A stretch of 64,000 nt of DNA from Hyphomicrobiales bacterium (GTDB taxonomy: Bacteria > Pseudomonadota > Alphaproteobacteria > Rhizobiales > RI-29). The position numbers and the translations under genes were made by a program. This document shows, one piece after another, positions 1 to 64,000 of the stretch. The stretch lies in contig WGLQ01000002.1 of assembly GCA_016125495.1 (NCBI GenBank), positions 26,969 through 90,968 on the forward strand, read 5' to 3'. Each line of letters opens with the position of its first letter. Position 1 is the first letter of the stretch. The notes beneath the pieces were generated by a model. It did not search any database. It had not been told where the DNA came from and saw only the letters and a program-made list of their open reading frames with translations.

Positions 1-1039
1 CCCTTATCTCGTGCGCAAGCTCGAGCGGGGCGAGGAGGACCGCGTGCGCCCCTGCATCGGCATGACCTATTGCATGGGCGAGACGCGACCCTCGTGCGTG
101 CACAATGCCGCATCGGGGCGCGAGTTGAAGCTGCCGCACATCATCACGCCCGCGAGCGGGCCACGCCGCAAGGCGGTGATCGTCGGAGCGGGGCCGGCCG
201 GGCTCGAGGCCGCGCGGGTGCTGGGCGAGCGGGGCCACGAGGTGGTGGTGCTCGAAGCGGCCGACCGGGCGGGCGGTCAGGTGCTGCTGGCGGTCAAGGC
301 GAGCTGGCGCAAGGACGTGATCGGCATCATCGACTGGCGGGTCGCGGAATTGCAGCGGCTCGGAGTCGATCTCAGGCTCAATACCTTCGCCGAGCCCGAC
401 GACGTGGTCGCCATGGCACCGGACATCGTGCTGATCGCGACCGGCGGCATGCCCGATCTCGGCTGGCTGCCGGGCGGTGAGCACTGCCACGATGCCTGGA
501 CGGCGCTGACCGAGACGCCGGCGCCGGGCGGCGAAACGCTGATCTTCGATGGTACAGGCCGGCATGTGGCGCCGACCGTTGCCGAACGGCTCCAGGCGGC
601 GGGCCAGGCGGTTTCGATCGCCAGCTTCGATGTGCAACCGGTGGCCGAGATGGGTTATGCGGAGCGGGCGATCTGGCGGCGGCGGCTGACCGAACTCGAG
701 ATCGCCTGGCGCGGCGAGGTGCGGCTCGAGGGCGTCGAGCGCAGGGGCAACCGGCTGGTGGCGCATCTACGCAGCGACCTCACGAACAAGCCGATCGACA
801 TCGAGGCGGATCGGGTCGTGGTCGAAAGCGGTACGTTGCCGGTCTCGGAGGTGTTCGAGGGCCTGCGTGCCGGATCGCGCAACGATGGGGTGACGGATCT
901 CGATGCCCTCATCGCGGCGCGGCCGCAACCGGCCATGCGTGACGATGGCTTCGAGCTGCACCGGATCGGGGATGCGGTCGCGAGCCGCAACATCCATGTC
1001 GCGGTGCTCGACGCCTTGCGGCTCTGCCACGTCATGTGA
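1..1039 (+). CDS. NADH:flavin oxidoreductase / 2,4-dienoyl-CoA reductase-like protein, C-terminal part (5' end lies outside the window)
   Basis: The frame is open from the window edge to TGA 1037-1039. Cys-rich linker CIGMTYCMGETRPSC is followed by the dinucleotide-binding motif VIVGAGPAGLEAARVLGERGHEVVVLEA, as in OYE-family Fe-S flavoenzymes. Confidence 0.8.
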   Translation, partial: PYLVRKLERGEEDRVRPCIGMTYCMGETRPSCVHNAASGRELKLPHIITPASGPRRKAVIVGAGPAGLEAARVLGERGHEVVVLEAADRAGGQVLLAVKASWRKDVIGIIDWRVAELQRLGVDLRLNTFAEPDDVVAMAPDIVLIATGGMPDLGWLPGGEHCHDAWTALTETPAPGGETLIFDGTGRHVAPTVAERLQAAGQAVSIASFDVQPVAEMGYAERAIWRRRLTELEIAWRGEVRLEGVERRGNRLVAHLRSDLTNKPIDIEADRVVVESGTLPVSEVFEGLRAGSRNDGVTDLDALIAARPQPAMRDDGFELHRIGDAVASRNIHVAVLDALRLCHVM

Positions 1040-1185
1040 GGCACGGCCTGAGCCGGGCGCGCTTCGGTTTGCCGGTTGGCAAGCCGACGGCTAGAGTGCC
1101 GACGAGCGCTGGCGCCTCGTTGCCGGGTGGGTCCGCCTGCGGGCACAGTCGCGTCGAGGCGAATGACCATCGAACGGAGGTGCTG

Positions 1186-2367
1186 GTGAGCGTTGTTGCA
1201 TGGTTGCGAACGCGGGGGCTGGTGATCGCGGCGCGGTGCGTCGTGTTGGCCGTCGGCGTCCTTTCGGCGCAATTCGCGGATCCTATCGCAGCCCGTGCCG
1301 ACTGGACGGAGAACGTCATCAACCGGGTGCTCGGTCTGCAGTTCGCGCAGGAGTGCTTCAAGGAGCCGAAATATCAGCGGCACGTGCACGTGCTCGGCGT
1401 CGAGGCGGGCGGCGTGACATTGCCGGATATCGAGCGCTCGCGCATGCTCAACACGCTCTCCGACAAGCTCGGCAGCGGCACGCGCAACCGCATCACCGTG
1501 GCGCCGGCCTTCCAGACCATCGCCGGATCGCAAGGCGCGTTCGACACCGATGCGGTCATCCGGATGGCGCGGCTCGACGAGGCGGCGCGCAATGCCGAGG
1601 TGACGATCCTGCTCCGGCCCCTGGAGGTGACGGCGCAGGAGACGCGCCTCGAAGTGGTGATGTGGGCCAACGATCCCTCGTCGGGCACGGGGCAATACAC
1701 CTGCGTGCGTCCGTTCAACGTCGCCGTGCCGATCGTGGCGCCGGTCGATCCGCGCTGCCTCGACGGCTGGTCGAAGGCAACGGCCATCAACACCGCGGAG
1801 GGCTATCGCTTCTTCATGAGCTTCTTCGGTGATTGTCCGCAGGCGGGCGAAGCGCAGGCGGCGGTGACGCGGCTCGACGGGGCAGCCTGCGATGGGGCTT
1901 GGCAGCAGGCCCGGGCACGCGGAACCGTCGACGGCTATCGGACCTTCGTGCGGGAAAACCCGAGCTGCACGCTCCAGGTCCAGGCGGCCAACGACATCAT
2001 CGCAGCGCTGGCGAATGCCGGGGGCGGGACGAGCAGCGGCGGCTCGGGTGGCTCGGGATCGGGCGGGGGAAGCGCCAGTTCGGGAAGCAATTCGGGCGGC
2101 GGCTCGAGCTTCGGTGCGCCGGTTGCGCAGCCGCCACGCACCCGTAGCTACCACTACGTCGGGCCCGTCAATCCGCCGGACGACTGGCTGGCACTGCGGA
2201 CCCGGCCCTCGTCGTCCAGCGGCCGACGGATCATGAAGATGCCGGAGGGCACGCCTTTCACGGTGATCGATCGGAGCGGGGCCTGGCTGCAGGTGCAGTT
2301 GCGTGACGGCACGCTGGGCTGGGCGCATGGGAACTGGATCAGATGCTGCAGGGAGTTGGCCGACTGA
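1186..2367 (+). CDS. SH3 domain-containing membrane-anchored or secreted protein
   Basis: ORF frame 1036-2367. Preferred start is GTG 1186, 5 nt after GGAGG (1176-1180). N-terminal hydrophobic anchor VSVVAWLRTRGLVIAARCVVLAVGVLSA, Gly/Ser-rich linker (GGTSSGGSGGSGSGGGSASSGSNSGGGSS), and C-terminal bacterial SH3-like segment GTPFTVIDRSGAWLQVQLRDGTLGWAHGNWI. Confidence 0.6.
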   Translation: MSVVAWLRTRGLVIAARCVVLAVGVLSAQFADPIAARADWTENVINRVLGLQFAQECFKEPKYQRHVHVLGVEAGGVTLPDIERSRMLNTLSDKLGSGTRNRITVAPAFQTIAGSQGAFDTDAVIRMARLDEAARNAEVTILLRPLEVTAQETRLEVVMWANDPSSGTGQYTCVRPFNVAVPIVAPVDPRCLDGWSKATAINTAEGYRFFMSFFGDCPQAGEAQAAVTRLDGAACDGAWQQARARGTVDGYRTFVRENPSCTLQVQAANDIIAALANAGGGTSSGGSGGSGSGGGSASSGSNSGGGSSFGAPVAQPPRTRSYHYVGPVNPPDDWLALRTRPSSSSGRRIMKMPEGTPFTVIDRSGAWLQVQLRDGTLGWAHGNWIRCCRELAD

Positions 2368-3263
2368 GGTGGTCCGAGGGGCGCACGACCCAGGGGACAC
2401 GGCTCTCCGCATCGCAATGGCGTGGGCGGGCCCACTTGCTTGTCGGGTTGGCGGGCGGGGCGGCTCTGATGACGTCGATCGCGCTGGCCGGAACGACTCC
2501 GGCCGAAGGGCCGCCGGTGCCCATCAGGACGCCGCATGCGGCGGGGGCTGTGCAGACGCCGGATGCGACCATCGAAACGCGGGACGACGCCGCAACGGCG
2601 CTCTGCCCATCCTGGCTCATTGCCATGAATCGGCTCGTGCTGGTGACGGTGGATCATTTCTCGACATCGGCCGCCCGCCTCGAGTTGCTGGAGCGAGATT
2701 CCGAGAGCCTCGCGTGGCGGCGGGTCGGTCGCTCGTTTCCCGCCCGGATCGGACGAAAGGGGCTCGGCTGGAGCTGGCCGTTGAGGCGGTTCGCCGAGGC
2801 CCGGCGCGAGCCCGTCAAGCGGGAAGGTGACGGACGGGCACCGGCCGGAGTCTTCGCACTCGACCGGCGATTCGGCTTCGGCGACGAGGCGGGGCCGAAC
2901 TACCTGCGCCTTCGAGCCGAGCAGAGCTATTGCGTCGACGACATCTCGTCGGCCCACTACAACCGGATCGTTCCGACGGCGATGGCCGGAAAGGGCGTCA
3001 CGGGCGAGCGCATGTGGTCCATCCCGCTCTATCGCCGCGGCTATCTGGTTGATTTTCCCACGAGCCGGGAGCAGGTCGGGGGCTCGTGCATCTTCATCCA
3101 TCTCTGGCGGTCGCCGAAATCGGGGACGTCCGGGTGCGTCGCGATCTCGGATGAAACGATGACGGCGCTCGATGCGTTCGTCGTGCCGGGGGCGACGGCG
3201 GTTGCGATCCTGCCGCAGGGCGATCGTGGTCTGGTGGACAAGTGCCACGGCGCCGGGCGCTGA
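2343..3263 (+). CDS. L,D-transpeptidase (YkuD-fold) family protein
   Basis: C-terminal catalytic-type motif SCIFIHLWRSPKSGTSGCVAIS (His ... S-x-G-C). Signal-like segment HLLVGLAGGAALMTSIALAGT. The start is uncertain (ATG 2343, TTG 2436 or ATG 2469). Confidence 0.6.
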   Translation: MLQGVGRLRWSEGRTTQGTRLSASQWRGRAHLLVGLAGGAALMTSIALAGTTPAEGPPVPIRTPHAAGAVQTPDATIETRDDAATALCPSWLIAMNRLVLVTVDHFSTSAARLELLERDSESLAWRRVGRSFPARIGRKGLGWSWPLRRFAEARREPVKREGDGRAPAGVFALDRRFGFGDEAGPNYLRLRAEQSYCVDDISSAHYNRIVPTAMAGKGVTGERMWSIPLYRRGYLVDFPTSREQVGGSCIFIHLWRSPKSGTSGCVAISDETMTALDAFVVPGATAVAILPQGDRGLVDKCHGAGR

Positions 3264-3333
3264 TGGGGGCCGCGCGGGCGGGCGTCGTCGATCGGGTTTC
3301 GGTGGCTGCTCGCGAATCTGCTAGCTGCGGGGG

Positions 3334-4641
3334 ATGGACAGCGAAACCATCGAGCGCCTCGGGCGCGAGTTCGGCGCGCATTTCGGTGAGATCCGGCAGG
3401 CGTTCGGGACGTTCCTGGCGTCCGGCATGGTCTGGCCGGTGGCCGCGATCCTGCTGCTGTTGGCGGCGCTCCTGCTGGCCGGGCTCGCCCTTTCGGCGCG
3501 CGCTCGCCGGCATGCTGGCCGCGAGGCGGAGGAACGGGCACTCTCGGCCCAACTCCTGCGCACCAACCAGGCGCTCGCCGAGCAGATCGTGGAACTGCGC
3601 GGTCGGATCGGGGCAATGGCCGAACTCGGCGCCCGCCATCAGGCCGACCTCGCAACGACCCTCGATGCCCGACTCGACCATGTGACGAGCGAAATGGTTC
3701 GCAGTCTCAAGGAAACGCGCACCGAAATGGACCGCCAGCTCGGCGAGGCGACGAGCCGGCTCGCAACCGGCCTCACGGCCTCGAGCGAAGGCACCGGCAG
3801 CCATCTCGAGCAGCTCGCCGAACGTCTCGCCGTGATCGACCGGGCGCAGCAGAGCCTCGCCGAACTCTCCGGTCGCGTGGTCTCGCTGCAGAACGTGCTC
3901 GCCAACAAGCAGGCACGCGGCGCCTTCGGGCAAGTGCGTATGGAGACCATCATTCAGGATGCGCTGCCGGCCAGCGCCTACAGTTTCCAGGCGACGCTTT
4001 CCAACGGCAAGCGGCCGGATTGTCTCATCCGACTGCCGAACGCGGCCGCCGGGATCGTGGTCGATGCCAAGTTCCCGCTCGAGGGGTTCGAGGCCTTGCG
4101 GCAGGCGACGACGCCGGAGGAGGATCGGCGGGCCGCGGCGGCGGTGCGTCAGGCGGTCGGCCGCCATATCGAGGAGATCGCCGGCAAGTATCTCATCGCA
4201 GGCGAGACCCAGGAGACGGCACTGATGTTCGTGCCGTCGGAGGCGGCCTATGCGGACCTGCACGAGCAGTTTCCCGACCTCATCCAGAAGGCGCACCGGG
4301 CGCACGTCTTCATCGTCTCGCCCAACATGCTCATGCTCGCGGTTCAGACCATGCAGGCGATCCTCAAGGACGTGAAGGTGCGCGAGGCGGCTGGTGCCAT
4401 CCAGCGCGAGGTGACGCTAATGCTGGAGGACGTGGCGCGGCTCGCCGAGCGGATCAGCGATCTCGAGCGCCAGTTCGGTCAGGCGCAGCGCTCGCTGGAA
4501 AAGGTCTCGACCTCGGCTGGGCGGATCGTATCGCGAGGGGCCCGCATCGAGGCGCTGGAACTGGACGAGGGGGGTCCGGGCGAAGTGGTGGCCGACGTCG
4601 CGACGGGCGGCGACCCGCGCCTCTTGGCGAAGGCCGTGTGA
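3334..4641 (+). CDS. rmuC: DNA recombination protein RmuC
   Basis: N-terminal TM helix, long coiled-coil region, then the conserved RmuC core QNVLANKQARGAFGQVRMETIIQDALP...RPDCLIRLPNAAAGIVVDAKFPLEGFEAL...VPSEAAYADL...FIVSPNMLMLAVQ. Confidence 0.9.
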   Translation: MDSETIERLGREFGAHFGEIRQAFGTFLASGMVWPVAAILLLLAALLLAGLALSARARRHAGREAEERALSAQLLRTNQALAEQIVELRGRIGAMAELGARHQADLATTLDARLDHVTSEMVRSLKETRTEMDRQLGEATSRLATGLTASSEGTGSHLEQLAERLAVIDRAQQSLAELSGRVVSLQNVLANKQARGAFGQVRMETIIQDALPASAYSFQATLSNGKRPDCLIRLPNAAAGIVVDAKFPLEGFEALRQATTPEEDRRAAAAVRQAVGRHIEEIAGKYLIAGETQETALMFVPSEAAYADLHEQFPDLIQKAHRAHVFIVSPNMLMLAVQTMQAILKDVKVREAAGAIQREVTLMLEDVARLAERISDLERQFGQAQRSLEKVSTSAGRIVSRGARIEALELDEGGPGEVVADVATGGDPRLLAKAV

Positions 4642-5070
4642 GACCACGGTAGGGCTCGCCGATCGGTCTCGCGCTTCCAATGGTGATGCAACACCTATCG
4701 ATTGCCTTGCCACGGGAGGACACCACGTGCCTAGGACCCTTCGCGTTTCAGATCTCGCCGTCGCCATGCTGGTCGGTCAGGCGACGGACCTTCCCGCCAA
4801 GGGGATCGAGATGGTGCCGCCAGCACCGCCAGCGCACGTCATCATGGCTCCTGCTCCGCGTCTCGTCCTCAGGCACGTGATCGAGCGGCTCATCGCCGAG
4901 CGCAATGTTGCGATCGTGGCGCCGCCGCTTCCCGTTCGATCCGATCCGACGTGGTCGGGATGTTGCGCCGACACGCTCGAATAGCCGGCGCAGGCTGGAG
5001 CAGAGGCCTGCGATGTGATAAGCTGTGGTCCTTCCGATCGACTTGCGCACGCTCCGTTCCGAGAAGGACT

Positions 5071-6957
5071 ATGCTGCAGATGCTTCGCAAGATCCTGCCT
5101 GTCCTCGTTTCCGCTGCCGCGCTGTTCGCCACCGCTCCCGCATCGGCGGAGAAATACGCCATCGTCATCGCCAACTCCGACTATCGCGTCGCCGACGACG
5201 TGAAATACGCCGCGAGCGATGCCGATGCGGTGACCGAGATGCTCGTCAACGTGCACGGGGTTGCACGGCGCAACGTGCTCCGGCTCGACAATGCCACGCT
5301 CGGGGAGATGCGCGCGCTGATGGGCGGCGAACGCGGCCTCGGGCGGCTCCCGGGGCTGGTGCGCGGCAGCAAGGCCGAACTCTTCGTCTATTTCGCCGGG
5401 CATGGCTCGCGCGAGGCCGCCGCCGACGGTCAGAGTTCGGTGCCGTACCTGCTCGGCGTCGATTCCGTTCCCGGCGCGCTCGAGGAGACGGGGTTCGCGC
5501 TCGATCAGTTCCTCGGCCAATTGCGCCGCCTCAAGCGCGAGGCGATGCCGGAAGGCACCATAACCGTGTTCCTCGAGAGTTGCTTTTCCGGCCGTTCCCA
5601 CGTTGGCGACCTGATCAAGGATCGTAGCGCGCCGTTGCATGGCGCGCCCGTCGTGCTCTCGCGGCATCTGACGGAAGTCTCGGGCGATCTCGTCGTCATG
5701 GCCGCCGCGAGAGGGGATCAGTTCGCGGTCTGGGACGGCGACCACGGGATGAGCGTGTTCACGGATGCGCTGGTCGCCGGCATGCATGGCGAGGCGGATG
5801 ATCCGAGCTATTCCGGCAATGGCGACGGGCAGGTCACGGCGCGCGAATTGCGGGACTTCGTCGATGCCCGCATGGCGCGCCGGCTGGCGAGCGTTCAGCC
5901 GGGGGTGGTGCAGACGCCGGATTTCGTCGGGCTCGCGGATGACGACGTGCTCGTCGAGGGACTCGCGGCGACGCCGAGGTGGCTGACCACCGAGCGGCGC
6001 AAGCAGCGCGAACGGCTCCGGGCGGCACTGCTGGCGACGACCGACGATGTCGCCGAGATCGACGGTTATCTTGCGACCTGCGTCTACTGTCCCGAGCGCG
6101 ATCCGTTGCGGGCGCGGCTCGCCGAGATCAAGCGGCGCGACGCCTTCTGCGCCGACGAGGCGCCGCTCACCGAACAACTCGCCAGTTCGGGCACGCGCGA
6201 GCAGATCACGGCATTCCTCGAGGTCGCGACCTGCGAGCGGGGCCGTAAGCAGCTCGGTGAACGGCTGGCGGCGCTGAATGCGAGCGCCAGTGGCGGGGCA
6301 GCCGCAGCCGGGCAACCGGGTGGTTCGCAGTTGGCGGCGGCCGACACGGCCTCGTCGCAGGGCGGCGAGAATGACCGTCAGATCCCGGCTGCGGCTGCGC
6401 TCGATGCCGACGCCCAGCGTGATCTCGTGGTGCGGCTGCAAACCGAGCTGCAACGGGTCGGGTGCCTCAAAGGCCGTGCCGATGGGATCTGGGGTCGGCA
6501 AGGTCGTCGGGCGATGACGCGCTTTCTCGAGGAGATCGAGGATGACGATGCCGGAGATGTGGAGCCGAGCGAGGAGTTGATCGAGCTGGTGGCGGGTGCC
6601 GAAACGGGGCTCTGCGAGCCGGACCAGGAGGCCGCGGCTCCGAGCACGAGCACGCCCTCGCGGGCGGCACGGCAGGCCGCTCCGAAGCGTCAGACCGTCG
6701 CGGCCTGCGCTTCCGGTCAAAAGCGCAACAGCCGCGGCAAGTGCTACACGCCGACGGCGCCCCGCGCTGCGCGGGCAACCGCGCCGAACCGGCCGAAGAA
6801 GGCCAGTGCCCCCACACGGACCCGAACCGCGACGCAAACCACGCCGAGGCGATCGGCCGCAACAACCCGTGCGCCTGCAAAAAAGCGCAGTGGGCTTTGC
6901 GCCAAAGCCTTCTCCACCGTCCACGGCACCGGGTTCACAGCGCAGTGCGGCCTCTGA
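5071..6957 (+). CDS. Secreted caspase-family (peptidase C14) protein with a peptidoglycan-binding-like domain and a basic C-terminal tail
   Basis: ATG 5071 follows GAGAAGGA. Signal peptide MLQMLRKILPVLVSAAALFATAPASA. C14 His/Cys dyad contexts FVYFAGHGS and VFLESCFSG. PG_binding-like segment LQTELQRVGCLKGRADGIWGRQGRRAMTRFL. Lys/Arg/Thr/Pro-rich tail. Confidence 0.8.
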   Translation: MLQMLRKILPVLVSAAALFATAPASAEKYAIVIANSDYRVADDVKYAASDADAVTEMLVNVHGVARRNVLRLDNATLGEMRALMGGERGLGRLPGLVRGSKAELFVYFAGHGSREAAADGQSSVPYLLGVDSVPGALEETGFALDQFLGQLRRLKREAMPEGTITVFLESCFSGRSHVGDLIKDRSAPLHGAPVVLSRHLTEVSGDLVVMAAARGDQFAVWDGDHGMSVFTDALVAGMHGEADDPSYSGNGDGQVTARELRDFVDARMARRLASVQPGVVQTPDFVGLADDDVLVEGLAATPRWLTTERRKQRERLRAALLATTDDVAEIDGYLATCVYCPERDPLRARLAEIKRRDAFCADEAPLTEQLASSGTREQITAFLEVATCERGRKQLGERLAALNASASGGAAAAGQPGGSQLAAADTASSQGGENDRQIPAAAALDADAQRDLVVRLQTELQRVGCLKGRADGIWGRQGRRAMTRFLEEIEDDDAGDVEPSEELIELVAGAETGLCEPDQEAAAPSTSTPSRAARQAAPKRQTVAACASGQKRNSRGKCYTPTAPRAARATAPNRPKKASAPTRTRTATQTTPRRSAATTRAPAKKRSGLCAKAFSTVHGTGFTAQCGL

Positions 6958-7157
6958 TCCGGTGGTCCCAAGGGGCGATGACGTGACACCGATCGCCATG
7001 GTCCTGGCGGTCGGGTGACCGGCATCGAGCGATCCGCTCGGCCTTGCACTCGCCGAGTTCGGGACTGGCCGGGAGATCAGATTGCACCTTGCCGCGGCCG
7101 GCAATGCGCGCCAGCATGGCCGGCGATCGGGCATTGCGGCGGCAAGGTGGATGGACG

Positions 7158-8411
7158 ATGGGGTTGCGGATCGACGGCGAGCGGCTCTGGGCAAGCCTCA
7201 TGGAGATGGCGCGGATCGGGGCGACCGCAAAGGGTGGCGTCAATCGCATCGCGTTCTCCGACCTCGACCGCCAGGCGCGCGATCTCTTCGCGCGCTGGGC
7301 GACTGAGGCGGGCTGCTCGGTGCGGGTCGATCCGTTCGGCAACATGTTCGCCCGTCGCCCGGGGCGCCTGATCGAGGCGCCTGCCGCGATGGCCGGAAGC
7401 CACCTCGACAGCCAGCCGACCGGCGGCAAATTCGATGGTCCGTTCGGTGTGCTGGCGGCGCTCGAGGCCGTTCGCGCGATGAACGATGCCGGCATCGAAA
7501 CGCGCCATCCGATCGACATCGTCAACTGGACGAACGAGGAGGGCTGCATCTTCAAGCCGATGATCGGCTCGGCGGTGTGGACCGGGCTCATCGGGCTCGA
7601 TGAGGCGCTCGCCATGCGTGAGCCGCGCGGCGGCTGGTCGATCGGGGAGGCGCTCGGGGAGATCGGTTATGCGGGGAGCGCACCGATGATGGTCGGCGCC
7701 CGGCCGCTCTGCTATCTCGAGGCGCACATCGAGCAGGGCCCGGTTCTGGAAGCGGCCGGTGAGTGGATCGGTGTCGTCGATGCCACGCAGGGTCAGCGCT
7801 GGTACGACATCGAACTCGTCGGGCGTGAGGCCCATGCGGGGCCGACGCCGATGGCGGCGCGGCGCGACGCGCTCGTCGGCACGAGTCGGATCGTCCTCGA
7901 GGTCGAGCGGATCGCACGGTCGCACGAGATGGGCTGCGGCACGGTCGGGCGCGTCGAGGTTTTCCCGAACTCGCCCAACACGATACCCGGGCGCGTGGCG
8001 TTCTCGGCGGACCTGCGCCATCCGCTCGATGCCGTTCTGAGCGAGATGGACCGCGAATTGCGCGAGGCGGCGCGCGAGATCGCGGCGCGCATGCACCTTT
8101 CGATTTCCCTCGCCGAGCGGATTTACATTCCTCCCCTCGACTTCTCCCGGTCGCTCGCGGATGCGGTCGAGGCTGCGGCGCGCGCCACCGCCAAGCCCTA
8201 CAGGCGGATGTATACCGGGGCCGGACACGATGCCTGCAACGTCGCGCGCTTCCTGCCGACGGCGATGATCTTCATTCCCTGCCGCGACGGGATCAGCCAC
8301 AACGAGGCCGAGCACGCCGAGCCGGAGCACGTGGCGGCCGGGGCTGAAGTGCTGGCGAACGCGCTGCTCGCGGCAGCGCAAGGCGAAATCGACTTCGGGG
8401 AGCATGCATGA
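7158..8411 (+). CDS. M20 Zn-dependent amidase (hydantoinase/carbamoylase family; allantoate amidohydrolase / N-carbamoyl-amino-acid hydrolase-like)
   Basis: MGLRIDGERLWASLMEMARIGATAKGGVNRIAFS... and GSHLDSQPTGGKFDGPFGVLAALEAVRAM are typical of this family. The stop overlaps the next start (ATGA at 8408-8411). Confidence 0.85.
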   Translation: MGLRIDGERLWASLMEMARIGATAKGGVNRIAFSDLDRQARDLFARWATEAGCSVRVDPFGNMFARRPGRLIEAPAAMAGSHLDSQPTGGKFDGPFGVLAALEAVRAMNDAGIETRHPIDIVNWTNEEGCIFKPMIGSAVWTGLIGLDEALAMREPRGGWSIGEALGEIGYAGSAPMMVGARPLCYLEAHIEQGPVLEAAGEWIGVVDATQGQRWYDIELVGREAHAGPTPMAARRDALVGTSRIVLEVERIARSHEMGCGTVGRVEVFPNSPNTIPGRVAFSADLRHPLDAVLSEMDRELREAAREIAARMHLSISLAERIYIPPLDFSRSLADAVEAAARATAKPYRRMYTGAGHDACNVARFLPTAMIFIPCRDGISHNEAEHAEPEHVAAGAEVLANALLAAAQGEIDFGEHA

Positions 8412-9784
8412 CCGACTATCCGATCGGCGGGCCGCAGGATCTCTTTTCATCCCGTTCGAACCGTGTGCCGCTGCCGCTCATCGTCAAGGCCGAGGGTGTG
8501 CGCATGTGGGACGACGGCGGCCGCGAGTACATCGACGTCTCCTCGGGTCCGGTCGTCAGCAACATCGGACACGGCAACGCGCGCGTCGCCGAAGCGATGG
8601 CGCGGCAGGCACGGACCATGGATTTCGCCTATACACGGGTTGCCCGCCACCAGCCGAACATCGATCTCGCCGAGCGCATCGCAAAGCTCGCGGGGCCCGG
8701 CTACGAGCGCGTCTGTCTCGCTTCGGGCGGCTCGGAATCGATGGAGATCGCGATAAAATTCCTGCGCCAGTACGTGGTCGCGACAGGCCGGCCCCAAAAG
8801 CGCAAGATCATCTCCCTCTCACCGTCCTACCACGGCGGAACGGTGGCCCTTCTCGGGGTCAGCGGCGACGAGGCCATGGACCCGTTCCTGGACGGTTTCG
8901 GCATCAAGGCGGAGCATGTTCCGGCGCCGTTCCAGTACCGGGTGCCCGCCAACCACACGCAAGAAACGTACCGGATGGCGTGTGCGAACGCGTTGGAGGA
9001 AAAGATCAAGGAACTCGGGGCGGACAACGTCCTGTGTTTCGTCGCCGAGCCGGTCGGTGGTCTGGCGACGGGCGCACAACCGCTGATGGAGGACTACGTC
9101 AACAAGGTCAGGGAGATTTGCTCGCGCCACGACATCTACCTCGTCTACGACGAAATTCTCTGCGGCACGGGGCGGACCGGGCATTTCCTGGCCAGCCATG
9201 CCTGGCCGAAGGGGCATGCCGACATCGTCGTGCTCGCCAAGGGGCTGGGCTCGGGCTATGCACCGCTGTCCGCGACGCTCGCGCCGGCGAAGATGGTGGA
9301 CGAACTCGCCGGGTTGACCGGGTTCAACCTCTCGCACACGTACTGCGCCAACCCGATCGCCTGCGCGACGGGGCTCGCGGTGCTGGACGAATACGAGCGG
9401 GGGGATCTCGTTTCGGCGGCGGGCGAGCGTGGCCGCACGCTCAAGCGGCGTCTCGAAGCGCTCGCGGAGCGTCACCCTTCGGTCGGTGACGTGCGTGGTG
9501 CCGGGCTCCTGCTCGCCGTCGAACTCGTGACCGACAAGGAGAGCAAAGGCAGATTTCCGGTCGAATTCTCTCCCACCGAGGAAGTGCGCATTTCGGGACT
9601 AGAGCACGGGCTCATCATCTATACGCGACGCACGGCGAACGGGCGCAACGGGGACTGGTTCATCGTTGCACCACCCCTTACCATCACCGAGGAAGAGTGC
9701 GACGAAATGGTGCGCCGTCTCGATCTGACGCTCACCGATTTCGAGACCCGGGCGGCGCCCTACATGGCGCGCAGAGCCGCGTGA
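8408..9784 (+). CDS. Class-III (omega) aminotransferase family protein
   Basis: SGPVVSNIGHGN, SGGSESMEIAIK and DEILCGTGRTG motifs of PLP fold-type I class III aminotransferases. Start overlaps the upstream stop. Confidence 0.9.
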   Translation: MTDYPIGGPQDLFSSRSNRVPLPLIVKAEGVRMWDDGGREYIDVSSGPVVSNIGHGNARVAEAMARQARTMDFAYTRVARHQPNIDLAERIAKLAGPGYERVCLASGGSESMEIAIKFLRQYVVATGRPQKRKIISLSPSYHGGTVALLGVSGDEAMDPFLDGFGIKAEHVPAPFQYRVPANHTQETYRMACANALEEKIKELGADNVLCFVAEPVGGLATGAQPLMEDYVNKVREICSRHDIYLVYDEILCGTGRTGHFLASHAWPKGHADIVVLAKGLGSGYAPLSATLAPAKMVDELAGLTGFNLSHTYCANPIACATGLAVLDEYERGDLVSAAGERGRTLKRRLEALAERHPSVGDVRGAGLLLAVELVTDKESKGRFPVEFSPTEEVRISGLEHGLIIYTRRTANGRNGDWFIVAPPLTITEEECDEMVRRLDLTLTDFETRAAPYMARRAA

Positions 9785-9805
9785 TCATCTGCCGGAGGAG
9801 AAATT

Positions 9806-10762
9806 ATGGCCGATCCCAAGTACCGTCCGGTCGATGCGTCCATCGTGCCGCGATTCTCGGATGTCGCGACGTTCCTCAGGACGCGGCGCGTCGAGATGAA
9901 TTCGGAGATCGATATCGGACTGGTCGGCGTGCCGTTCGACATCGGACTCAACTATCGCGGCGGGCCGCGTGAGGCGCCGGGGGCGGTTCGGCACGCCAGC
10001 CGGCTGATCCGCATGGCGCATCCGACCAGTGGGACGGAACCCTATGAACTCTGCAACATCGCCGATCTCGGCGATGCGCCGGTCAACCCGCTCGACAAGG
10101 ATCGCTCGATCGAGGCGATCCAGGCCTTCTTTGCCGAGTTGAAATCGCTCGACATCCGTCCAGTGGCGATCGGCGGCGATCACACCATCCCGACGCCGAT
10201 CCTGCGGGCGCTCGCGGCGGGCGGACCCGTCGGCATACTGCAAGTCGACAGTCACGCCGATACGCTCGATGAGATGTGCGGAACGAAAATCAACCACGCG
10301 ACCTTCATGCGGCGCGGTCTCGAAGAGGGACTGATCGATCCCTCGCGGGTCGTGCAGGTCGGGCTCCGTGGCTCGCGGTTTCGCCCGGACGACATCCAGT
10401 TCGGCATCGATGCGGGCTTCACGGTCGTCACCATCGACGACTACGAGGCGATGGGGCGGGCGGCTTTCATCGAGAGGATGAAAAGGACGCTCGCAGGCGG
10501 GCCGACCTACGTGACCATAGACATCGACGGGCTCGATCCCTCGTTCTGTCCCGGCACGGCGGTTCCGGAAATCGGTGGTCTGACGCCGCGTGACGTCCAG
10601 GTCATTCTGCGGGCGCTTTCCGGTATCGACGTCATCGGGGCGGATATCTGCGAGGTCGCCCCGTGCTACGATCCGACTGGCGTGACGTCGGTGACGGCGG
10701 CCAATCTCATGTTCGAACTGGTCTGCGTGATCGCCGAGGCGGTCGAGGCGGCCCGCAAGTGA
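9806..10762 (+). CDS. Agmatinase/arginase-family ureohydrolase (guanidino-compound hydrolase; substrate unknown)
   Basis: Mn-binding motifs GGDHTI, VDSHADT and IDIDGLDPSFCPGT. GGAGGAG lies 5 nt upstream of ATG 9806. Confidence 0.9.
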   Translation: MADPKYRPVDASIVPRFSDVATFLRTRRVEMNSEIDIGLVGVPFDIGLNYRGGPREAPGAVRHASRLIRMAHPTSGTEPYELCNIADLGDAPVNPLDKDRSIEAIQAFFAELKSLDIRPVAIGGDHTIPTPILRALAAGGPVGILQVDSHADTLDEMCGTKINHATFMRRGLEEGLIDPSRVVQVGLRGSRFRPDDIQFGIDAGFTVVTIDDYEAMGRAAFIERMKRTLAGGPTYVTIDIDGLDPSFCPGTAVPEIGGLTPRDVQVILRALSGIDVIGADICEVAPCYDPTGVTSVTAANLMFELVCVIAEAVEAARK

Positions 10763-10810
10763 AGTGCGGTGGGGAGTTGCCTCCCCGGGGCCGGCGCAGG
10801 AGTGCCCGAC

Positions 10811-11797
10811 ATGACCAGCCCGCTGATCGATTGCCTCCAGTACGCGAACTGGTCGGAGGCGGTGTTCCACGAGATGCGCGAGGGCGGCGTACATGCCGTG
10901 CACGCAACGATCGCCTACCACGAGACGTTCCGCGAGGCGGTCGCGAACGTCGAAGCCTGGAACGACCGGTTCAGGCGCTACGAAGACCTGATCTTTCACG
11001 GGCGGACGGGTGGAGATGTCCGGCGGGCCATGGCGGAGGGCAAGACCGCCATCTTCTTCGGATTCCAGACACCAGCACCGATCGAGGAAGATATAGGGCT
11101 GGTGGAGATCTGGCACCAGCTCGGCGTGCGCTTCATGCAGCTCACCTACAACAACCAATCGCTGCTCGCGACGGGCTGCTACGAAGCCGCGGACGCCGGA
11201 GTGACGCGCTTCGGGCGTGAAGTGATCGCGGAGATGAACCGGGTCGGGATGGTCATCGACATGAGCCATTCGGGAGAGCGCTCGACGCTGGAGGCGATCG
11301 AGATTTCCTTGCGCCCGATCGCCATCACGCACGCGAACCCGCACTGGTGGCACGGGGCGGTGCGGAACAAGTCCGATACGGTCTTGAGGGCGCTCGCGGA
11401 ATCGGGCGGCATGCTCGGGTTCTCGCTCTATCCACATCACTTGGCGCGCGGGTCCGACTGCACGATGGCTGAATTTTGCTCCATGGTTGCGCGTGCGGCG
11501 GAGCGCTACGGCACCGAGCGCCTCGGGATCGGTTCGGATCTCTGTCAGGGTCAGCCGGATTCGGTCGTTGCCTGGATGCGCAACGGGCGCTGGCTGCGGC
11601 AGATCGACAGTGGACGGGAAGCGGCCCCGCCGGCTGTGTTTCCGGCGCAGCCTGCCTGGTTCGGCGACAATCGCGATCTGGCAGGGATCGGCGACGGGCT
11701 CAGGCGAGCCGGCTTCTCGGTCGAGGAGGTCGCGGCGATCATGGGAGGAAACTGGCTGCGGTTCTTCGAGGCTTCGTTCGCAGGGACCGGGTCATGA
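10811..11797 (+). CDS. Membrane (renal) dipeptidase family protein, peptidase M19
   Basis: MTSPLIDCLQYANWSEAVFHEMREGGVHAVHAT..., FMQLTYNNQS and VIDMSHSGERS are characteristic of M19-fold proteins. Start taken at ATG 10811. Confidence 0.8.
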   Translation: MTSPLIDCLQYANWSEAVFHEMREGGVHAVHATIAYHETFREAVANVEAWNDRFRRYEDLIFHGRTGGDVRRAMAEGKTAIFFGFQTPAPIEEDIGLVEIWHQLGVRFMQLTYNNQSLLATGCYEAADAGVTRFGREVIAEMNRVGMVIDMSHSGERSTLEAIEISLRPIAITHANPHWWHGAVRNKSDTVLRALAESGGMLGFSLYPHHLARGSDCTMAEFCSMVARAAERYGTERLGIGSDLCQGQPDSVVAWMRNGRWLRQIDSGREAAPPAVFPAQPAWFGDNRDLAGIGDGLRRAGFSVEEVAAIMGGNWLRFFEASFAGTGS

Positions 11798-13488
11798 CGC
11801 GCGCACCGGCGATGCCCGGCCCGGCGGCGGGGTTGCGCCCACCCGGGGAGGTGATGCGTCTGGCGCGCATGGGGGCGTCCTATCCAACGCGCCTCAGCTT
11901 CGGGCGTACGCTGGTGCGGCGTCTGGTGCGCGACAGGGCGCGGGTGCGCAGACCGGTCTGGGAGATCGATCGCGATGGCCATGGGAGGGCGGTTTATTCG
12001 CTCGATCTCGGAGGGCGGACCTACAGCCTCGTTGCATTCTCGCAGGCGTTGGAGCCGGAGCGCCGGACGGACAGGGTGATCGCGGAGGCCTGGGATACGA
12101 GCTATGCGCTCGTCGACGGCGAACCGGCGCGCGCCGATCTCGATCGGCTCGAAGCGCAGGTGCCGCGCCAGGAAGCAGGGCGCTACCAGGCGGGTGACCT
12201 CGTCCTCAGCCGGGCGAACAAATCCGTCCGCCTCTTCGAGCACGTCGCCTCGAGGCTCGCTGAAGGTACGCAACCGGACAGGGAAGCGGTCGTGTCCACC
12301 GGCTATCTCATGCGCACGACAGCCGTCTATGGCAATGGCAAGTTCGGGATAGCGGACCGTGAGCGGATCGTGGAGCGACCGGAGCTTTCCGGTCCCTTCC
12401 AGGGGGAGATGCTGACGGTCTGGCTGATCCGTGGCTTTTCCCATGACCTCGTCGAGCACGTGGCGCGGATGCGCAGCCCGGAACGCGCCGTAACGCTCGA
12501 TCGCCGACTCAAACGTCATCTCGGGATCGGGAATGCCACCGGTCTTGGCATGGCGCCATTTCTCGTCAATCATCCCATACTCATCAACAATTGGATGATG
12601 GCGCGCGAAACGGCGCTTTCGCGCGTGCGCGGGGTGCGGACCTGCGACACGGAGCGGGCACGGGCGACCCGCGGTCTCCTGGCACGAGCCGGGGCACATC
12701 TCGAGGAGTGGAATGTCGGGGATGCGCGCCAGATGCGACGGATCGAAATTGCGCGCGAGGAGATCGCCACCATCACGCGGCGGGTCGATGCAGCGTTCTT
12801 TTCCGCGCCATTCGCATTCGACCGGCTGCTCGGACTGGCCGAGGGGTGTTCGCTGGAGACGCAGGAGCTCGTTGCCGCGCTCGTGCTCGAGCCGAACGGG
12901 GACCTCGTCGACGATCTCGCGGATTGCATGGCGAGTGGGGCGGGACCGCGGCTCGATCCGGCGATGCGTTTGGGAGCATTGCGTGACCTCATCGGCGAGC
13001 AATTCGCGTGGGCGCTCACGACGGATTTCAGCGATGCCCGCGAGACGGCACGGTTCTGGTACGTGTCGGAGGAGAAACTCGAGCCCCGACTCGGCCGCCG
13101 CCACGAGGAACCGGGGGCGGAACGGGAGTTGCGGCTCGACATCGCGCGGCAGGTTCAGTCCCTCGCCCGTGATCTCGACGGCGCGCCCGCAGGCACAACT
13201 CTGGCGGTTTTCCTCATGGAGCATCCCGAGCATCGCCACGCGGCGCGCCGGGTGCAAGCGAGCGCGACGCACCCTTACGCCGAGATCCACGACAACCTGA
13301 TCGGGGAGGACTGCGAGGCCATCGATCTCCTGCGCTGCAAGCTGGCCTTCTTCGGGGCGGCGAAATTCGATCCAAAGTCGGACCGGTGGACGCGCATCAC
13401 CCTCTTCCAGGGGGCGCCGCTCGCCGACGAGGTGGATGACGAGCGGGCCGACGACTGGTGGCTCCCCGTTCATGAGGGAGTGGAATGA
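11794..13488 (+). CDS. Conserved-looking hypothetical protein (564 aa), no family recognised
   Basis: ATG 11794 overlaps the M19 stop (ATGA). Balanced, non-repetitive composition, unlike the Arg/Pro/His-rich antisense ORF 11551-13473. The stop overlaps the next start. Confidence 0.65.
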   Translation: MTRAPAMPGPAAGLRPPGEVMRLARMGASYPTRLSFGRTLVRRLVRDRARVRRPVWEIDRDGHGRAVYSLDLGGRTYSLVAFSQALEPERRTDRVIAEAWDTSYALVDGEPARADLDRLEAQVPRQEAGRYQAGDLVLSRANKSVRLFEHVASRLAEGTQPDREAVVSTGYLMRTTAVYGNGKFGIADRERIVERPELSGPFQGEMLTVWLIRGFSHDLVEHVARMRSPERAVTLDRRLKRHLGIGNATGLGMAPFLVNHPILINNWMMARETALSRVRGVRTCDTERARATRGLLARAGAHLEEWNVGDARQMRRIEIAREEIATITRRVDAAFFSAPFAFDRLLGLAEGCSLETQELVAALVLEPNGDLVDDLADCMASGAGPRLDPAMRLGALRDLIGEQFAWALTTDFSDARETARFWYVSEEKLEPRLGRRHEEPGAERELRLDIARQVQSLARDLDGAPAGTTLAVFLMEHPEHRHAARRVQASATHPYAEIHDNLIGEDCEAIDLLRCKLAFFGAAKFDPKSDRWTRITLFQGAPLADEVDDERADDWWLPVHEGVE

Positions 13489-14141
13489 GACGATCGCTGA
13501 ACGAGATCGCAGGAGTTTTGACGAAGGCAGCGGGCGGGGCCGGTCTCGCGCTCGGGCTGGCGGAGGATGTGGCGCGGGCCGGGGTGTGGCTGACGCGGAG
13601 CGGGCTCGACGGGGTCGGTGCGGCGGCGCGGGCGATCGGCGAGGTGCAGGGCCCGGGGAGGTTCACCGATCACTGCAGGATGGTGGCGTTTCGCGGGGCG
13701 CGGGCCGCTCACGACGGGCCGAGTGCCGTCGATCTCCTCCTTGCCGGGTCGCGGGCCGAGAGCGTCGTGCTGGCGCCGATCGACGAGCCGCTGCTGGTTC
13801 TGGGTCTCGCCGGCGTGGCGGCCGAGGAGAGTGGCGTTGCACTGGCCGTGGAGATGGCCGGGCTCGGGCGGATCGTGGTCGGACCCGCCGGCCCCGCGAA
13901 GGGGGAGGCCCTTGCACGGCTGCTCGACGGCGAAGAGGCGGGGCGGGCGAGCCTGACGCTGTCGCGCCACCATGGTCCCATGAGCGAGGCGATCGCCGGG
14001 ATGGCCGTTCGGGGGGGCGGCGCCGAGGTCGCGGAGGCGGTCTGGGCACGGCTGGCGCTGCTGGCCGCCCGCACCTTGGTGCCCGCGGACGAGAACTCAC
14101 GCCAGCGGGGCGCAGGGGCGGGCGACATCGACAACGACTAG
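13485..14141 (+). CDS. Hypothetical protein (218 aa), possibly DUF3726-like
   Basis: ATG 13485 overlaps the upstream stop (ATGA). Ala/Gly-rich. I only weakly recall this family; there is no catalytic motif. Confidence 0.5.
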   Translation: MRRSLNEIAGVLTKAAGGAGLALGLAEDVARAGVWLTRSGLDGVGAAARAIGEVQGPGRFTDHCRMVAFRGARAAHDGPSAVDLLLAGSRAESVVLAPIDEPLLVLGLAGVAAEESGVALAVEMAGLGRIVVGPAGPAKGEALARLLDGEEAGRASLTLSRHHGPMSEAIAGMAVRGGGAEVAEAVWARLALLAARTLVPADENSRQRGAGAGDIDND

Positions 14142-14160
14142 CAACCCTTCGATCCCGAAC

Positions 14161-14622
14161 TCACTGACCGGTGTGGGAAGAATAAACCGTCGTCTGGCCA
14201 TCGGCGCCGAAGGCGATCACGTCATACGGTTCCGCGGATTGGCCGGGCACCTCCATTCCAGGGGAGCCGATCGGCATGCCCGGGACCGCAAGTCCGGCGA
14301 CTGGCGGGCGCTCGGCGAGTAGGCGCGCGATGTCCTGTGCGGGGACGTGACCCTCGACGAGATAGCCGGCAACCTTGGCGGTGTGGCAGGAGCGGAGCGG
14401 CTCCGGCACGCTCTTGCGCAGGGTGACCGCGGACATCGATCTCGCTTCGTCGACCACGACCTCGAAGCCGGCCGCGCGAAGATGGTCGACCCACTTCAGG
14501 CAGCAGCCGCACCCGGGCTGGCGCCAGACTTCGATCCGCTCGCCCGCCGTGGCGGAGAGACCGAAAAACTGGCCGGCGAGAATCAGCATGGCGATCAGCG
14601 TCGCGCGCTCTATGAGTCGCAT
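14161..14622 (-). CDS. DUF411 (CopG-like) periplasmic metal-binding protein
   Basis: Signal peptide MRLIERATLIAMLILAGQFFGLSA, then WRQPGCGCCLKWVDHLRAAGFEV...SCHTAKVAGYLVEGHVP...GMPIGSPGME, the DUF411 signature. The longer track ORF (to 15294) is an upstream shadow extension. Confidence 0.85.
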   Translation of the reverse strand: MRLIERATLIAMLILAGQFFGLSATAGERIEVWRQPGCGCCLKWVDHLRAAGFEVVVDEARSMSAVTLRKSVPEPLRSCHTAKVAGYLVEGHVPAQDIARLLAERPPVAGLAVPGMPIGSPGMEVPGQSAEPYDVIAFGADGQTTVYSSHTGQ

Positions 14623-15041
14623 GGGTCGTGCTCCTTGGAAATGCAGCCGATAGGTTCGGCCCCTGCAAGGCCGGCGATGATCGGGCAGTCGGGCCGCTCG
14701 TCGCCGTGACAATTCTCGATGAGGTGCGTCAGTGCGTCCGCCATGGCGCGCAATTCCGTCATCTTGCGTTCGATGTCGGACAAATGCTCCCGGGCCAGGG
14801 ATTTCACGTCCGCGCTCGCGCGCCCGCCGTCCTCGTAGAGGGCCAGGAGCTTGCGGCAGGTGCCGATGTCGAAGCCGAGGCCCCGGGCGCGGTGGATGAA
14901 TGCCAGAAGGTCGACCTCGCGGCTGCCATAGGCGCGGTAGCCGTTGGCGCGGCGCTGCGGCACGACGAGCCCGATCTGCTCGTAGTAGCGGATGGTCTTG
15001 GCGGGCAGACCGGAACGCGCGGCGGCTTGGGAGATGTTCAT
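14610..15041 (-). CDS. cueR: Cu(I)-responsive MerR-family regulator (CueR/HmrR type)
   Basis: MerR HTH MNISQAAARSGLPAKTIRYYEQIGLV and C-terminal metal loop NCHGDERPDCPI (C-x7-C as in CueR). The 3' end overlaps the DUF411 start by 13 nt. Confidence 0.85.
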   Translation of the reverse strand: MNISQAAARSGLPAKTIRYYEQIGLVVPQRRANGYRAYGSREVDLLAFIHRARGLGFDIGTCRKLLALYEDGGRASADVKSLAREHLSDIERKMTELRAMADALTHLIENCHGDERPDCPIIAGLAGAEPIGCISKEHDPCDS

Positions 15042-15062
15042 CGTGTCGTTTTCGCTTCTTGC

Positions 15063-16571
15063 TCAGCGCATCACGAATGGATTGGCGGCAGGAGCGTCCG
15101 AGGTGTTGATCCAGACGGATTTTGTGGAAAGAAATTCGCGGATCGCCTCCATGCCGTTCTCGCGCCCGAGCCCGGAGCGCTTGATGCCGCCGAACGGCAT
15201 CATGTAGCTGATGGCGCGGTAGGTGTTGATCCAGACGACGCCGGCCTTCAAGGCCTTGGCCATGCGGTGCGCGCGGGCGATGTCCTTGGTCCATACGCCG
15301 GCCGCGAGACCGTAGACCACGTCGTTGCCGATGCGCACCGCATCGGCCTCGTCGGAAAAGCCGATGATCGAAAGGACCGGTCCGAAAACCTCTTCCTGGG
15401 CGATGCGCATGTCGTTGCGAACGTCGGTGAAGATCGTCGGCTCGACGAACTGTCCGCCGGTGATGCCGGGCCCCGTTGCGGGGCGGCCACCGAGCAGGCG
15501 GCGCGCGCCTTCCGCCTCGGCGATGGAAATGTATTCGAGGACCTTGGCGTACTGCGGCGGCGTGGTGACCGGGCCGATGTTGGTCGCGGGATCACGCGGG
15601 TCGCCGATGCGGGCCGAGCGGGCGATGGTGAGGAGTTTTTCGGTGAATGCTTCGCGCACGGAGTTCTGGACGAGCAGCCGGGAGCCGGCGACGCAAGTCT
15701 GGCCGGTGGCGGCAAAGATGCCGGAGACCGCCCCGGCGGCGGCGGCATCGAGGTCGGCGTCGGCAAAGACGATGTTCGGCGACTTGCCACCGAGCTCGAG
15801 GGAGACGCGCTTCAGCGACCGGGCCGCCGCTTCGTAGATGGCAGCGCCAGTCCGGTCGGAGCCGGTGAACGATATCTTGGCGACGTCGGGATGCTCGACG
15901 AGCGCCTTTCCAGCCTCGTGGCCGAAGCCGGCAACGACATTGAAGACGCCGTCCGGAAATCCGGCCTCCTTGGTCAGGGCAGCGAACTCCAGGGTCGATG
16001 CGGACGTGAACTCGGAGGGCTTGACGACGACGGTGCAGCCGGCGGCAAGCGCCGGGGCGCACTTCCATGCAATGAACAACAGCGGCGAGTTCCATGCCGT
16101 GATAGCGCCGACGACGCCAACGGGCTCGTTGGTGGTGAAGGCGAAGTGGTCGGCCTTGTCCAGCGGGACGACCGTACCCTCGATCTTGTCGGCGAGACCG
16201 CCATAGTAGTACCACCACTCGGGATGGTAGCGAAGTTGGGCCAGCATCTCGGACATCAGCTTTCCGTTGTCGCGGACCTCGATTTCGGCGAGCCGTTCGG
16301 CGTTTGCGGCCACGAGGTCGCCGAGCCGGCGCATGAGCTTTCCGCGCGCGCTCGGCGTCATGGAAGGCCAGGGGCCGCTTTCGAGGGCACGTTTGGCGAC
16401 CTTGGCGGCGCGTTCGACGTCCTCGGCCGTGCCGCGTGCGATCCGGGCCCAGATGGCGCCCGAATAGGGGTCCAGGCTGTCGAACCAGGCGCCTGCGGCG
16501 GGCGCGACGTACGCGCCGTCGATGTAATGGTTGTATGTGACGACGCCAGCTTTGGCATGGGGCGCGTTCAT
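15063..16571 (-). CDS. NAD(P)-dependent aldehyde dehydrogenase
   Basis: ELGGKSPNIVF and GQTCVAGSR (catalytic Glu and Cys contexts). Start taken at ATG 16571 (MNAPHAKAGVVTYNHYIDG). Confidence 0.9.
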   Translation of the reverse strand: MNAPHAKAGVVTYNHYIDGAYVAPAAGAWFDSLDPYSGAIWARIARGTAEDVERAAKVAKRALESGPWPSMTPSARGKLMRRLGDLVAANAERLAEIEVRDNGKLMSEMLAQLRYHPEWWYYYGGLADKIEGTVVPLDKADHFAFTTNEPVGVVGAITAWNSPLLFIAWKCAPALAAGCTVVVKPSEFTSASTLEFAALTKEAGFPDGVFNVVAGFGHEAGKALVEHPDVAKISFTGSDRTGAAIYEAAARSLKRVSLELGGKSPNIVFADADLDAAAAGAVSGIFAATGQTCVAGSRLLVQNSVREAFTEKLLTIARSARIGDPRDPATNIGPVTTPPQYAKVLEYISIAEAEGARRLLGGRPATGPGITGGQFVEPTIFTDVRNDMRIAQEEVFGPVLSIIGFSDEADAVRIGNDVVYGLAAGVWTKDIARAHRMAKALKAGVVWINTYRAISYMMPFGGIKRSGLGRENGMEAIREFLSTKSVWINTSDAPAANPFVMR

Positions 16572-16856
16572 GGCCGAGGTCTCTCGTGCGCTGCTGCGTG
16601 AGGTCGAGCCCGCTCCGGGGTTCGACGCAAGGGAAGCACGCGACTGCCACCTCGCCAAGTCGTTTGCGCGTTCGCCACGGCACCGGAGCGCAGAAGTGAT
16701 CCGCAGCCGGGTGCAAATCCGGCCCTGGCAAATCCAATCACGGTGTCGTGAGGCCTTCGCCAGGCTGTGGGATCAGGATTGGAGCCACCATGACCGCGGA
16801 CTTGGCGCGGCGGGTGTGAACTGGCGGCGCGGGCATCACGACGGAAGGTTTGAGCG

Positions 16857-17381
16857 ATGAGCCAGACGCAAAATGGCGGATCGACGCCCAAGGGCCACGG
16901 CACGGGAAGCGAGGATGGCGTGCACATTTTCCTCGAGGGACTCGACGAGGCCGGCTGGCGTCTCATCCGCCGGCACGGCGAGGCGCAGGTGTTCGCACCT
17001 GGTGAAGTGTTGGTCGGTGAGGGCGAGCGCGACGAGGCGATCTTCATCATCGAGGCGGGGAGCGCGGAAGTGGTGCTCGGCCTCGTCGACGATGGCGATG
17101 CCGGCGGATGGTCCATGGCCGGGCAACGGCGCGGCGGGCGGGTGATCGCGCAATTGCCCACTGGAACAGTGTTCGGTGAAATCGCGTTTTTCGACCGAAT
17201 GCCACGCAGCGCAACGGTTCGGGCGACCTCGGCGGGCCGGATGCTGCGCCTGACGCGGGACGGGTTCGAGCGGCTTGCGGCCTGGGAGCCGCACCTCGGT
17301 CGTCGCATCCTTCTCGAACTCGGGCGGATTCTTGCGCTTCGACTGCGCTGGGTCCAGAGCCAATCAACGGTGCGGCGCTAG
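16857..17381 (+). CDS. Stand-alone cyclic-nucleotide-binding domain protein
   Basis: cNMP-binding beta-barrel with VFGEIAFFDRMPRSATVRA. GGAAGG lies 8 nt upstream of ATG 16857. Confidence 0.8.
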   Translation: MSQTQNGGSTPKGHGTGSEDGVHIFLEGLDEAGWRLIRRHGEAQVFAPGEVLVGEGERDEAIFIIEAGSAEVVLGLVDDGDAGGWSMAGQRRGGRVIAQLPTGTVFGEIAFFDRMPRSATVRATSAGRMLRLTRDGFERLAAWEPHLGRRILLELGRILALRLRWVQSQSTVRR

Positions 17382-17395
17382 TCCGCACCCGAGGA

Positions 17396-20300
17396 ATGCG
17401 AGGAGTGACGATCGTGGCGGACGGATCGGACAATCGCATGGGGGGCGGCACGGCACGGCTGATCGGTGGGGACGATCCCTTCAAGCCCTATACCGAGATG
17501 CGGTCCTGGCTGCCCAAAGCCTTCTGGTTGATGCTGCGCGTTCTGACGCTCATGGCGGCCCTGGCGCTCGCGGTCACGCTCGTGGTCGCGCCGGAGATCG
17601 GTGTCACCGTATTCTGGAAGATCGTCATCCCGTCGCTGCCGATCGTGCTCGCGGTCGTGCCGGGTCTCTGGCGCCAGATCTGTCCGATGGCGTTCGCCAA
17701 CCAGATCCCTGTGCAGCTCGGCTGGTCGGCGAACAGGACACTGCCGATCTGGCTGAAGGAATCCTCCTATCTCTACGCCATCCTGGCGTTCATCGTGCTG
17801 GTCGCCCTCAAGCACGTGACGCTCTACAACTCGCCCGGACCGTTGCTTGCGATGGTGCTCGGGGCGCTCGTTCTCGCGTTCCTCGGCGGCCTCGTCTACA
17901 AGGGGCGAAGCGGCTGGTGCGGCACGTTCTGCCCGCTCGGACCGTTGCAGAAGGTCTACGGCCACACGCCTGTCGTCGTGGTGAAGAACGGGTATTGCCC
18001 GACCTGTGTCGGCTGCCAGAAGAACTGCTACGATTTCAGTCCGCGCTCGGCGTTCTTCCAGGATCTCTACGACAAGGACCCGTGGTACGCGGGCCACCGC
18101 CGCTTCTTCGTCGGTGTGCTGCCGGGGCTGATCATCTCGTTCTGGCTCGGGCGCAATCCGGAAGAAATCGGCTACGTCCGCTATGTGCAGGAGCTGTTGT
18201 TCTGGCTGCTGCTCTCGGCCGGCAGCTTCTTCGTGATGACCAGTGTCCTGCGCACGAGCGTCTACAAGGTGGCCGCGGCCTACGGCGTCGTTGCGATTTT
18301 CCTCTACTATTGGTTCGCGGCGCCGGTGGTGCTCGAATCCATGCGCGAATTGTTCGATGTCGCGCTGCCGGATGCGCTCGCCTATGGCGTCATCGGGCTC
18401 GTGGTGCTGGTCGCGGCGCGCAATCTCTTCGCCGGATACCGCCTCGAGCGCCTCTACTGGGCGCGGGAGGCGGGCGAGGAGCCGCGGCTCGGGGTCTCGG
18501 GGCAAGCGGCGGGTGCCCCGACGGGTCCCTCGATCCTCGAGAAGGCGAGTGGCAAGCGCATTCCGCTCGATCCGAACCGGCCCATCCTCGATCTCCTCGA
18601 ATCGTCCGGGATAAGAATAGACTTCGGCTGCCGGACCGGCATGTGCGGCGCCGATCCGATCGTCGTCGAGGCAGGGGAGGAGAATCTTTCGCCGCCGTCG
18701 GCCATCGAACTCGAGACGTTGCGGCGGATGGGCCTCGAAGGGCGGGCGCGGCTCGCCTGCGTCTGCCGGGCGCGGGGCAGCGTCACCATCGATCTCGCCA
18801 AGGACCCGATGAGCCTTGCAGCGGCAGGTCCGGTGCCGCGCACGGTCGACCTCGCGGCGATGGCGGGCGTCGGGCGGGTCGTCATCATCGGCAACGGTGT
18901 GGCGGGAGTGACCGCGGCCGACCGGATTCGCCGGGCGAGCCCGAGCTGCCGCATCGACCTCGTCACGCGCGAGAACCATCATTTCTACAACCGGATGGCG
19001 ATCGGGCGCGCGATCTACGGGCGCGGCGGCCTCGACGGCCTCGGCCTCCTGCCCGAGAGTTGGGATAAAAAGAACGACGTCACCGTCTGGCTCAACACCA
19101 TCGCGCGCTCGATCGATCGCCAGTCGAAGGAAGTGGTTCTCGGAACGGGTGAGCGGCTCGCTTACGACAAACTCATCCTGGCCACGGGCGGAAGGCCGGC
19201 GGTGCCGCCGGCACCGGGCGTCGACCTCGGCGGCTGCTTCGTGCTGCGCGAGGCGCGTGATGCGTTCGAAATCCGCGCCTGGAGCCAGGCGCACGCCTGC
19301 CGCCATGCCGTGGTCGTCGGTGGCGGCGTGCTCGGCATCGAGGCGGCCGATGCGCTCCGTCAGCTCGGGCTCGGTGTCAGCATCGTGCACCGCTCGGTCC
19401 ATCTCATGGACCGCAACCTCGATGCGGAGGGTAGCCTTCTTCTCGAACATTATCTGCGCGGCCTCGGCGTCGATGTCCTGACGCGCTCGCAGGTTGCGAG
19501 CATCGACGGAGAAGAGAACGTCGAGGGCGTGACGCTCGCGGACGGTCGGCACGTCGAGGCACAGATCGTGCTGTTCTGCATCGGCGTGCGCGGGGAGACC
19601 GCGCTCGCGGAGGCGGCGGGATTGCAGACCGGGCGCGGCGTGATCGTCGACACCGCCATGCGCACGAGCGATCCCGACATCTACGCAATCGGCGACGTCG
19701 CCGAATTCGGCGACGGACCGTCCGGCCTGTGGACGGTTGCGACCCAGCATGCGCAGCTGGCAGCCGATGACCTCCTCAAGCGGCGGGAGGGCAGCCATGT
19801 GCCGCGCACGGTCATGCAGCTCAAGATGGATGGTGTCGATGTGGTCGCCTATGGCGAGCACGAACTCACCCGACTCGGACAGGAGTTGATCGTCGACGAC
19901 GACGAACCCGGACATGCCCGGCGCCTCCTGCTGGTGGAAAACGGACGCATCATCGGGGCGGTGTTCGTCGGTCCGCCCGGTACCGCCCTCGGTGTGGCGG
20001 ATGCGATCCTCAGCGAGCGCGACATTACCGGCGTGCTCGGGGAATTGAGGCGGGGGAACTGGCAGGCGCTGGCCGGCCAGAGCGAGATCGTCGAGAGCGA
20101 GGACGACGCGCCACAGTCCACGACCCGGGTCGAGGAGCGACGGCCAGCCCTCTCGGGACCGCTCGGCTGGGGCATCGCCATGCTCGTCGGGGCGATGGTG
20201 ACGGCGGGCGCGGCGGTCTGGGTCGGCATGGTTCCAAACGAAATGCGAATCGAGCGGATGATGTCCGCGATGGAGGAGGCGTTCACGGCACGCGGCTCCA

Positions 20301-21154
20301 AACATGGGGTCGGCGGGGCAGCCGGCGGCCAGATCGACAGCACCACCGTCGCGCCACGGCCGGACCGGGCGAAGGAGCCGGCACAGCCCGCGGCCACCGT
20401 GACCGAGGTGGCCGATGCGACGCCGACGCAGGACGTGCGTGCTCCGGAAGGTGCGCCGACCGGAGCAACGCCCGTTGCGATCGTCGAGCAGTCGCCTCGG
20501 ACTGAGCCGGCGTCCACGCCGGCACCGGGCCGTGGCGTCGAGGTCGAGGCACCGCAGGCCGAGCCGATCGGCCCAGTTGCCGACACCGCGCCGGCCGCCG
20601 ATGGCGCCTCGGCATTGCCAGCCGTTCCAGCGATACCCGCGCCGGTTCCGACACCGGCTGGCGGATCGACGCCTCCGGCCGCACCGAGCCAGACGGCGGC
20701 CACGCCGGCCACGTCGACCGCCACCGAGCCCGGCGGTGAAGCGGCCGCTCCTGTTACGCCGACGGTGCCGGGAGCGGCGACGACCGAGCCGCAGCCGCAG
20801 CCGCAGCCGCAGCCGAGCGAGCCGGAGGTGCCTACAGGGCCCCTCACGGGCGAAGACCTTCGCCAGGCGGTCAGCGGGCGCATGATCTCCGGTGGCGGGT
20901 TCTTCGGGACACGCCGGTTCGAGATGCGGTTGGCTGCCGGTGGTGCCGTGCAGGGGCGGTTCATGCATCAAGACAGTTTCGGATCGCAATTGGTCGACAA
21001 CGGTCGCTGGACCCTGCGCAACGATCAGCTTTGTGTGACGTTCTCGTTCACCGGCGGCGGGCGCACGGCATGCGTCGCCGTTGAGAAGTCCGCGACAGGC
21101 ATGCGTTTTCTCGGATCGGGTCAACGTCCGCTCGACTGGCGCATCGAGCCGTGA
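17396..21154 (+). CDS. Large fusion protein: polytopic membrane Cys-motif (NapH/NosR-like polyferredoxin) domain, 2Fe-2S ferredoxin-like domain, FAD/NAD(P)-dependent pyridine-nucleotide-disulfide oxidoreductase, TM helix, Pro/Ala-rich linker and an unknown C-terminal domain
   Basis: Motifs WRQICPMAF, GRSGWCGTFCPLGPLQ and NGYCPTCVGCQKNCYDF sit within multiple hydrophobic helices. IDFGCRTGMCGADPIVV...ARLACVCRA is 2Fe-2S-like. RVVIIGNGVAGVTAADRI, HAVVVGGGVLGIEAADAL and IYAIGDVAEF mark the FAD and NAD sites. TM helix GWGIAMLVGAMVTAGAAVWVGMV. The start is uncertain (ATG 17396, GTG 17414 after GAGGAG, or ATG 17498). Confidence 0.75.
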   Translation: MRGVTIVADGSDNRMGGGTARLIGGDDPFKPYTEMRSWLPKAFWLMLRVLTLMAALALAVTLVVAPEIGVTVFWKIVIPSLPIVLAVVPGLWRQICPMAFANQIPVQLGWSANRTLPIWLKESSYLYAILAFIVLVALKHVTLYNSPGPLLAMVLGALVLAFLGGLVYKGRSGWCGTFCPLGPLQKVYGHTPVVVVKNGYCPTCVGCQKNCYDFSPRSAFFQDLYDKDPWYAGHRRFFVGVLPGLIISFWLGRNPEEIGYVRYVQELLFWLLLSAGSFFVMTSVLRTSVYKVAAAYGVVAIFLYYWFAAPVVLESMRELFDVALPDALAYGVIGLVVLVAARNLFAGYRLERLYWAREAGEEPRLGVSGQAAGAPTGPSILEKASGKRIPLDPNRPILDLLESSGIRIDFGCRTGMCGADPIVVEAGEENLSPPSAIELETLRRMGLEGRARLACVCRARGSVTIDLAKDPMSLAAAGPVPRTVDLAAMAGVGRVVIIGNGVAGVTAADRIRRASPSCRIDLVTRENHHFYNRMAIGRAIYGRGGLDGLGLLPESWDKKNDVTVWLNTIARSIDRQSKEVVLGTGERLAYDKLILATGGRPAVPPAPGVDLGGCFVLREARDAFEIRAWSQAHACRHAVVVGGGVLGIEAADALRQLGLGVSIVHRSVHLMDRNLDAEGSLLLEHYLRGLGVDVLTRSQVASIDGEENVEGVTLADGRHVEAQIVLFCIGVRGETALAEAAGLQTGRGVIVDTAMRTSDPDIYAIGDVAEFGDGPSGLWTVATQHAQLAADDLLKRREGSHVPRTVMQLKMDGVDVVAYGEHELTRLGQELIVDDDEPGHARRLLLVENGRIIGAVFVGPPGTALGVADAILSERDITGVLGELRRGNWQALAGQSEIVESEDDAPQSTTRVEERRPALSGPLGWGIAMLVGAMVTAGAAVWVGMVPNEMRIERMMSAMEEAFTARGSKHGVGGAAGGQIDSTTVAPRPDRAKEPAQPAATVTEVADATPTQDVRAPEGAPTGATPVAIVEQSPRTEPASTPAPGRGVEVEAPQAEPIGPVADTAPAADGASALPAVPAIPAPVPTPAGGSTPPAAPSQTAATPATSTATEPGGEAAAPVTPTVPGAATTEPQPQPQPQPSEPEVPTGPLTGEDLRQAVSGRMISGGGFFGTRRFEMRLAAGGAVQGRFMHQDSFGSQLVDNGRWTLRNDQLCVTFSFTGGGRTACVAVEKSATGMRFLGSGQRPLDWRIEP
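20791..20814 (+). repeat. Hexanucleotide tandem repeat (GCAGCC)x4 encoding PQPQPQPQ inside the Pro/Ala-rich linker
   Basis: Read directly: gagcc gcagcc gcagcc gcagcc gcagcc gagcgagccg. Translates to EPQPQPQPQPSEPE. Confidence 0.9.
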
Positions 21155-21278
21155 GGCTTGCCCGGCCGGATCGGAACGATCCCGCCGGGGCTGGCGCGGC
21201 GGCACGTCTGGTGGCAAGAACCGGGGCCCCGGGCGGCGGTCGTCGCGTCGTTCCTGCCGGGCGATCGCGGGAGGGCGA

Positions 21279-22076
21279 ATGAAGCTGCTGATGATGACCG
21301 ATCTGCACCTCGTTGCGCCGGGTGCGGAGATGGCTGGCGTCGATCCGCGCGTCGGGGTCGAACTCTGCCTTGCCGATATGCAGCGCTGGCATGGTGATGC
21401 GGCGCTCTGCGTGATCGCGGGTGACCTCACGGATCGCGGCGAGGTCGATGCCTATCGCTGGCTGGCGGACCGGCTCACGGCGTTCACCCTGCCGGTGCAA
21501 TTGATGATGGGCAACCACGACGACCGAGAAGCGATGGCGGCTGCATTGCCGCAGGTCGAGCGCGACGCGAACGGCTTCCTCCAGAGTATGCGTGAGACCG
21601 AAGAGGGGGTGCTGCTGTTTCTCGATACGTACAAGGGGCCGACCTCGGAAGGGGCATTTTGTGAGCTGCGCCGGGCCTGGCTCGCCGAGCGCCTCGAGAG
21701 TGTCCGCGGCCGTCCGGTCTGGATCTTCATGCACCACCCGCCATTTCCGATCGGCCACACCTTCATGGATCGGATCCGGTTGGACGAAACGGACGCGCTA
21801 GCGCTCGGCCAGCTGCTTTCGGCGCACGACAACATCCGCCACATCTTCACGGGCCATGTGCATCGCGCCGTGCAGACGATCTGGCACGGCATTCCGGCCA
21901 CGTGCCTGCCGGGAACGAGCCACATCATGGCCATGAAGCGGCGCACGCATGGGCTCGCTTATCCGACGGGCAGGCCCATGTACGGCATCGTCCTCATCGA
22001 AGGCGAGCGCACGACCGTGCATTTCGAGACCGTGCCCGAGGAGCCGGCAGGACAACCCGAACTCGCCGCACCGTGA
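21279..22076 (+). CDS. Metallophosphoesterase, class III cyclic-nucleotide phosphodiesterase (CpdA/GpdQ)-like
   Basis: Calcineurin-like motif series MMTDLHL, AGDLTDRG, MGNHDD, FMHHPP and TGHVHR. ATG 21279 follows GGGAGGG. Confidence 0.8.
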   Translation: MKLLMMTDLHLVAPGAEMAGVDPRVGVELCLADMQRWHGDAALCVIAGDLTDRGEVDAYRWLADRLTAFTLPVQLMMGNHDDREAMAAALPQVERDANGFLQSMRETEEGVLLFLDTYKGPTSEGAFCELRRAWLAERLESVRGRPVWIFMHHPPFPIGHTFMDRIRLDETDALALGQLLSAHDNIRHIFTGHVHRAVQTIWHGIPATCLPGTSHIMAMKRRTHGLAYPTGRPMYGIVLIEGERTTVHFETVPEEPAGQPELAAP

Positions 22077-22459
22077 GGAGCGCGCGGCGGCGAGGCAGCG
22101 ACACCCGCGGCTTCGATGGTTGTTCCCGGCCCATGTCGATTGCAGTAAATTTTAATTAAATCAAATCGTTAGCGCCGGCCCGCGCCGGACGACCGAAGCG
22201 TTCCGTCCACGGTAAAAAAAGTGTTATGAAAAAATGCTTGAACCCGATGGTGGTTGATTCATAGTGGTTCGGAGGTTGCCGGACGATCGGTTGATGCCGG
22301 CCGTTCGCACGAATTGCCGGGCTCGAGCGATACGCTGGTCACTCGGGCGTAGCGACTATTTGATTTGGGTGATGCTGGTGTAGGCGGCAGCGTGGTGTCG
22401 CTCCGATCTCGAGGGGCAAGCCGAACCCCGAGGGCGTTCCGGCTGTGTGGGGGGCCGAA

Positions 22460-23692
22460 ATGGGTTCGCACGAGTCGTTGCGCCTTCTTATTTACAGCCA
22501 CGATTCCTTCGGGCTCGGGCACCTCCGGCGCTGCCGGGCGATCGCGCACTCGCTGGTCGAGCACAGGCGCGATCTGTCGGTGCTGATTCTCACGGGCTCG
22601 CCGATCATCGGCAGCTACAATTTCCGCTCGCGCGTCGACTTCGTGCGGTTCCCTGGCGTCGTCAAATTGCGCAACGGCGGCTACACGTCGCACGGCCTCG
22701 ACATCTCGATCGAGGCGGCCATCGCCATCCGCCAGACCATCATTCGGTGTTCCGCCGAGGAGTTCGACCCACATATCTTCCTCGTCGACAAGGAGCCGAT
22801 GGGACTGCGCGGGGAGGTGATGCCGACGCTGGCGCTGCTCAAGTCGCGCGGGGCGCGCCTCGTTCTCGGACTGCGTGACATTCTCGACGACCAGGAGATG
22901 CTGCGCGAGGAGTGGGAACGAAAAGGCTCCATGCAGGCGCTCAGGGACTATTACGACGATATCTGGGTCTACGGCTCGAAGCTCGTTGCCGATCCGCTCG
23001 AGGGAATCGATGTGCCGGACAGTGTGCGTCGGCGGATGACGTTCACGGGCTATCTGCGGCGTACCGCCAGCGGCATGGGCGAGGCACTCAACTTCGATGG
23101 CGTCGAGATCGAGGAACCCTACATCCTCGTCACGACCGGTGGCGGGGGCGATGGCACGGCGCTGGTCGACAGCGTGCTCAGGGCCTACGAACACGACCGG
23201 ACACTGCCGCATCGCGCGCTCGTCGTGATGGGCCCGTTCATGGATCGCGATGCGCAGGCGAATTTCCTTGCACGCATCGGGCGGCTCGAGATGGTTCAGG
23301 CCATCGATTTCGTCCCCAACATGGAGGACCTCATGATCCGTTCCATCGGCGTCGTGGCGATGGGCGGATACAACACGGTCTGCGAGATCCTTTCTTTCGA
23401 CAAGCCGGCCCTCATCGTGCCGCGCTCGGTGCCACGCCTCGAGCAGACGATACGGGCGGAGCGGATGCAGGATCTCGGTCTGCTCGGCATGCTGAGCGAA
23501 TACGATGCCTACGATCCCATGCTCATGGCGGCGCGAATTCGTCAGCTTCCCCATCAGCCACGCCCTTCGAGCGCGGGGCGGTCGGGCCTCCTCGATGGCT
23601 TTTCGATGATCCGCTCGATCGTCGATCGGTGGGCCGCGATGGGAGGCAACATGGGGCCACAACTGGCCGTCGTCAGCGGCTCTGCCGAGTGA
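22460..23692 (+). CDS. Glycosyltransferase family protein (GT-B, GT28-C-terminal-like; COG4671-type)
   Basis: N-terminal LLIYSHDSFGLGHLRRCRAIAHSL. Shares the GxGHLRR N-terminal motif and overall layout with the paralogue at 26166-27377. C-terminal half is GT-B like (VAMGGYNTVCEILSFDKPALIVP). Confidence 0.7.
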   Translation: MGSHESLRLLIYSHDSFGLGHLRRCRAIAHSLVEHRRDLSVLILTGSPIIGSYNFRSRVDFVRFPGVVKLRNGGYTSHGLDISIEAAIAIRQTIIRCSAEEFDPHIFLVDKEPMGLRGEVMPTLALLKSRGARLVLGLRDILDDQEMLREEWERKGSMQALRDYYDDIWVYGSKLVADPLEGIDVPDSVRRRMTFTGYLRRTASGMGEALNFDGVEIEEPYILVTTGGGGDGTALVDSVLRAYEHDRTLPHRALVVMGPFMDRDAQANFLARIGRLEMVQAIDFVPNMEDLMIRSIGVVAMGGYNTVCEILSFDKPALIVPRSVPRLEQTIRAERMQDLGLLGMLSEYDAYDPMLMAARIRQLPHQPRPSSAGRSGLLDGFSMIRSIVDRWAAMGGNMGPQLAVVSGSAE

Positions 23693-23701
23693 GGCCGCAA
23701 G

Positions 23702-25012
23702 GTGAGTCTCGCGATCGTCCTCAAGGGATATCCGAGGCTCTCGGAGACGTTCATCGCGCAAGAGCTCAAAGGGCTCGAGGATCGGGGGATCGACTTTTCG
23801 ATCCATGCCTTGCGCCGGCCGCACGACGGCAAGGTGCATCCGATCCACGGTGAAATCACCGCACCGGTTCATTATCTTCCGGAATACATTCATGACGAGC
23901 CGCTCCGGGTGCTGCGCGCCTGGCTCGCGGTGCGCCGGCGGCCGGGCTATCGCAGGGCCCGTGCCAAATGGCTCGCCGATCTGTGGCGGCAGCCGACGCG
24001 AAACCGGTTCCGGCGCTTCGGCCAGGCCATGGTGCTCGCGGCGGAGATGCCGGCGGATGTCCGCCACATCCATGTTCATTTTCTCCACACGCCTGCCTCG
24101 GTGGCGCGATACGCGGCGGACGCGCTCGGGATCGGATGGAGCTGTTCGGCCCATGCCAAGGACATCTACACGACGCCGGCTTGGGAAATCAGTGAGAAGC
24201 TCGACGATCTCGAATGGCTCGTGACGTGCACGGCGGCGAACGTCGGGCATCTGAAATCGCTCGCACCGGCGGCGGCGAACAAGATCGAACTCGTCTACCA
24301 CGGCATCGACCTGGCGCGCCTCGACGGGGAGGAAAACAGAGCCATGAATGACGATCGGGGCGGGCTGCGCGCAGGTCCCGAGGAAGCGGCGGAGACGAGG
24401 CGACCAAGGACCGTCGAAATCCTCTCGGTCGGCCGGGCGGTGCCGAAGAAGGGCTATGACGACCTCCTCGAAGCGCTGGCGCGGCTGCCGGCCGGGCTCG
24501 ACTGGCGGTTCACGCACATCGGAGGAGGAGATCTGCGCAAGCGGCTCGAGGCACGAGCGAGCGCGCTCGGGCTCGACGGGCGGATCACCTGGCGCGGGGC
24601 GCAGGCGCAAGCAGAGGTGCTGGAGGCTTATCGGCGCTCCGATATTTTCGTCCTGACGAGCCGGATCGCGGACGACGGCGATCGCGACGGGCTGCCCAAC
24701 GTGCTGATGGAGGCCCAGAGCCAGGGGGTTGCCTGCCTCTCGACCCGTGTCTCGGCGATCCCGGAGCTCATCGAGGATGGCGTCACCGGCAGGCTTGTCG
24801 ATCCCGGCGACGTCGAGGCGATCGCGGCGGCTCTCGGGGAACTCATCCGCGATGAGGACCAGAGGAAGCGACTGGCGGCCGCAGGCCACCGGCGGGTGCG
24901 CCGGGATTTCACGCACGAGGCCGGGATCGAACGGGTGGCGCGCAGGTTGCGGGCGCACATTTGCGATCGCGAAGGGGTGGAGTCCCGCGAGGTCGGGGCA
25001 GCGGTCGGGTGA
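23702..25012 (+). CDS. Glycosyltransferase family 4 (WcaL-like)
   Basis: MSLAIVLKGYPRLSETFIAQELKGLE N-terminus, and the C-terminal GT4 motif block FVLTSRIADDGDRDGLPNVLMEAQSQGVACLSTRVSAIPELIEDGVTGRLV. Confidence 0.8.
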   Translation: MSLAIVLKGYPRLSETFIAQELKGLEDRGIDFSIHALRRPHDGKVHPIHGEITAPVHYLPEYIHDEPLRVLRAWLAVRRRPGYRRARAKWLADLWRQPTRNRFRRFGQAMVLAAEMPADVRHIHVHFLHTPASVARYAADALGIGWSCSAHAKDIYTTPAWEISEKLDDLEWLVTCTAANVGHLKSLAPAAANKIELVYHGIDLARLDGEENRAMNDDRGGLRAGPEEAAETRRPRTVEILSVGRAVPKKGYDDLLEALARLPAGLDWRFTHIGGGDLRKRLEARASALGLDGRITWRGAQAQAEVLEAYRRSDIFVLTSRIADDGDRDGLPNVLMEAQSQGVACLSTRVSAIPELIEDGVTGRLVDPGDVEAIAAALGELIRDEDQRKRLAAAGHRRVRRDFTHEAGIERVARRLRAHICDREGVESREVGAAVG

Positions 25013-26169
25013 TGCGCATCGCCTTTCATGCCCCGCTCAAAGCTCCGGACTGGCCCGTTCCTTCGGGGGATCGGACGATCGCGAGGGCGATCGTTGCGAG
25101 CCTCCAGGCGGTGGGCCACGAGGTGATCGTGGCATGCCGACTGCGGACCTTCGATGGCAAGGGGGATCGCGCCCGGCAGGAGGCGTTGCGCGAGCGGGGT
25201 GAGCGGCTCGCGCGCGGCCTCGTGGAGCGGTATCGCGGACCGGGAGTTCGCCGGCCCGATCTCTGGCTGACCTATCACCTCTACCACAAGGCTCCCGATC
25301 ATGTCGGCCCCCTGGTCTGCCGGGAACTGGGGCTGCCCTACGTGGTGATCGAAGCGTCCCACTCGCCGCGCCAGAGCGAGGGGCCTTGGCGCGAGGGCAA
25401 TGGGCTGGTGGCGGCGGCCCTTCTGCAGGCGGCGCTCGTCGTTTCGCTCAATCGGCGGGACCCGCCCGCGATCGCGGCTTTGGGTGTCGATGCGGGACGC
25501 ATGCGGCTGCTGGCCGTGCCGGCGGATCTCAATGCGTTTGCACGGGCGGCCGACGAGCGGGCCCGGCATCGCGCCGTCATCGCCGCCCGCCACGGCCTCG
25601 CGGCAGAGGAACCCCGTCTGATCACCGCCGCCATGATGCGCGCCGGCGACAAGGTGGCATCGTACCAGCTGCTTGCCGAGGCGCTCGACCTGCTCGGGGA
25701 GCGGGCGTGGCGTCTCCTCGTTGCCGGGGACGGGGCCGCCCGAGGGGAAATGGAGGATATGTTCGTGCGGCACGGGCGCAGGGTGGTGTTCCTCGGCGCG
25801 CTCGGGCGCGAGGCACTGGCCGAATATCTTTCCGCGGCCGATCTCTTCGTATGGCCCGCCATCAACGAGGCGATCGGCATGGCGATCCTCGAGGCGCAGG
25901 CGGCCGGCCTCGCCGCCGTGGTCGGGGATGCGGGCGATGTGCGGTCTGTCTGCGAGGACGGCGTGACGGCGCGCGTGGTCCCGATTCGCGACGCCCGAGC
26001 ATTCGCGCGGGCGGTGCGTGACTATCTCGATGCACCGGGCGTATTGGTGGGAGACGGGGAGGCGGCCCGCGAGCGGGCGCTCAGGGTGCACTCCCTGGAG
26101 GCGGCCGGCCGGCAGCTCGATGGCTGGCTGCGGGAGGTCGTTCCGGACCGGCGGGGAGAGAAACGGTGA
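25012..26169 (+). CDS. Glycosyltransferase family 4
   Basis: ATG 25012 overlaps the upstream TGA (gTGATG). MRIAFHAPLKAPDWPVPSGDRTIARA..., with C-terminal FVWPAINEAIGMAILEAQAAGLAAVVGDAGDVRSVCEDGVTARVV. Confidence 0.75.
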   Translation: MRIAFHAPLKAPDWPVPSGDRTIARAIVASLQAVGHEVIVACRLRTFDGKGDRARQEALRERGERLARGLVERYRGPGVRRPDLWLTYHLYHKAPDHVGPLVCRELGLPYVVIEASHSPRQSEGPWREGNGLVAAALLQAALVVSLNRRDPPAIAALGVDAGRMRLLAVPADLNAFARAADERARHRAVIAARHGLAAEEPRLITAAMMRAGDKVASYQLLAEALDLLGERAWRLLVAGDGAARGEMEDMFVRHGRRVVFLGALGREALAEYLSAADLFVWPAINEAIGMAILEAQAAGLAAVVGDAGDVRSVCEDGVTARVVPIRDARAFARAVRDYLDAPGVLVGDGEAARERALRVHSLEAAGRQLDGWLREVVPDRRGEKR

Positions 26170-27377
26170 CGAACCGAATTCTCATCCATGTGCAGCACCT
26201 GCTCGGGGTCGGGCACCTGCGCCGGGCGGCGGCGCTCTCGCGGGCATTCGCCCGGAGTGGTTATGAAGTGGTCGTGCTTTCGGGTGGGCGGCTGGTTGCG
26301 GGAACGGATGTCGGGGGCGGGCGCCTCGTGCAACTCGCGCCGGCGCACGCGGCGGATGTGTCATTCAGCGCCGTGCTCGATGACGACGGCAAGCCGATCG
26401 ACGAGGCGTTCGAGAGACGACGGCGCGAGGTGGTGGTGGCCGAGACGCTACGGTTCGCGCCGGACGTGGTCGTCACGGAGCATTATCCGTTCGGGCGGCG
26501 GCGCTTTCGCGGCGAGATCACCGCGCTGTTCGATGCCGCGCCGCGCGGTGCCCTCGTGCTCTCCTCGGTGCGCGACGTCCTGGTGCGCAGCGCCGGGCAC
26601 GGCGAGAAGGCCGCGCGGATCGTCGATCTCATCAGGAAGCGTTACGATGGCGTTCTCGTGCATGGTGATCCCGGCATCATCGCGCTCACGGATTCGTTCC
26701 CGGCGGCCGATGGGATCGCCGATCGTCTCCATTACACCGGCTACGTGGTCGAGGAAGCGCCGGGGGAGGTTTTCCCGGCGGACACGCAAGGTGCTCACAC
26801 CGGCTGCAAGGGCCCTGGGGAGGTCGTCGTCTCGGTCGGTGGGGGAGCGGTCGGCCTCGGACTCCTCGGGGCCGCACTCGAGGCACGGCGCGGCGGCTTG
26901 CTGGACGACCGGCGATGGCGTCTCCTGGTCGGGCGGAACCTCGGCGGGGCGGCGTTCGCCCAATTGCGGGCATCGGCACCCGACGGGGTCGTCGTCGAGT
27001 GGGCGCGACCGGACTTCCGGGCGCTGCTCTCGCGGGCCTCGCTCTCGATCTCGCAGGCGGGCTACAATACGTTGATGGACATTCTGATCGCGGGCGTCCC
27101 GGCCGTGGTGGTGCCGTTCGAGGCGGGCGCCGAGAGCGAACAGCGCGAGCGTGCCGAGCTGTTCGCTCGTCGCGGGCTGCTTGCGGTGCTGCCCGAAAGC
27201 GAACTCGATGGCCGGCGGCTGGCGGTGGCGGCGCTCGAGGCGATCGTGCGGCTGGATCGCGTGTGCCTCTCGGAGCGGGTTGCCGCAATCCGGCTCGAAG
27301 GGGCCGACGAGAGCGTGCGGATCGTCACGCGACTGCTCGGGCGAAAGCGCCGGGGCGAAGCCATGGGAGACGGCTGA
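26166..27377 (+). CDS. Glycosyltransferase family protein (paralogue of 22460-23692)
   Basis: GTG 26166 overlaps the upstream TGA. ILIHVQHLLGVGHLRRAAALSRAF, with C-terminal SISQAGYNTLMDILIAGVPAVVVPF. Confidence 0.7.
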   Translation: MTNRILIHVQHLLGVGHLRRAAALSRAFARSGYEVVVLSGGRLVAGTDVGGGRLVQLAPAHAADVSFSAVLDDDGKPIDEAFERRRREVVVAETLRFAPDVVVTEHYPFGRRRFRGEITALFDAAPRGALVLSSVRDVLVRSAGHGEKAARIVDLIRKRYDGVLVHGDPGIIALTDSFPAADGIADRLHYTGYVVEEAPGEVFPADTQGAHTGCKGPGEVVVSVGGGAVGLGLLGAALEARRGGLLDDRRWRLLVGRNLGGAAFAQLRASAPDGVVVEWARPDFRALLSRASLSISQAGYNTLMDILIAGVPAVVVPFEAGAESEQRERAELFARRGLLAVLPESELDGRRLAVAALEAIVRLDRVCLSERVAAIRLEGADESVRIVTRLLGRKRRGEAMGDG

Positions 27378-28189
27378 TGGCGGCTTCGGGGACGAGCTGG
27401 GCCGATCTCGAACGGGAACTCGACCATTGGCGGCGGGCAGGGCGACGCGCCAGCCTCTGGTGGCGCGACGACGATGCACATCAGAGGAACGATGCATTCA
27501 TTCGGCTGGCGGCGCTAGCGGCGCAGCACCGGGTGGCGCTGATGTGCGCGGTCGTTCCGGTCTGGCTGGCGCGGTCGGATGGCGAACGGGGCACGGTTCC
27601 ACTCCGGCCGGAGCCGATGGTCACCTACGTTCAGCATGGTCTCGCCCACGTCAATCATGAGCCTCAAGGAACCAGAGGCGCGGAATTCGGGGGCTCGCGG
27701 AGCGAGGAGGCCCTGCGCGACGACCTGGTTGCGGGCGGCCGATTGATCGCCGACCGCTTGCAGGATGCGCTCGCTGTCTTCGTGCCACCTTGGAACCGGG
27801 CCGATGATCGCCTCGCGGGCGTGCTGGCGCGGGCGGACTATATCGGATTGTCGATGGCGGGCCCCCGGGCCGCGCCCGAGGCGGCGCCGGGCGTCAAGCT
27901 CGCCAACGTGCACGCCGACATCATCGACTGGCGCGCGGGCAGGGTGTTTCGTGGTGAGGGGCGGGTGCTGGGAACGGTCGTGGAGCACCTGGCGGCACGA
28001 CGCACCGGGGCGCTCGACGCGGAGGAGGCGACGGGCATCATGAGCCATCATCTGGCCCACGATGCAGGTTGCTGGGCATTCCTCGAGCGCTTTCTCGAAT
28101 TGACGGCGGGGCACGAGGCCGTAGTCTGGCGCTCGGCGCAGGACCTCTTCGGTGCTCGCAAGCTCGGGCAAACGGGAAGTGGGGCGTGA
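27377..28189 (+). CDS. Polysaccharide deacetylase-like protein
   Basis: ATG 27377 shares its A with the upstream [13 protein letters not shown]...ALMCAVVP...[12 protein letters not shown] pattern, recalled from NodB/DUF2334-like deacetylases. Confidence 0.55.
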
Positions 28190-30090
28190 TGCAACGGGCA
28201 ATGGCGAGCGAACTCCTCAAGGTCGAGAACCTCGCGGTGACCTTCGCGGGCCCTACCGGTGAGGTGCAGGCGGTGCGCGACGTCTCGTTCCGCGTGCGGC
28301 CCGGCTCGTGCGTGGCCATTGTCGGCGAGAGCGGTTCGGGCAAGAGCGTGACGGCGCGCGCGATCCTCGGCATCCTGCCAAGGTCGGCACGGATCGTCGG
28401 CGGGCGCATCCTGTTCGCCGACAAGGGCTATGCGACGGCGCGTGATCTCGCGGCCCTGGCACCGGACTCGGAGGCCTATCGGGCGGTGCGCGGCGGACGC
28501 ATCTCCATGATCTTCCAAGAGCCGATGACCTCGCTTTCACCGCTGCACACGGTCGGCAATCAGATCGCTGAGGCGCTCGAGCTGCATCAGGATCTGAAAT
28601 CCGGTGAGGTGGAGGCGCGGTGCCTCGAGATGCTGCGGCTGGTGCGCTTTCCCGATCCCGATCGGGCCTTCAGGAGCTACCCGTTCGAACTCTCGGGCGG
28701 CTTGCGCCAGCGGGCGATGATCGCGATGGCGCTCGTTTGCGGACCGGCTCTCCTCATCGCCGACGAGCCGACGACCGCGCTCGACGTCACGGTTCAGGCG
28801 CAAATACTCGGACTTATCAAAGATTTGCAGCGGGATCTCGGCATGGCGGTCCTGCTCATCACGCACGACATGGGCGTGGTGGCGAACATCGCCGAAGAGG
28901 TGGTCGTCGTCTACAAGGGCGAGGTCATGGAGGCCGGCACGATCGGCGACATCCTCGGCGACCCGCAGCACGATTATCTCAAGGCGCTGCTGCGGGCGGT
29001 GCCGCGCATCGAGGGGGGTGGCACGATGCGCCTCCAGCCCTTGAGGGAGATCAATCCCGAGATCGGCAAGATGCTCGGCGCGCGGACAGAGGCCGAGACA
29101 GCGGGCCAGCACGCGGGCGCCGGGCCGCTCCTCGAGGTGCGCGGGCTCGTCAAGCGCTATACGATCCGCAACGCTCGGCGCGGCCTGCTGCGCAACACCG
29201 ACGAGCAACACACGGCGGTCGATCGGGTCTCGTTCAGCATCGAGCGCGGGGAGTGCCTCGGCCTCGTCGGCGAGAGCGGCTGCGGCAAAACGACCGTCTC
29301 GAAGATGATCCTCGGTGGCATCAGTTCGGACGAAGGGGAGATCCTCTTTCGTGCCGAGGATGGCGGGCAAGTCGACATGGCGCGGCTCGACGATTCCGCC
29401 ATGCGGCCTTACCGCAAGCGCATCCAGTACGTGTTCCAGGATCCGTTCGGCTCGCTCAATCCGCGCATGACGACCTTCGACATCCTCAGCGAGCCGCTGC
29501 AGATCCATGGGATCGGCGACAAAGCGTGGCGGCGCGAGATGGTGCAGGAAGCCATGCGGCTGGTCGGGCTCGATCCGCGATACCTCAACCGCTACCCGCA
29601 CAGCTTTTCGGGCGGTCAGCGCCAGCGCATCGGCATCGCGCGGGCCTTGATGCTGCGGCCGGAACTGGTCATCTGCGACGAACCCGTGTCCGCCCTCGAT
29701 GTCTCGACGCAGGCGCAAGTCCTCAATCTTCTCAAGGATTTGCAGGAACGGCTTGCGCTCACCTTCTTGTTCATCTCGCACGACCTCGCGGTGGTCAATT
29801 ACATCGCGGACCGCATCGCGGTGATGAGCCGCGGCAAACTCGTGGAAGTCGGCCCGCGCGAGGCCATCTTCAATAGACCGCGCCATCCTTACACGCGAGC
29901 GCTGCTCGGATCGGTGCCGACGCCCGACCTCGGCCGTCTGCTCGATTTCGAAGCGATCAGGGATACCGGGCTGACCGAGCCGGAGAACTGGCCCTATCCG
30001 TTCGGCGGCGAGGGGGGCAGCCAGCCGAGCCTTCTCGATCTCGGCGGCGGGCACATGGTGCGTGCGTACGAGGCGACCGAGGCCTCATGA
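28189..30090 (+). CDS. Peptide/opine/nickel-type ABC transporter ATP-binding protein, fused double ATPase (YejF/DppDF-like)
   Basis: Two ABC cassettes: Walker A GESGSGKS and GESGCGKT, signatures LSGGLRQR and FSGGQRQR, Walker [13 protein letters not shown] and [15 protein letters not shown] 28189 overlaps the upstream TGA. Confidence 0.9.
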
Positions 30091-31475
30091 CGGGGCGCCG
30101 CCGATCCAGATGGGGCAAGTCGATGCCGAAATGGCGATCGTCAGCGGGCGCGACGGGGACAGCGGGCGGGCTTCTCGTCCTCTGCGCAGAGGAGCCAGCG
30201 GACGTGGCGCTGGATGCCATCGCCGAAACTTGCCTCGGCGCCGGTCTCGCCCCGCCTCGGATCGAATTGTCGACGTCGGCGAACAATGGCGTGGCGGAAG
30301 ACGGTGCTACCTGGATCGAGCGCGCGCTCGAGGTGGCCGAGGCGCGACCGTGGACGCTGCTGTGGTTGATCGGACCCGACGAGGAACCGGTCGCCGATAG
30401 CCTCGCGATCGTGCTGGGTCTTCTCGACGTGGCTGGTGCCGTGTTCGGTGGGTGCGCGCTGGACGATGGGTTGGGTGCGACACCAGGCCTCCAACAGGTT
30501 CCAAAGATTGCGCGCTATACGGGCCAGGGTCGCCTCGCGCTGACCCATGGCGCGCTCGAATGGTGGATCGGGCCATCGCACATCGTCACGCGCGACGCAT
30601 TCTCGCTCGCCCGGGCGAGGATGCGCGAATTCGGTGGCGGCGTTCCGGGTTACGCCGCCGCACTCTGGGAGGCAGGATCATCCTTGAAGATCGCCGCGCC
30701 GCTCACCCGGGCGACGACGGGCGCGTTGCCAGGATCGATTGTCGGTGACGGAGCCGGCCTTCGCTGCCACCTCGAGCGCTCGCACGATCTCTGGATCCCC
30801 GTTTCGGCGCATGGGCGGTCGTTCGAGATGGCCTACACGGGCCGCAACCCGGCGATCGAGCGCGTGCAAATGCGCGGCCTCTTCTTCGAGGCCGGTGAGC
30901 TCGATTGCGTGCGATCGTACCTTGCCGGTCGCCAGGGAGGGATTGCGGTCGATGTCGGGGCGAACACGGGCAACCACGCCATCTACTTGGGGACGTTGAC
31001 GAACCTCGAGCGGGTGGTGGCGCTGGAGCCGGTTCCGGCAACATGTCGCTGGTTGGAGAGCGTGGTGGCCCGCAACGGGGCGAACCGTGTCGACCTCTCG
31101 CGGCTCGGGATCGCGGTTGGCGGGGCGCCGGGCCATGCACGGGCGGACGCGGGGCGACGCGGCCACCTCGGCTCGACGAGGCTCCATGCGGATGGCTCGG
31201 GCAGCATCGAGGTGGCAAGGCTCGACGACCTCGGGTTCAACAACGTGGCACTCTTGAAGATCGACGTCGAAGGTGGCGAAATCGCCGTGATCGAAGGGGC
31301 GAAGGGGCTGCTCGCCGAGAATTCGCCACTCATCCTCGTCGAGGTGATGGACGACAATCTCGCGTCGTTCCTCGCGTTCATGTCTCAATTGCGCTATCGA
31401 GTTGCGCAAGCGTTTGCCGAGCCGGGATATATCAACCTGGTGCTCGAAAGGGAGGGGTCGAATGATCGTTCTTAG
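30087..31475 (+). CDS. FkbM-family methyltransferase with an uncharacterised ~230-aa N-terminal domain
   Basis: C-terminal half carries [15 protein letters not shown]...[15 protein letters not shown]...[22 protein letters not shown] (FkbM signature). ATG 30087 overlaps the ATPase stop (ATGA). The exact start is uncertain. Confidence 0.7.
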
Positions 31476-33432
31476 GGTGGCAGCTTCGGCGCGCGTCTCG
31501 CTCGAGCCGGCATTGCACGTCCGGTCATGGGTCGCGCGCGTTCGGATGCTCACAGTGGCGCTCGTGGTGCTGTCGGCATGTTTCGGGGCGACGAATTCGG
31601 CGGTGCGCGCCGGGGAACTGGTCGAACCACCCGCGCTGGCTGAAGAGGTCGCGGCCGGCAGATTGCCACCGCTCGCCGAGCGTTTGCCCGCACAGCCCAT
31701 GGTCATGAACGTTGCAGATGCCGGGCGGCATGGCGGCTCGCTTCGGATGCTCTTTGCGCGCGCCAAGGACATCCGCATCGTCACTGTCTACAGCTACGCC
31801 CGGCTGGTGCGTTACAATGAGGATCTGGAAATCGTGCCGGACATCGCCGAGGCGGTGGAGGTCGAGGAAGGGCGCTCGTTCACGATCCGCATCAGGGCCG
31901 GGCACAAGTGGTCCGACGGCCAACCCTTCACGAGCGAAGACTTCCGCTACTACTGGGAGGACATGGCAACGAATGCCGTCATCTCCCCGCTGGGGCCGGA
32001 GAGCATGCTGGTCGTGGACGGAAAACCGGCGACCTTCGAGGTGATCGACGAGCGCACGGTGCGCTATACGTGGGAGAAGCCGAACCCCTACTTCCTGCCG
32101 GCTCTCGCGGCGCCGCGGCCGCCGTTCATCTACCGGCCTGCCCACTACCTCCGGCAATTCCACGAACGCTATGCACCAGCGGACCGCCTCGCCGCGCTCG
32201 TTGCGGAACACTCGCAGCGCGATTGGCGGGCGCTGCACTACTTCATGGACAAGCCCTATACGGCCGACAACATCGCGTTTCCGAGCCTGCAACCGTGGGT
32301 CAATACGACGAACTCCCCCTCCGAGCGCTTCATCTTCAAGCGCAATCCCTATTTCCACCGGGTCGATCAGAACGGCAGGCAGTTGCCCTATCTCGACCAG
32401 CTCGTCGCGGGCATCACATCCGGTGATCTCATTCCGGCCAAGGTGGGCACGGGCGATGCGGACCTCCAGGCGCGGGGGCTCGAGTTCAAGAACTATACCT
32501 TCCTCAAGAACGGCGAGGATCGAAACGGTTACGATGTCCGCCTCTGGCGCACTGCCCAGGGCGCACGCGTCGCGCTGTTTCCCAACCTGCACGTGTCGGA
32601 CCCCGTGCAGCGGACACTGGCGCGCGATGTGCGGTTCCGCAGGGCGCTTTCACTGGCCATCGACAGGGGAGAGATCAACCAGACCCTGTTCTTCGGACTG
32701 GCGGAAGAATCGAACAACACCGTGATCCCGGACAGCCCGCTCTTCAAGGACGAATATCAGTCGAGTTGGGCGACCTACGACATCGACGAGGCCAATCGAC
32801 TGCTGGACGAAATCGGGCTGGTCCAGCGCGATGGGGAAGGTTATCGACTGATGTCGGACGGGCGCCGTCTGGAGATCATCGTGGAGACGGCAGGCGAGGA
32901 TCAGGAGCAGACGGACGTTCTGCAACTGGTCCGGGATACCTGGCGCAAGGCCGGAATCGCGCTCTTCATAAAGCCGTCGCGGCGCGAGGTGATGCGCGAT
33001 CATGCCAAGTCGGGCACGGCGTGGGTCACCATCTTCTATGGCATCGACAATGGACTGGCGGGCCCGGACACGGCGCCGATCGAATTCGTGCCGACGAGCG
33101 AGGACCAGCTGCAGTGGCCGCTCTGGGGGAGGTATTACGAGACCGCCGGCAAGAGCGGCGAGGCACCCGACATGCCGGAGGGCCAAAAGCTCGCAATGCT
33201 CCACGAGCGCTGGGCGAGTTCGCTCGACTCGGACGAGCGCGAGACCATCTGGCATGATATCCTTGCCACCCATGCCGAGAACGTCTTCACCATCGGGGTG
33301 GTCTGCCGGGTGCCGCAGCCTGTCGTCGTGAGCCGCAAGCTGCACAACGTGCCCGAAGATGGGATCTACAGCTGGGATCCAGGTGCCCACTTCGGTCTCT
33401 ACAGTCCCGATACGTTCTGGATGGACCAGTAG
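31462..33432 (+). CDS. ABC transporter substrate-binding protein, family 5 (peptide/opine/nickel type), large YejA-like form
   Basis: ATG 31462 lies after GGAGGGG and overlaps the upstream 3' end by 14 nt. Signal-like MLTVALVVLSACFGATNSAVRA, then RLPPLAERLPAQPMVMNV...GHKWSDGQPFTSEDFRYYWED, typical of family-5 SBPs. Alternative start at 31546. Confidence 0.8.
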   Translation: MIVLRVAASARVSLEPALHVRSWVARVRMLTVALVVLSACFGATNSAVRAGELVEPPALAEEVAAGRLPPLAERLPAQPMVMNVADAGRHGGSLRMLFARAKDIRIVTVYSYARLVRYNEDLEIVPDIAEAVEVEEGRSFTIRIRAGHKWSDGQPFTSEDFRYYWEDMATNAVISPLGPESMLVVDGKPATFEVIDERTVRYTWEKPNPYFLPALAAPRPPFIYRPAHYLRQFHERYAPADRLAALVAEHSQRDWRALHYFMDKPYTADNIAFPSLQPWVNTTNSPSERFIFKRNPYFHRVDQNGRQLPYLDQLVAGITSGDLIPAKVGTGDADLQARGLEFKNYTFLKNGEDRNGYDVRLWRTAQGARVALFPNLHVSDPVQRTLARDVRFRRALSLAIDRGEINQTLFFGLAEESNNTVIPDSPLFKDEYQSSWATYDIDEANRLLDEIGLVQRDGEGYRLMSDGRRLEIIVETAGEDQEQTDVLQLVRDTWRKAGIALFIKPSRREVMRDHAKSGTAWVTIFYGIDNGLAGPDTAPIEFVPTSEDQLQWPLWGRYYETAGKSGEAPDMPEGQKLAMLHERWASSLDSDERETIWHDILATHAENVFTIGVVCRVPQPVVVSRKLHNVPEDGIYSWDPGAHFGLYSPDTFWMDQ

Positions 33433-33524
33433 TCTGAGAAAGGCGCCCACCGTTCGGCGGGCGTCGGATCGGCGGCGGGCGCATCGCGTTCGCGAGCATG
33501 CAGTCAACGGAGGCGGCGGTCGGG

Positions 33525-34523
33525 ATGCTCGGATATCTGCTCCGCAGAACGGTGACGATGGCGGTGACCCTCTGGGTCATTTCGCTGCTCGTCTTCGTCA
33601 TTATCCAGCTCCCTCCGGGAGATTATCTCACCAGCCACCTCGACGAACTCAAGGCCCAAGGCGAGGCGGTCGATCCCAGGAAGATCGCCTTCCTCAGGGA
33701 GCAATACGGCCTCGACAAGCCGCTCTGGCAGCAATACCTGACCTGGGCGACGGGCCTCTTGCGGGGCGATCTAGGCTACAGCTTCGAATACAATCTGCCG
33801 GTCACAGAGGTCGTCGGGGACCGCTTGTGGCTCTCGATGCTGCTGAATTTCGCGACGGTGCTCTTCATCTACGTCGTTTCCTTCCCGATCGGTTTCTACT
33901 CCGCGACGCACCAGTACAGCTGGAGCGACTACGGGATCACTTTCCTCGGCCTCCTCGGGCTCGCGACGCCCAACTTCCTGCTCGCCCTGATCCTCCTCTA
34001 TCTGGCCAATTCCTGGTTCGGAATCTCGATCGGTGGCCTGATGGACCCCAAGTACATCGACCAACCCTGGACCTGGGGCAAGGCATTGTCGGTGCTCGAG
34101 CATCTGGCGGTGCCAGTGATCGTGATCGGAACCTCGGGCACGGCCGGCATGATCCGTCGGCTGCGGGCGAACCTGCTCGATGAACTGCAGAAGCAATATG
34201 TCGAGACGGGGCGGGCCAAGGGGCTGCCGGAGGGACGGCTGCTCAGGAAGTATCCGCTGCGCATGTCGCTCAACCCGTTCATCGCCGATATCGGGAGCCT
34301 GCTGCCGCAGATCGTCTCGGGCTCGGTGATCGTCTCGGCGGTGATGTCGTTGCCGACGACGGGGCCGATGCTGCTGCAGGCCTTGCAGAGCCAGGACATG
34401 TATCTCGCCGGTTCCTTCCTCATGTTCCTCGCACTGCTGACCGTGGTCGGAATGTTCGTCTCCGATGTCCTGCTCGCCGTTCTCGATCCGCGCATTCGGC
34501 TCGAGGGAGGGGTGCGGCGGTGA
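33525..34523 (+). CDS. ABC transporter permease (DppB/OppB/YejB-like)
   Basis: MLGYLLRRTVTMAVTLWVISLLVFVIIQL N-terminus and ETGRAKGLPEGRLLRKYPLR loop. GGAGG at 33509-33513. The track ORF begins at 33498 (alternative start). Confidence 0.85.
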   Translation: MLGYLLRRTVTMAVTLWVISLLVFVIIQLPPGDYLTSHLDELKAQGEAVDPRKIAFLREQYGLDKPLWQQYLTWATGLLRGDLGYSFEYNLPVTEVVGDRLWLSMLLNFATVLFIYVVSFPIGFYSATHQYSWSDYGITFLGLLGLATPNFLLALILLYLANSWFGISIGGLMDPKYIDQPWTWGKALSVLEHLAVPVIVIGTSGTAGMIRRLRANLLDELQKQYVETGRAKGLPEGRLLRKYPLRMSLNPFIADIGSLLPQIVSGSVIVSAVMSLPTTGPMLLQALQSQDMYLAGSFLMFLALLTVVGMFVSDVLLAVLDPRIRLEGGVRR

Positions 34524-35698
34524 AGGAGAGGAACAACGAAGGTCTCGAACCGCTCGCGCACTACGTTTCGCCGCGCCCCTTCGTGGTCGATGACGACGAG
34601 CGCCTGACGCCCGAGCAGGAGCGCTATTTCCTCGCCTCGCAATGGACGATGATGTGGTGGCGGTTCAAGCGCCACAAGGTCGCGCTGTGGTGCGGCATCA
34701 TCCTGCTGTTCGCCTATCTCTCAATTCTCATCACCGAAGTGCTGGCGCCCTATGCGCTGGAGACGCGTAACTCGCGCTTCATCTATGCGCCGCCGCAGTC
34801 GGTGCATCTCTTCCACGAGGGTTCCTTCGTCGGACCATTCGTCTATCCGCTGTCGTTCAAGCTCAACATGCAGACGCTGCAGCGCGAGTATTCCGTCGAC
34901 ACGCGGAAGCCGCAGCCGCTGCGCTTCTTTTGCGAAGGGGACCGATACCGATTCTGGGGGCTGGTCGAATCGCGCTTTCATCTCGTGTGCCCGCCGAAGG
35001 GGGGAACGCTCTTCATTGCCGGCACCGACAAGCTCGGGCGCGACGTGTTCAGCCGCCTCCTCTATGGCGCGCGCATTTCGCTCACCGTCGGGCTGGTCGG
35101 GATCGCCATCAGCTTCGTGCTCGGCATGACGCTCGGCGGTATCGCGGGTTATTTCGGTGGCTGGATCGACAATGTCATCCAGCGCGTCATCGAGATCCTG
35201 CGGTCGCTGCCGGAACTGCCGCTCTGGCTGGCGCTCTCGGCCGCCCTGCCGGTCACATGGAGCCCGATTCTCGTCTATTTCGGCATCACCGTGATCCTCG
35301 GGTTGCTGGACTGGCCGGGCCTCGCGCGGGCAGTTCGCTCCAAGCTGCTTTCGTTGCGCGAGGAGGATTTCGCAGTCGCATCGCGGCTCATGGGCGCGCG
35401 TCCACGCCACATCATCGCGCGCCACCTGCTGCCCAACTTCATGAGCCACCTCATCGCTTCGGCGACGCTTTCGATCCCTTCCATGATCCTCGGAGAGACG
35501 GCGCTCTCCTATCTCGGGCTCGGTCTGCGCCCGCCGATCACGAGCTGGGGTGTCATGCTCTCGGAAGCGCAGAACATCGAAGCCGTGGTGCTCTATCCCT
35601 GGCTGATGCTGCCGATGTTGCCGGTGGTGATCGTCGTTCTCGCCTTCAACTTTCTCGGCGATGGCCTGCGCGATGCGGCTGATCCCTACAGGAGCTGA
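34520..35698 (+). CDS. ABC transporter permease (DppC/OppC/YejE-like, with N-terminal extension)
   Basis: GTG 34520 overlaps the upstream TGA. WWRFKRHKVALWCGIILLF, GTDKLGRDVFSRLLYGARISL and ASRLMGARPRHIIARHLLPN are typical of this family. Confidence 0.85.
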   Translation: MKERNNEGLEPLAHYVSPRPFVVDDDERLTPEQERYFLASQWTMMWWRFKRHKVALWCGIILLFAYLSILITEVLAPYALETRNSRFIYAPPQSVHLFHEGSFVGPFVYPLSFKLNMQTLQREYSVDTRKPQPLRFFCEGDRYRFWGLVESRFHLVCPPKGGTLFIAGTDKLGRDVFSRLLYGARISLTVGLVGIAISFVLGMTLGGIAGYFGGWIDNVIQRVIEILRSLPELPLWLALSAALPVTWSPILVYFGITVILGLLDWPGLARAVRSKLLSLREEDFAVASRLMGARPRHIIARHLLPNFMSHLIASATLSIPSMILGETALSYLGLGLRPPITSWGVMLSEAQNIEAVVLYPWLMLPMLPVVIVVLAFNFLGDGLRDAADPYRS

Positions 35699-35703
35699 AA
35701 CCG

Positions 35704-36204
35704 GTGTCCAGGCTCGACAGCTTCATCCGCCGCATGATGGCGCAGCGCGATCTCATCAACGAAGCGGCCGCCATGATCGCCGAGGTACCCGGCGTCGTCT
35801 TCGAACTCGGCCTCGGCAACGGGCGCACTTTCGATCATCTGCGCGAACGGCTCCCGGGGCGCGAGATTTTCGTCTTCGACCGACGCGTCGCGGCGCATCC
35901 CTCCTCGGTGCCGGATGCAGGACACATGATCCTCGGAGAGGTCGGAGAAACGCTGCCGGCCGCGGTTGCCCGCCATCGGGGACGAGTGGCGATGGTGCAC
36001 AACGATCTCGGCGACGGTACGCCTGAGAACACGGCCGCGATCCGCACGATGCTCGAGGGGGCGCTCGCCCCAGCCCTCGCGCCGGGAGCGCTGGTTCTTT
36101 CGAATGCGCCGCTCATCATCGAGGGCACGCGCGAGCTGGCGCTGCCCGAGGGTATTGCGACGGGGCGTTATTTCCTCTACCGGCGGCAAGACGCGCGGGG
36201 TTGA
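35704..36204 (+). CDS. Small class I SAM-dependent methyltransferase-like protein (166 aa)
   Basis: GTG 35704 lies 9 nt after GGAG. VVFELGLGNGRTFDHLRERLPGREIFVFDR resembles a Rossmann SAM-binding G-x-G-x-G segment. Family recalled from alphaproteobacterial annotations. Confidence 0.55.
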   Translation: MSRLDSFIRRMMAQRDLINEAAAMIAEVPGVVFELGLGNGRTFDHLRERLPGREIFVFDRRVAAHPSSVPDAGHMILGEVGETLPAAVARHRGRVAMVHNDLGDGTPENTAAIRTMLEGALAPALAPGALVLSNAPLIIEGTRELALPEGIATGRYFLYRRQDARG

Positions 36205-36334
36205 TCCGGGGCGCGATCGCCGCCACGCAGGGGCTGCGCAATTGCCAAGCGGTCGCCGTTACGCCATGATCGTCCAGCGCGATCGGAGCGATGGCAAGGC
36301 CGCACGTCCGGTTGCATCTCCCGGAGGCGCCCAG

Positions 36335-37669
36335 ATGTCGTCGTCACCTTTTTCCATCGCCAAGCCCAAGATCGACCCGTCCCGTCGCCCTCAGGGCGGC
36401 ATGCGGCCGGACAACACACCCGACGACAACGACCGAGTGGAGATAGGGCCGACGCCATTGGCATTCGCGGAGTGGGAGGCGGCGGGGCTCGCGTGTCCCG
36501 ACCTGCCGGCCATGCGCGCGTTCCGGCTGAAGCGGCTGGTGGATGCCATCATAGCGCGCGATCTCGCAGGGCTGTTGATGTACGATCCGCTCAGCATCCG
36601 TTATGCGACCGACACGACGGACATGCAACTCTGGGCGGCGCACAATCCGTTCCGCGCCTGTCTCGTGCTCGCCGACGGGCACATGGTGCTCTGGGAATAC
36701 GCCGGGCTCAAGTATCTATCGGAATACAATCCTCTCGTCTCGGAGGTGCGGGGCGGCGGCTCGTTCTTCTATTTCGCGACCGGTGACCGAACGGAGGAGA
36801 AGGCAGCGCGCTTTGCCGGACAGGTCGACGAGCTCATGCGGACCCATGCTGGCACCAACCGGCGGCTCGCGGTCGACAAGATCCAGATCGCCGGTCTTCG
36901 GGCCCTCGAGCGGCTCGGCATCGAGGTCCACGATGGTGAGGAGGTGACGGAGCGCACGCGTGCGATCAAGGGGCCGGACGAAATCAAAGCGATGCGCTGC
37001 GCCATGTGGGCCTGCGAGCAGTCGGTGGCGGCCATGCGGATCGCGGCGCAACCGGGCGTTACGGAAAACGACGTTTGGGCGGAGTTGCACAAGGAGAACA
37101 TCAGACGGGGAGGGGAATGGATCGAGACCCGCATTCTGGCGTCAGGGCCGCGGACCAACCCGTGGTTCCAGGAATGCGGGCCGCGGGTGATCCAAAACAA
37201 CGAGATCCTGAGCTTCGATACCGATCTCATCGGGTGCTACGGGATGTGCGCGGACATCTCGAGGTCGTGGTTCATCGGCGACGGTCAACCGACGAACGAG
37301 CAGCGCCGCCTGCACGCGGTCGCCCATGAACACATCATGACGAACATGCAACTCTTGAGGCCCGGAGTGAGCTTCCGGGAACTGGCCTTTTCCGGCCACG
37401 CCCTGCCCGAGGAGTTCGTGCCGCAGCGCTACGGATCGAAATACCACGGCGTCGGGCTCTGCGACGAGTGGCCGGCGATCAAGTATCCGATGGACTACGA
37501 GGAACGCGGCTACGACGGCGTGTTGGAGCCCGGCATGATGCTTTGCGTCGAGGCCTATGTCGGCGCCGTCGGTGGCAAGGAGGGGATCAAGCTGGAGGAT
37601 CAGGTTCTCATCACCGAGACCGGCTATGAGAACCTGACGCGCTGTCCGTTCGACGAGAAGCTGATCTGA
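36335..37669 (+). CDS. dddP: DddP-like M24-family metalloenzyme (dimethylsulfoniopropionate lyase DddP family; substrate unverified)
   Basis: KIDPSRR...DNDRVEIGPTPLAFAEWEAAGL...DPLSIRYATDTTDMQLW...GGEWIETRILASGPRTNPWFQECGPRV...HGVGLCDEWP...IKLEDQVLITETGYENLT closely follows my recollection of DddP sequences (creatinase/prolidase fold). ATG 36335 after CCGGAGG; alternative start at 36266. Confidence 0.6.
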   Translation: MSSSPFSIAKPKIDPSRRPQGGMRPDNTPDDNDRVEIGPTPLAFAEWEAAGLACPDLPAMRAFRLKRLVDAIIARDLAGLLMYDPLSIRYATDTTDMQLWAAHNPFRACLVLADGHMVLWEYAGLKYLSEYNPLVSEVRGGGSFFYFATGDRTEEKAARFAGQVDELMRTHAGTNRRLAVDKIQIAGLRALERLGIEVHDGEEVTERTRAIKGPDEIKAMRCAMWACEQSVAAMRIAAQPGVTENDVWAELHKENIRRGGEWIETRILASGPRTNPWFQECGPRVIQNNEILSFDTDLIGCYGMCADISRSWFIGDGQPTNEQRRLHAVAHEHIMTNMQLLRPGVSFRELAFSGHALPEEFVPQRYGSKYHGVGLCDEWPAIKYPMDYEERGYDGVLEPGMMLCVEAYVGAVGGKEGIKLEDQVLITETGYENLTRCPFDEKLI

Positions 37670-37741
37670 AGTCCTCGACCGGTCGGGGAACGGCCCGGTC
37701 ACCCCGCAGGCACGGAAAAGCGCCGGCGATGGCGCCGCTTG

Positions 37742-38527
37742 TCAGCGCCCCTTCCAGACGGGGTCACGCCTTTCCGCGAAGGCGCGCTGGCCTTCCTTCT
37801 GATCCTCGCTTTGATAGAGGGTGCGGCAGGTGGCGAGGGACCCGTCCGCCGTCATGCGGATGGCCTCGTGGAAGCTGCGTCCCTCGGCCTCGCGAACGAC
37901 CTCCTTCAGTGCCGCATAGACCAGCGGAGGACCGGAAGCGAGGAGGGAGGCCAGTTCGCGTGCCTTCGCCATCAACTCGCCGGCCGGTACGATCTCCTTG
38001 ACGAGCCCGAGGCGGTGGGCCTCGGCTGCGTCCATCCAGCGTCCGGTGAGGAGGAGGTCCATCGCCGTGTGGTAGGGGATGCGTTTCGGGAGCTTTATCG
38101 TGGCGGCATCGGCGAGCGTGCCGGCACGAATCTCGGGAAGTGCGAAGCTCGCATGTTCGGCGGCGATGATGAGATCAGCCGAGAGCGCGATCTCGAAGCC
38201 GCCGCCAACAGCCATGCCGTTGACGGCCGCGATGATCGGCTTGTTCAGGTTGGGCAATTCCTGCATGCCCCCGAATCCGCCGATGCCGTAGTCGGATTCG
38301 TAACCCTCCATGGCCGCGGCTTCCTTGAGGTCCCAGCCGGCGGAAAAGAATTTCTCGCCCGCCCCGGTGACGATGGCTACGCGCAAATCGGGATCGTCCC
38401 TGAAGTCGCGGAAGATTTCGCCCATGAGGCGGCTGGTCGCGTAGCTGATCGCGTTCGCCTTGGGGCGGTCGATGGTGACTTCGAGGACGTGGCCGTTGCG
38501 GGTGGTGCGGACGGGGGTGTCGGTCAT
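37742..38527 (-). CDS. caiD: Carnitinyl-CoA dehydratase / crotonobetainyl-CoA hydratase (crotonase family)
   Basis: Near-colinear with E. coli CaiD as I recall it: TRNGHVLEVTIDRPKANAI, LRVAIVTGAGEKFFSAGWDLK, AAVNGMAVGGGFEIALSADLIIAAEHASFALPE, and the C-terminal FAERRDPVWKGR. Confidence 0.85.
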   Translation of the reverse strand: MTDTPVRTTRNGHVLEVTIDRPKANAISYATSRLMGEIFRDFRDDPDLRVAIVTGAGEKFFSAGWDLKEAAAMEGYESDYGIGGFGGMQELPNLNKPIIAAVNGMAVGGGFEIALSADLIIAAEHASFALPEIRAGTLADAATIKLPKRIPYHTAMDLLLTGRWMDAAEAHRLGLVKEIVPAGELMAKARELASLLASGPPLVYAALKEVVREAEGRSFHEAIRMTADGSLATCRTLYQSEDQKEGQRAFAERRDPVWKGR

Positions 38528-38554
38528 CGGCGGCTCCTTGAGGCTCGGGATTGG

Positions 38555-40669
38555 TCAGGTTCGGGTGGCGGTCGGCTCGCGGTCGTGGATGACGACGGCA
38601 TCGACGGCGAGCGCGCCGCGCCCTTCGGGCAGGACCATCAACGGATTGACGTCGATGGCAACGAGGCTCGAGGCGTTTGCCTCGGCATATCGCGCGACCG
38701 CCAGGATTGCATCGATCGCGGCCTCAGTGTCGCCGCGCGCTCCGCCGCGCCAGCCCTCGAGGAGGCGGGAAATCCGCAAGCGGGCCAGACCTGCCGAAAT
38801 CTCCTCGCGTGTCGTGGGCAGGAGCAGCAGGGTCTTGTCGTTCAGCAGTTCGGCGAACACGCCGCCGGCACCGAGGAGCAGAACGAGTCCGGCGATTGGA
38901 TCACGATTGACGCCCACGATGAGTTCCGCCACTGGGCGCGGCGCCATACGCTCGACCAGGATGCGGTCGGAGAGGGCAAGGAGGTCGGCGGCGGAGCCAC
39001 GTACCGATGCCTCGTCGCCGAGCCCGAGGCGGACCCCGCCAATTTCCGTCTTGTGGAGAAATTCAGCGCCGACGACCTTGAGGGCAACGGGAAAGCCGAT
39101 GTCGAGGGCGGCGGCAACCGCCTCGGACTGCGTTCTGCAGACGCGAGACGAAGGTACCGGGAGGCCAAATTCGGCAAGTGCCGTCTTGGAGGCGGGCTCA
39201 TCGAGCGGCCGACCGGAGGCGTCGGGGTCGTGGCCGGCCGTTGCGCGCGCGCCGAGGGGGGAGTAGGGCGGGCGTTCGCGGCCGGCTTTCGCTGCGATCG
39301 CGATTGCGGCGAGGGCGGCGTCGATGTCGATGAGGGGGGCAATCCCCCGAGCGAGGAGGGCGGCGCCCTGGAGCTCCGGGATGCTTTCGCCGAGCGTTGC
39401 AATAACGGCCGCTCGAGCGCCAGTCGTGGCGGCGGCGGCGGCGAAGGCTTCGGTCGCGACGTCCCAATCGGCAGGATCGCAGCGGTCGCGGCGCGGCGGG
39501 TCGTTGATGAGGGCGGTCATGTCGAAGGAAGAGCGCATGACGGCGGTAAAGGTCGCCTCGAGGCGTGTGCGGTCGCCCCAGTCGAAGGTGTGATAGTCGA
39601 ACGGATTGCCGAGGTGGACGAGGTCGTGGAGGGTCGGGCGGATGCGGGCGTGGTCCTCGGGAGTGAAATCGGCGACCTGCACGTCGTGATGGCGCGCGGC
39701 GTCGGCAACGAGGAGGGCCTCGCCGCCGGAACAGCTCATGGTGCAGATGCGGTTGGCGGGAAGCGGCCCGAAGACATGGAGCAATTTCATGGCCTCGAGA
39801 TAGACGGCGAGATTGTCGACGCGGGCAATGCCGATCCGCTCGAGGAGGAGGTCCATCACATCGTCGCTTCCGGCCATGGAGCCGGTGTGCGTCATGGCGA
39901 TGTCGGAGCCGGCGGCGCTTCGCCCGGCCTTGAGGGCGATGACCGGCACGCCGAGCCGATGGGCAGCGGCGGTCGCTTCGGAAAGGCGCGTCGGATCGCC
40001 TAATCCCTCCATCAAGAGGCCGATCGCCGTGACGCGGCCGGTCTCAGCGAGTGCCTCGATCATGTCGGGCATGGCGACGTTGGCCTGATTGCCCATGGCG
40101 CAGACATACGCGATCGGAAGGCTGCGGCGGTTCATCGTCACGTTGCAGGCGATGTTGCCGGATTGCAGGAGGAGGGCAACTCCCCGCTCGAGGGGGGCGC
40201 CGCCGTGCTCGTCGGGCCAGAGGAGAGCATTGTCGATGTAGTTGATGAGCCCGTAACAGTTCGGGCCGAGGAAGGGCATCGGGCCGGCCGCGGCCGACAG
40301 CCTGTCCTGCAGGGCCTTTCCGTCCGGTCCGGTCTCGGCGAAGCCGGAGGCGAAGCAGACCGCACCGCCCGCACCCATTGCCGCCAGGTCGCCGATCACG
40401 CGCACGCTTTCGTGACGGTTGACGGCGACGAAAGCGGCGTCCGGCGCAGCGGGAAGGGCGGCCAGATCGGGAAACGTCGGCAGGCCGCACATTTCGGTCC
40501 GCGTCGGCGTCACCGGCCAGAGGTTGCCCCTGAAGCCGGTTGCAAGGCAACGCTTGACGACGCGTTCGGCCCAGCGGCCGCCGAGGACGGCGATGCTGCG
40601 CGGGGCGAGCAGGCGGGAGAAGTCGCGGCGGCCAGGGCCCGTCGGTCGGGGGGGTGCGGTGGTGCTCAT
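38555..40669 (-). CDS. ADP-forming acyl-CoA synthetase (acetate--CoA ligase family: CoA-binding, ligase-CoA and ATP-grasp domains)
   Basis: 704 aa. N-terminal CoA-binding SIAVLGG...VNRHESVRVIGDLAAMGAGGAVCFASGFAE, and C-terminal ATP-grasp-like FPVALKVVGAEFLHKTEIGGVRLGL. The start abuts the ACAD stop with no gap. Confidence 0.8.
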   Translation of the reverse strand: MSTTAPPRPTGPGRRDFSRLLAPRSIAVLGGRWAERVVKRCLATGFRGNLWPVTPTRTEMCGLPTFPDLAALPAAPDAAFVAVNRHESVRVIGDLAAMGAGGAVCFASGFAETGPDGKALQDRLSAAAGPMPFLGPNCYGLINYIDNALLWPDEHGGAPLERGVALLLQSGNIACNVTMNRRSLPIAYVCAMGNQANVAMPDMIEALAETGRVTAIGLLMEGLGDPTRLSEATAAAHRLGVPVIALKAGRSAAGSDIAMTHTGSMAGSDDVMDLLLERIGIARVDNLAVYLEAMKLLHVFGPLPANRICTMSCSGGEALLVADAARHHDVQVADFTPEDHARIRPTLHDLVHLGNPFDYHTFDWGDRTRLEATFTAVMRSSFDMTALINDPPRRDRCDPADWDVATEAFAAAAATTGARAAVIATLGESIPELQGAALLARGIAPLIDIDAALAAIAIAAKAGRERPPYSPLGARATAGHDPDASGRPLDEPASKTALAEFGLPVPSSRVCRTQSEAVAAALDIGFPVALKVVGAEFLHKTEIGGVRLGLGDEASVRGSAADLLALSDRILVERMAPRPVAELIVGVNRDPIAGLVLLLGAGGVFAELLNDKTLLLLPTTREEISAGLARLRISRLLEGWRGGARGDTEAAIDAILAVARYAEANASSLVAIDVNPLMVLPEGRGALAVDAVVIHDREPTATRT

Positions 40670-41833
40670 CTAGGCTCCGAGAGGACGCAAAAGGGCACGC
40701 GAGATGATATGGCGCTGGATTTCGCTCGTTCCTTCCCAGATGCGCTCGACGCGCGCGTCGCGCCAGATGCGCTCCAGAGGCAGGTCCGACATGAGGCCCA
40801 TGCCGCCGTGGATCTGGATGGCCTCGTCGGCGACCATGGCGAGCACCTCGGTCGCCTTGAGCTTGGCCATCGCCATGTCCTCGTCGCGCACGGTGCCGTG
40901 GTCGAATTTCCACGCCGCCTCGAAGGTGAGGAGTTCGGCGGCCCTCAATTCCATGGCCATGTCGGCGAGCTTGAACGACACGCCCTGGAACTTGCCGATC
41001 TGCTGGCCGAACTGGCGCCGGTTGGCGGCCCAATCGACGGCATGGCCGAGGGCACGGTCGGCGCGACCGAGGCAAGTGGCCGCGACCTGGAGGCGGGTCG
41101 CGCCCAGCCACTGGTTCGCGACTTCGAAGCCCTTGTGCACCTCGCCGAGGACCTGGCTCTTTGGCAACCGGCAATCGGTGAACTCGAGGATGCAATTGGT
41201 GTAGCCGCGATGGGAGACGTTGCGGTAGCCGGGGCGGACGGTGAAGCCGGGGTGGCCCTTGTCGACGAGGAAAGCGGTGATCAGTTTTTTCGGTCCGCGG
41301 GGCGTTGTCTCCTCGCCGGTTGCCGCGAACAGGACGACGAAACTCGCCTCGTCGGCGTGGCTGATGAAATGCTTGACGCCATTGACGACGAAATCGTCCC
41401 CGTCGGCGCGCGCAAACGTCTTCATGCCGCGCAGGTCCGAGCCGTGGTCGGGCTCGGTCATGGCAAGGCAATCGGTTTTCTCGCCACGCACCGCCGGCAG
41501 CAGGTAACGCTCGCGCTGCTCGCCCTCACAGGCCATGAGGATGTTGGAGGGACGGAACACACAGCACCAGTGCAGTGCATAGTTGGCGCGGCCGAGTTCG
41601 CGCTCGTAAAGGACCCAGGTGAGGGTGTCGAGGCCGGCGCCGCCGACGCTTTCGGGCATGTTGGCGGCATAGAGGCCGGCGGCCATGGCCTTGGCGCGCA
41701 GTTCATCGCGCAACTCGGGACGCAGGACGCCGGTCCGCTCGATTTCGTCCTCGTGCGGATAAAGTTCCTTTTCGACGAAGCCACGCGTCGTGGCGACGAT
41801 CATCTCCTGCTCCTCGGTCAAGGCGAAGTGCAT
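40670..41833 (-). CDS. Acyl-CoA dehydrogenase
   Basis: MHFALTEEQEMIVATTRGFVEKEL..., CLAMTEPDHGSDL, and the C-terminal IHGGMGLMSDLPLERIWRDARVERIWEGTSEIQ are canonical ACAD motifs. Start at ATG 41833. Confidence 0.9.
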   Translation of the reverse strand: MHFALTEEQEMIVATTRGFVEKELYPHEDEIERTGVLRPELRDELRAKAMAAGLYAANMPESVGGAGLDTLTWVLYERELGRANYALHWCCVFRPSNILMACEGEQRERYLLPAVRGEKTDCLAMTEPDHGSDLRGMKTFARADGDDFVVNGVKHFISHADEASFVVLFAATGEETTPRGPKKLITAFLVDKGHPGFTVRPGYRNVSHRGYTNCILEFTDCRLPKSQVLGEVHKGFEVANQWLGATRLQVAATCLGRADRALGHAVDWAANRRQFGQQIGKFQGVSFKLADMAMELRAAELLTFEAAWKFDHGTVRDEDMAMAKLKATEVLAMVADEAIQIHGGMGLMSDLPLERIWRDARVERIWEGTSEIQRHIISRALLRPLGA

Positions 41834-41876
41834 CGGTCGGACCCTCCTGGCGCACCCGGTCGCGGGCAAATGGAAA

Positions 41877-43367
41877 TCAGGCGCGCGGCGCGCCGACGTG
41901 GCGACCGGCCTCGGCCGGACGGGGGAGGGCGGCGTGAGCCTCGGCGACGGCACGCAGCCTTGCTTCGACTTCGGGTGCGGCCGGTGTCACCCGGCGCGCC
42001 TTCAGATCGACGTGCAGCAGCATGTGCTCGCCGGTGGCCAGCAGGGTGTCGTTGCGCCCGTTGTAGAGCCTGTGGAAGAGGTGCATGCGTTTGTCATCCG
42101 CACCGAGGACCTGGGTGGTGACGTAGATCGGCTCGAGGGCCTGCACCTCGTCCTTGTGGATGATATGGGTTTCGCCCGTGAAATAGCTCCGTCCAGCGGC
42201 GATGTAGCTGTCGTCTGCGCCGACGAAGTGCATCATGGCGTCGGTGGCGTTCGTGAAGGTTTCGAGATAGCGGCTCTCGTTCATGTGGTTGTTGTAGTCG
42301 GTCCACTCGGGTCGCACCTGGTCCTCGTAGAGGCGCAAAGGGCGGGAGAGGTCGTGACTGCCGGCGTCGGGAGCCGAGGCATGCGTGCGAGCGAGGAGGC
42401 TCGCCTCGTACTCGGAGAGCGTCCTGCCGGCGCCCCAACGGTTCTGGCGGAGCGACTGCATGATGGCAATGAGGTTGTCGTCACGGATGCGCTCGAGCTC
42501 GCGGATGGAAAGACCGGCGGCCTGTTCCTCGCACTGGACGGCGATCTTCTCGACCAGTTCGTCCGTCATCTCGGGCGTGTCCATGAGCTTGGTCCACGGC
42601 CATTTGAGCGCGGGGCCGAACTGCGCCATGAAATGGCGCATGCCCGCCTCGCCACCGGCGATGTTGAAGACCTGGAAGGTGCCCATCTGGGCCCAGCGGA
42701 GGCCGCAACCATAGCGGATAGCGTCGTCGATCTCGGCGGCCGTCGCGATGTCGTCGTGAACGAGCCAGAGGGCCTCGCGCCAAAGGGCCTCCATGAGGCG
42801 GTCGGCGATGAAGGCGTCGATTTCCTTGCGCACGACCAGGGGATGCATTCCGAGCGAGGCATAGAACGATTTCGCGGTCGCGGTCACGGCGAGGGCCGTT
42901 GCGGGGCTCGGCACGATCTCGACCAAAGGAAGGAGATAAACCGGATTAAAGGGGTGGCCGACGAGGAGCCGTTCCGGATTGCGCATGCCTTCCTGGAGAT
43001 CGCTCGGCTTGTAGCCGGAGGTCGAGGAGGCGATCACGACGTCCTGCGGAACGAGCGCCTCGATGTCGGCAAAAAGGCGCCTTTTCAATTCGATACGCTC
43101 GGGCGCGGCCTCCTGGATGAACTGCGCGCCAGCGAGAGCCTCGGCAAGGTCGGTCGTGACCCGAACACTGCCTTGCCGACCGAGCGGGGCGAGGGTCAGC
43201 TTGGACTGGGCGCGGCGGGCGAGGCGCATCACCTCGTCGACCTTGCGTGGCGCCTCGGGATCAGGGTCGACGACGACGACGTCGATGCCGTTGGCCGAGA
43301 AGCGGGCGGCCCAGGCTGCCCCGATCACGCCACCGCCGATGCAGGCGGCCTTTTCCACTGCGCTCAT
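41877..43367 (-). CDS. lcdH: L-carnitine 3-dehydrogenase fused to a C-terminal hotdog-fold thioesterase
   Basis: AACIGGGVIGAAWAARFSANGIDVVVVDP (3-hydroxyacyl-CoA dehydrogenase NAD fold), HPFNPVYLLPLVEIV and IRYGCGLRWAQMGTF. C-terminal ~150 aa is 4HBT-like (PEWTDYNNHMNESRYLETF...GETHIIHKDEV). ATG 43367 after GAGGAAAGAA. Confidence 0.8.
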   Translation of the reverse strand: MSAVEKAACIGGGVIGAAWAARFSANGIDVVVVDPDPEAPRKVDEVMRLARRAQSKLTLAPLGRQGSVRVTTDLAEALAGAQFIQEAAPERIELKRRLFADIEALVPQDVVIASSTSGYKPSDLQEGMRNPERLLVGHPFNPVYLLPLVEIVPSPATALAVTATAKSFYASLGMHPLVVRKEIDAFIADRLMEALWREALWLVHDDIATAAEIDDAIRYGCGLRWAQMGTFQVFNIAGGEAGMRHFMAQFGPALKWPWTKLMDTPEMTDELVEKIAVQCEEQAAGLSIRELERIRDDNLIAIMQSLRQNRWGAGRTLSEYEASLLARTHASAPDAGSHDLSRPLRLYEDQVRPEWTDYNNHMNESRYLETFTNATDAMMHFVGADDSYIAAGRSYFTGETHIIHKDEVQALEPIYVTTQVLGADDKRMHLFHRLYNGRNDTLLATGEHMLLHVDLKARRVTPAAPEVEARLRAVAEAHAALPRPAEAGRHVGAPRA

Positions 43368-43411
43368 TTCTTTCCTCGTTCGACTGACGTCGGGTTGGCG
43401 GCGCGCGGCGC

Positions 43412-44308
43412 TCAGCCGCGCTTCGTGAGAGCGAGGCGCTTGCGAACATCCGCCGGGCCGATGACGGTCGCGCCCATCGCCTCGAGGATGGTCACGGCGC
43501 GCTCGACGAGTTGCCCGTTCGTTGCGAGCACGCCGCGCGAGAGGTAAATATTGTCCTCGAGACCGACCCTGACGTTGCCGCCGGCCAGCGCCGAATGGGC
43601 AACCCAGGGCATCTGCATGCGGCCGATGGCAAAGCTGGACCAGATCGAGCCGGGTGGCAGGTTGTTGACCATGCCCATGAACGTGTTGGTGTCGGCCGGC
43701 GCGCCATAGGGAATGCCCATGCAGAGCTGGATGAGGGCGGGAGAGTCGATCAATCCCTCCCGCATCAGGTCCTTGACCTGCCAGAGGTGGCCGGTGTCGA
43801 AGACCTCGCATTCGGGCTTGACGCCGAGTTCCTTGATCCTCTTGGCCATGGCGCGGAGCATGTCGACGGAGTTGACCATGATGTAGTCGCCACCGGCGAG
43901 GAAGTTCATGGTGCCGCAGTCGAGGGTGCAGATCTCGGGGAGCAATTCGGCGACGTGGGCGAGACGCTCCTCGGCGCCGGCCATGTCGGTGCCCTTTTCC
44001 TTGAGCGGCAGGGGGCGCTCGGGCGAGCCGAGCACGAGGTCGCCGCCCATGCCGGCGGTGAGGTTGATGACGGCATCGACGCCCGAGGAGCGGATGCGGT
44101 CGACAGCTTCCTTGTAGAGGGCAACGGAGCGGGAACCGGCACCCGTTGCGGGATCGCGGACGTGGAGGTGGACGACGGCGGCGCCCGCCTTGGCGGCCTC
44201 GATAGCCGAGGCGGCGATTTCCGCGGGGGTGACCGGAACCTTGTCGCTCTTGTCGGTGGTGGCGCCGGCGCCAGTCACGGCGCAGGTGACGAAGACCTCC
44301 CAGTTCAT
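43412..44308 (-). CDS. Beta-keto acid cleavage enzyme (BKACE/DUF849; 3-dehydrocarnitine cleavage enzyme type)
   Basis: [49 protein letters not shown], the BKACE signature. ATG 44308 after GAGGAG. The longer track ORF extends to 44380. Confidence 0.85.
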
Positions 44309-44379
44309 CGTGGATCGTCTCCTCTTGCTCAGCATGGTGCGAGCCGAGATGCTATTGCGGGTGGCATCGGCATGCTTCA

Positions 44380-44409
44380 CAATTTGCGTGGAAACTCATG
44401 CAATTTGCG
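44380..44409. promoter_or_regulatory. Direct repeat CAATTTGCG x2 (21-bp register) in the divergent BKACE/regulator promoter region; candidate operator
   Basis: Read directly: CAATTTGCG at 44380-44388 and 44401-44409, within the 166-bp intergenic region between start codons 44308 (-) and 44475 (+). Confidence 0.4.
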
Positions 44410-44474
44410 CAACGCCGCATATCGCCGGACATGCCACGCACGCGGCCGCGCCGGCAACGGTTGGAGGAGGCACG

Positions 44475-45494
44475 ATGCTCTTTCAGGCTCGTGGTGGCAC
44501 CGCGCCGCTCAGACTCGACTTCCTCTTGCTGGAGGAGTTCACGCTTCTCGGGCTGGCGGCGGCCATGGAGCCGCTTCGGGCGGCGAATCGGGCGGCCGGT
44601 CAGGCGCTCTATCGTTGGCGGGTGCTTTCGGCGGACGGGCGACCCGTGGCTTCCTCCAGCGGCATGCAGATGATCGTGGAGGGGGAGTTCAACGCCGAGG
44701 CCGAGCGGGATGCGGTGATCTGTGTGGCCTCGTTCGGGGTGGCGCGTCAGGCGGCGGCTCTGGCGCGGCGATTGCGGACGCTGGCGCGCCGAGGGGTGAC
44801 GCTCGGCGGTATCGATTCGGGTGCCTGGGTGCTGGCGGCGGCGGGGTTGCTCGACGGCTATCGAGCGACCACGCACTGGGAGGATCTGGCCTCGTTCGCG
44901 GCGTCGCACCCGGAGGTCGAGGTCGTGCCGGATCGCTACGTCGTCGACCGGGGGCGGATCACGACGGGTGGCGCGACACCGGCCCTCGAGATGGCGCTCG
45001 ACCTCATCGCCGCCAACCATGGTCTCAACCTCTCGCTGATGGTCGCCAACGCGTTCATCTACGACCACCGCATGCGGGCCGGCGAGCCGCAACCGCTGGT
45101 GCCGGTCGGGCGGCTGGCGCTCGATGCGCCGGAGGTGGCGGAGGCGATCCGGATCATGGAACGGACACTCGCCGCGCCGATCGGCGTCGAGGCGATCGCG
45201 CGCCGGGTGGGGGTGGCGCGGCGCACGCTCGAGGTTGCGTTCCGCCGTGCGCTGGCGACATCGATCAACGCCTACTATCTCGATCTGCGGCTCGGGCATG
45301 CCCGCCGCCTGTTGCAGCACTCGCGGTTGAGCGTCACTGAAATCGCCGACCGCTCAGGCTTTTCCTCCAGCGCGGCGTTCGCACGTGCCTTCCGACGGCA
45401 GTTCGGCGAAACGCCTGGGGCCGCGCGGCGAACGGTCAGCGGCGCGGCGGATCGGCCGGGAGAGGCGATTGCAGGTCGCCGCCTTCGGGACTGA
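44475..45494 (+). CDS. GlxA-family (DJ-1/PfpI domain plus AraC HTH) transcriptional regulator, CdhR/GbdR-like
   Basis: ATG 44475 after GGAGGAGG. LDFLLLEEFTLLGLAAAMEPLRAANR (GATase1-like domain), with C-terminal AraC HTH SVTEIADRSGFSSSAAFARAFRRQFGETPG. Divergent from the carnitine genes. Confidence 0.8.
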   Translation: MLFQARGGTAPLRLDFLLLEEFTLLGLAAAMEPLRAANRAAGQALYRWRVLSADGRPVASSSGMQMIVEGEFNAEAERDAVICVASFGVARQAAALARRLRTLARRGVTLGGIDSGAWVLAAAGLLDGYRATTHWEDLASFAASHPEVEVVPDRYVVDRGRITTGGATPALEMALDLIAANHGLNLSLMVANAFIYDHRMRAGEPQPLVPVGRLALDAPEVAEAIRIMERTLAAPIGVEAIARRVGVARRTLEVAFRRALATSINAYYLDLRLGHARRLLQHSRLSVTEIADRSGFSSSAAFARAFRRQFGETPGAARRTVSGAADRPGEAIAGRRLRD

Positions 45495-46374
45495 CGGCAA
45501 GTGGCTGGCGGCGCTTGCGAACCAGAACCATGGCGAAGGCGATGACGGCTACGCCGAGCCATGTGTGGTCCTCGGGCCGCTCGGACCAGACGAGGTAGCC
45601 GATCGCCGCGGAAAAGAGGAAAATCGAGTAGTCGAACGGCGCTAGTACGCCGATCGACGCAAAACGGCATGCCTGGATGATGAGAATGGTGGCGGCGCCG
45701 CCGAGGAGACCAACACCCGTAAAGGCGAGCCACTCGTCCTGCCAGCCGATATCCCAAGCGGGCAAGGCAACAGGCAGTGCGAGGAGGGACATGCCGAGGG
45801 GCGTTGCGAGCAGCATGGTGTCCGACTCGCCGCGTGCCGCAAGCTCGCGGGTCATCAGCATCGCCGCGCAATAAAAGACCGTTGCGCCAAGTGCGAGCAG
45901 GATGCCTAGAGCCGAGGTATCGTGCCAGTCGAGGCTCCATGGCGAGACGATGAGCAGACCTCCGACGAGGCCGAGGGCGACGAGCCCAGCCTGCCTCAGG
46001 CCTATTTTCTCCATACCGAGGAGCCCTGCACTGATGGTCATGAGCACGGGAGCCAGCAGCGTGATGGCGGCCGCCTTGGCCAGGATGAGATACTTGAGGG
46101 AGATGAAAAATAAGGCGGTGGCGATCGCCGCCGTCGCGATGCGCGCGAGTTGCATGGCCGGACTGGAGGTCGAGAGGACGAAACGCCGCCGCGTCGCGAG
46201 GATGAAGGCGAGGACGGGCAAAAGCGCGAAGGCGCCGCGAAAGAACACGATCTGCGCGAAATCGAAGGTCGCAACGAGATGCTTGGCAAGCGCATCCATC
46301 GCAGCGAGGAGGGCGATGGCGATCGTGTAGAGGCCAGCGCCCAGGAGCGGATCGGAGGACAATTGTCCCTTCAC
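45436..46374 (-). CDS. EamA/DMT-superfamily transporter (putative exporter)
   Basis: About 10 hydrophobic helices in two EamA-like halves (YTIAIALLAAMDALAKHLV...; LLALGATVFYCAAMLMTREL...). GTG start 46374 overlaps the tfuA stop (GTGA at 46371-46374), indicating translational coupling. Confidence 0.8.
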   Translation of the reverse strand: MKGQLSSDPLLGAGLYTIAIALLAAMDALAKHLVATFDFAQIVFFRGAFALLPVLAFILATRRRFVLSTSSPAMQLARIATAAIATALFFISLKYLILAKAAAITLLAPVLMTISAGLLGMEKIGLRQAGLVALGLVGGLLIVSPWSLDWHDTSALGILLALGATVFYCAAMLMTRELAARGESDTMLLATPLGMSLLALPVALPAWDIGWQDEWLAFTGVGLLGGAATILIIQACRFASIGVLAPFDYSIFLFSAAIGYLVWSERPEDHTWLGVAVIAFAMVLVRKRRQPLAVSPEGGDLQSPLPADPPRR

Positions 46375-47138
46375 GGTGTGATGCCACGCTCGGCGAGGAG
46401 ACCAACGAACTGGGCCGTGAGGGGGACGGGCGGGCGCGCGGCCCGGGCGATGCCATCGCCGGGATCGTTTCCCCCGTCCGTCGTCGCGCCGGCGGCGCAG
46501 GCCGAAAGGCGGTCGAGCAGGGCGATGCCATCCTTGCGCTTCAGGTCGAAATCGCCGCCCGACCACCAGGCGGCGAAGCGCTGGCCTAGGTCGTTGCCCT
46601 CGTTGCCGGCACCTTCGAGGGCCGCGACGACGGCCTCGCAGGTGCGTTCCTTGTAGTCGAGGGACTTTGCCGTCGCGACGATCACGCTTGCCTCTTCAGA
46701 GGTTAGCCGGCCGGCCGTGAGCGCCAGTTCGCAGGCGTGGCGAATGTTCACCATCGCCTCGGACAGCGGCATGTAGCCGGCCTCGGCGGGGCCATGGATC
46801 AGCGCCACCTCGTCGTCGTCCTCATGAACCAGGTCGCGGTAGTCGGCGAAGATGCGGCCGACACCTTCCATGCCGAGGGCGTGGAGCTCGGCGGCACGCA
46901 GAGCGCCCATGCTGGATGCGCCGTAGACCCTCGCGCCACGCTCCATGGCCCAGACGATCTCCTTGTGCCAGACCGCACGGGTGGTCTCGAAGAAGCCGTC
47001 GATGATCGCGATGTGGCGTGCGCCGTCTGCAACCGCGGTGGCAACATCCCCGGCCGCGGCGGGGGGGCGAAACTCCAATGACGGCCAGCGCGAGAGGTCG
47101 CACGCCGAGAGGGTGGGGCCGGCAAAAACGACGATCAT
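46371..47138 (-). CDS. tfuA: TfuA-like protein
   Basis: MIVVFAGPTLSACDL...HIAIIDGFFETTRAVWHKEIVWAMERGARVYGASSMGALRAAELHALGMEGVGRIF is the TfuA signature. ATG 47138 lies 8 nt after GAGAGGAG. Confidence 0.9.
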   Translation of the reverse strand: MIVVFAGPTLSACDLSRWPSLEFRPPAAAGDVATAVADGARHIAIIDGFFETTRAVWHKEIVWAMERGARVYGASSMGALRAAELHALGMEGVGRIFADYRDLVHEDDDEVALIHGPAEAGYMPLSEAMVNIRHACELALTAGRLTSEEASVIVATAKSLDYKERTCEAVVAALEGAGNEGNDLGQRFAAWWSGGDFDLKRKDGIALLDRLSACAAGATTDGGNDPGDGIARAARPPVPLTAQFVGLLAERGITP

Positions 47139-47214
47139 CCATTCAGCTCCTCTCGATACGGCGGCCTGCGGCAGAAGACTGGTCAGGCACCCGCGGTCGG
47201 TCCCCCTTCGGAAC

Positions 47215-47236
47215 GGTTGCGATCCTGCACGCAACC
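47215..47236 (-). other. 7-bp GC-rich stem-loop in the ycaO-tfuA intergenic gap
   Basis: GGTTGCG (47215-47221) pairs with CGCAACC (47230-47236), with an 8-nt loop. There is no U-tract, so this is probably an mRNA processing or stability element rather than a terminator. Confidence 0.3.
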
Positions 47237-47294
47237 TCGAACGTGGTCAAATGCCTGGTGGTCCCGCCGTCGATCGCGAACGGTGTGCGCCGCT

Positions 47295-48596
47295 TCATCC
47301 GATGCCGAGTGGAGCGAGCACGCGTGGCCCCGGTTGGTAACCGACATCGTCATGGGGCGGTTCGAGGCCCGGAACAACGACCTTGGCGACGGAAATATCG
47401 GGATGCTCGGGCCAGCCGAGGTCCACCGCGACAGCTTCCTCGATCCCGACGGCCGCAAGGTTCGCGCAGACGCGGCGCAATTCGGCGTCGTAGGTCGGGG
47501 TGCACGGATCCGCGGGCCATGAGGGGGCGACCGGGGGGCGCGTGTCGATCTCGAGGCTCTCGCGAATGCGATCGGCGAAATCGCCGTCGATCACATAGTT
47601 GCGGGCGAGGAGATCGTCACGGGCGCCGGCGATCAGGGTGAGCCGGTCCTGGGCGGCCTCCGTTATGGCGCGTGACATGGCGATGGACGGACTGGCATGA
47701 CAACCTGAACCGATGGTGGCGCGCGCCTTCGAGCGCGACGCGGCGAGTCCCTCCCAGATCATGCAATAGGCGCATGGCACGCCGACGTCGCTGGTGATGT
47801 CCCAGAGATGGACTTCCATGCCGAGCGAATGGATGCGCTCGATCAGGGCACGGGGGCCATCGAGACAGGGATGGTCGAGGTCGAGGCGGGGAAAGGCGCG
47901 CACACGACCGAAGTGGTAATGAAACAGTGTGATGGCATCGCGCTCGATGATCTCATAGAGCGCATGCGTGATCGCCTCGAGGACGTTGTTGCCGGATGCC
48001 AGACCGTTCGAGCCCTTGAAAAAAATCCCCTCGGGTCCGCGATCCACCCCGATCGTGAAGTCGTTGGTAACGGTTTCGAGCGGCAAGAGGCGCGGCGTTT
48101 GCCCGAGGATGTCGAAGCCCTCGACCCAGGCGAGCGGAGCCTCGTCGAGCGGCGGGGCATCGTCGCGCATGGGCAGGCGCGTGAGGTCGACGGGGCGGCC
48201 GAGGCGGGCGACGGTGGCCACTGTCGTGCGGTGAACGGGCAGGCGCAGGTTCTCGGCATGGTGGGCCTCGATCGACTCCATGATCCCCGAGACCTTGGCG
48301 GCTTCGAGCGACACCCCCTTGCCGGTGGAAACGCTGACGGAGCGCGACAGCGGGCGCACCACATTGACGACGGGCAGCCCGATCCTGTCGAGCCCTGTGA
48401 TGTTGGCTACCCGGGTGATCCCGTAACGCGGCAGGAGCGGCATCACGCGATCCAGTGTTTCGCCGGGCGGGCGCGAGCGGAACGTGCCATCGTAAGCGTG
48501 GCGGGCCCCGGGCTCGAGGGCGGCCGGGTGGATCAAGTGTGTTGTGGTCCCGGCGGGGGCGGTCGCGAGGCGGGGTCCGGGAGCGGCGTCATCCAT
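47295..48596 (-). CDS. ycaO: YcaO-like family protein (TfuA-associated class)
   Basis: GKGVSLEAAKVSGIMESIEAHHAE and ALYEIIERDAITLF (the ATP/Mg-binding Glu motifs of the YcaO superfamily). ATG 48596 (GGAG 12 nt upstream), with alternatives GTG 48599 and TTG 48632 (track start). Confidence 0.9.
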   Translation of the reverse strand: MDDAAPGPRLATAPAGTTTHLIHPAALEPGARHAYDGTFRSRPPGETLDRVMPLLPRYGITRVANITGLDRIGLPVVNVVRPLSRSVSVSTGKGVSLEAAKVSGIMESIEAHHAENLRLPVHRTTVATVARLGRPVDLTRLPMRDDAPPLDEAPLAWVEGFDILGQTPRLLPLETVTNDFTIGVDRGPEGIFFKGSNGLASGNNVLEAITHALYEIIERDAITLFHYHFGRVRAFPRLDLDHPCLDGPRALIERIHSLGMEVHLWDITSDVGVPCAYCMIWEGLAASRSKARATIGSGCHASPSIAMSRAITEAAQDRLTLIAGARDDLLARNYVIDGDFADRIRESLEIDTRPPVAPSWPADPCTPTYDAELRRVCANLAAVGIEEAVAVDLGWPEHPDISVAKVVVPGLEPPHDDVGYQPGPRVLAPLGIG

Positions 48597-48923
48597 CACG
48601 AGGCGGGGCTCCAGTAGCGGCTGTGAAGGCAATGGTCATCGTTCGCGTCGGCGACATGGAGCGCCGAAACGCGAGGGCATGAGCTCTTTGCGCCCTGTGA
48701 CACCACGGGACTGCCTCCACTTCAGCCGACCGGGTGGGTAACGATGGTCGGATCGACAGCGACCGCCCCGATCCGGTCCTGTCGGGCGGTCCGTCGGGCG
48801 GGGGCTCCGACGATCTCCCTATACTCAAGAACCGCCGGGAACCCTCAGCCCCGAACAGTCCTGCGATCGATCGTCACGGGCTTTCAAGCGCGCGCTGGAG
48901 GCCGCTTCGATCGGTCATTGTTA

Positions 48924-49015
48924 TCACCCGGGACTAATCCGAATCGCCCTTTGATATTCAAGTCGAATTCAAACGTTCCATTCATCCGGGATTTAATCCA
49001 TCCATTCATCCGGGA
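48924..49015. repeat. Three copies of a TCAYCCGGGA motif in the low-GC spacer between the small ORF and ycaO
   Basis: TCACCCGGGA at 48924-48933, TCATCCGGGA at 48982-48991 and TCATCCGGGA at 49006-49015. The last two extend to CCATTCATCCGGGA, 24 bp apart. Copies 1 and 2 share a flanking ...AATCC. Confidence 0.6.
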
Positions 49016-49317
49016 CCAAAACTAGCGGAATCGTTAAACCCCGCGACCTCGACCCTCTCGCATTATCCCTGCGCGATTGATCCTCCTTCAAGCGGGCATG
49101 CCGAACCGATCGGCTGCATCCGCCGACGAATTTTGCGACATGGGTTCGGGTGTCGCGTTCAATCGGCAGGGTGCGGGGACAATCCGCCGCACATGCGAGC
49201 GAGCGCTTGGCATCGAAAATTTCAATCTGTTCTAAACAATTGATTCTTCGTCTATATTTTCCTTCTCACCTGAGCAGCGCAAGCGTTTCGACCGTGAGGA
49301 GAGATCGATTGTCGACC

Positions 49318-49360
49318 GTCGCGGACCGGAACGAATAATCGCTCCACGGCGATCCGCGAC
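49318..49360 (-). terminator. Imperfect stem-loop about 10 nt downstream of the small-ORF stop (possible attenuator or partial terminator)
   Basis: On the minus strand, GTCGCGGA (49360-49353) pairs with TCCGCGAC (49325-49318). The 27-nt loop has an internal GGA/TCC pairing, and there is no U-run immediately after. Confidence 0.3.
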
Positions 49361-49370
49361 GGTGCATAAG

Positions 49371-49520
49371 TCAGCGAATGCGTCCGCCGACCTGGGCGGG
49401 CGTAACCGCGGTCGCGGAAATACGACCGCCAACTTGAGCCGGAGTCACGGCCTTGGGAGCGATGCGTCCACCAACGTTCGAGGGCGTCTCGATCGCGGTC
49501 GTCGCCGTGGATTTTGTCAT
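49371..49520 (-). CDS. Unannotated 49-aa peptide with three VGGRI cassettes; candidate RiPP precursor (putative YcaO/TfuA substrate)
   Basis: Manual translation of the minus strand gives ATG (49520-49518) ... TGA (49373-49371): MTKSTATTAIETPSNVGGRIAPKAVTPAQVGGRISATAVTPAQVGGRIR. Strong SD lies directly upstream. The two AVTPAQVGGRI units differ at 9 of 11 codons, all synonymously. Same strand as, and upstream of, ycaO-tfuA-DMT. Confidence 0.75.
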   Translation of the reverse strand: MTKSTATTAIETPSNVGGRIAPKAVTPAQVGGRISATAVTPAQVGGRIR

Positions 49521-49531
49521 TTTCCTCTCCT
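49521..49531 (-). promoter_or_regulatory. Shine-Dalgarno sequence of the small ORF
   Basis: The reverse complement of 49521-49531 is AGGAGAGGAAA, immediately preceding the ATG. Confidence 0.7.
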
Positions 49532-49592
49532 GTTGACAGGTTTCTTAACGCGTCAAGTCAATCATTCAATCGGATGCGTGCAAACGGTATTA

Positions 49593-51335
49593 ATGATGGA
49601 TTCATCTTCTCCGGTTCGTTGGCAATCGGTTCTCTATGCCGATGCCGTGGCATATTCAGAATCAATGCGGTTGTGCAGATCGGAGACGATCGAGGCAATC
49701 GGGGCCGCGCGTCGGTCGTTCTGCGAAGCTGCCGCGCAGTATCACGGCCGCATCGTGGAGATGACGGGCGACAGCGTGCTCGCCGTCTTCAACACCAGCC
49801 AGGCGGCCATGCGGGCGGCGCTTTCGGTCCAGCACGCGCTGAGCCGCGGTCACGGCGAGGGCGATGGTCGGGCTCTGAGATTCCGAATCGCCATATGCGA
49901 AGGGGAAACCACGGAGGGTGAGGGCGGGCTCTTCGGAGAAGTGATCATCAAGGCGGCCCGCCTCCAGTCCCTGACGGCTCCCGGTTGCATCGGAGTCGAC
50001 GAGGATGTTTTTCAGGCCCTCGCCCCCAGTCTGCGCGTCTTCGAGCCGAGGCGGATCGGGGGGGTCGCAAAGGCGGGGTCGATGCCTATTCGCGGCATCG
50101 AGATCGACCCGGCGGCGATATCGACCGGTTGCCCGCCACCGGTTCCGCGTGGCGCCGGCAGTCGCCTCAGGGCGGTCACCGCGGTCGAGGTGCTGGTGGC
50201 CGGAACGACGGACGACGAGGTCCGCGATGTGCTGGCCGGCCGGGTGGTCGATCATCTCGTCGGCGCGGCGTTCGACGTGACGGCGCGACAGGTGCAGCGT
50301 GGCCTCAGGAATCTCCTCTCGCGAATGGCCAGGGATGGGGCAGGCTGCGGCGACTACCTGGTGCTGATCGAAGGCGAGCCCGGTTTCGGGCGGTCGGTCA
50401 AGCTCGGCATCTACAGCCGCCAGCAACGGAGATTCCTTCTCTCGCGACACTTTGGCTGCCTGGAGTTCGGACACGGTCGAGGACACAATGTCGCGGGGGC
50501 GCCGGGTGGCGCGAGCGTCGATACGGTCGCCTCCTATGTCGTCGATACGATCGAGGTCGGTGAGATCGAAGCGAGCGACAACCAGGTCCTCTCCCCCCGT
50601 GGCAGTTTCCATCACTACCTCAAGGGAAAGCGTTTGCTTTCCACATACAGCCGGATCGGCATACTGGAAGGCATAAGGGCACTCAGGGAGGCCCTCCATT
50701 TCGATCCCGACTATGCGAGGGCACATGCCCTCCTGGCGCGTGGCTATGCCATAGCGTGGCGCTTCGACTGGGCTTGCGGACCGGCTCAGCCGCTCGAGAC
50801 GGCGATCGAGCACGCGAGCCGGGCGGTGCAGATCGACCCGATCGATCCCGTCTGCGAGCATCAGCTCGGGTTCTGTCACTTCTGGTCGGGTGAGCGCGAT
50901 CGCGCAGTCTATGCGCTCGAGCGGGCGCGGCGCATGCGGCCAGGGTGCGCGGGTGTGGCCGGCGACCTCGGCATGGTATTCAGCTATCTCGATCGCTGCG
51001 ACGAGGCGATCGATCTCTTGCAGGCATCGCTCGCCCTCGACGAGACGAATCCGGATTATCGTCTCTGGTCGCTCGGGGATGCCCACTTCGAGAGGGGCGA
51101 CGACGAGGCGGTTCTGCGCGTGCTCAGCCGGATGCGGGATCCGACTCAATCCTATCGCCTGCTCGCCGCCGCGACCGCGCGCCTCGGCGGTGACCCGCGC
51201 CGGCACGTGGACCGCCTCTTGCGGTACCAGCCCGATTTTTCCGTCGAGCGCTGGATCGCCGTGCAGCCGACCATGACCGAGGAGGGGAAAACGGTCTATG
51301 CCGAAGCGCTGCGTGCGGCGGGGCTGCCGGGCTGA
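49593..51335 (+). CDS. Class III adenylate/guanylate cyclase domain protein with C-terminal TPR-like repeats
   Basis: Cyclase catalytic motifs VLYADAVAYSESM, EMTGDSVLAVF and FRIAICEGE...GEVIIKAARLQSLTAPGCIGV. C-terminal helical repeats (ARAHALLARGYAIAW, PDYRLWSLGDAHFERGDDEAV). Start taken at ATG 49593; the track start 49362 is rejected (see the rejected list). Confidence 0.8.
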   Translation: MMDSSSPVRWQSVLYADAVAYSESMRLCRSETIEAIGAARRSFCEAAAQYHGRIVEMTGDSVLAVFNTSQAAMRAALSVQHALSRGHGEGDGRALRFRIAICEGETTEGEGGLFGEVIIKAARLQSLTAPGCIGVDEDVFQALAPSLRVFEPRRIGGVAKAGSMPIRGIEIDPAAISTGCPPPVPRGAGSRLRAVTAVEVLVAGTTDDEVRDVLAGRVVDHLVGAAFDVTARQVQRGLRNLLSRMARDGAGCGDYLVLIEGEPGFGRSVKLGIYSRQQRRFLLSRHFGCLEFGHGRGHNVAGAPGGASVDTVASYVVDTIEVGEIEASDNQVLSPRGSFHHYLKGKRLLSTYSRIGILEGIRALREALHFDPDYARAHALLARGYAIAWRFDWACGPAQPLETAIEHASRAVQIDPIDPVCEHQLGFCHFWSGERDRAVYALERARRMRPGCAGVAGDLGMVFSYLDRCDEAIDLLQASLALDETNPDYRLWSLGDAHFERGDDEAVLRVLSRMRDPTQSYRLLAAATARLGGDPRRHVDRLLRYQPDFSVERWIAVQPTMTEEGKTVYAEALRAAGLPG

Positions 51336-51562
51336 TCGGGATCGCTAGGTGTGCGGCCGTTGGTACCGCCTTGCGACGCACGTTTCATCGATGGGATGAT
51401 GCAACGTGTTACTGCGGTTTTCCTAACAGCGCCCGGTTGGTTTTCGCCCCTGCTTGGCACAAGAGGTTTACCGGTAGGCGATATAACAATGTCCACGGCC
51501 GAAGGCGGGTGCTTCTCGTCGTATGCGAGCGCGGCTCGAGGGGGGACGAATTGGGGGCAGGG

Positions 51563-52294
51563 ATGAAAGGGGGAAGCTGCGCGCAGCGGCAGTTGCGGAG
51601 GCTCGTCGACAAGGTGGAGCTCTTCCGGGGGATCGGTGAGCACACGGTGGCAGAAATCAGCCGTCGCGCGCGAGCTGTTTCGTTCGCCGGGGGCGAGGAG
51701 ATCGTGCGGCTGGGCGAGCCTGCCACGTCACTTTATCTTCTGGCGCTTGGCCGGGCGGAGGTCTCGGTGCTCGGTCTCGATGGACGCAAGGTCGTGGTCA
51801 ATGTGATCGGCGCGCCCGATCTCTTCGGAGAGATCGCGATCGCCGATGGCGGGCCGCGAACGGCGACGGTGACCGCACTCGAGGCCATCGATTGCTGGAT
51901 GATCGGGCGCGACGACCTGTTGGCCGCACTGGCGTCCGATGCGTGCCTGTCTCGACGGCTCCTCGAATTGCTGGCGAGACGCTTGCGGGCGATAAACGAA
52001 CAGTATTTCGAAGCGACGACCCTGTCCGTACCGGTTCGGGCGGCGCGCCAGCTGTTGCGGCTGGAGGGCCGGGCCGGGGTGTCCGGCCAGCCGGTGCGAA
52101 TTTCGCAGGAGGCGCTCGCGCATCAGGTGGCGGCCTCGCGCGAGCACATGAACCGGGTGCTGACCGGCTGGCGGCGCGGCGGTATCGTGGAGGTGGTACG
52201 CGGGGCGATCATCATCCGTGACGGCTCGCGGCTCAGCAAGCTCGCCGGGTTCGATCACGATCGGCCGGCGGGGACGGCGCGCGCCCTGGGTTGA
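51563..52294 (+). CDS. Crp/Fnr-family transcriptional regulator
   Basis: cNMP-binding domain LFGEIAIADGGPRTATVTALE and C-terminal HTH ISQEALAHQVAASREHMNRVLTGWRRGGIV. Start at ATG 51563. Confidence 0.85.
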   Translation: MKGGSCAQRQLRRLVDKVELFRGIGEHTVAEISRRARAVSFAGGEEIVRLGEPATSLYLLALGRAEVSVLGLDGRKVVVNVIGAPDLFGEIAIADGGPRTATVTALEAIDCWMIGRDDLLAALASDACLSRRLLELLARRLRAINEQYFEATTLSVPVRAARQLLRLEGRAGVSGQPVRISQEALAHQVAASREHMNRVLTGWRRGGIVEVVRGAIIIRDGSRLSKLAGFDHDRPAGTARALG

Positions 52295-52325
52295 CCGACA
52301 ACGAGCCTGCCGGAGCGCCGCCTAT

Positions 52326-53195
52326 TCAAGCGCCCTTGCGGGCGCGGGCTTCGGCCAATGCCATGTCGATGTAGAGCGCGCGCAGCCGCTTGGCGATGGG
52401 GCCCGGTGTGCCATCGCCGAGGGCGATACCGTCGATGCGCACGACGGGGCACACGAACGAAGACGCCGAAGTGATGAACGCTTCGCGCGCGGTCTTGGCC
52501 TCCTCGGGCGTGAAACGGCGTTCCTCGACACGCAACTGCGCCTCGCGGGCGAGGTCGAGAACGGCCTTGCGGGTGATGCCGTGCAGGATCTCGTTGCCGA
52601 GATGCCGGGTGACGATGGTCCCGTCGGCGGTCACGATGTAGGCGTTGTTCGACGTGCCCTCGGTCACGTATCCGTCCTCGACCATCCAGGCGTCGTCGGC
52701 GCCGGCGTCGATCGCCTGCTGTTTTGCGAGGCTCGGGGCGAGCAGCGCGACGGTCTTGATGTCGCGCCGCTTCCAGCGGATGTCCTCCAGGGTGATGACC
52801 GAAATGCCTCGTGCCGCGCGCGGGCTGTCGAGAATGCTGGCCGTCTGGGTGAAGAGAACGAGCGAGGGCTTGGGGTCCTTCGGCAGGGCGAAGTCGCGGT
52901 CGGCCGCGCCTCGCGTCACCTGCAGATAGACCATGCCTTCGCGCAGCTCGTTGCGCGCGACGAGTTCGCGCTGGACCGCCTCGATCTCCTCGGCGCTCGC
53001 GGGGGCCGGCATCGAGAGTTCGCGCATGGAGCGCTCGAGCCTCGTCATGTGGGCGGCATTGTCGATGAGTTCGCCCTCAAGCACCGACGTCACTTCATAG
53101 ACGCCGTCCGCAAAGAGGAAGCCACGGTCGAAGACGGAGATCTTGGCTTCCGCCTCGGGCAGGAAATGGCCATTCACGTAGACGATGCGGCTCAT
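52326..53195 (-). CDS. dat: D-amino-acid transaminase (class IV aminotransferase)
   Basis: MSRIVYVNGHFLPEAEAKISVFDRGFLFADGVYEV and MVYLQVTRGAADRDF are typical of Dat and fold-type IV enzymes. Start at ATG 53195. Confidence 0.8.
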   Translation of the reverse strand: MSRIVYVNGHFLPEAEAKISVFDRGFLFADGVYEVTSVLEGELIDNAAHMTRLERSMRELSMPAPASAEEIEAVQRELVARNELREGMVYLQVTRGAADRDFALPKDPKPSLVLFTQTASILDSPRAARGISVITLEDIRWKRRDIKTVALLAPSLAKQQAIDAGADDAWMVEDGYVTEGTSNNAYIVTADGTIVTRHLGNEILHGITRKAVLDLAREAQLRVEERRFTPEEAKTAREAFITSASSFVCPVVRIDGIALGDGTPGPIAKRLRALYIDMALAEARARKGA

Positions 53196-53297
53196 GGTCG
53201 GTCCTCGATCGCTTTGACCAGCGGATGGGCGGCGATACAATCACCATCGAGGAAGTCGAGGCAAGCGCCTTGATCGCGAGGCTGGCGGTCGGGCGGC

Positions 53298-53795
53298 GTG
53301 GTGGGAGTGGTGCGGAACGTGACCGTCGGCAACGGCAAGCGGCTGCTGATCGTGGCCCATGCGCCATCTGCCAACACCTTGCGATTGCGCGAGGCGGTTG
53401 AACGGGGCGCGCGCCGCGAGCCGGACGTTTGCGTCGAGGTGGTCGTCAAGGCGCCGCTCGAGGCCGGCCCCGACGACGTGCGCGCGTGCCAGGCGATCGT
53501 GCTCGGCACCACCGAGAACCTCGGCACCATGTCCGGTGCGCTCAAGGACTTCTTCGACCGCACCTATTATCCGGTGTTGGAGGAAAAGCAGGGCCTGGCC
53601 TACGCCCTCTACGTTCGCGCAGGGCACGATGGAACGGGCACCTGCCGCGCGGTCGCCTCCATCACGACGGGGCTGCGCTGGCGGGCGGTGGCCGAGCCGC
53701 TGGTGATGCGTGGGACGTGGCGGGACGGGTTCGTCGGCGAGTGCGAGGAACTCGGCGCGCTGATGGCGGCCGGGCTCGATGCGGGCATCTTTTGA
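53298..53795 (+). CDS. Flavodoxin-like fold family protein
   Basis: KRLLIVAHAPSANTLRLREAV...IVLGTTENLGTMSGALKDFFDRTYY. The start is uncertain (several GTGs at 53298-53319). Confidence 0.6.
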   Translation: MVGVVRNVTVGNGKRLLIVAHAPSANTLRLREAVERGARREPDVCVEVVVKAPLEAGPDDVRACQAIVLGTTENLGTMSGALKDFFDRTYYPVLEEKQGLAYALYVRAGHDGTGTCRAVASITTGLRWRAVAEPLVMRGTWRDGFVGECEELGALMAAGLDAGIF

Positions 53796-53859
53796 CGGCA
53801 CCGAACGAGCGGCGCTCGCATGCGCTGGGGCAGGGGCGGCACGCTCCGAAGCTCGGCTT

Positions 53860-54936
53860 TCAATCTCCGACCGGCTCGTCGCCGTCCCGCCGAGGGGCTG
53901 CCGCCGGTCCCCAGACGCCGGAGATGAGGTTCGCGGCGAGGAGAGCGGCCGTGTCCGGAGGGCCGGATGTGAACGTGGTGATGGCCCGCTCGAGACGGCA
54001 AAGTTCGGCCTCGTGGGCGCGTGCGGCGGCGGATGCCTCGTCCGGTGCGACAGCTGCGAAGCGAAAGCGGGCGCCGGGCGCCATTCGGCCGAGGTGAGGC
54101 AGGTCGGCCGAGATCACCGTGGCGATCTTGGGATAGCCGCCGGTCGTCTGGCGATCGGCGAGGAGGACGATCGGTTGGCCGGAGCCGGGCACCTGTATGG
54201 CGCCGGTGGCGATGCCGTCGGAGGCGATATTGTAGCCGCCCGCGTGTTCGATCGGGGGGCCGTCGAGGCGCAGGCCCATCCGGTCGGCCTCGCTGCTGAC
54301 CGTCCACTCGGCTTCGAGAAGTGTCGCAAATCCGCGATCGGTGAAGTGGTCGCGTTGAGGGCCGGGTACGACGCGGATGTAGTCGGCGGGTTGGATCGGC
54401 CAGGGCGGCAGGCGGCGCTCGAGGCCGGCTGGGGGACCGTCTTGGCAGAGCGAAAGGCGGTCGCCAACGGCAAGTGCGCGCCCTTCGTGACCACCGAAAC
54501 GGCCGCGCACATAGGTCGAGGCGCTCCCCATGATCAGCGGTACGTCGAGGCCACCAGCGACCGCGAGGTAGGCGGTCGCGCTCGACGCGAGGGGACCGAC
54601 AGCGACGCGTTCACCGGCACGCACCGTGACGCTTTCACCCGACTTCACCCGGCGTGGTCCGGAGCCCCCTGTGCCAGCGATCTCGAGGCTTGCCTCAGCC
54701 CCGACGACAGCGAGGCGGACCGGTCCGCCCACGGCCTCCAAAGTGGGGCCGACGAGGCGCATCTCGAGGGCGGCGGCACCCGCCGGGGCCCCAGCCAGCG
54801 CGTTGGCGAGCCGGTAGGACGCCGCATCGAGCGCGCCCGAGGTCGGCACGCCGAGGCGCTGGTGGCCGAAGCGGCCGCGATCCTGGACGGTCGTGAAGAA
54901 GCCCGGCTGACGGACGAGGAGAGCGGCACGGGTCAT
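53860..54936 (-). CDS. pxpC: 5-oxoprolinase subunit C (PxpC; biotin-independent carboxyltransferase/KipA family)
   Basis: MTRAALLVRQPGFFTTVQDRGRFGHQRLGVPTSGALD and QTTGGYPKIATVISADL, the family signature. Start overlaps the pxpB stop. Confidence 0.85.
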   Translation of the reverse strand: MTRAALLVRQPGFFTTVQDRGRFGHQRLGVPTSGALDAASYRLANALAGAPAGAAALEMRLVGPTLEAVGGPVRLAVVGAEASLEIAGTGGSGPRRVKSGESVTVRAGERVAVGPLASSATAYLAVAGGLDVPLIMGSASTYVRGRFGGHEGRALAVGDRLSLCQDGPPAGLERRLPPWPIQPADYIRVVPGPQRDHFTDRGFATLLEAEWTVSSEADRMGLRLDGPPIEHAGGYNIASDGIATGAIQVPGSGQPIVLLADRQTTGGYPKIATVISADLPHLGRMAPGARFRFAAVAPDEASAAARAHEAELCRLERAITTFTSGPPDTAALLAANLISGVWGPAAAPRRDGDEPVGD

Positions 54937-55673
54937 CGGCGGCCTCCCGTCGATGCGGGGGCTTGCCAGCGGCTCCAGTCGGCGGCCTCGGGCGTGCCCT
55001 CGAGCCTGTCGTAATCGGCCCGCGGGATGGCGATGAAGCGCACGCTGTCACCCGGCGCAAGGAGGGTCGGGGGCTCGCGCTCGAGGGTAAAGAGCGGAAC
55101 CGGCGTGCGCCCGAGGATGTGCCAGCCGCCCGGGCTCTCGAGCGGGTAGACGATGGTGAGGCCGACGGCAATCGACACCGAACCGCGCGGCACACGCACG
55201 CGTGGATCGAGGCGGCGTGGCAGGTCGATGGCCGGGGCGATGTCGCCCATGTAGGGCAGGCCCGGAAGGAAGCCGATCATGTAGACGAGGTAGGTGGCGT
55301 CGCTGTGGAGGCGCACGACCTCGTCGACGGACAGTTCGCGGGAGCGGGCCACGTCGTCGAGGTCGAGGCCGAATTCGGGATCGTAACAGACCGGGATGTG
55401 CCAGGTGCGCGGGGAATCCTCGATGGACGTGAGGCCGGCGACGAGGCCCTGCAACTCCGCCTCGAGGTCGGACGGCTTCCAGACGAGCGGATCATAGTGA
55501 ACGGTGAGCGAGCGGAACGTCGGGATGGTCTCGACGATGCCGGCGAGCGCGGCCTCTGCGACCCGGCGGTCGAGCGCCAGGATGCGGCGGCTCGTCTCTC
55601 GCTCGACGTTGGTCGCGAACTCGATCGTCAGCGCCGTGTCGCCCATGGGCAGGAAGCGAGGTGATGTCGTCAT
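54933..55673 (-). CDS. pxpB: 5-oxoprolinase subunit B (PxpB; KipI family)
   Basis: FLPMGDTALTIEF...ETIPTFRSLTVHYDP...YLVYMIGFLPGLPYMG...PGGWHILGRTP. Start at ATG 55673; the track ORF upstream extension is spurious. Confidence 0.85.
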   Translation of the reverse strand: MTTSPRFLPMGDTALTIEFATNVERETSRRILALDRRVAEAALAGIVETIPTFRSLTVHYDPLVWKPSDLEAELQGLVAGLTSIEDSPRTWHIPVCYDPEFGLDLDDVARSRELSVDEVVRLHSDATYLVYMIGFLPGLPYMGDIAPAIDLPRRLDPRVRVPRGSVSIAVGLTIVYPLESPGGWHILGRTPVPLFTLEREPPTLLAPGDSVRFIAIPRADYDRLEGTPEAADWSRWQAPASTGGRR

Positions 55674-55838
55674 GGCTGTGGCTCGGCTCCGACCCGCGAC
55701 ACTGCGGCAACCGTCGAGGATGCGCCGCTTGCGCGATGCGAGGATGGCGTCTTGGGACCGCCCGATTGGACAGGCCGACACGGGCCGGGCCATAGTGCGC
55801 GGGTCGATCTCTTTGTCCAGCCCGCACCGGTGAATGCC

Positions 55839-56624
55839 ATGTCCGACCGCATCAACATCAACGCCGACATGGCGGAAGGCTTCGGGGCCTACGACATCGG
55901 CGACGACGACGCGTTGCTCGATATCGTGCGAACGGCCAACGTCGCCTGCGGATTTCATGGAGGCGATGCGGCAACCATGCGGCGGGTCGCGATCGCGGCG
56001 GCGGCCAAGGGGGTCAGCATCGGGGCGCATCCCGGGTTCGACGATCTGTGGGGCTTCGGGCGGCGGCAGATCAGGATGAATGCCGACGAACTCGAGTATC
56101 AGTGCGCCTATCAGATCGGGGCGATGCAGGCGATGGCGCACTACGCGGGCATCGCCGTCACGCATGTCAAGGCGCACGGGGCGCTCAACAACATGGCCTG
56201 CACCGACCGGGGCTATGCAATGGCGATCGCGCGGGCGGTCAAGGTGGTGGATGCCGGCCTCATTCATCTGGTGATGCCGGGCACGGAGTTGGAGCGGGTC
56301 TCGCGCGAGCTGGGGCTGGTGACGGCGCTCGAAGCGTTCGTCGATCGCACCTACGAGGACGATGGTACGCTGACGCCGAGGAGCATGGCCGGCTCCGTGA
56401 TCCGCGACGAGGCGGTGGCGAGCGCGCGGGCGGTGCGTATGGTGACGACCGGCGAGATCGTCGCACGGAGCGGCAAAGTACTGCGCCTGCCGTTCCATTC
56501 GCTCTGCGTGCATGGCGACGAGCCGACGGCGGTCGCGGTGGCACGGGCGGTGAGGCGCGGGCTCGAGGCGGCCGGCGTCTCGGTCGTGACGCTGCCGGAA
56601 ATGCTGGTGGACGGGGCGGCCTAG
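55839..56624 (+). CDS. pxpA: 5-oxoprolinase subunit A (PxpA; LamB/YcsF family)
   Basis: ININADMAEGFGAYDIGDDDALLDIVRTANVACGFHGGDAATM...IGAHPGFDDLWGFGRR. Divergent from pxpBC. Confidence 0.85.
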   Translation: MSDRININADMAEGFGAYDIGDDDALLDIVRTANVACGFHGGDAATMRRVAIAAAAKGVSIGAHPGFDDLWGFGRRQIRMNADELEYQCAYQIGAMQAMAHYAGIAVTHVKAHGALNNMACTDRGYAMAIARAVKVVDAGLIHLVMPGTELERVSRELGLVTALEAFVDRTYEDDGTLTPRSMAGSVIRDEAVASARAVRMVTTGEIVARSGKVLRLPFHSLCVHGDEPTAVAVARAVRRGLEAAGVSVVTLPEMLVDGAA

Positions 56625-56652
56625 CGCTGCTGGTTCCTCATTGTTCTGCCTC

Positions 56653-57798
56653 TCAGTTCTCCACTGCCTTGAGGACGGCAACGAAGACTGCGACCGGTAG
56701 CCGCCAGGCCTCCGGCGCATTGTAGTTGCCCGCCGTCACGACCACGACGAGGTCGAGCGACGGAACGACGGCAAGCCTCTGGCCACCATTGCCGAAGCCA
56801 GCGAACCAGCGCTTTCCATTGCGCAGCGCGCCGATCCACCAGCCGTAGCCGTAGGCCAGTCCCTCCGGCGTCAGGGCATGCAGGCCGGATGACCGCCGGA
56901 GCCAGTTCGCTGGGACAACCCTACGGCCGTTCCAGACGCCGCCCTCGAGAGCCATCTGGCCGATGCGCGCCAGGTCGGCAGGGCGCATTCGCAGGCCGGA
57001 AGCCGCAGCGGGCCGGCCGTCGGAGCCTCGTATCCATTCCACTTGCTCGATCCCGAGCGGAGCGAAGAGTCTCGATCGCGCGTAGCTTTCGAGATCGGTA
57101 CCGGTACCCTCCTCAATGAGGCGGCCGATGAGAGCGGTGGCCCCGCCGGAATACGTCCAGGCTTCGCCCGGAGCCGCGACCTGCGGCCGCGAGAGCACAT
57201 AACGGATGCGGTCGGGCGAGTTCTCCATGGCGATCTCGCTGTTGCGGGGATCGTCGTAGGGAAGGTTTTCATTCCAATCGAGACCGAGCGTCATGGACAG
57301 CGCGTGTTCGACGCGGATGGCCCGGCGGCCGGGAATTGCGGCGAGATCCTCCTGGCCCAGGAACTGGTCGTAGAGCGGGGCATCCAGCGGCGGAACTTTT
57401 CCCTCCGCAAGGGCGATGCCGTAGAGGAGGGATACGATGCTCTTGGAGACCGAGCGCACGTCGTGAAGTGTCGAGGCCTCGAAGGTGACGTGACCAAGCC
57501 GTTCGCCCCACCGATAGTCCTCACCCGAAAAGTAGCGTTCGTGGACGAGGCGTCCCTTGCGAACGACGACGACACCGTGGAGACCTGCCAGACCCTCGGC
57601 CGAAACCGCGGCCTCGATCCGTTCGCCGAGGTTGGCGGCAAGCCCCACCTCGCCCGGCTCTGCCCGAGCCCATCCGGCATCGTCGTCAGCCATTGCGAAC
57701 GTTCCCATCGAAGGTTGAGAAAAAGCGATCGTCACCGCGGCGGCGAGCATGCAAACCACGAGCCTGATCGCGTTCGAGAGCGGTGGATAATTCTGCAT
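56653..57798 (-). CDS. Serine hydrolase (beta-lactamase/transpeptidase-like, class C-related), secreted
   Basis: Signal-like IRLVVCMLAAAVTIAFS. S-x-x-K motif in HDVRSVSKSIVSLLYGIAL. Start at ATG 57798. Confidence 0.8.
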   Translation of the reverse strand: MQNYPPLSNAIRLVVCMLAAAVTIAFSQPSMGTFAMADDDAGWARAEPGEVGLAANLGERIEAAVSAEGLAGLHGVVVVRKGRLVHERYFSGEDYRWGERLGHVTFEASTLHDVRSVSKSIVSLLYGIALAEGKVPPLDAPLYDQFLGQEDLAAIPGRRAIRVEHALSMTLGLDWNENLPYDDPRNSEIAMENSPDRIRYVLSRPQVAAPGEAWTYSGGATALIGRLIEEGTGTDLESYARSRLFAPLGIEQVEWIRGSDGRPAAASGLRMRPADLARIGQMALEGGVWNGRRVVPANWLRRSSGLHALTPEGLAYGYGWWIGALRNGKRWFAGFGNGGQRLAVVPSLDLVVVVTAGNYNAPEAWRLPVAVFVAVLKAVEN

Positions 57799-57922
57799 CG
57801 GGTGTCTTCCCAAAGTGGCTCGTCGCGGCACACGCAAGCCGCCTCCGGAGGACGGGCGCGCCGACGTTGGTTGGCTCGAATGCGGCGGCCGACCGCCCCT
57901 CCCAGTTGCCGAAGGGCACGCG

Positions 57923-58453
57923 TCAGCGACCGCCTGCCCGGGCGATGCCCTCGCGGATGACGCGCTTGGCCACCTCGTGGTTGCCCCATTCGGCGACGCG
58001 CACCCACTTTTCCTTCTCGAGGTCCTTGTAGTGCTCGAAGAAGTGACCGATCTGCCGGCGGACCACGTCGGGCAGATCGGCGACGTCGTGGACACCGACG
58101 AAGCGCTGGGAAACGCGGGCGCTCGGCACGGCGATCACTTTTTCATCCTTGCCGGCCTCGTCCTCCATGAAGAGAACCCCGATCGGCCGGCAGTTGATGA
58201 CGCATCCTGGCATGAGCGGCCGGTTGTTGGCGATCAGCACGTCGACGGGATCGCCGTCGTCGGAGATCGTGTGCGGAATGAAACCGTAGTTTCCGGGATA
58301 GCGCATCGCGGTGTGCAGGATGCGGTCGACGAACATCGTGCCGGAAGCCTTGTCCATCTCGTACTTGATCGGCTCGCCGCCGATCGAGACCTCGACCAGC
58401 ACGTTGATGTCGTCGGGCGGATTGTCGCCGATGGGGATCGCTTCGATGCGCAT
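57923..58453 (-). CDS. ppa: Inorganic pyrophosphatase
   Basis: [20 protein letters not shown]...[22 protein letters not shown]...KVIAVP, the family I PPase signature. Start at ATG 58453. Confidence 0.95.
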
Positions 58454-58540
58454 GGGACCTCCTCGGGCAGTTGGGCGGCTGCGGCTTTGCACGGTGCTGC
58501 GGTGACCGTCGAGCAGCTCTGGCGCCGACTGTCCGTGCGA

Positions 58541-60193
58541 TCAAGCCCGACCATAGGACTGTCGCGCGGCCTGCGGCGAGACGTAGCCCTCGGCGATGTC
58601 GTGGTCGAGGGCGGCCTGGTCGCGGGCGGCCGGTGGGCCGTAGCCGCCACCGCCGGGCATCGCCACGGTGACGACAGTGCCGGGCTTGAGGGTGCGGGTG
58701 AGCTTGGGGGCGATCTCGAGCGGTTCGTGGCGCCCGTCGGCCGAGCGGACCTCGGCGGAAAGCCGGCCGCTGGCCCCCGGCGAGCCACCGGCAAGGCCGG
58801 GCGCGGCATGGCGGGTGCGCTCGTAGAGGCCCGAGAAAAGGAACGATCGGTCGGTCAGGACCTCGAACGTCATTTCCTGGCCGAGGCCGCCCCGGTAGGT
58901 GCCAGGCCCGCCCGAATCACAGCGCAGTTCGCGGCTGTGAACCAGAAGGGGAGCGATCGTCTCCATCACCTCGACGGGAACGCCGGCGATGCCGGAGGGG
59001 TAAGCGGTGGCGGAAAGCCCGTCCCGATCGGCCATGGCGCCGACTCCGCCCGAGGAGAACCAGGTGTAGGAAAAATGCTTGCCGGTGCGCGGATCGAAAC
59101 CGGCGACGTGGGTGTCCCAGAGGCCGTCGGCGCCGGGCGCGATGACGGTTTCGGGCAGCGAGCCCGCCAGCGCCCCCATCACGGCCGAAGGAAGGAAATG
59201 ACCGACGAGATGGCGGCCGGCGACGGCGCTCGGATAGGCGGCGTTCAGGATGCCGCCCTCGGGGGCTTCGATCTCGATCGGGCGGAAGCTGCCCTCGTTG
59301 TTGGGCACATCCGGCGAGATGGCGCACTTGACGCCGTAGGTGGTGTAGGCGCGGGTGTAGTTGAGGCAGACGTTGATGCCCATGTGGGAGGGACCCGAGG
59401 AACCGGCGTAGTCGACGAGCAGGCGGTCGCCGGCGACGTGGATGCGAACCTTTATTGCGATGGGCTCCTCGAAGCCGTCAATGGTGAGCGCGTAGGAATA
59501 ATCACCGTCCGGGAGCGCGCGGATCCGCTCGCGCATCGCAGCCTCGGTTCGCTCGACGATGCGATCGGACAATTCCTCGATGTCGGAAAGGCCGAACTCC
59601 TCGAGGAAGGAGACGAGCTGACGTGCGCCGACCTCGTTGCCGGTGATCTGGGAGTGGAGGTCGCCAAGTACCTCCTCGGGCGTGCGCACGTTGGCAGCGA
59701 GCATGGCAAAGAGAGTCTCATTCGGTCGGCCGGCCTCGGCGAGCTTCATAATCGGGATGAAAAGCCCCTCTTCGTGGATCGAGCGGCTGTCGGCCGAGAG
59801 GCCGCGCCCGCCGATGTCGAGGGCATGGCAGCAACTGGCGAAGAAGGCGACGACGCGGCCCTTGTAAAAGACCGGGGTCGCAACTGTAATATCGTTGAGC
59901 TGGCTTGCCGTTTTCCATGGGTCGTTCGTGACGAGGACGTCGCCGGGGGCGAGCGTGTCGACCGGATAGCGCGCGAGGAAGTGGATCATTCCGGTCGCCA
60001 TGGAGTTTATGTGACCGGGCGTGCCGGTCACGGCCTGGGCGACCATGCGGCCGCGGCGGTCGAAGACGCCGGCCGAGAGGTCGCCCGCCTCGCGCACGAT
60101 GGAGGTGAACGAGGAGCGGATGAGGGCGGCAGCCTGTTCGTTGACGGTCGAAATCAGGCGGTTCCAGAGAATGTCGAGGGTGACCTGGTCCAT
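58541..60193 (-). CDS. hyuB: Hydantoinase B/oxoprolinase family protein
   Basis: MDQVTLDILWNRLISTVNEQAAALIRSSFTSIVREAGDLSAGVFD and YRGGLGQEM...GGGGYGPP. ATG 60193 after GGGAG. Confidence 0.85.
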   Translation of the reverse strand: MDQVTLDILWNRLISTVNEQAAALIRSSFTSIVREAGDLSAGVFDRRGRMVAQAVTGTPGHINSMATGMIHFLARYPVDTLAPGDVLVTNDPWKTASQLNDITVATPVFYKGRVVAFFASCCHALDIGGRGLSADSRSIHEEGLFIPIMKLAEAGRPNETLFAMLAANVRTPEEVLGDLHSQITGNEVGARQLVSFLEEFGLSDIEELSDRIVERTEAAMRERIRALPDGDYSYALTIDGFEEPIAIKVRIHVAGDRLLVDYAGSSGPSHMGINVCLNYTRAYTTYGVKCAISPDVPNNEGSFRPIEIEAPEGGILNAAYPSAVAGRHLVGHFLPSAVMGALAGSLPETVIAPGADGLWDTHVAGFDPRTGKHFSYTWFSSGGVGAMADRDGLSATAYPSGIAGVPVEVMETIAPLLVHSRELRCDSGGPGTYRGGLGQEMTFEVLTDRSFLFSGLYERTRHAAPGLAGGSPGASGRLSAEVRSADGRHEPLEIAPKLTRTLKPGTVVTVAMPGGGGYGPPAARDQAALDHDIAEGYVSPQAARQSYGRA

Positions 60194-60215
60194 GGGTTCT
60201 ACTCCCTTATCCGGC

Positions 60216-62324
60216 TCACGCGCGTGGCGCCCGGTCGATCTCGACCACGAGGTTGGCGAAGGCATCGACCGAGATCCGGGCGGGACCGTCGACGACGACG
60301 GTCGATTCCTTTTCCTCGATGATCGCGGGACCCGAGAACGATGTGCCGGGCGCCAGACGGTAGCGGTCGTAAACCGGTGTCGGACGGTGGCCCGCCTCGC
60401 CCTGCCGGTAGGCGAGGCGCTCGCCTTTGAGGGCTGCCCCGGCGCCGGTGGACGGGGCGGCGGCTGCCGCCAGCTTCGCAGCGAGGGGGGAGGCCGGAAG
60501 GGGGCCCGATGCGATGACACGCCAGGAGACGACGTCGATCTCGGCGTCCGGTACCGTATGGCCGTAGAGCGCGGCATAGGTCTGCTCGAAACGCTCGCGG
60601 ATTGTGGCAACGCTTTGCGCGCTCAAGCGGCCATCGGGGATCGGAACGCGAATCTCGTAGCCCTGCTTACGATAGCGCATATCCGCAAAGCGGGCGAACG
60701 TCAGTTCGCTCTCTGGGACCGTGCGGCCGAGGACCTGGCGACCTTCGGCCTCCATCTCTTCGATGGCGGACATGGCAGCGGTCCAGTCGAGCGTCGCAAG
60801 CGGGGCCGGCTGGCTGCGCACGAAGTCGAAGGAGAGCGGAGCGGAAAGAAAACCGATGGCCGACATGACGCCCGCCCGCAGCGGGTAAACGATGCGCCCC
60901 AAACGCAGGATGCGCGCGACGCCGAAGGCGTGCACGGGACCGGCGCCGCCGAAGGCGAACATGGTGAAGCGGTCGATGTCGAGGCCGCGCTCGATGGCAT
61001 GCATGCGGGCGGCCGAGGCCATGCTCTCGTTGGCGAGCTGGTGGATGCCGGCGGCGGCCTCCTCGACGCCGAGCCCCAAGGGGCGGGCGACGTGCGTTTC
61101 GATGGCGGCGCGGGCGCGCGCGACGTCGAGCGCCATCTCGCCGCCGAGGAAGAAATCGGGATCGAGGAAGCCGAGTACAAGATCGGCGTCGGTGACGGTC
61201 GGGCGGTCGCCGCCGAGACCGTAGCTGGCGGGGCCCGGCTTGGAGCCGGCGCTGCGCGGCCCGACCTGGAGGCGGCGCATGGCGTCGATGCCCGCGATTG
61301 AGCCTCCGCCGGTGCCGATCTCGATCATCTCGATCACGGGGACCTTGACCGGAAAGCCGCTGCCCTTCTTGAAGAGATACTGGCGGTCGACCTCGAAATC
61401 GGGCGCGATCAAGGGCTTGCCATCGACGATGAGGCAGGCCTTGGCGGTCGTGCCGCCCATGTCGAACGAGAGGATATCCGGGCGGTCGGTGGCGGCGGCA
61501 AAACTGGCGGCGGCGATCGCGCCGGCGGCGGGACCCGACTCGATGAGGCGGACCGGATAGCGTGCCGCGATGTCGACCTCGGACAGCCCACCGTTCGACT
61601 GCATCACGAAGAGCTTTCCGGCAACGGCCGTCTCATCCGTGAGGCGGCGGCGCAGTCGCGAAAGATAACGCTCCGCGATCCCCTTGACATAGACGTTGAC
61701 CAGCGTTGTCGAGGTTCGTTCGTATTCGCGTATCTCGGGCACCAGATCGGACGAGCGGGTGATCGCGAGTGCCGGCATGCGGGCGCGCACGATTTCCTCG
61801 ATGCGGCGTTCGTGGGTGTCGTTGGCGTAGGCGTGCAGGAGGCAAATGGCGAGCGCCTCGATGCCCTCCTCCACGAGCCGGTCGACGACGTGGTGGACGC
61901 TCGCCTCGTCGAGTGCGGTGTGGATGCGTCCGTCGGCAAGGGTTCGCTCGGTGACCTCGAAGCGCAGGCGGCGCGGGGCGAGCGGGGCGGGCCGGCGCAT
62001 CTTCAGATCGTACATGTCGTAGCGGTGCTCGCGGCCGATCTCCACGGCGTCGCGAAAGCCGCGGGTGGTGACGAGGGCGGTCGGCGCGCCCTTGCGCTCG
62101 ATGACGGCATTGGTAAAGAGCGTCGTGCCGTGCACGACCTGGTCGACCCGGGCGCCCGGGCAGTCGGCGGCGGCGAGCAGGTTGCGCACGCCCGTCATCA
62201 CCGCCTCGTCCGGGGCGTCCGGCGTGGTCAGCACCTTGTCGATCAGCACACGCCCGCCGCGATCGTCGACGAGCACGAGATCGGTGAACGTGCCGCCGAT
62301 ATCAGCCCCGATCCTCACCGTCAT
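60216..62324 (-). CDS. hyuA: Hydantoinase/oxoprolinase family protein (A subunit)
   Basis: [33 protein letters not shown] and [13 protein letters not shown] 62324 after GGAAGGA. Confidence 0.85.
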
Positions 62325-62451
62325 GGTCTGTCCTTCCCACTGCTCGACCCGGCCGGCATCGGACGTTGACGCGGGCCGCAAGTCAAGCATTCTACCCGCA
62401 TGCGCGCCATGCGTGCGGCCTTCGCCGCGAGAGCCCCAGGAAGGGAACACC

Positions 62452-63465
62452 ATGCTCGAAAAGTTCGAACGCTATCGCCTGACCTTCGGGCCGACCGCCA
62501 TCGAGCTGTTGTCGCGGCTCACCGCGCATCTCGGCGGGGCGGTCGAAATCTATGCCAAGCGGGACGACTGCAATTCGGGCCTCGCGTTCGGGGGAAACAA
62601 GCTGCGCAAGCTCGAATACATCGTGCCCGATGCGATCGCCAAGGGGGCGGACACGCTCGTGACGATCGGCGGTGTGCAGTCGAACCACACGCGGCAGGTG
62701 GCGGCGGTGGCGGCCAAGATCGGCATGAAGTGCCGGCTGGTTCAGGAGAGTTGGGTGCCGTTCGAGGATGCCGTCTACGACCGGGTTGGCAACATCCTGA
62801 TGAGCCGAGTTATGGGGGCCGAGATCGAACTGGTCGACGAGGGCTTCGACATCGGCATCCGCGAGAGCTGGGAGCGGGCCATCGCGGACGTCGAGGCAAG
62901 AGGCGGCAAGCCCTATCCGATCCCGGCGGGGGCCTCGGTGCATCCGCTCGGCGGGCTCGGCTACGTCGGGTTCGCCGAGGAGGTGCGGGCGCAGGAGGCG
63001 GCGCAGGGTTTCGCGTTCGACTACATCGTCGTCTGTACGGTGACGGGTTCGACGCACGCCGGCATGCTGGTCGGCTTCGCCAAGGACGGGGGCGCCAACC
63101 GGGTCATCGGCATCGATGCCTCGGGCACGCTCGCGCAGACGCGGGCGCAGGTGATGGCGATCGCACAGGGCACGGCGGACCTCGTCGGGCTCGGCCGTGC
63201 GATCACGGACGACGACCTCGTCCTGATGGATGGATATTCCTATCCGGCCTACGGCGTGCCGTCGAAGGAAACCAACGAGGCGATCCGCATGGCGGCGCGG
63301 CTCGAAGGCATGATGACGGACCCGGTCTACGAGGGCAAGTCCATGCAGGGGTTGATCGACCTCGTGCGCAAGGGATATTTTCCCGCAGGCTCCAAGGTTC
63401 TCTACGCTCACCTCGGCGGCGTGCCCGCCATCAACGGCTACAGCTACGTATACCGCAACGGTTGA
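62452..63465 (+). CDS. acdS: 1-aminocyclopropane-1-carboxylate (ACC) deaminase
   Basis: Colinear with AcdS as recalled: [33 protein letters not shown] (PLP Lys), [28 protein letters not shown] and KVLYAHLGG (the Glu and Leu that distinguish AcdS from D-cysteine desulfhydrase). ATG 62452 after AGGAAGGGA. Confidence 0.9.
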
Positions 63466-63477
63466 GGGCAAGAGGCA

Positions 63478-63507
63478 GGCGGGAGCGAAAACACGTCGGC
63501 TCCCGCC
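63478..63507. terminator. Perfect 9-bp GC-rich hairpin between convergent acdS and the agmatine deiminase gene
   Basis: GGCGGGAGC (63478-63486), 12-nt loop, GCTCCCGCC (63499-63507). No clear U-tract on either strand. Confidence 0.45.
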
Positions 63508-63525
63508 GCGAGGCGGGGATCGGCC

Positions 63526-64000
63526 TCAGACGGCGGGCTGCTGCTGCGTGATGCAATGGATGCCGCCACCGCCGATCGCGACGTCGACGATCGGGACCAT
63601 GACGATCTCGCGATCCGGGCAGGCGGCGGAGAGGATTTCACGCGCCTGATCGTCCTCTCGGATGCCGTAGCTCGGGGCGATCACGGCGCCGTTGGCGAGA
63701 TAGAAATTGACGTAGGAGCGGCAGAACCGGTCCTCGAGGTGACGCGGCAGGCGGAGGCTCTCGGCCTCGGTGATGCGGACCATCTCGATCGGGCGGCCGG
63801 CAGCGTCCGTCTTGCCTTCGAGGGCGCGGATGTTGGCCTTCATGATGGGGCCCCAGGGGTGGCCGGGGCCGGCAGGCGCCTCGATGACCACGCGCCCCGG
63901 GGCGACGAACTGGGCAATCCCGTCGACGTGGCCATCGGTCTCGCGCTCCTCGACGTTGCCGGGCAGCCAGATGATCTTCTCAGCGCCGAGCACGCGGGAG
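63526..64000 (-). CDS. Agmatine deiminase / porphyromonas-type peptidyl-arginine deiminase family protein, C-terminal part (5' end outside window)
   Basis: ETDGHVDGIAQFVAPGRVV...SYVNFYLANGAVIAPSYG...GGGGIHCITQQQP (catalytic Cys context). The frame remains open to the window end. Confidence 0.85.
   Translation of the reverse strand, partial: SRVLGAEKIIWLPGNVEERETDGHVDGIAQFVAPGRVVIEAPAGPGHPWGPIMKANIRALEGKTDAAGRPIEMVRITEAESLRLPRHLEDRFCRSYVNFYLANGAVIAPSYGIREDDQAREILSAACPDREIVMVPIVDVAIGGGGIHCITQQQPAV

Follow-up and report, generated by a model that had tools for sequence, protein, structure and literature searches.

The region considered here lies within a window of 64,000 nucleotides, the whole stretch of DNA that was analyzed, from a metagenome-assembled genome (MAG) of a Hyphomicrobiales bacterium. 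It contains the following features:

44475-45494, plus strand: AraC/DJ-1 regulator; unrelated metabolism genes come next
45436..46374, minus strand: EamA/DMT-family transporter (PF00892, 3.2e-18), with a 4-nt overlap with the tfuA stop
46371..47138, minus strand: TfuA of 255 aa, or of 287 aa if translation begins at the TTG at 47234 (PF07812, 8.7e-46)
47295..48596, minus strand: YcaO, 433 aa from an ATG at 48596 (PF02624, 2.6e-70)
48597..49315, minus strand: spacer between the peptide gene and ycaO, unusually long and of lower GC, with weak promoter-like and terminator-like matches
49316..49363, minus strand: GC-rich stem-loop of 13 + 7 bp, which begins 8 nt past the peptide stop (MFE -42.8 kcal/mol, z -2.96)
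49371..49520, minus strand: gene of 49 codons for a cassette peptide, the candidate precursor (ATG at 49520, TGA at 49373-49371)
49521..49531, minus strand: Shine-Dalgarno-like AGGAGAGGAAA, abutting the ATG of the cassette peptide gene
49665..51335, plus strand: divergent cyclase-like TPR protein (N-terminal domain resembling class III cyclases, TPR repeats in the C-terminal part)
51563..52294, plus strand: Crp/FNR-type regulator (cNMP-binding domain and HTH_Crp_2), adjoining the cyclase-TPR gene

A previous reading made from the sequence alone (hereafter the sequence-only reading) had placed the peptide gene on the same strand as, and upstream of, a ycaO-tfuA-DMT run, and the Pfam matches confirm these three genes. 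The PF02624 match of the YcaO protein spans the full domain (2-325 of 325), and the protein scores 176.8 bits against TIGR00702 (cut-off 75.65). Its top NCBIfam match is the YcaO of McrA-glycine thioamidation (TIGR03266), which at 183.1 bits remains below the cut-off of 365, and the nearest solved structure is that of the methanogen thioamidation YcaO MJ1094 (6pe3; 1e-26). Downstream of ycaO and in the same orientation, tfuA begins after 156 nt; its product is recovered by NF033432 (9e-54), likewise below the cut-off (182 vs 235.2 bits). YcaO proteins activate a backbone amide with ATP, and those partnered by TfuA make thioamides, with TfuA bringing sulfide equivalents from a ThiS-type thiocarboxylate (PMC13063428, PMC13174530). 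By these sequence affinities, the window YcaO is predicted to activate the peptide backbone with ATP and to belong to the thioamide-forming type that works with TfuA, its putative sulfur-delivery partner. The EamA/DMT transporter is presumed to be the exporter. On the divergent side, the cyclase-TPR protein shares 36% identity, across its whole length, with a protein from a related locus (L004, below) that carries the PF00211 Guanylate_cyc domain; that locus also has a Crp-type gene beside its cyclase-TPR gene, and Crp-type genes are found in two more distant loci (L009 and L012).

Our own reading of the minus strand agrees with the start, the stop, the Shine-Dalgarno-like element and the product that the sequence-only reading had given for the small ORF. 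The translation, MTKSTATTAIETPSNVGGRIAPKAVTPAQVGGRISATAVTPAQVGGRIR, opens with a short, non-conserved N-terminus (MTKSTATTAIE) and continues with three cassettes, one 14-mer of which reads AVTPAQVGGRISAT. The cassettes have the cores TPSNVGGRI, TPAQVGGRI and TPAQVGGRI, such that VGGRI recurs three times with a period of 14 residues, and a final R follows the last of them. The peptide is devoid of Cys. Selection acts on this peptide. The second and third units share the sequence AVTPAQVGGRI, within which 9 of the 11 codons differ, each at the third base and each synonymously; the same codon pairs had been listed in the sequence-only reading, which took the pattern as the mark of selection on the peptide, and this inference is upheld both by the nine silent changes out of nine and by the comparison with a second locus. 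The chance of nine changes in 33 nt all falling on third positions is 1.4e-6, and in 200,000 simulations of nine substitutions AVTPAQVGGRI never came through unchanged. At the DNA level, the three cassette copies are only 73-77% identical. Among the six frames across the repeats, that of the peptide retains 11/14 identity between successive 14-aa units; four others retain 3/14, and the antisense frame that shares the wobble positions reaches 9/14 but has stops inside. Between the cassette cores of the window and those of the related locus L003, the differences at codon positions 1, 2 and 3 number 16, 3 and 65 nt, respectively.

A plus-strand ORF beginning at 49362 runs across this gene on the opposite strand. 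Its N-terminal extension had been called spurious, and indeed coding-type GC3 periodicity sets in only from about 49660, with an independent gene call starting the TPR gene at 49665 (49593 is a possible alternative). With either start, the cassette ORF therefore lies in the divergent intergenic region, outside the real gene. An automatic gene caller predicted the 49-aa ORF on an 18.5-kb Logan contig (L002) that is 100% identical to window positions 40971-59520. The protein cluster of the peptide has no NCBI member, and in GenBank the run of accession numbers from BKACE to the D-amino-acid transaminase has room for only six genes in between, where there are seven; from these two facts we infer that the peptide is apparently unannotated in the GenBank record of its own MAG, which amounts to an annotation gap. 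As a separate observation on composition, the GC3 of the cassette ORF is 0.66, as against 0.78-0.84 in the neighboring genes, and this lower value counts against the coding reading.

The stem-loop past the peptide stop was also recovered as an inverted repeat in a repeat scan and has no U-tract; it could be an attenuator or an mRNA stabilizer. The distance from the peptide gene to ycaO amounts to 774 nt in the window, 166 nt in L003, 286 nt in L004 and about 480 nt in L006. An Rfam scan of 48400-49800 gave no match at E <= 1, and the spacer (48597..49315) holds no convincing ORF. At 49115-49127, 13 nt match cassette DNA; a relic cassette was considered there and rejected, the match being too short to tell from chance.

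The relatives of the window YcaO split into a small group with 52-61% identity and a very large group with at most 47%. The contigs of the small group, hereafter the close clade, yielded the following upstream of ycaO:

L003 (YcaO 61%): small ORF MSASNLNTPAQVGGRIRPMTKTPAQTGGRIRPVTETPSQVGGRIRPAASTPSQLGGRIR, with TP[AS]Q[VTL]GGRIR four times
L004 (YcaO 58%): 25-aa N-terminus, then four (A/V)TPTQVCGK(I/V)S units
L007 (YcaO not on the contig): the L004 peptide with three units (P0122)
L005 (YcaO 58%): contig begins within the gene; ...VGGKIRPQAVI, then stop
L006 (YcaO 52%): contig begins within the gene; frame 3 gives (ASVGARVAAP)x3...QPTR, then stop, with PASVGARVA three times or more
L014 (YcaO 58%): 179 nt of upstream DNA only

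The sequence-only reading had suggested looking for such small ORFs near related ycaO-tfuA loci, and a same-strand cassette ORF precedes ycaO in all four of the closest homologues with upstream DNA (L003-L006), L014 being uninformative because of its short upstream segment. Together with the window these make five cassette loci, a very small family, two members of which (L005 and L006) are cut by the contig end. The shared order is a Crp-like regulator, the divergent cyclase-like TPR protein, the peptide, the hairpin, YcaO, TfuA and EamA. The last four protein-coding members, namely peptide, YcaO, TfuA and EamA, lie on one strand in all five loci; EamA follows TfuA in 4/4 loci that reach that far (the homologues being L003, L005 and L006), and the cyclase-TPR gene is divergent upstream of the peptide wherever the contig reaches. 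In the three full-length cassette ORFs (window, L003 and L004) the ATG is preceded by a Shine-Dalgarno-like sequence, purine-rich and 6-9 nt before the ATG in the two homologues. The cassettes are conserved, with the motif T-P-x-Q-(V/T/L)-(G/C)-G-(R/K)-(I/V); the linkers are poorly conserved, and the N-termini, 7-25 aa long, are unalignable. Cassette number varies even between near-identical contigs (four in L004, three in L007/P0122). A hairpin past the stop codon also recurs in L003-L007, and is clearly significant in L004/L007 (z -5.29), where its tail is U-rich, and weaker in the other three (z -1.3 to -1.8). The DNA repeats of L006 are perfect or nearly so, which leaves likeness to the other loci as the sole support for its reading frame; those of L004 are nearly perfect. 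Taken together, the cassette peptide is co-conserved with YcaO-TfuA-EamA, and its variation in cassette number and unalignable N-termini follows the pattern of a multi-core precursor.

Beyond these loci the peptide is hardly represented in the collections that we searched. The sequence-only reading had not recognized it as belonging to a described family, and in keeping with this it has no match among NCBIfam (E <= 0.001) or Pfam (E <= 0.1) models, including the RiPP leader families NHLP and Nif11, no similarity to the thiovarsolin precursor VarA (see below) and no description in the full-text literature searched, although a description in a subscription journal is not excluded. Against an index of 5.8 billion proteins it found only itself, and an alignment of four peptides found only the window peptide and P0122. 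With HMMER against 1.84 billion representatives, the 11 other matches, among them ...HQFCGALTP... and ...LSPKAVTELKVH..., proved to be unrelated repeat translations and were all rejected by eye. Cassette patterns run on the JGI metagenomes gave 154 matches, none of which was confirmed. Scans were also run with YcaO itself: a single query against a genome collection returned one distant locus (L001), and an alignment run in a second, metagenome scan returned the close-clade L014 and 56 distant-clade loci.

The very large group, the distant clade (38-47% YcaO identity), was examined in 13 loci from protein look-ups and 57 from the metagenome scan, and presents a much commoner layout in which YcaO and a long TfuA (~445 aa) are followed by a ~435-aa HExxH protein, a putative protease, and by a protein with a repetitive tail. 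The last of these is 155-215 aa long (roughly 190) and combines a conserved N-domain with short C-terminal tandem cassettes of the forms (V/L/I)SGA(R/K), YSGGK or SVMSSR. Representative tails are as follows:

eight metagenome loci: (VSGAR)6-8
Roseovarius: (VSGAK)6
L008: (AYSGGK)7
L001: (RSVMSS)5

Within a run the DNA units all differ, almost only at third codon positions (51/51 differences in L012). Neither Pfam nor NCBIfam has a family for the repeat-tailed proteins or for the HExxH protein. The cyclase-TPR gene lies directly after the repeat-tailed gene, convergent to it, and thus adjoins the repeat-bearing gene in both clades, even though that gene flips from one side of ycaO-tfuA to the other. 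The cores of the two clades share a pattern of a hydrophobic, a small, a Gly or small, a small and a basic residue, as in V-S-G-A-R, Y-S-G-G-K, Q-V-G-G-R, S-V-G-A-R and Q-V-C-G-K. No EamA gene follows TfuA among the distant-clade loci. Conversely, tblastn found neither the HExxH protein nor the 190-aa N-domain in the window clade; hence, no fragment of that gene accounts for the window peptide. In an Azospirillum relative (L009) the ORF upstream of ycaO encodes 65 aa free of repeats, and the cassette design is therefore common, not universal, in the wider lineage. The repeat-tailed proteins look like, and are probable, substrates of this widespread and uncharacterized YcaO-TfuA-HExxH clade.

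Taking these findings together, we consider it moderately likely that the 49-codon ORF is translated into a leaderless, multi-cassette substrate of the same-strand YcaO-TfuA pair for backbone thioamidation. The sequence-only reading had likewise proposed a multi-core RiPP precursor for the adjacent enzymes; the cassette ORFs at five loci support it, by comparative genomics only, and it is on the same footing that thioamidation, the modified residue, cleavage into several cores, the product, its export and its regulation are all inferred. The peptide is probably the raw material of a new, uncharacterized modified-peptide product of a soil or water alphaproteobacterium. Because there is no conserved leader, YcaO would have to recognize each cassette directly, activating one backbone amide with ATP, and TfuA would then supply sulfide equivalents, so that every cassette would acquire a single thioamide, most likely within the small-small-basic G-G-R segment, next to the basic residue, by analogy with the Pro-psi[CS-NH]-Arg of thiovarsolin. 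Host peptidases might trim the protease-sensitive linkers, leaving several short, protease-resistant thioamide peptides per precursor, which the co-transcribed EamA transporter could export. The hairpin after the stop may serve to keep the precursor transcript in excess over that of the enzymes, and the cyclase-like TPR protein along with the Crp-type regulator might put the locus under cyclic-nucleotide control. Several of these steps are weakly anchored. Neither a leader nor an RRE-type recognition element is visible in the peptide, and recognition of the substrate is therefore assumed. Since 774 nt and a strong hairpin lie between the peptide gene and ycaO, their co-transcription is not assured. 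Further, with no protease gene encoded in the close-clade loci, the release of separate cores is conjecture.

The closest parallel is offered by the thiovarsolins, for which the sequence-only reading had correctly named a repeat-containing precursor used by YcaO-TfuA (PMC6511847). In Streptomyces varsoviensis, varA-varY-varT alone suffice for their production (Santos-Aberturas et al. 2019, PMC6511847); the imperfect repeats of the precursor VarA number up to five, the pathway yields N-acetyl-(A/G)PR tripeptides that are thioamidated, and the cluster has no protease, host peptidases freeing the product (PMC6511847). As in the window, an adjacent YcaO and TfuA accompany a small precursor of imperfect tandem repeats, Arg closes the conserved portion of every repeat, a dedicated protease is lacking and a transporter gene is present in the cluster. 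Thiovarsolin provides a precedent for the repeat-precursor reading, with the difference that short thioamidated peptide products are demonstrated there and only inferred here. The two are nonetheless distinct in sequence, as neither the window peptide nor that of L003 could be aligned by BLASTP with VarA (PMC6511847, supplementary file 6) at E <= 100. The window unit has 14 aa and a TPxQVGGRI core, as opposed to 16 aa and an APR core in VarA, and the window cassettes are without Pro-Arg; VarA has an alignable leader of roughly 30 aa, whereas the N-termini of the window type, at 7-25 aa, are not conserved. Further, no heme-oxygenase-like VarO, ATP-grasp or amidinotransferase was found in the gene calls and Pfam matches of the identical 18.5-kb contig; the transporter is of the EamA rather than the MFS type; the host is a Hyphomicrobiales MAG and not an actinomycete; and the window locus, unlike that of thiovarsolin, is linked to cyclase-TPR and Crp-type regulators. 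In our assessment, the window locus works like the thiovarsolin system and is not a member of that family.

A second parallel is with the McrA thioglycine YcaO/TfuA of methanogens, which furnishes the best curated and solved-structure matches of the window enzymes. Systems of this type are leader-free, depend on a local sequence motif and modify a Gly. In contrast to the dedicated repeat peptide of the window, what they modify is a large enzyme subunit whose gene lies elsewhere, and no exporter takes part; the window YcaO and TfuA, which fall far below the cut-offs, are not McrA-type equivalogs. The adjacency of YcaO and TfuA, these curated matches to the McrA pair and the structural match to MJ1094 all mark the window enzymes as being of the thioamide type. 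An azoline-forming TOMM (SagD-type) was considered and rejected: TIGR03604 gives 109.8 vs 219.25 bits, the window peptide offers no Cys, the partner is TfuA, and no E1-like or dehydrogenase gene was called in the window locus. Multi-core RiPP precursors (the cyanobactin PatE type, phomopsin, some microviridins and borosins) likewise carry several near-identical cores in strain-variable number; however, they possess flanking recognition sequences, dedicated proteases or macrocyclases and other chemistry, and the window clade encodes no processing enzymes of this kind.

The main rival to the multi-core reading is that the mature product is the whole or near-whole peptide with several thioamides, left uncut, for example as a metal binder or an antibiotic. 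We consider this unlikely. In its favor, apart from the missing protease gene in the close clade, the window and L003 peptides both end exactly in ...GGRIR, every cassette of the L004 peptide includes a Cys (VCGKI) that, alongside thioamides, would fit a metal binder, and the conserved 14-residue spacing could belong to a structural repeat. What speaks for cutting is that cassette number is three or four in near-identical strains, that linkers and N-termini are poorly conserved, and that the distant clade adds the putative HExxH protease. Moreover, the typical cargoes of EamA/DMT carriers are small metabolites and not 5-kDa peptides. Thiovarsolin repeats, too, are cut by host peptidases (PMC6511847).

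Since the peptide always adjoins the cyclase-TPR gene as well, its position by itself does not identify YcaO as the partner. Short linear peptides are common ligands of TPR domains, and the persistence of this neighborhood in both clades, on opposite sides of ycaO-tfuA, raises a different prospect, namely that the peptide is translated but stays unmodified and acts as a ligand or regulator of the cyclase-like TPR protein, its nearness to ycaO-tfuA reflecting shared regulation only. We deem this improbable, since YcaO-TfuA pairs require a peptide or protein to act on and these loci present no other conserved candidate ORF; the single strand common to peptide, YcaO, TfuA and EamA in all five loci and the precedent for repeated YcaO-TfuA substrates (PMC6511847) weigh in the same direction. 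That the ORF is fortuitous and the 42-nt repeats are non-coding, such as binding sites for a regulator iterated across the divergent promoter region, can draw on the intergenic position beside regulator genes, the only moderate GC3 and the near-perfect DNA repeats of L006 and L004, but is very hard to sustain against a peptide conserved across such divergent window DNA copies, the uniformly silent differences between units 2 and 3, the 16 / 3 / 65 codon-position differences between loci and an ATG, Shine-Dalgarno-like element and frame ending just past the last cassette that are kept in three full-length homologues.

Returning to the thioamidated-cassette reading, one can ask how far the two clades might be parts of a single phenomenon. 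As a speculation to which we attach little confidence, the cassette peptide, YcaO-TfuA and exporter (its place being taken in the distant clade by an HExxH protease), along with the cyclase-TPR protein and Crp, might constitute a widespread proteobacterial peptide-signaling circuit, in which small-small-basic thio-oligopeptides (VGGR/VSGAR) are released and sensed by the TPR domain of the cyclase and the cyclic nucleotide is fed back through the Crp-type regulator. If true, this would be a thioamide counterpart of the Gram-positive RRNPP peptide quorum sensing.

Proteobacteria hold most TfuA-YcaO clusters, none with a known product (Malit et al. 2021, PMC8120280), and it is to this pool that the window locus belongs. 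The words "repeat" and "EamA" do not occur in the main text of that survey, where cassette peptides and repeat-tailed proteins are likewise unmentioned (PMC8120280). The characterized YcaO-TfuA RiPP classes that a May 2026 preprint lists are all from Actinobacteria (PMC13174530). What is presented here is a lead from genome mining, of a general type already known, with precedent for the concept and as yet no biochemical evidence. It makes the question of the product of the proteobacterial clusters testable, and the window constitutes a compact test system, with peptide, YcaO, TfuA and EamA in about 4.2 kb and an obvious candidate substrate. If the preferred reading is true, it would imply a new family of thioamidated peptides and a leader-independent YcaO-TfuA recognition motif, and possibly a link between RiPP production and cyclic-nucleotide signaling. 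The comparison also flags candidate substrates, the (VSGAR)n/(VSGAK)n-tailed proteins, in a far commoner clade from marine and sediment settings that includes cultured Roseovarius.

A more widespread relative of the window's peptide cluster belongs to the distant clade, the loci whose YcaO is at most 47% identical to that of the window. It comprises four consecutive genes, coding for YcaO, a long TfuA, an HExxH protein of about 435 aa and a repeat-tailed protein of 155-215 aa. This cluster, much commoner than that of the window, comes from marine and sediment metagenomes and from Roseovarius, and was located as follows:

L012:5001-9516, distant-clade cluster
L008:2217-6922, same
L001:5818-10220, same
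L019:6346-6855, same
L037:3995-4483, same
L045:3448-3930, same
L048:4675-5223, same
L051:6320-6802, same
L053:5487-6029, same
L054:3923-4465, same
L066:2338-3135, same

The HExxH and repeat-tailed proteins both lack a match to any family in Pfam or NCBIfam. The latter ends in tandem cassettes, (VSGAR)6-8, (VSGAK)6, (AYSGGK)7 or (RSVMSS)5, and the DNA units inside each run differ almost solely at third codon positions.

In both clades, the repeat-bearing gene, be it for the window-clade cassette peptide or for the repeat-tailed protein, is always directly adjoined by a cyclase-like TPR gene (window, L004, L008, L012, L037, L045, L051, L053 and L054), which lies divergently upstream in the window clade and convergently downstream in the distant clade. 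Regulators of the Crp/cNMP-binding type recur close to the two. The regions concerned are:

window 49665-51335 (+) and 51563-52294 (+), cyclase-like TPR gene and Crp-type regulator gene
L004:2792-5362, region of the cyclase-like TPR gene
L008:8016-8470, same
L012:9553-11200, same
locus ends of L037, L045, L051, L053 and L054, same

This adjacency, together with the recurring regulators, suggests that cyclic-nucleotide control or sensing is linked to the peptide.

Within the window clade, the peptide genes of L004 (5472-5714) and its sister contig L007 (1898-2098), which come from different assemblies, are identical except for one 14-aa cassette, present in four copies in the former and three in the latter; hence, cassette number is changing on short timescales. 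In every locus of this clade with the end of the peptide gene, a stem-loop lies 3' of the stop codon:

window 49316-49363 (-), stem-loop, z -2.96
L004:5728-5789, stem-loop with a U-rich tail, strongest in L004/L007, z -5.29
L003:2164-2198, stem-loop
L005:35-76, stem-loop
L006:141-179, stem-loop

This stem-loop could serve as an attenuator, determining how much precursor transcript is made relative to that of the enzymes.

In the window, the peptide gene and ycaO are separated by a spacer (48597-49315) of 774 nt, longer than its counterparts in homologous loci, which range from 166 to about 480 nt; the window spacer is of lower GC (0.55-0.60) and gave no match in an Rfam scan. At window 49115-49127 it contains a 13-nt near-copy of DNA from the cassettes; this stretch, with the minus-strand sequence GTCGGCGGATGCA, could be a relic cassette or due to chance. 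In L006, a second perfect tandem DNA repeat with a unit of about 15 nt, (CACTTGGGCCTGGAT)n, lies between the cut peptide gene and ycaO (320-395) and is unrelated to the peptide-gene repeat.

A different type of candidate substrate accompanies the same enzyme lineage in Azospirillum sp. BE72, where an ORF directly upstream of ycaO-tfuA (L009:4682-4879) codes for a 65-aa peptide without repeats. The genes flanking this ORF include RHH_4 genes as well as one of cyclase-AAA-TPR and one of Crp type.

GenBank apparently does not annotate the peptide ORF at window 49371-49520 in the source MAG, since the accession numbers in this region have no slot for one of the genes; the sole member of its protein cluster is a Logan-derived sequence. 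Gene calls on the Logan contig identical to window 40971-59520 also place the 3' end of the EamA gene (-) in a 59-nt overlap (window 45436-45494) with that of a convergent gene:

window 44475-45494 (+), AraC/DJ-1-type regulator gene
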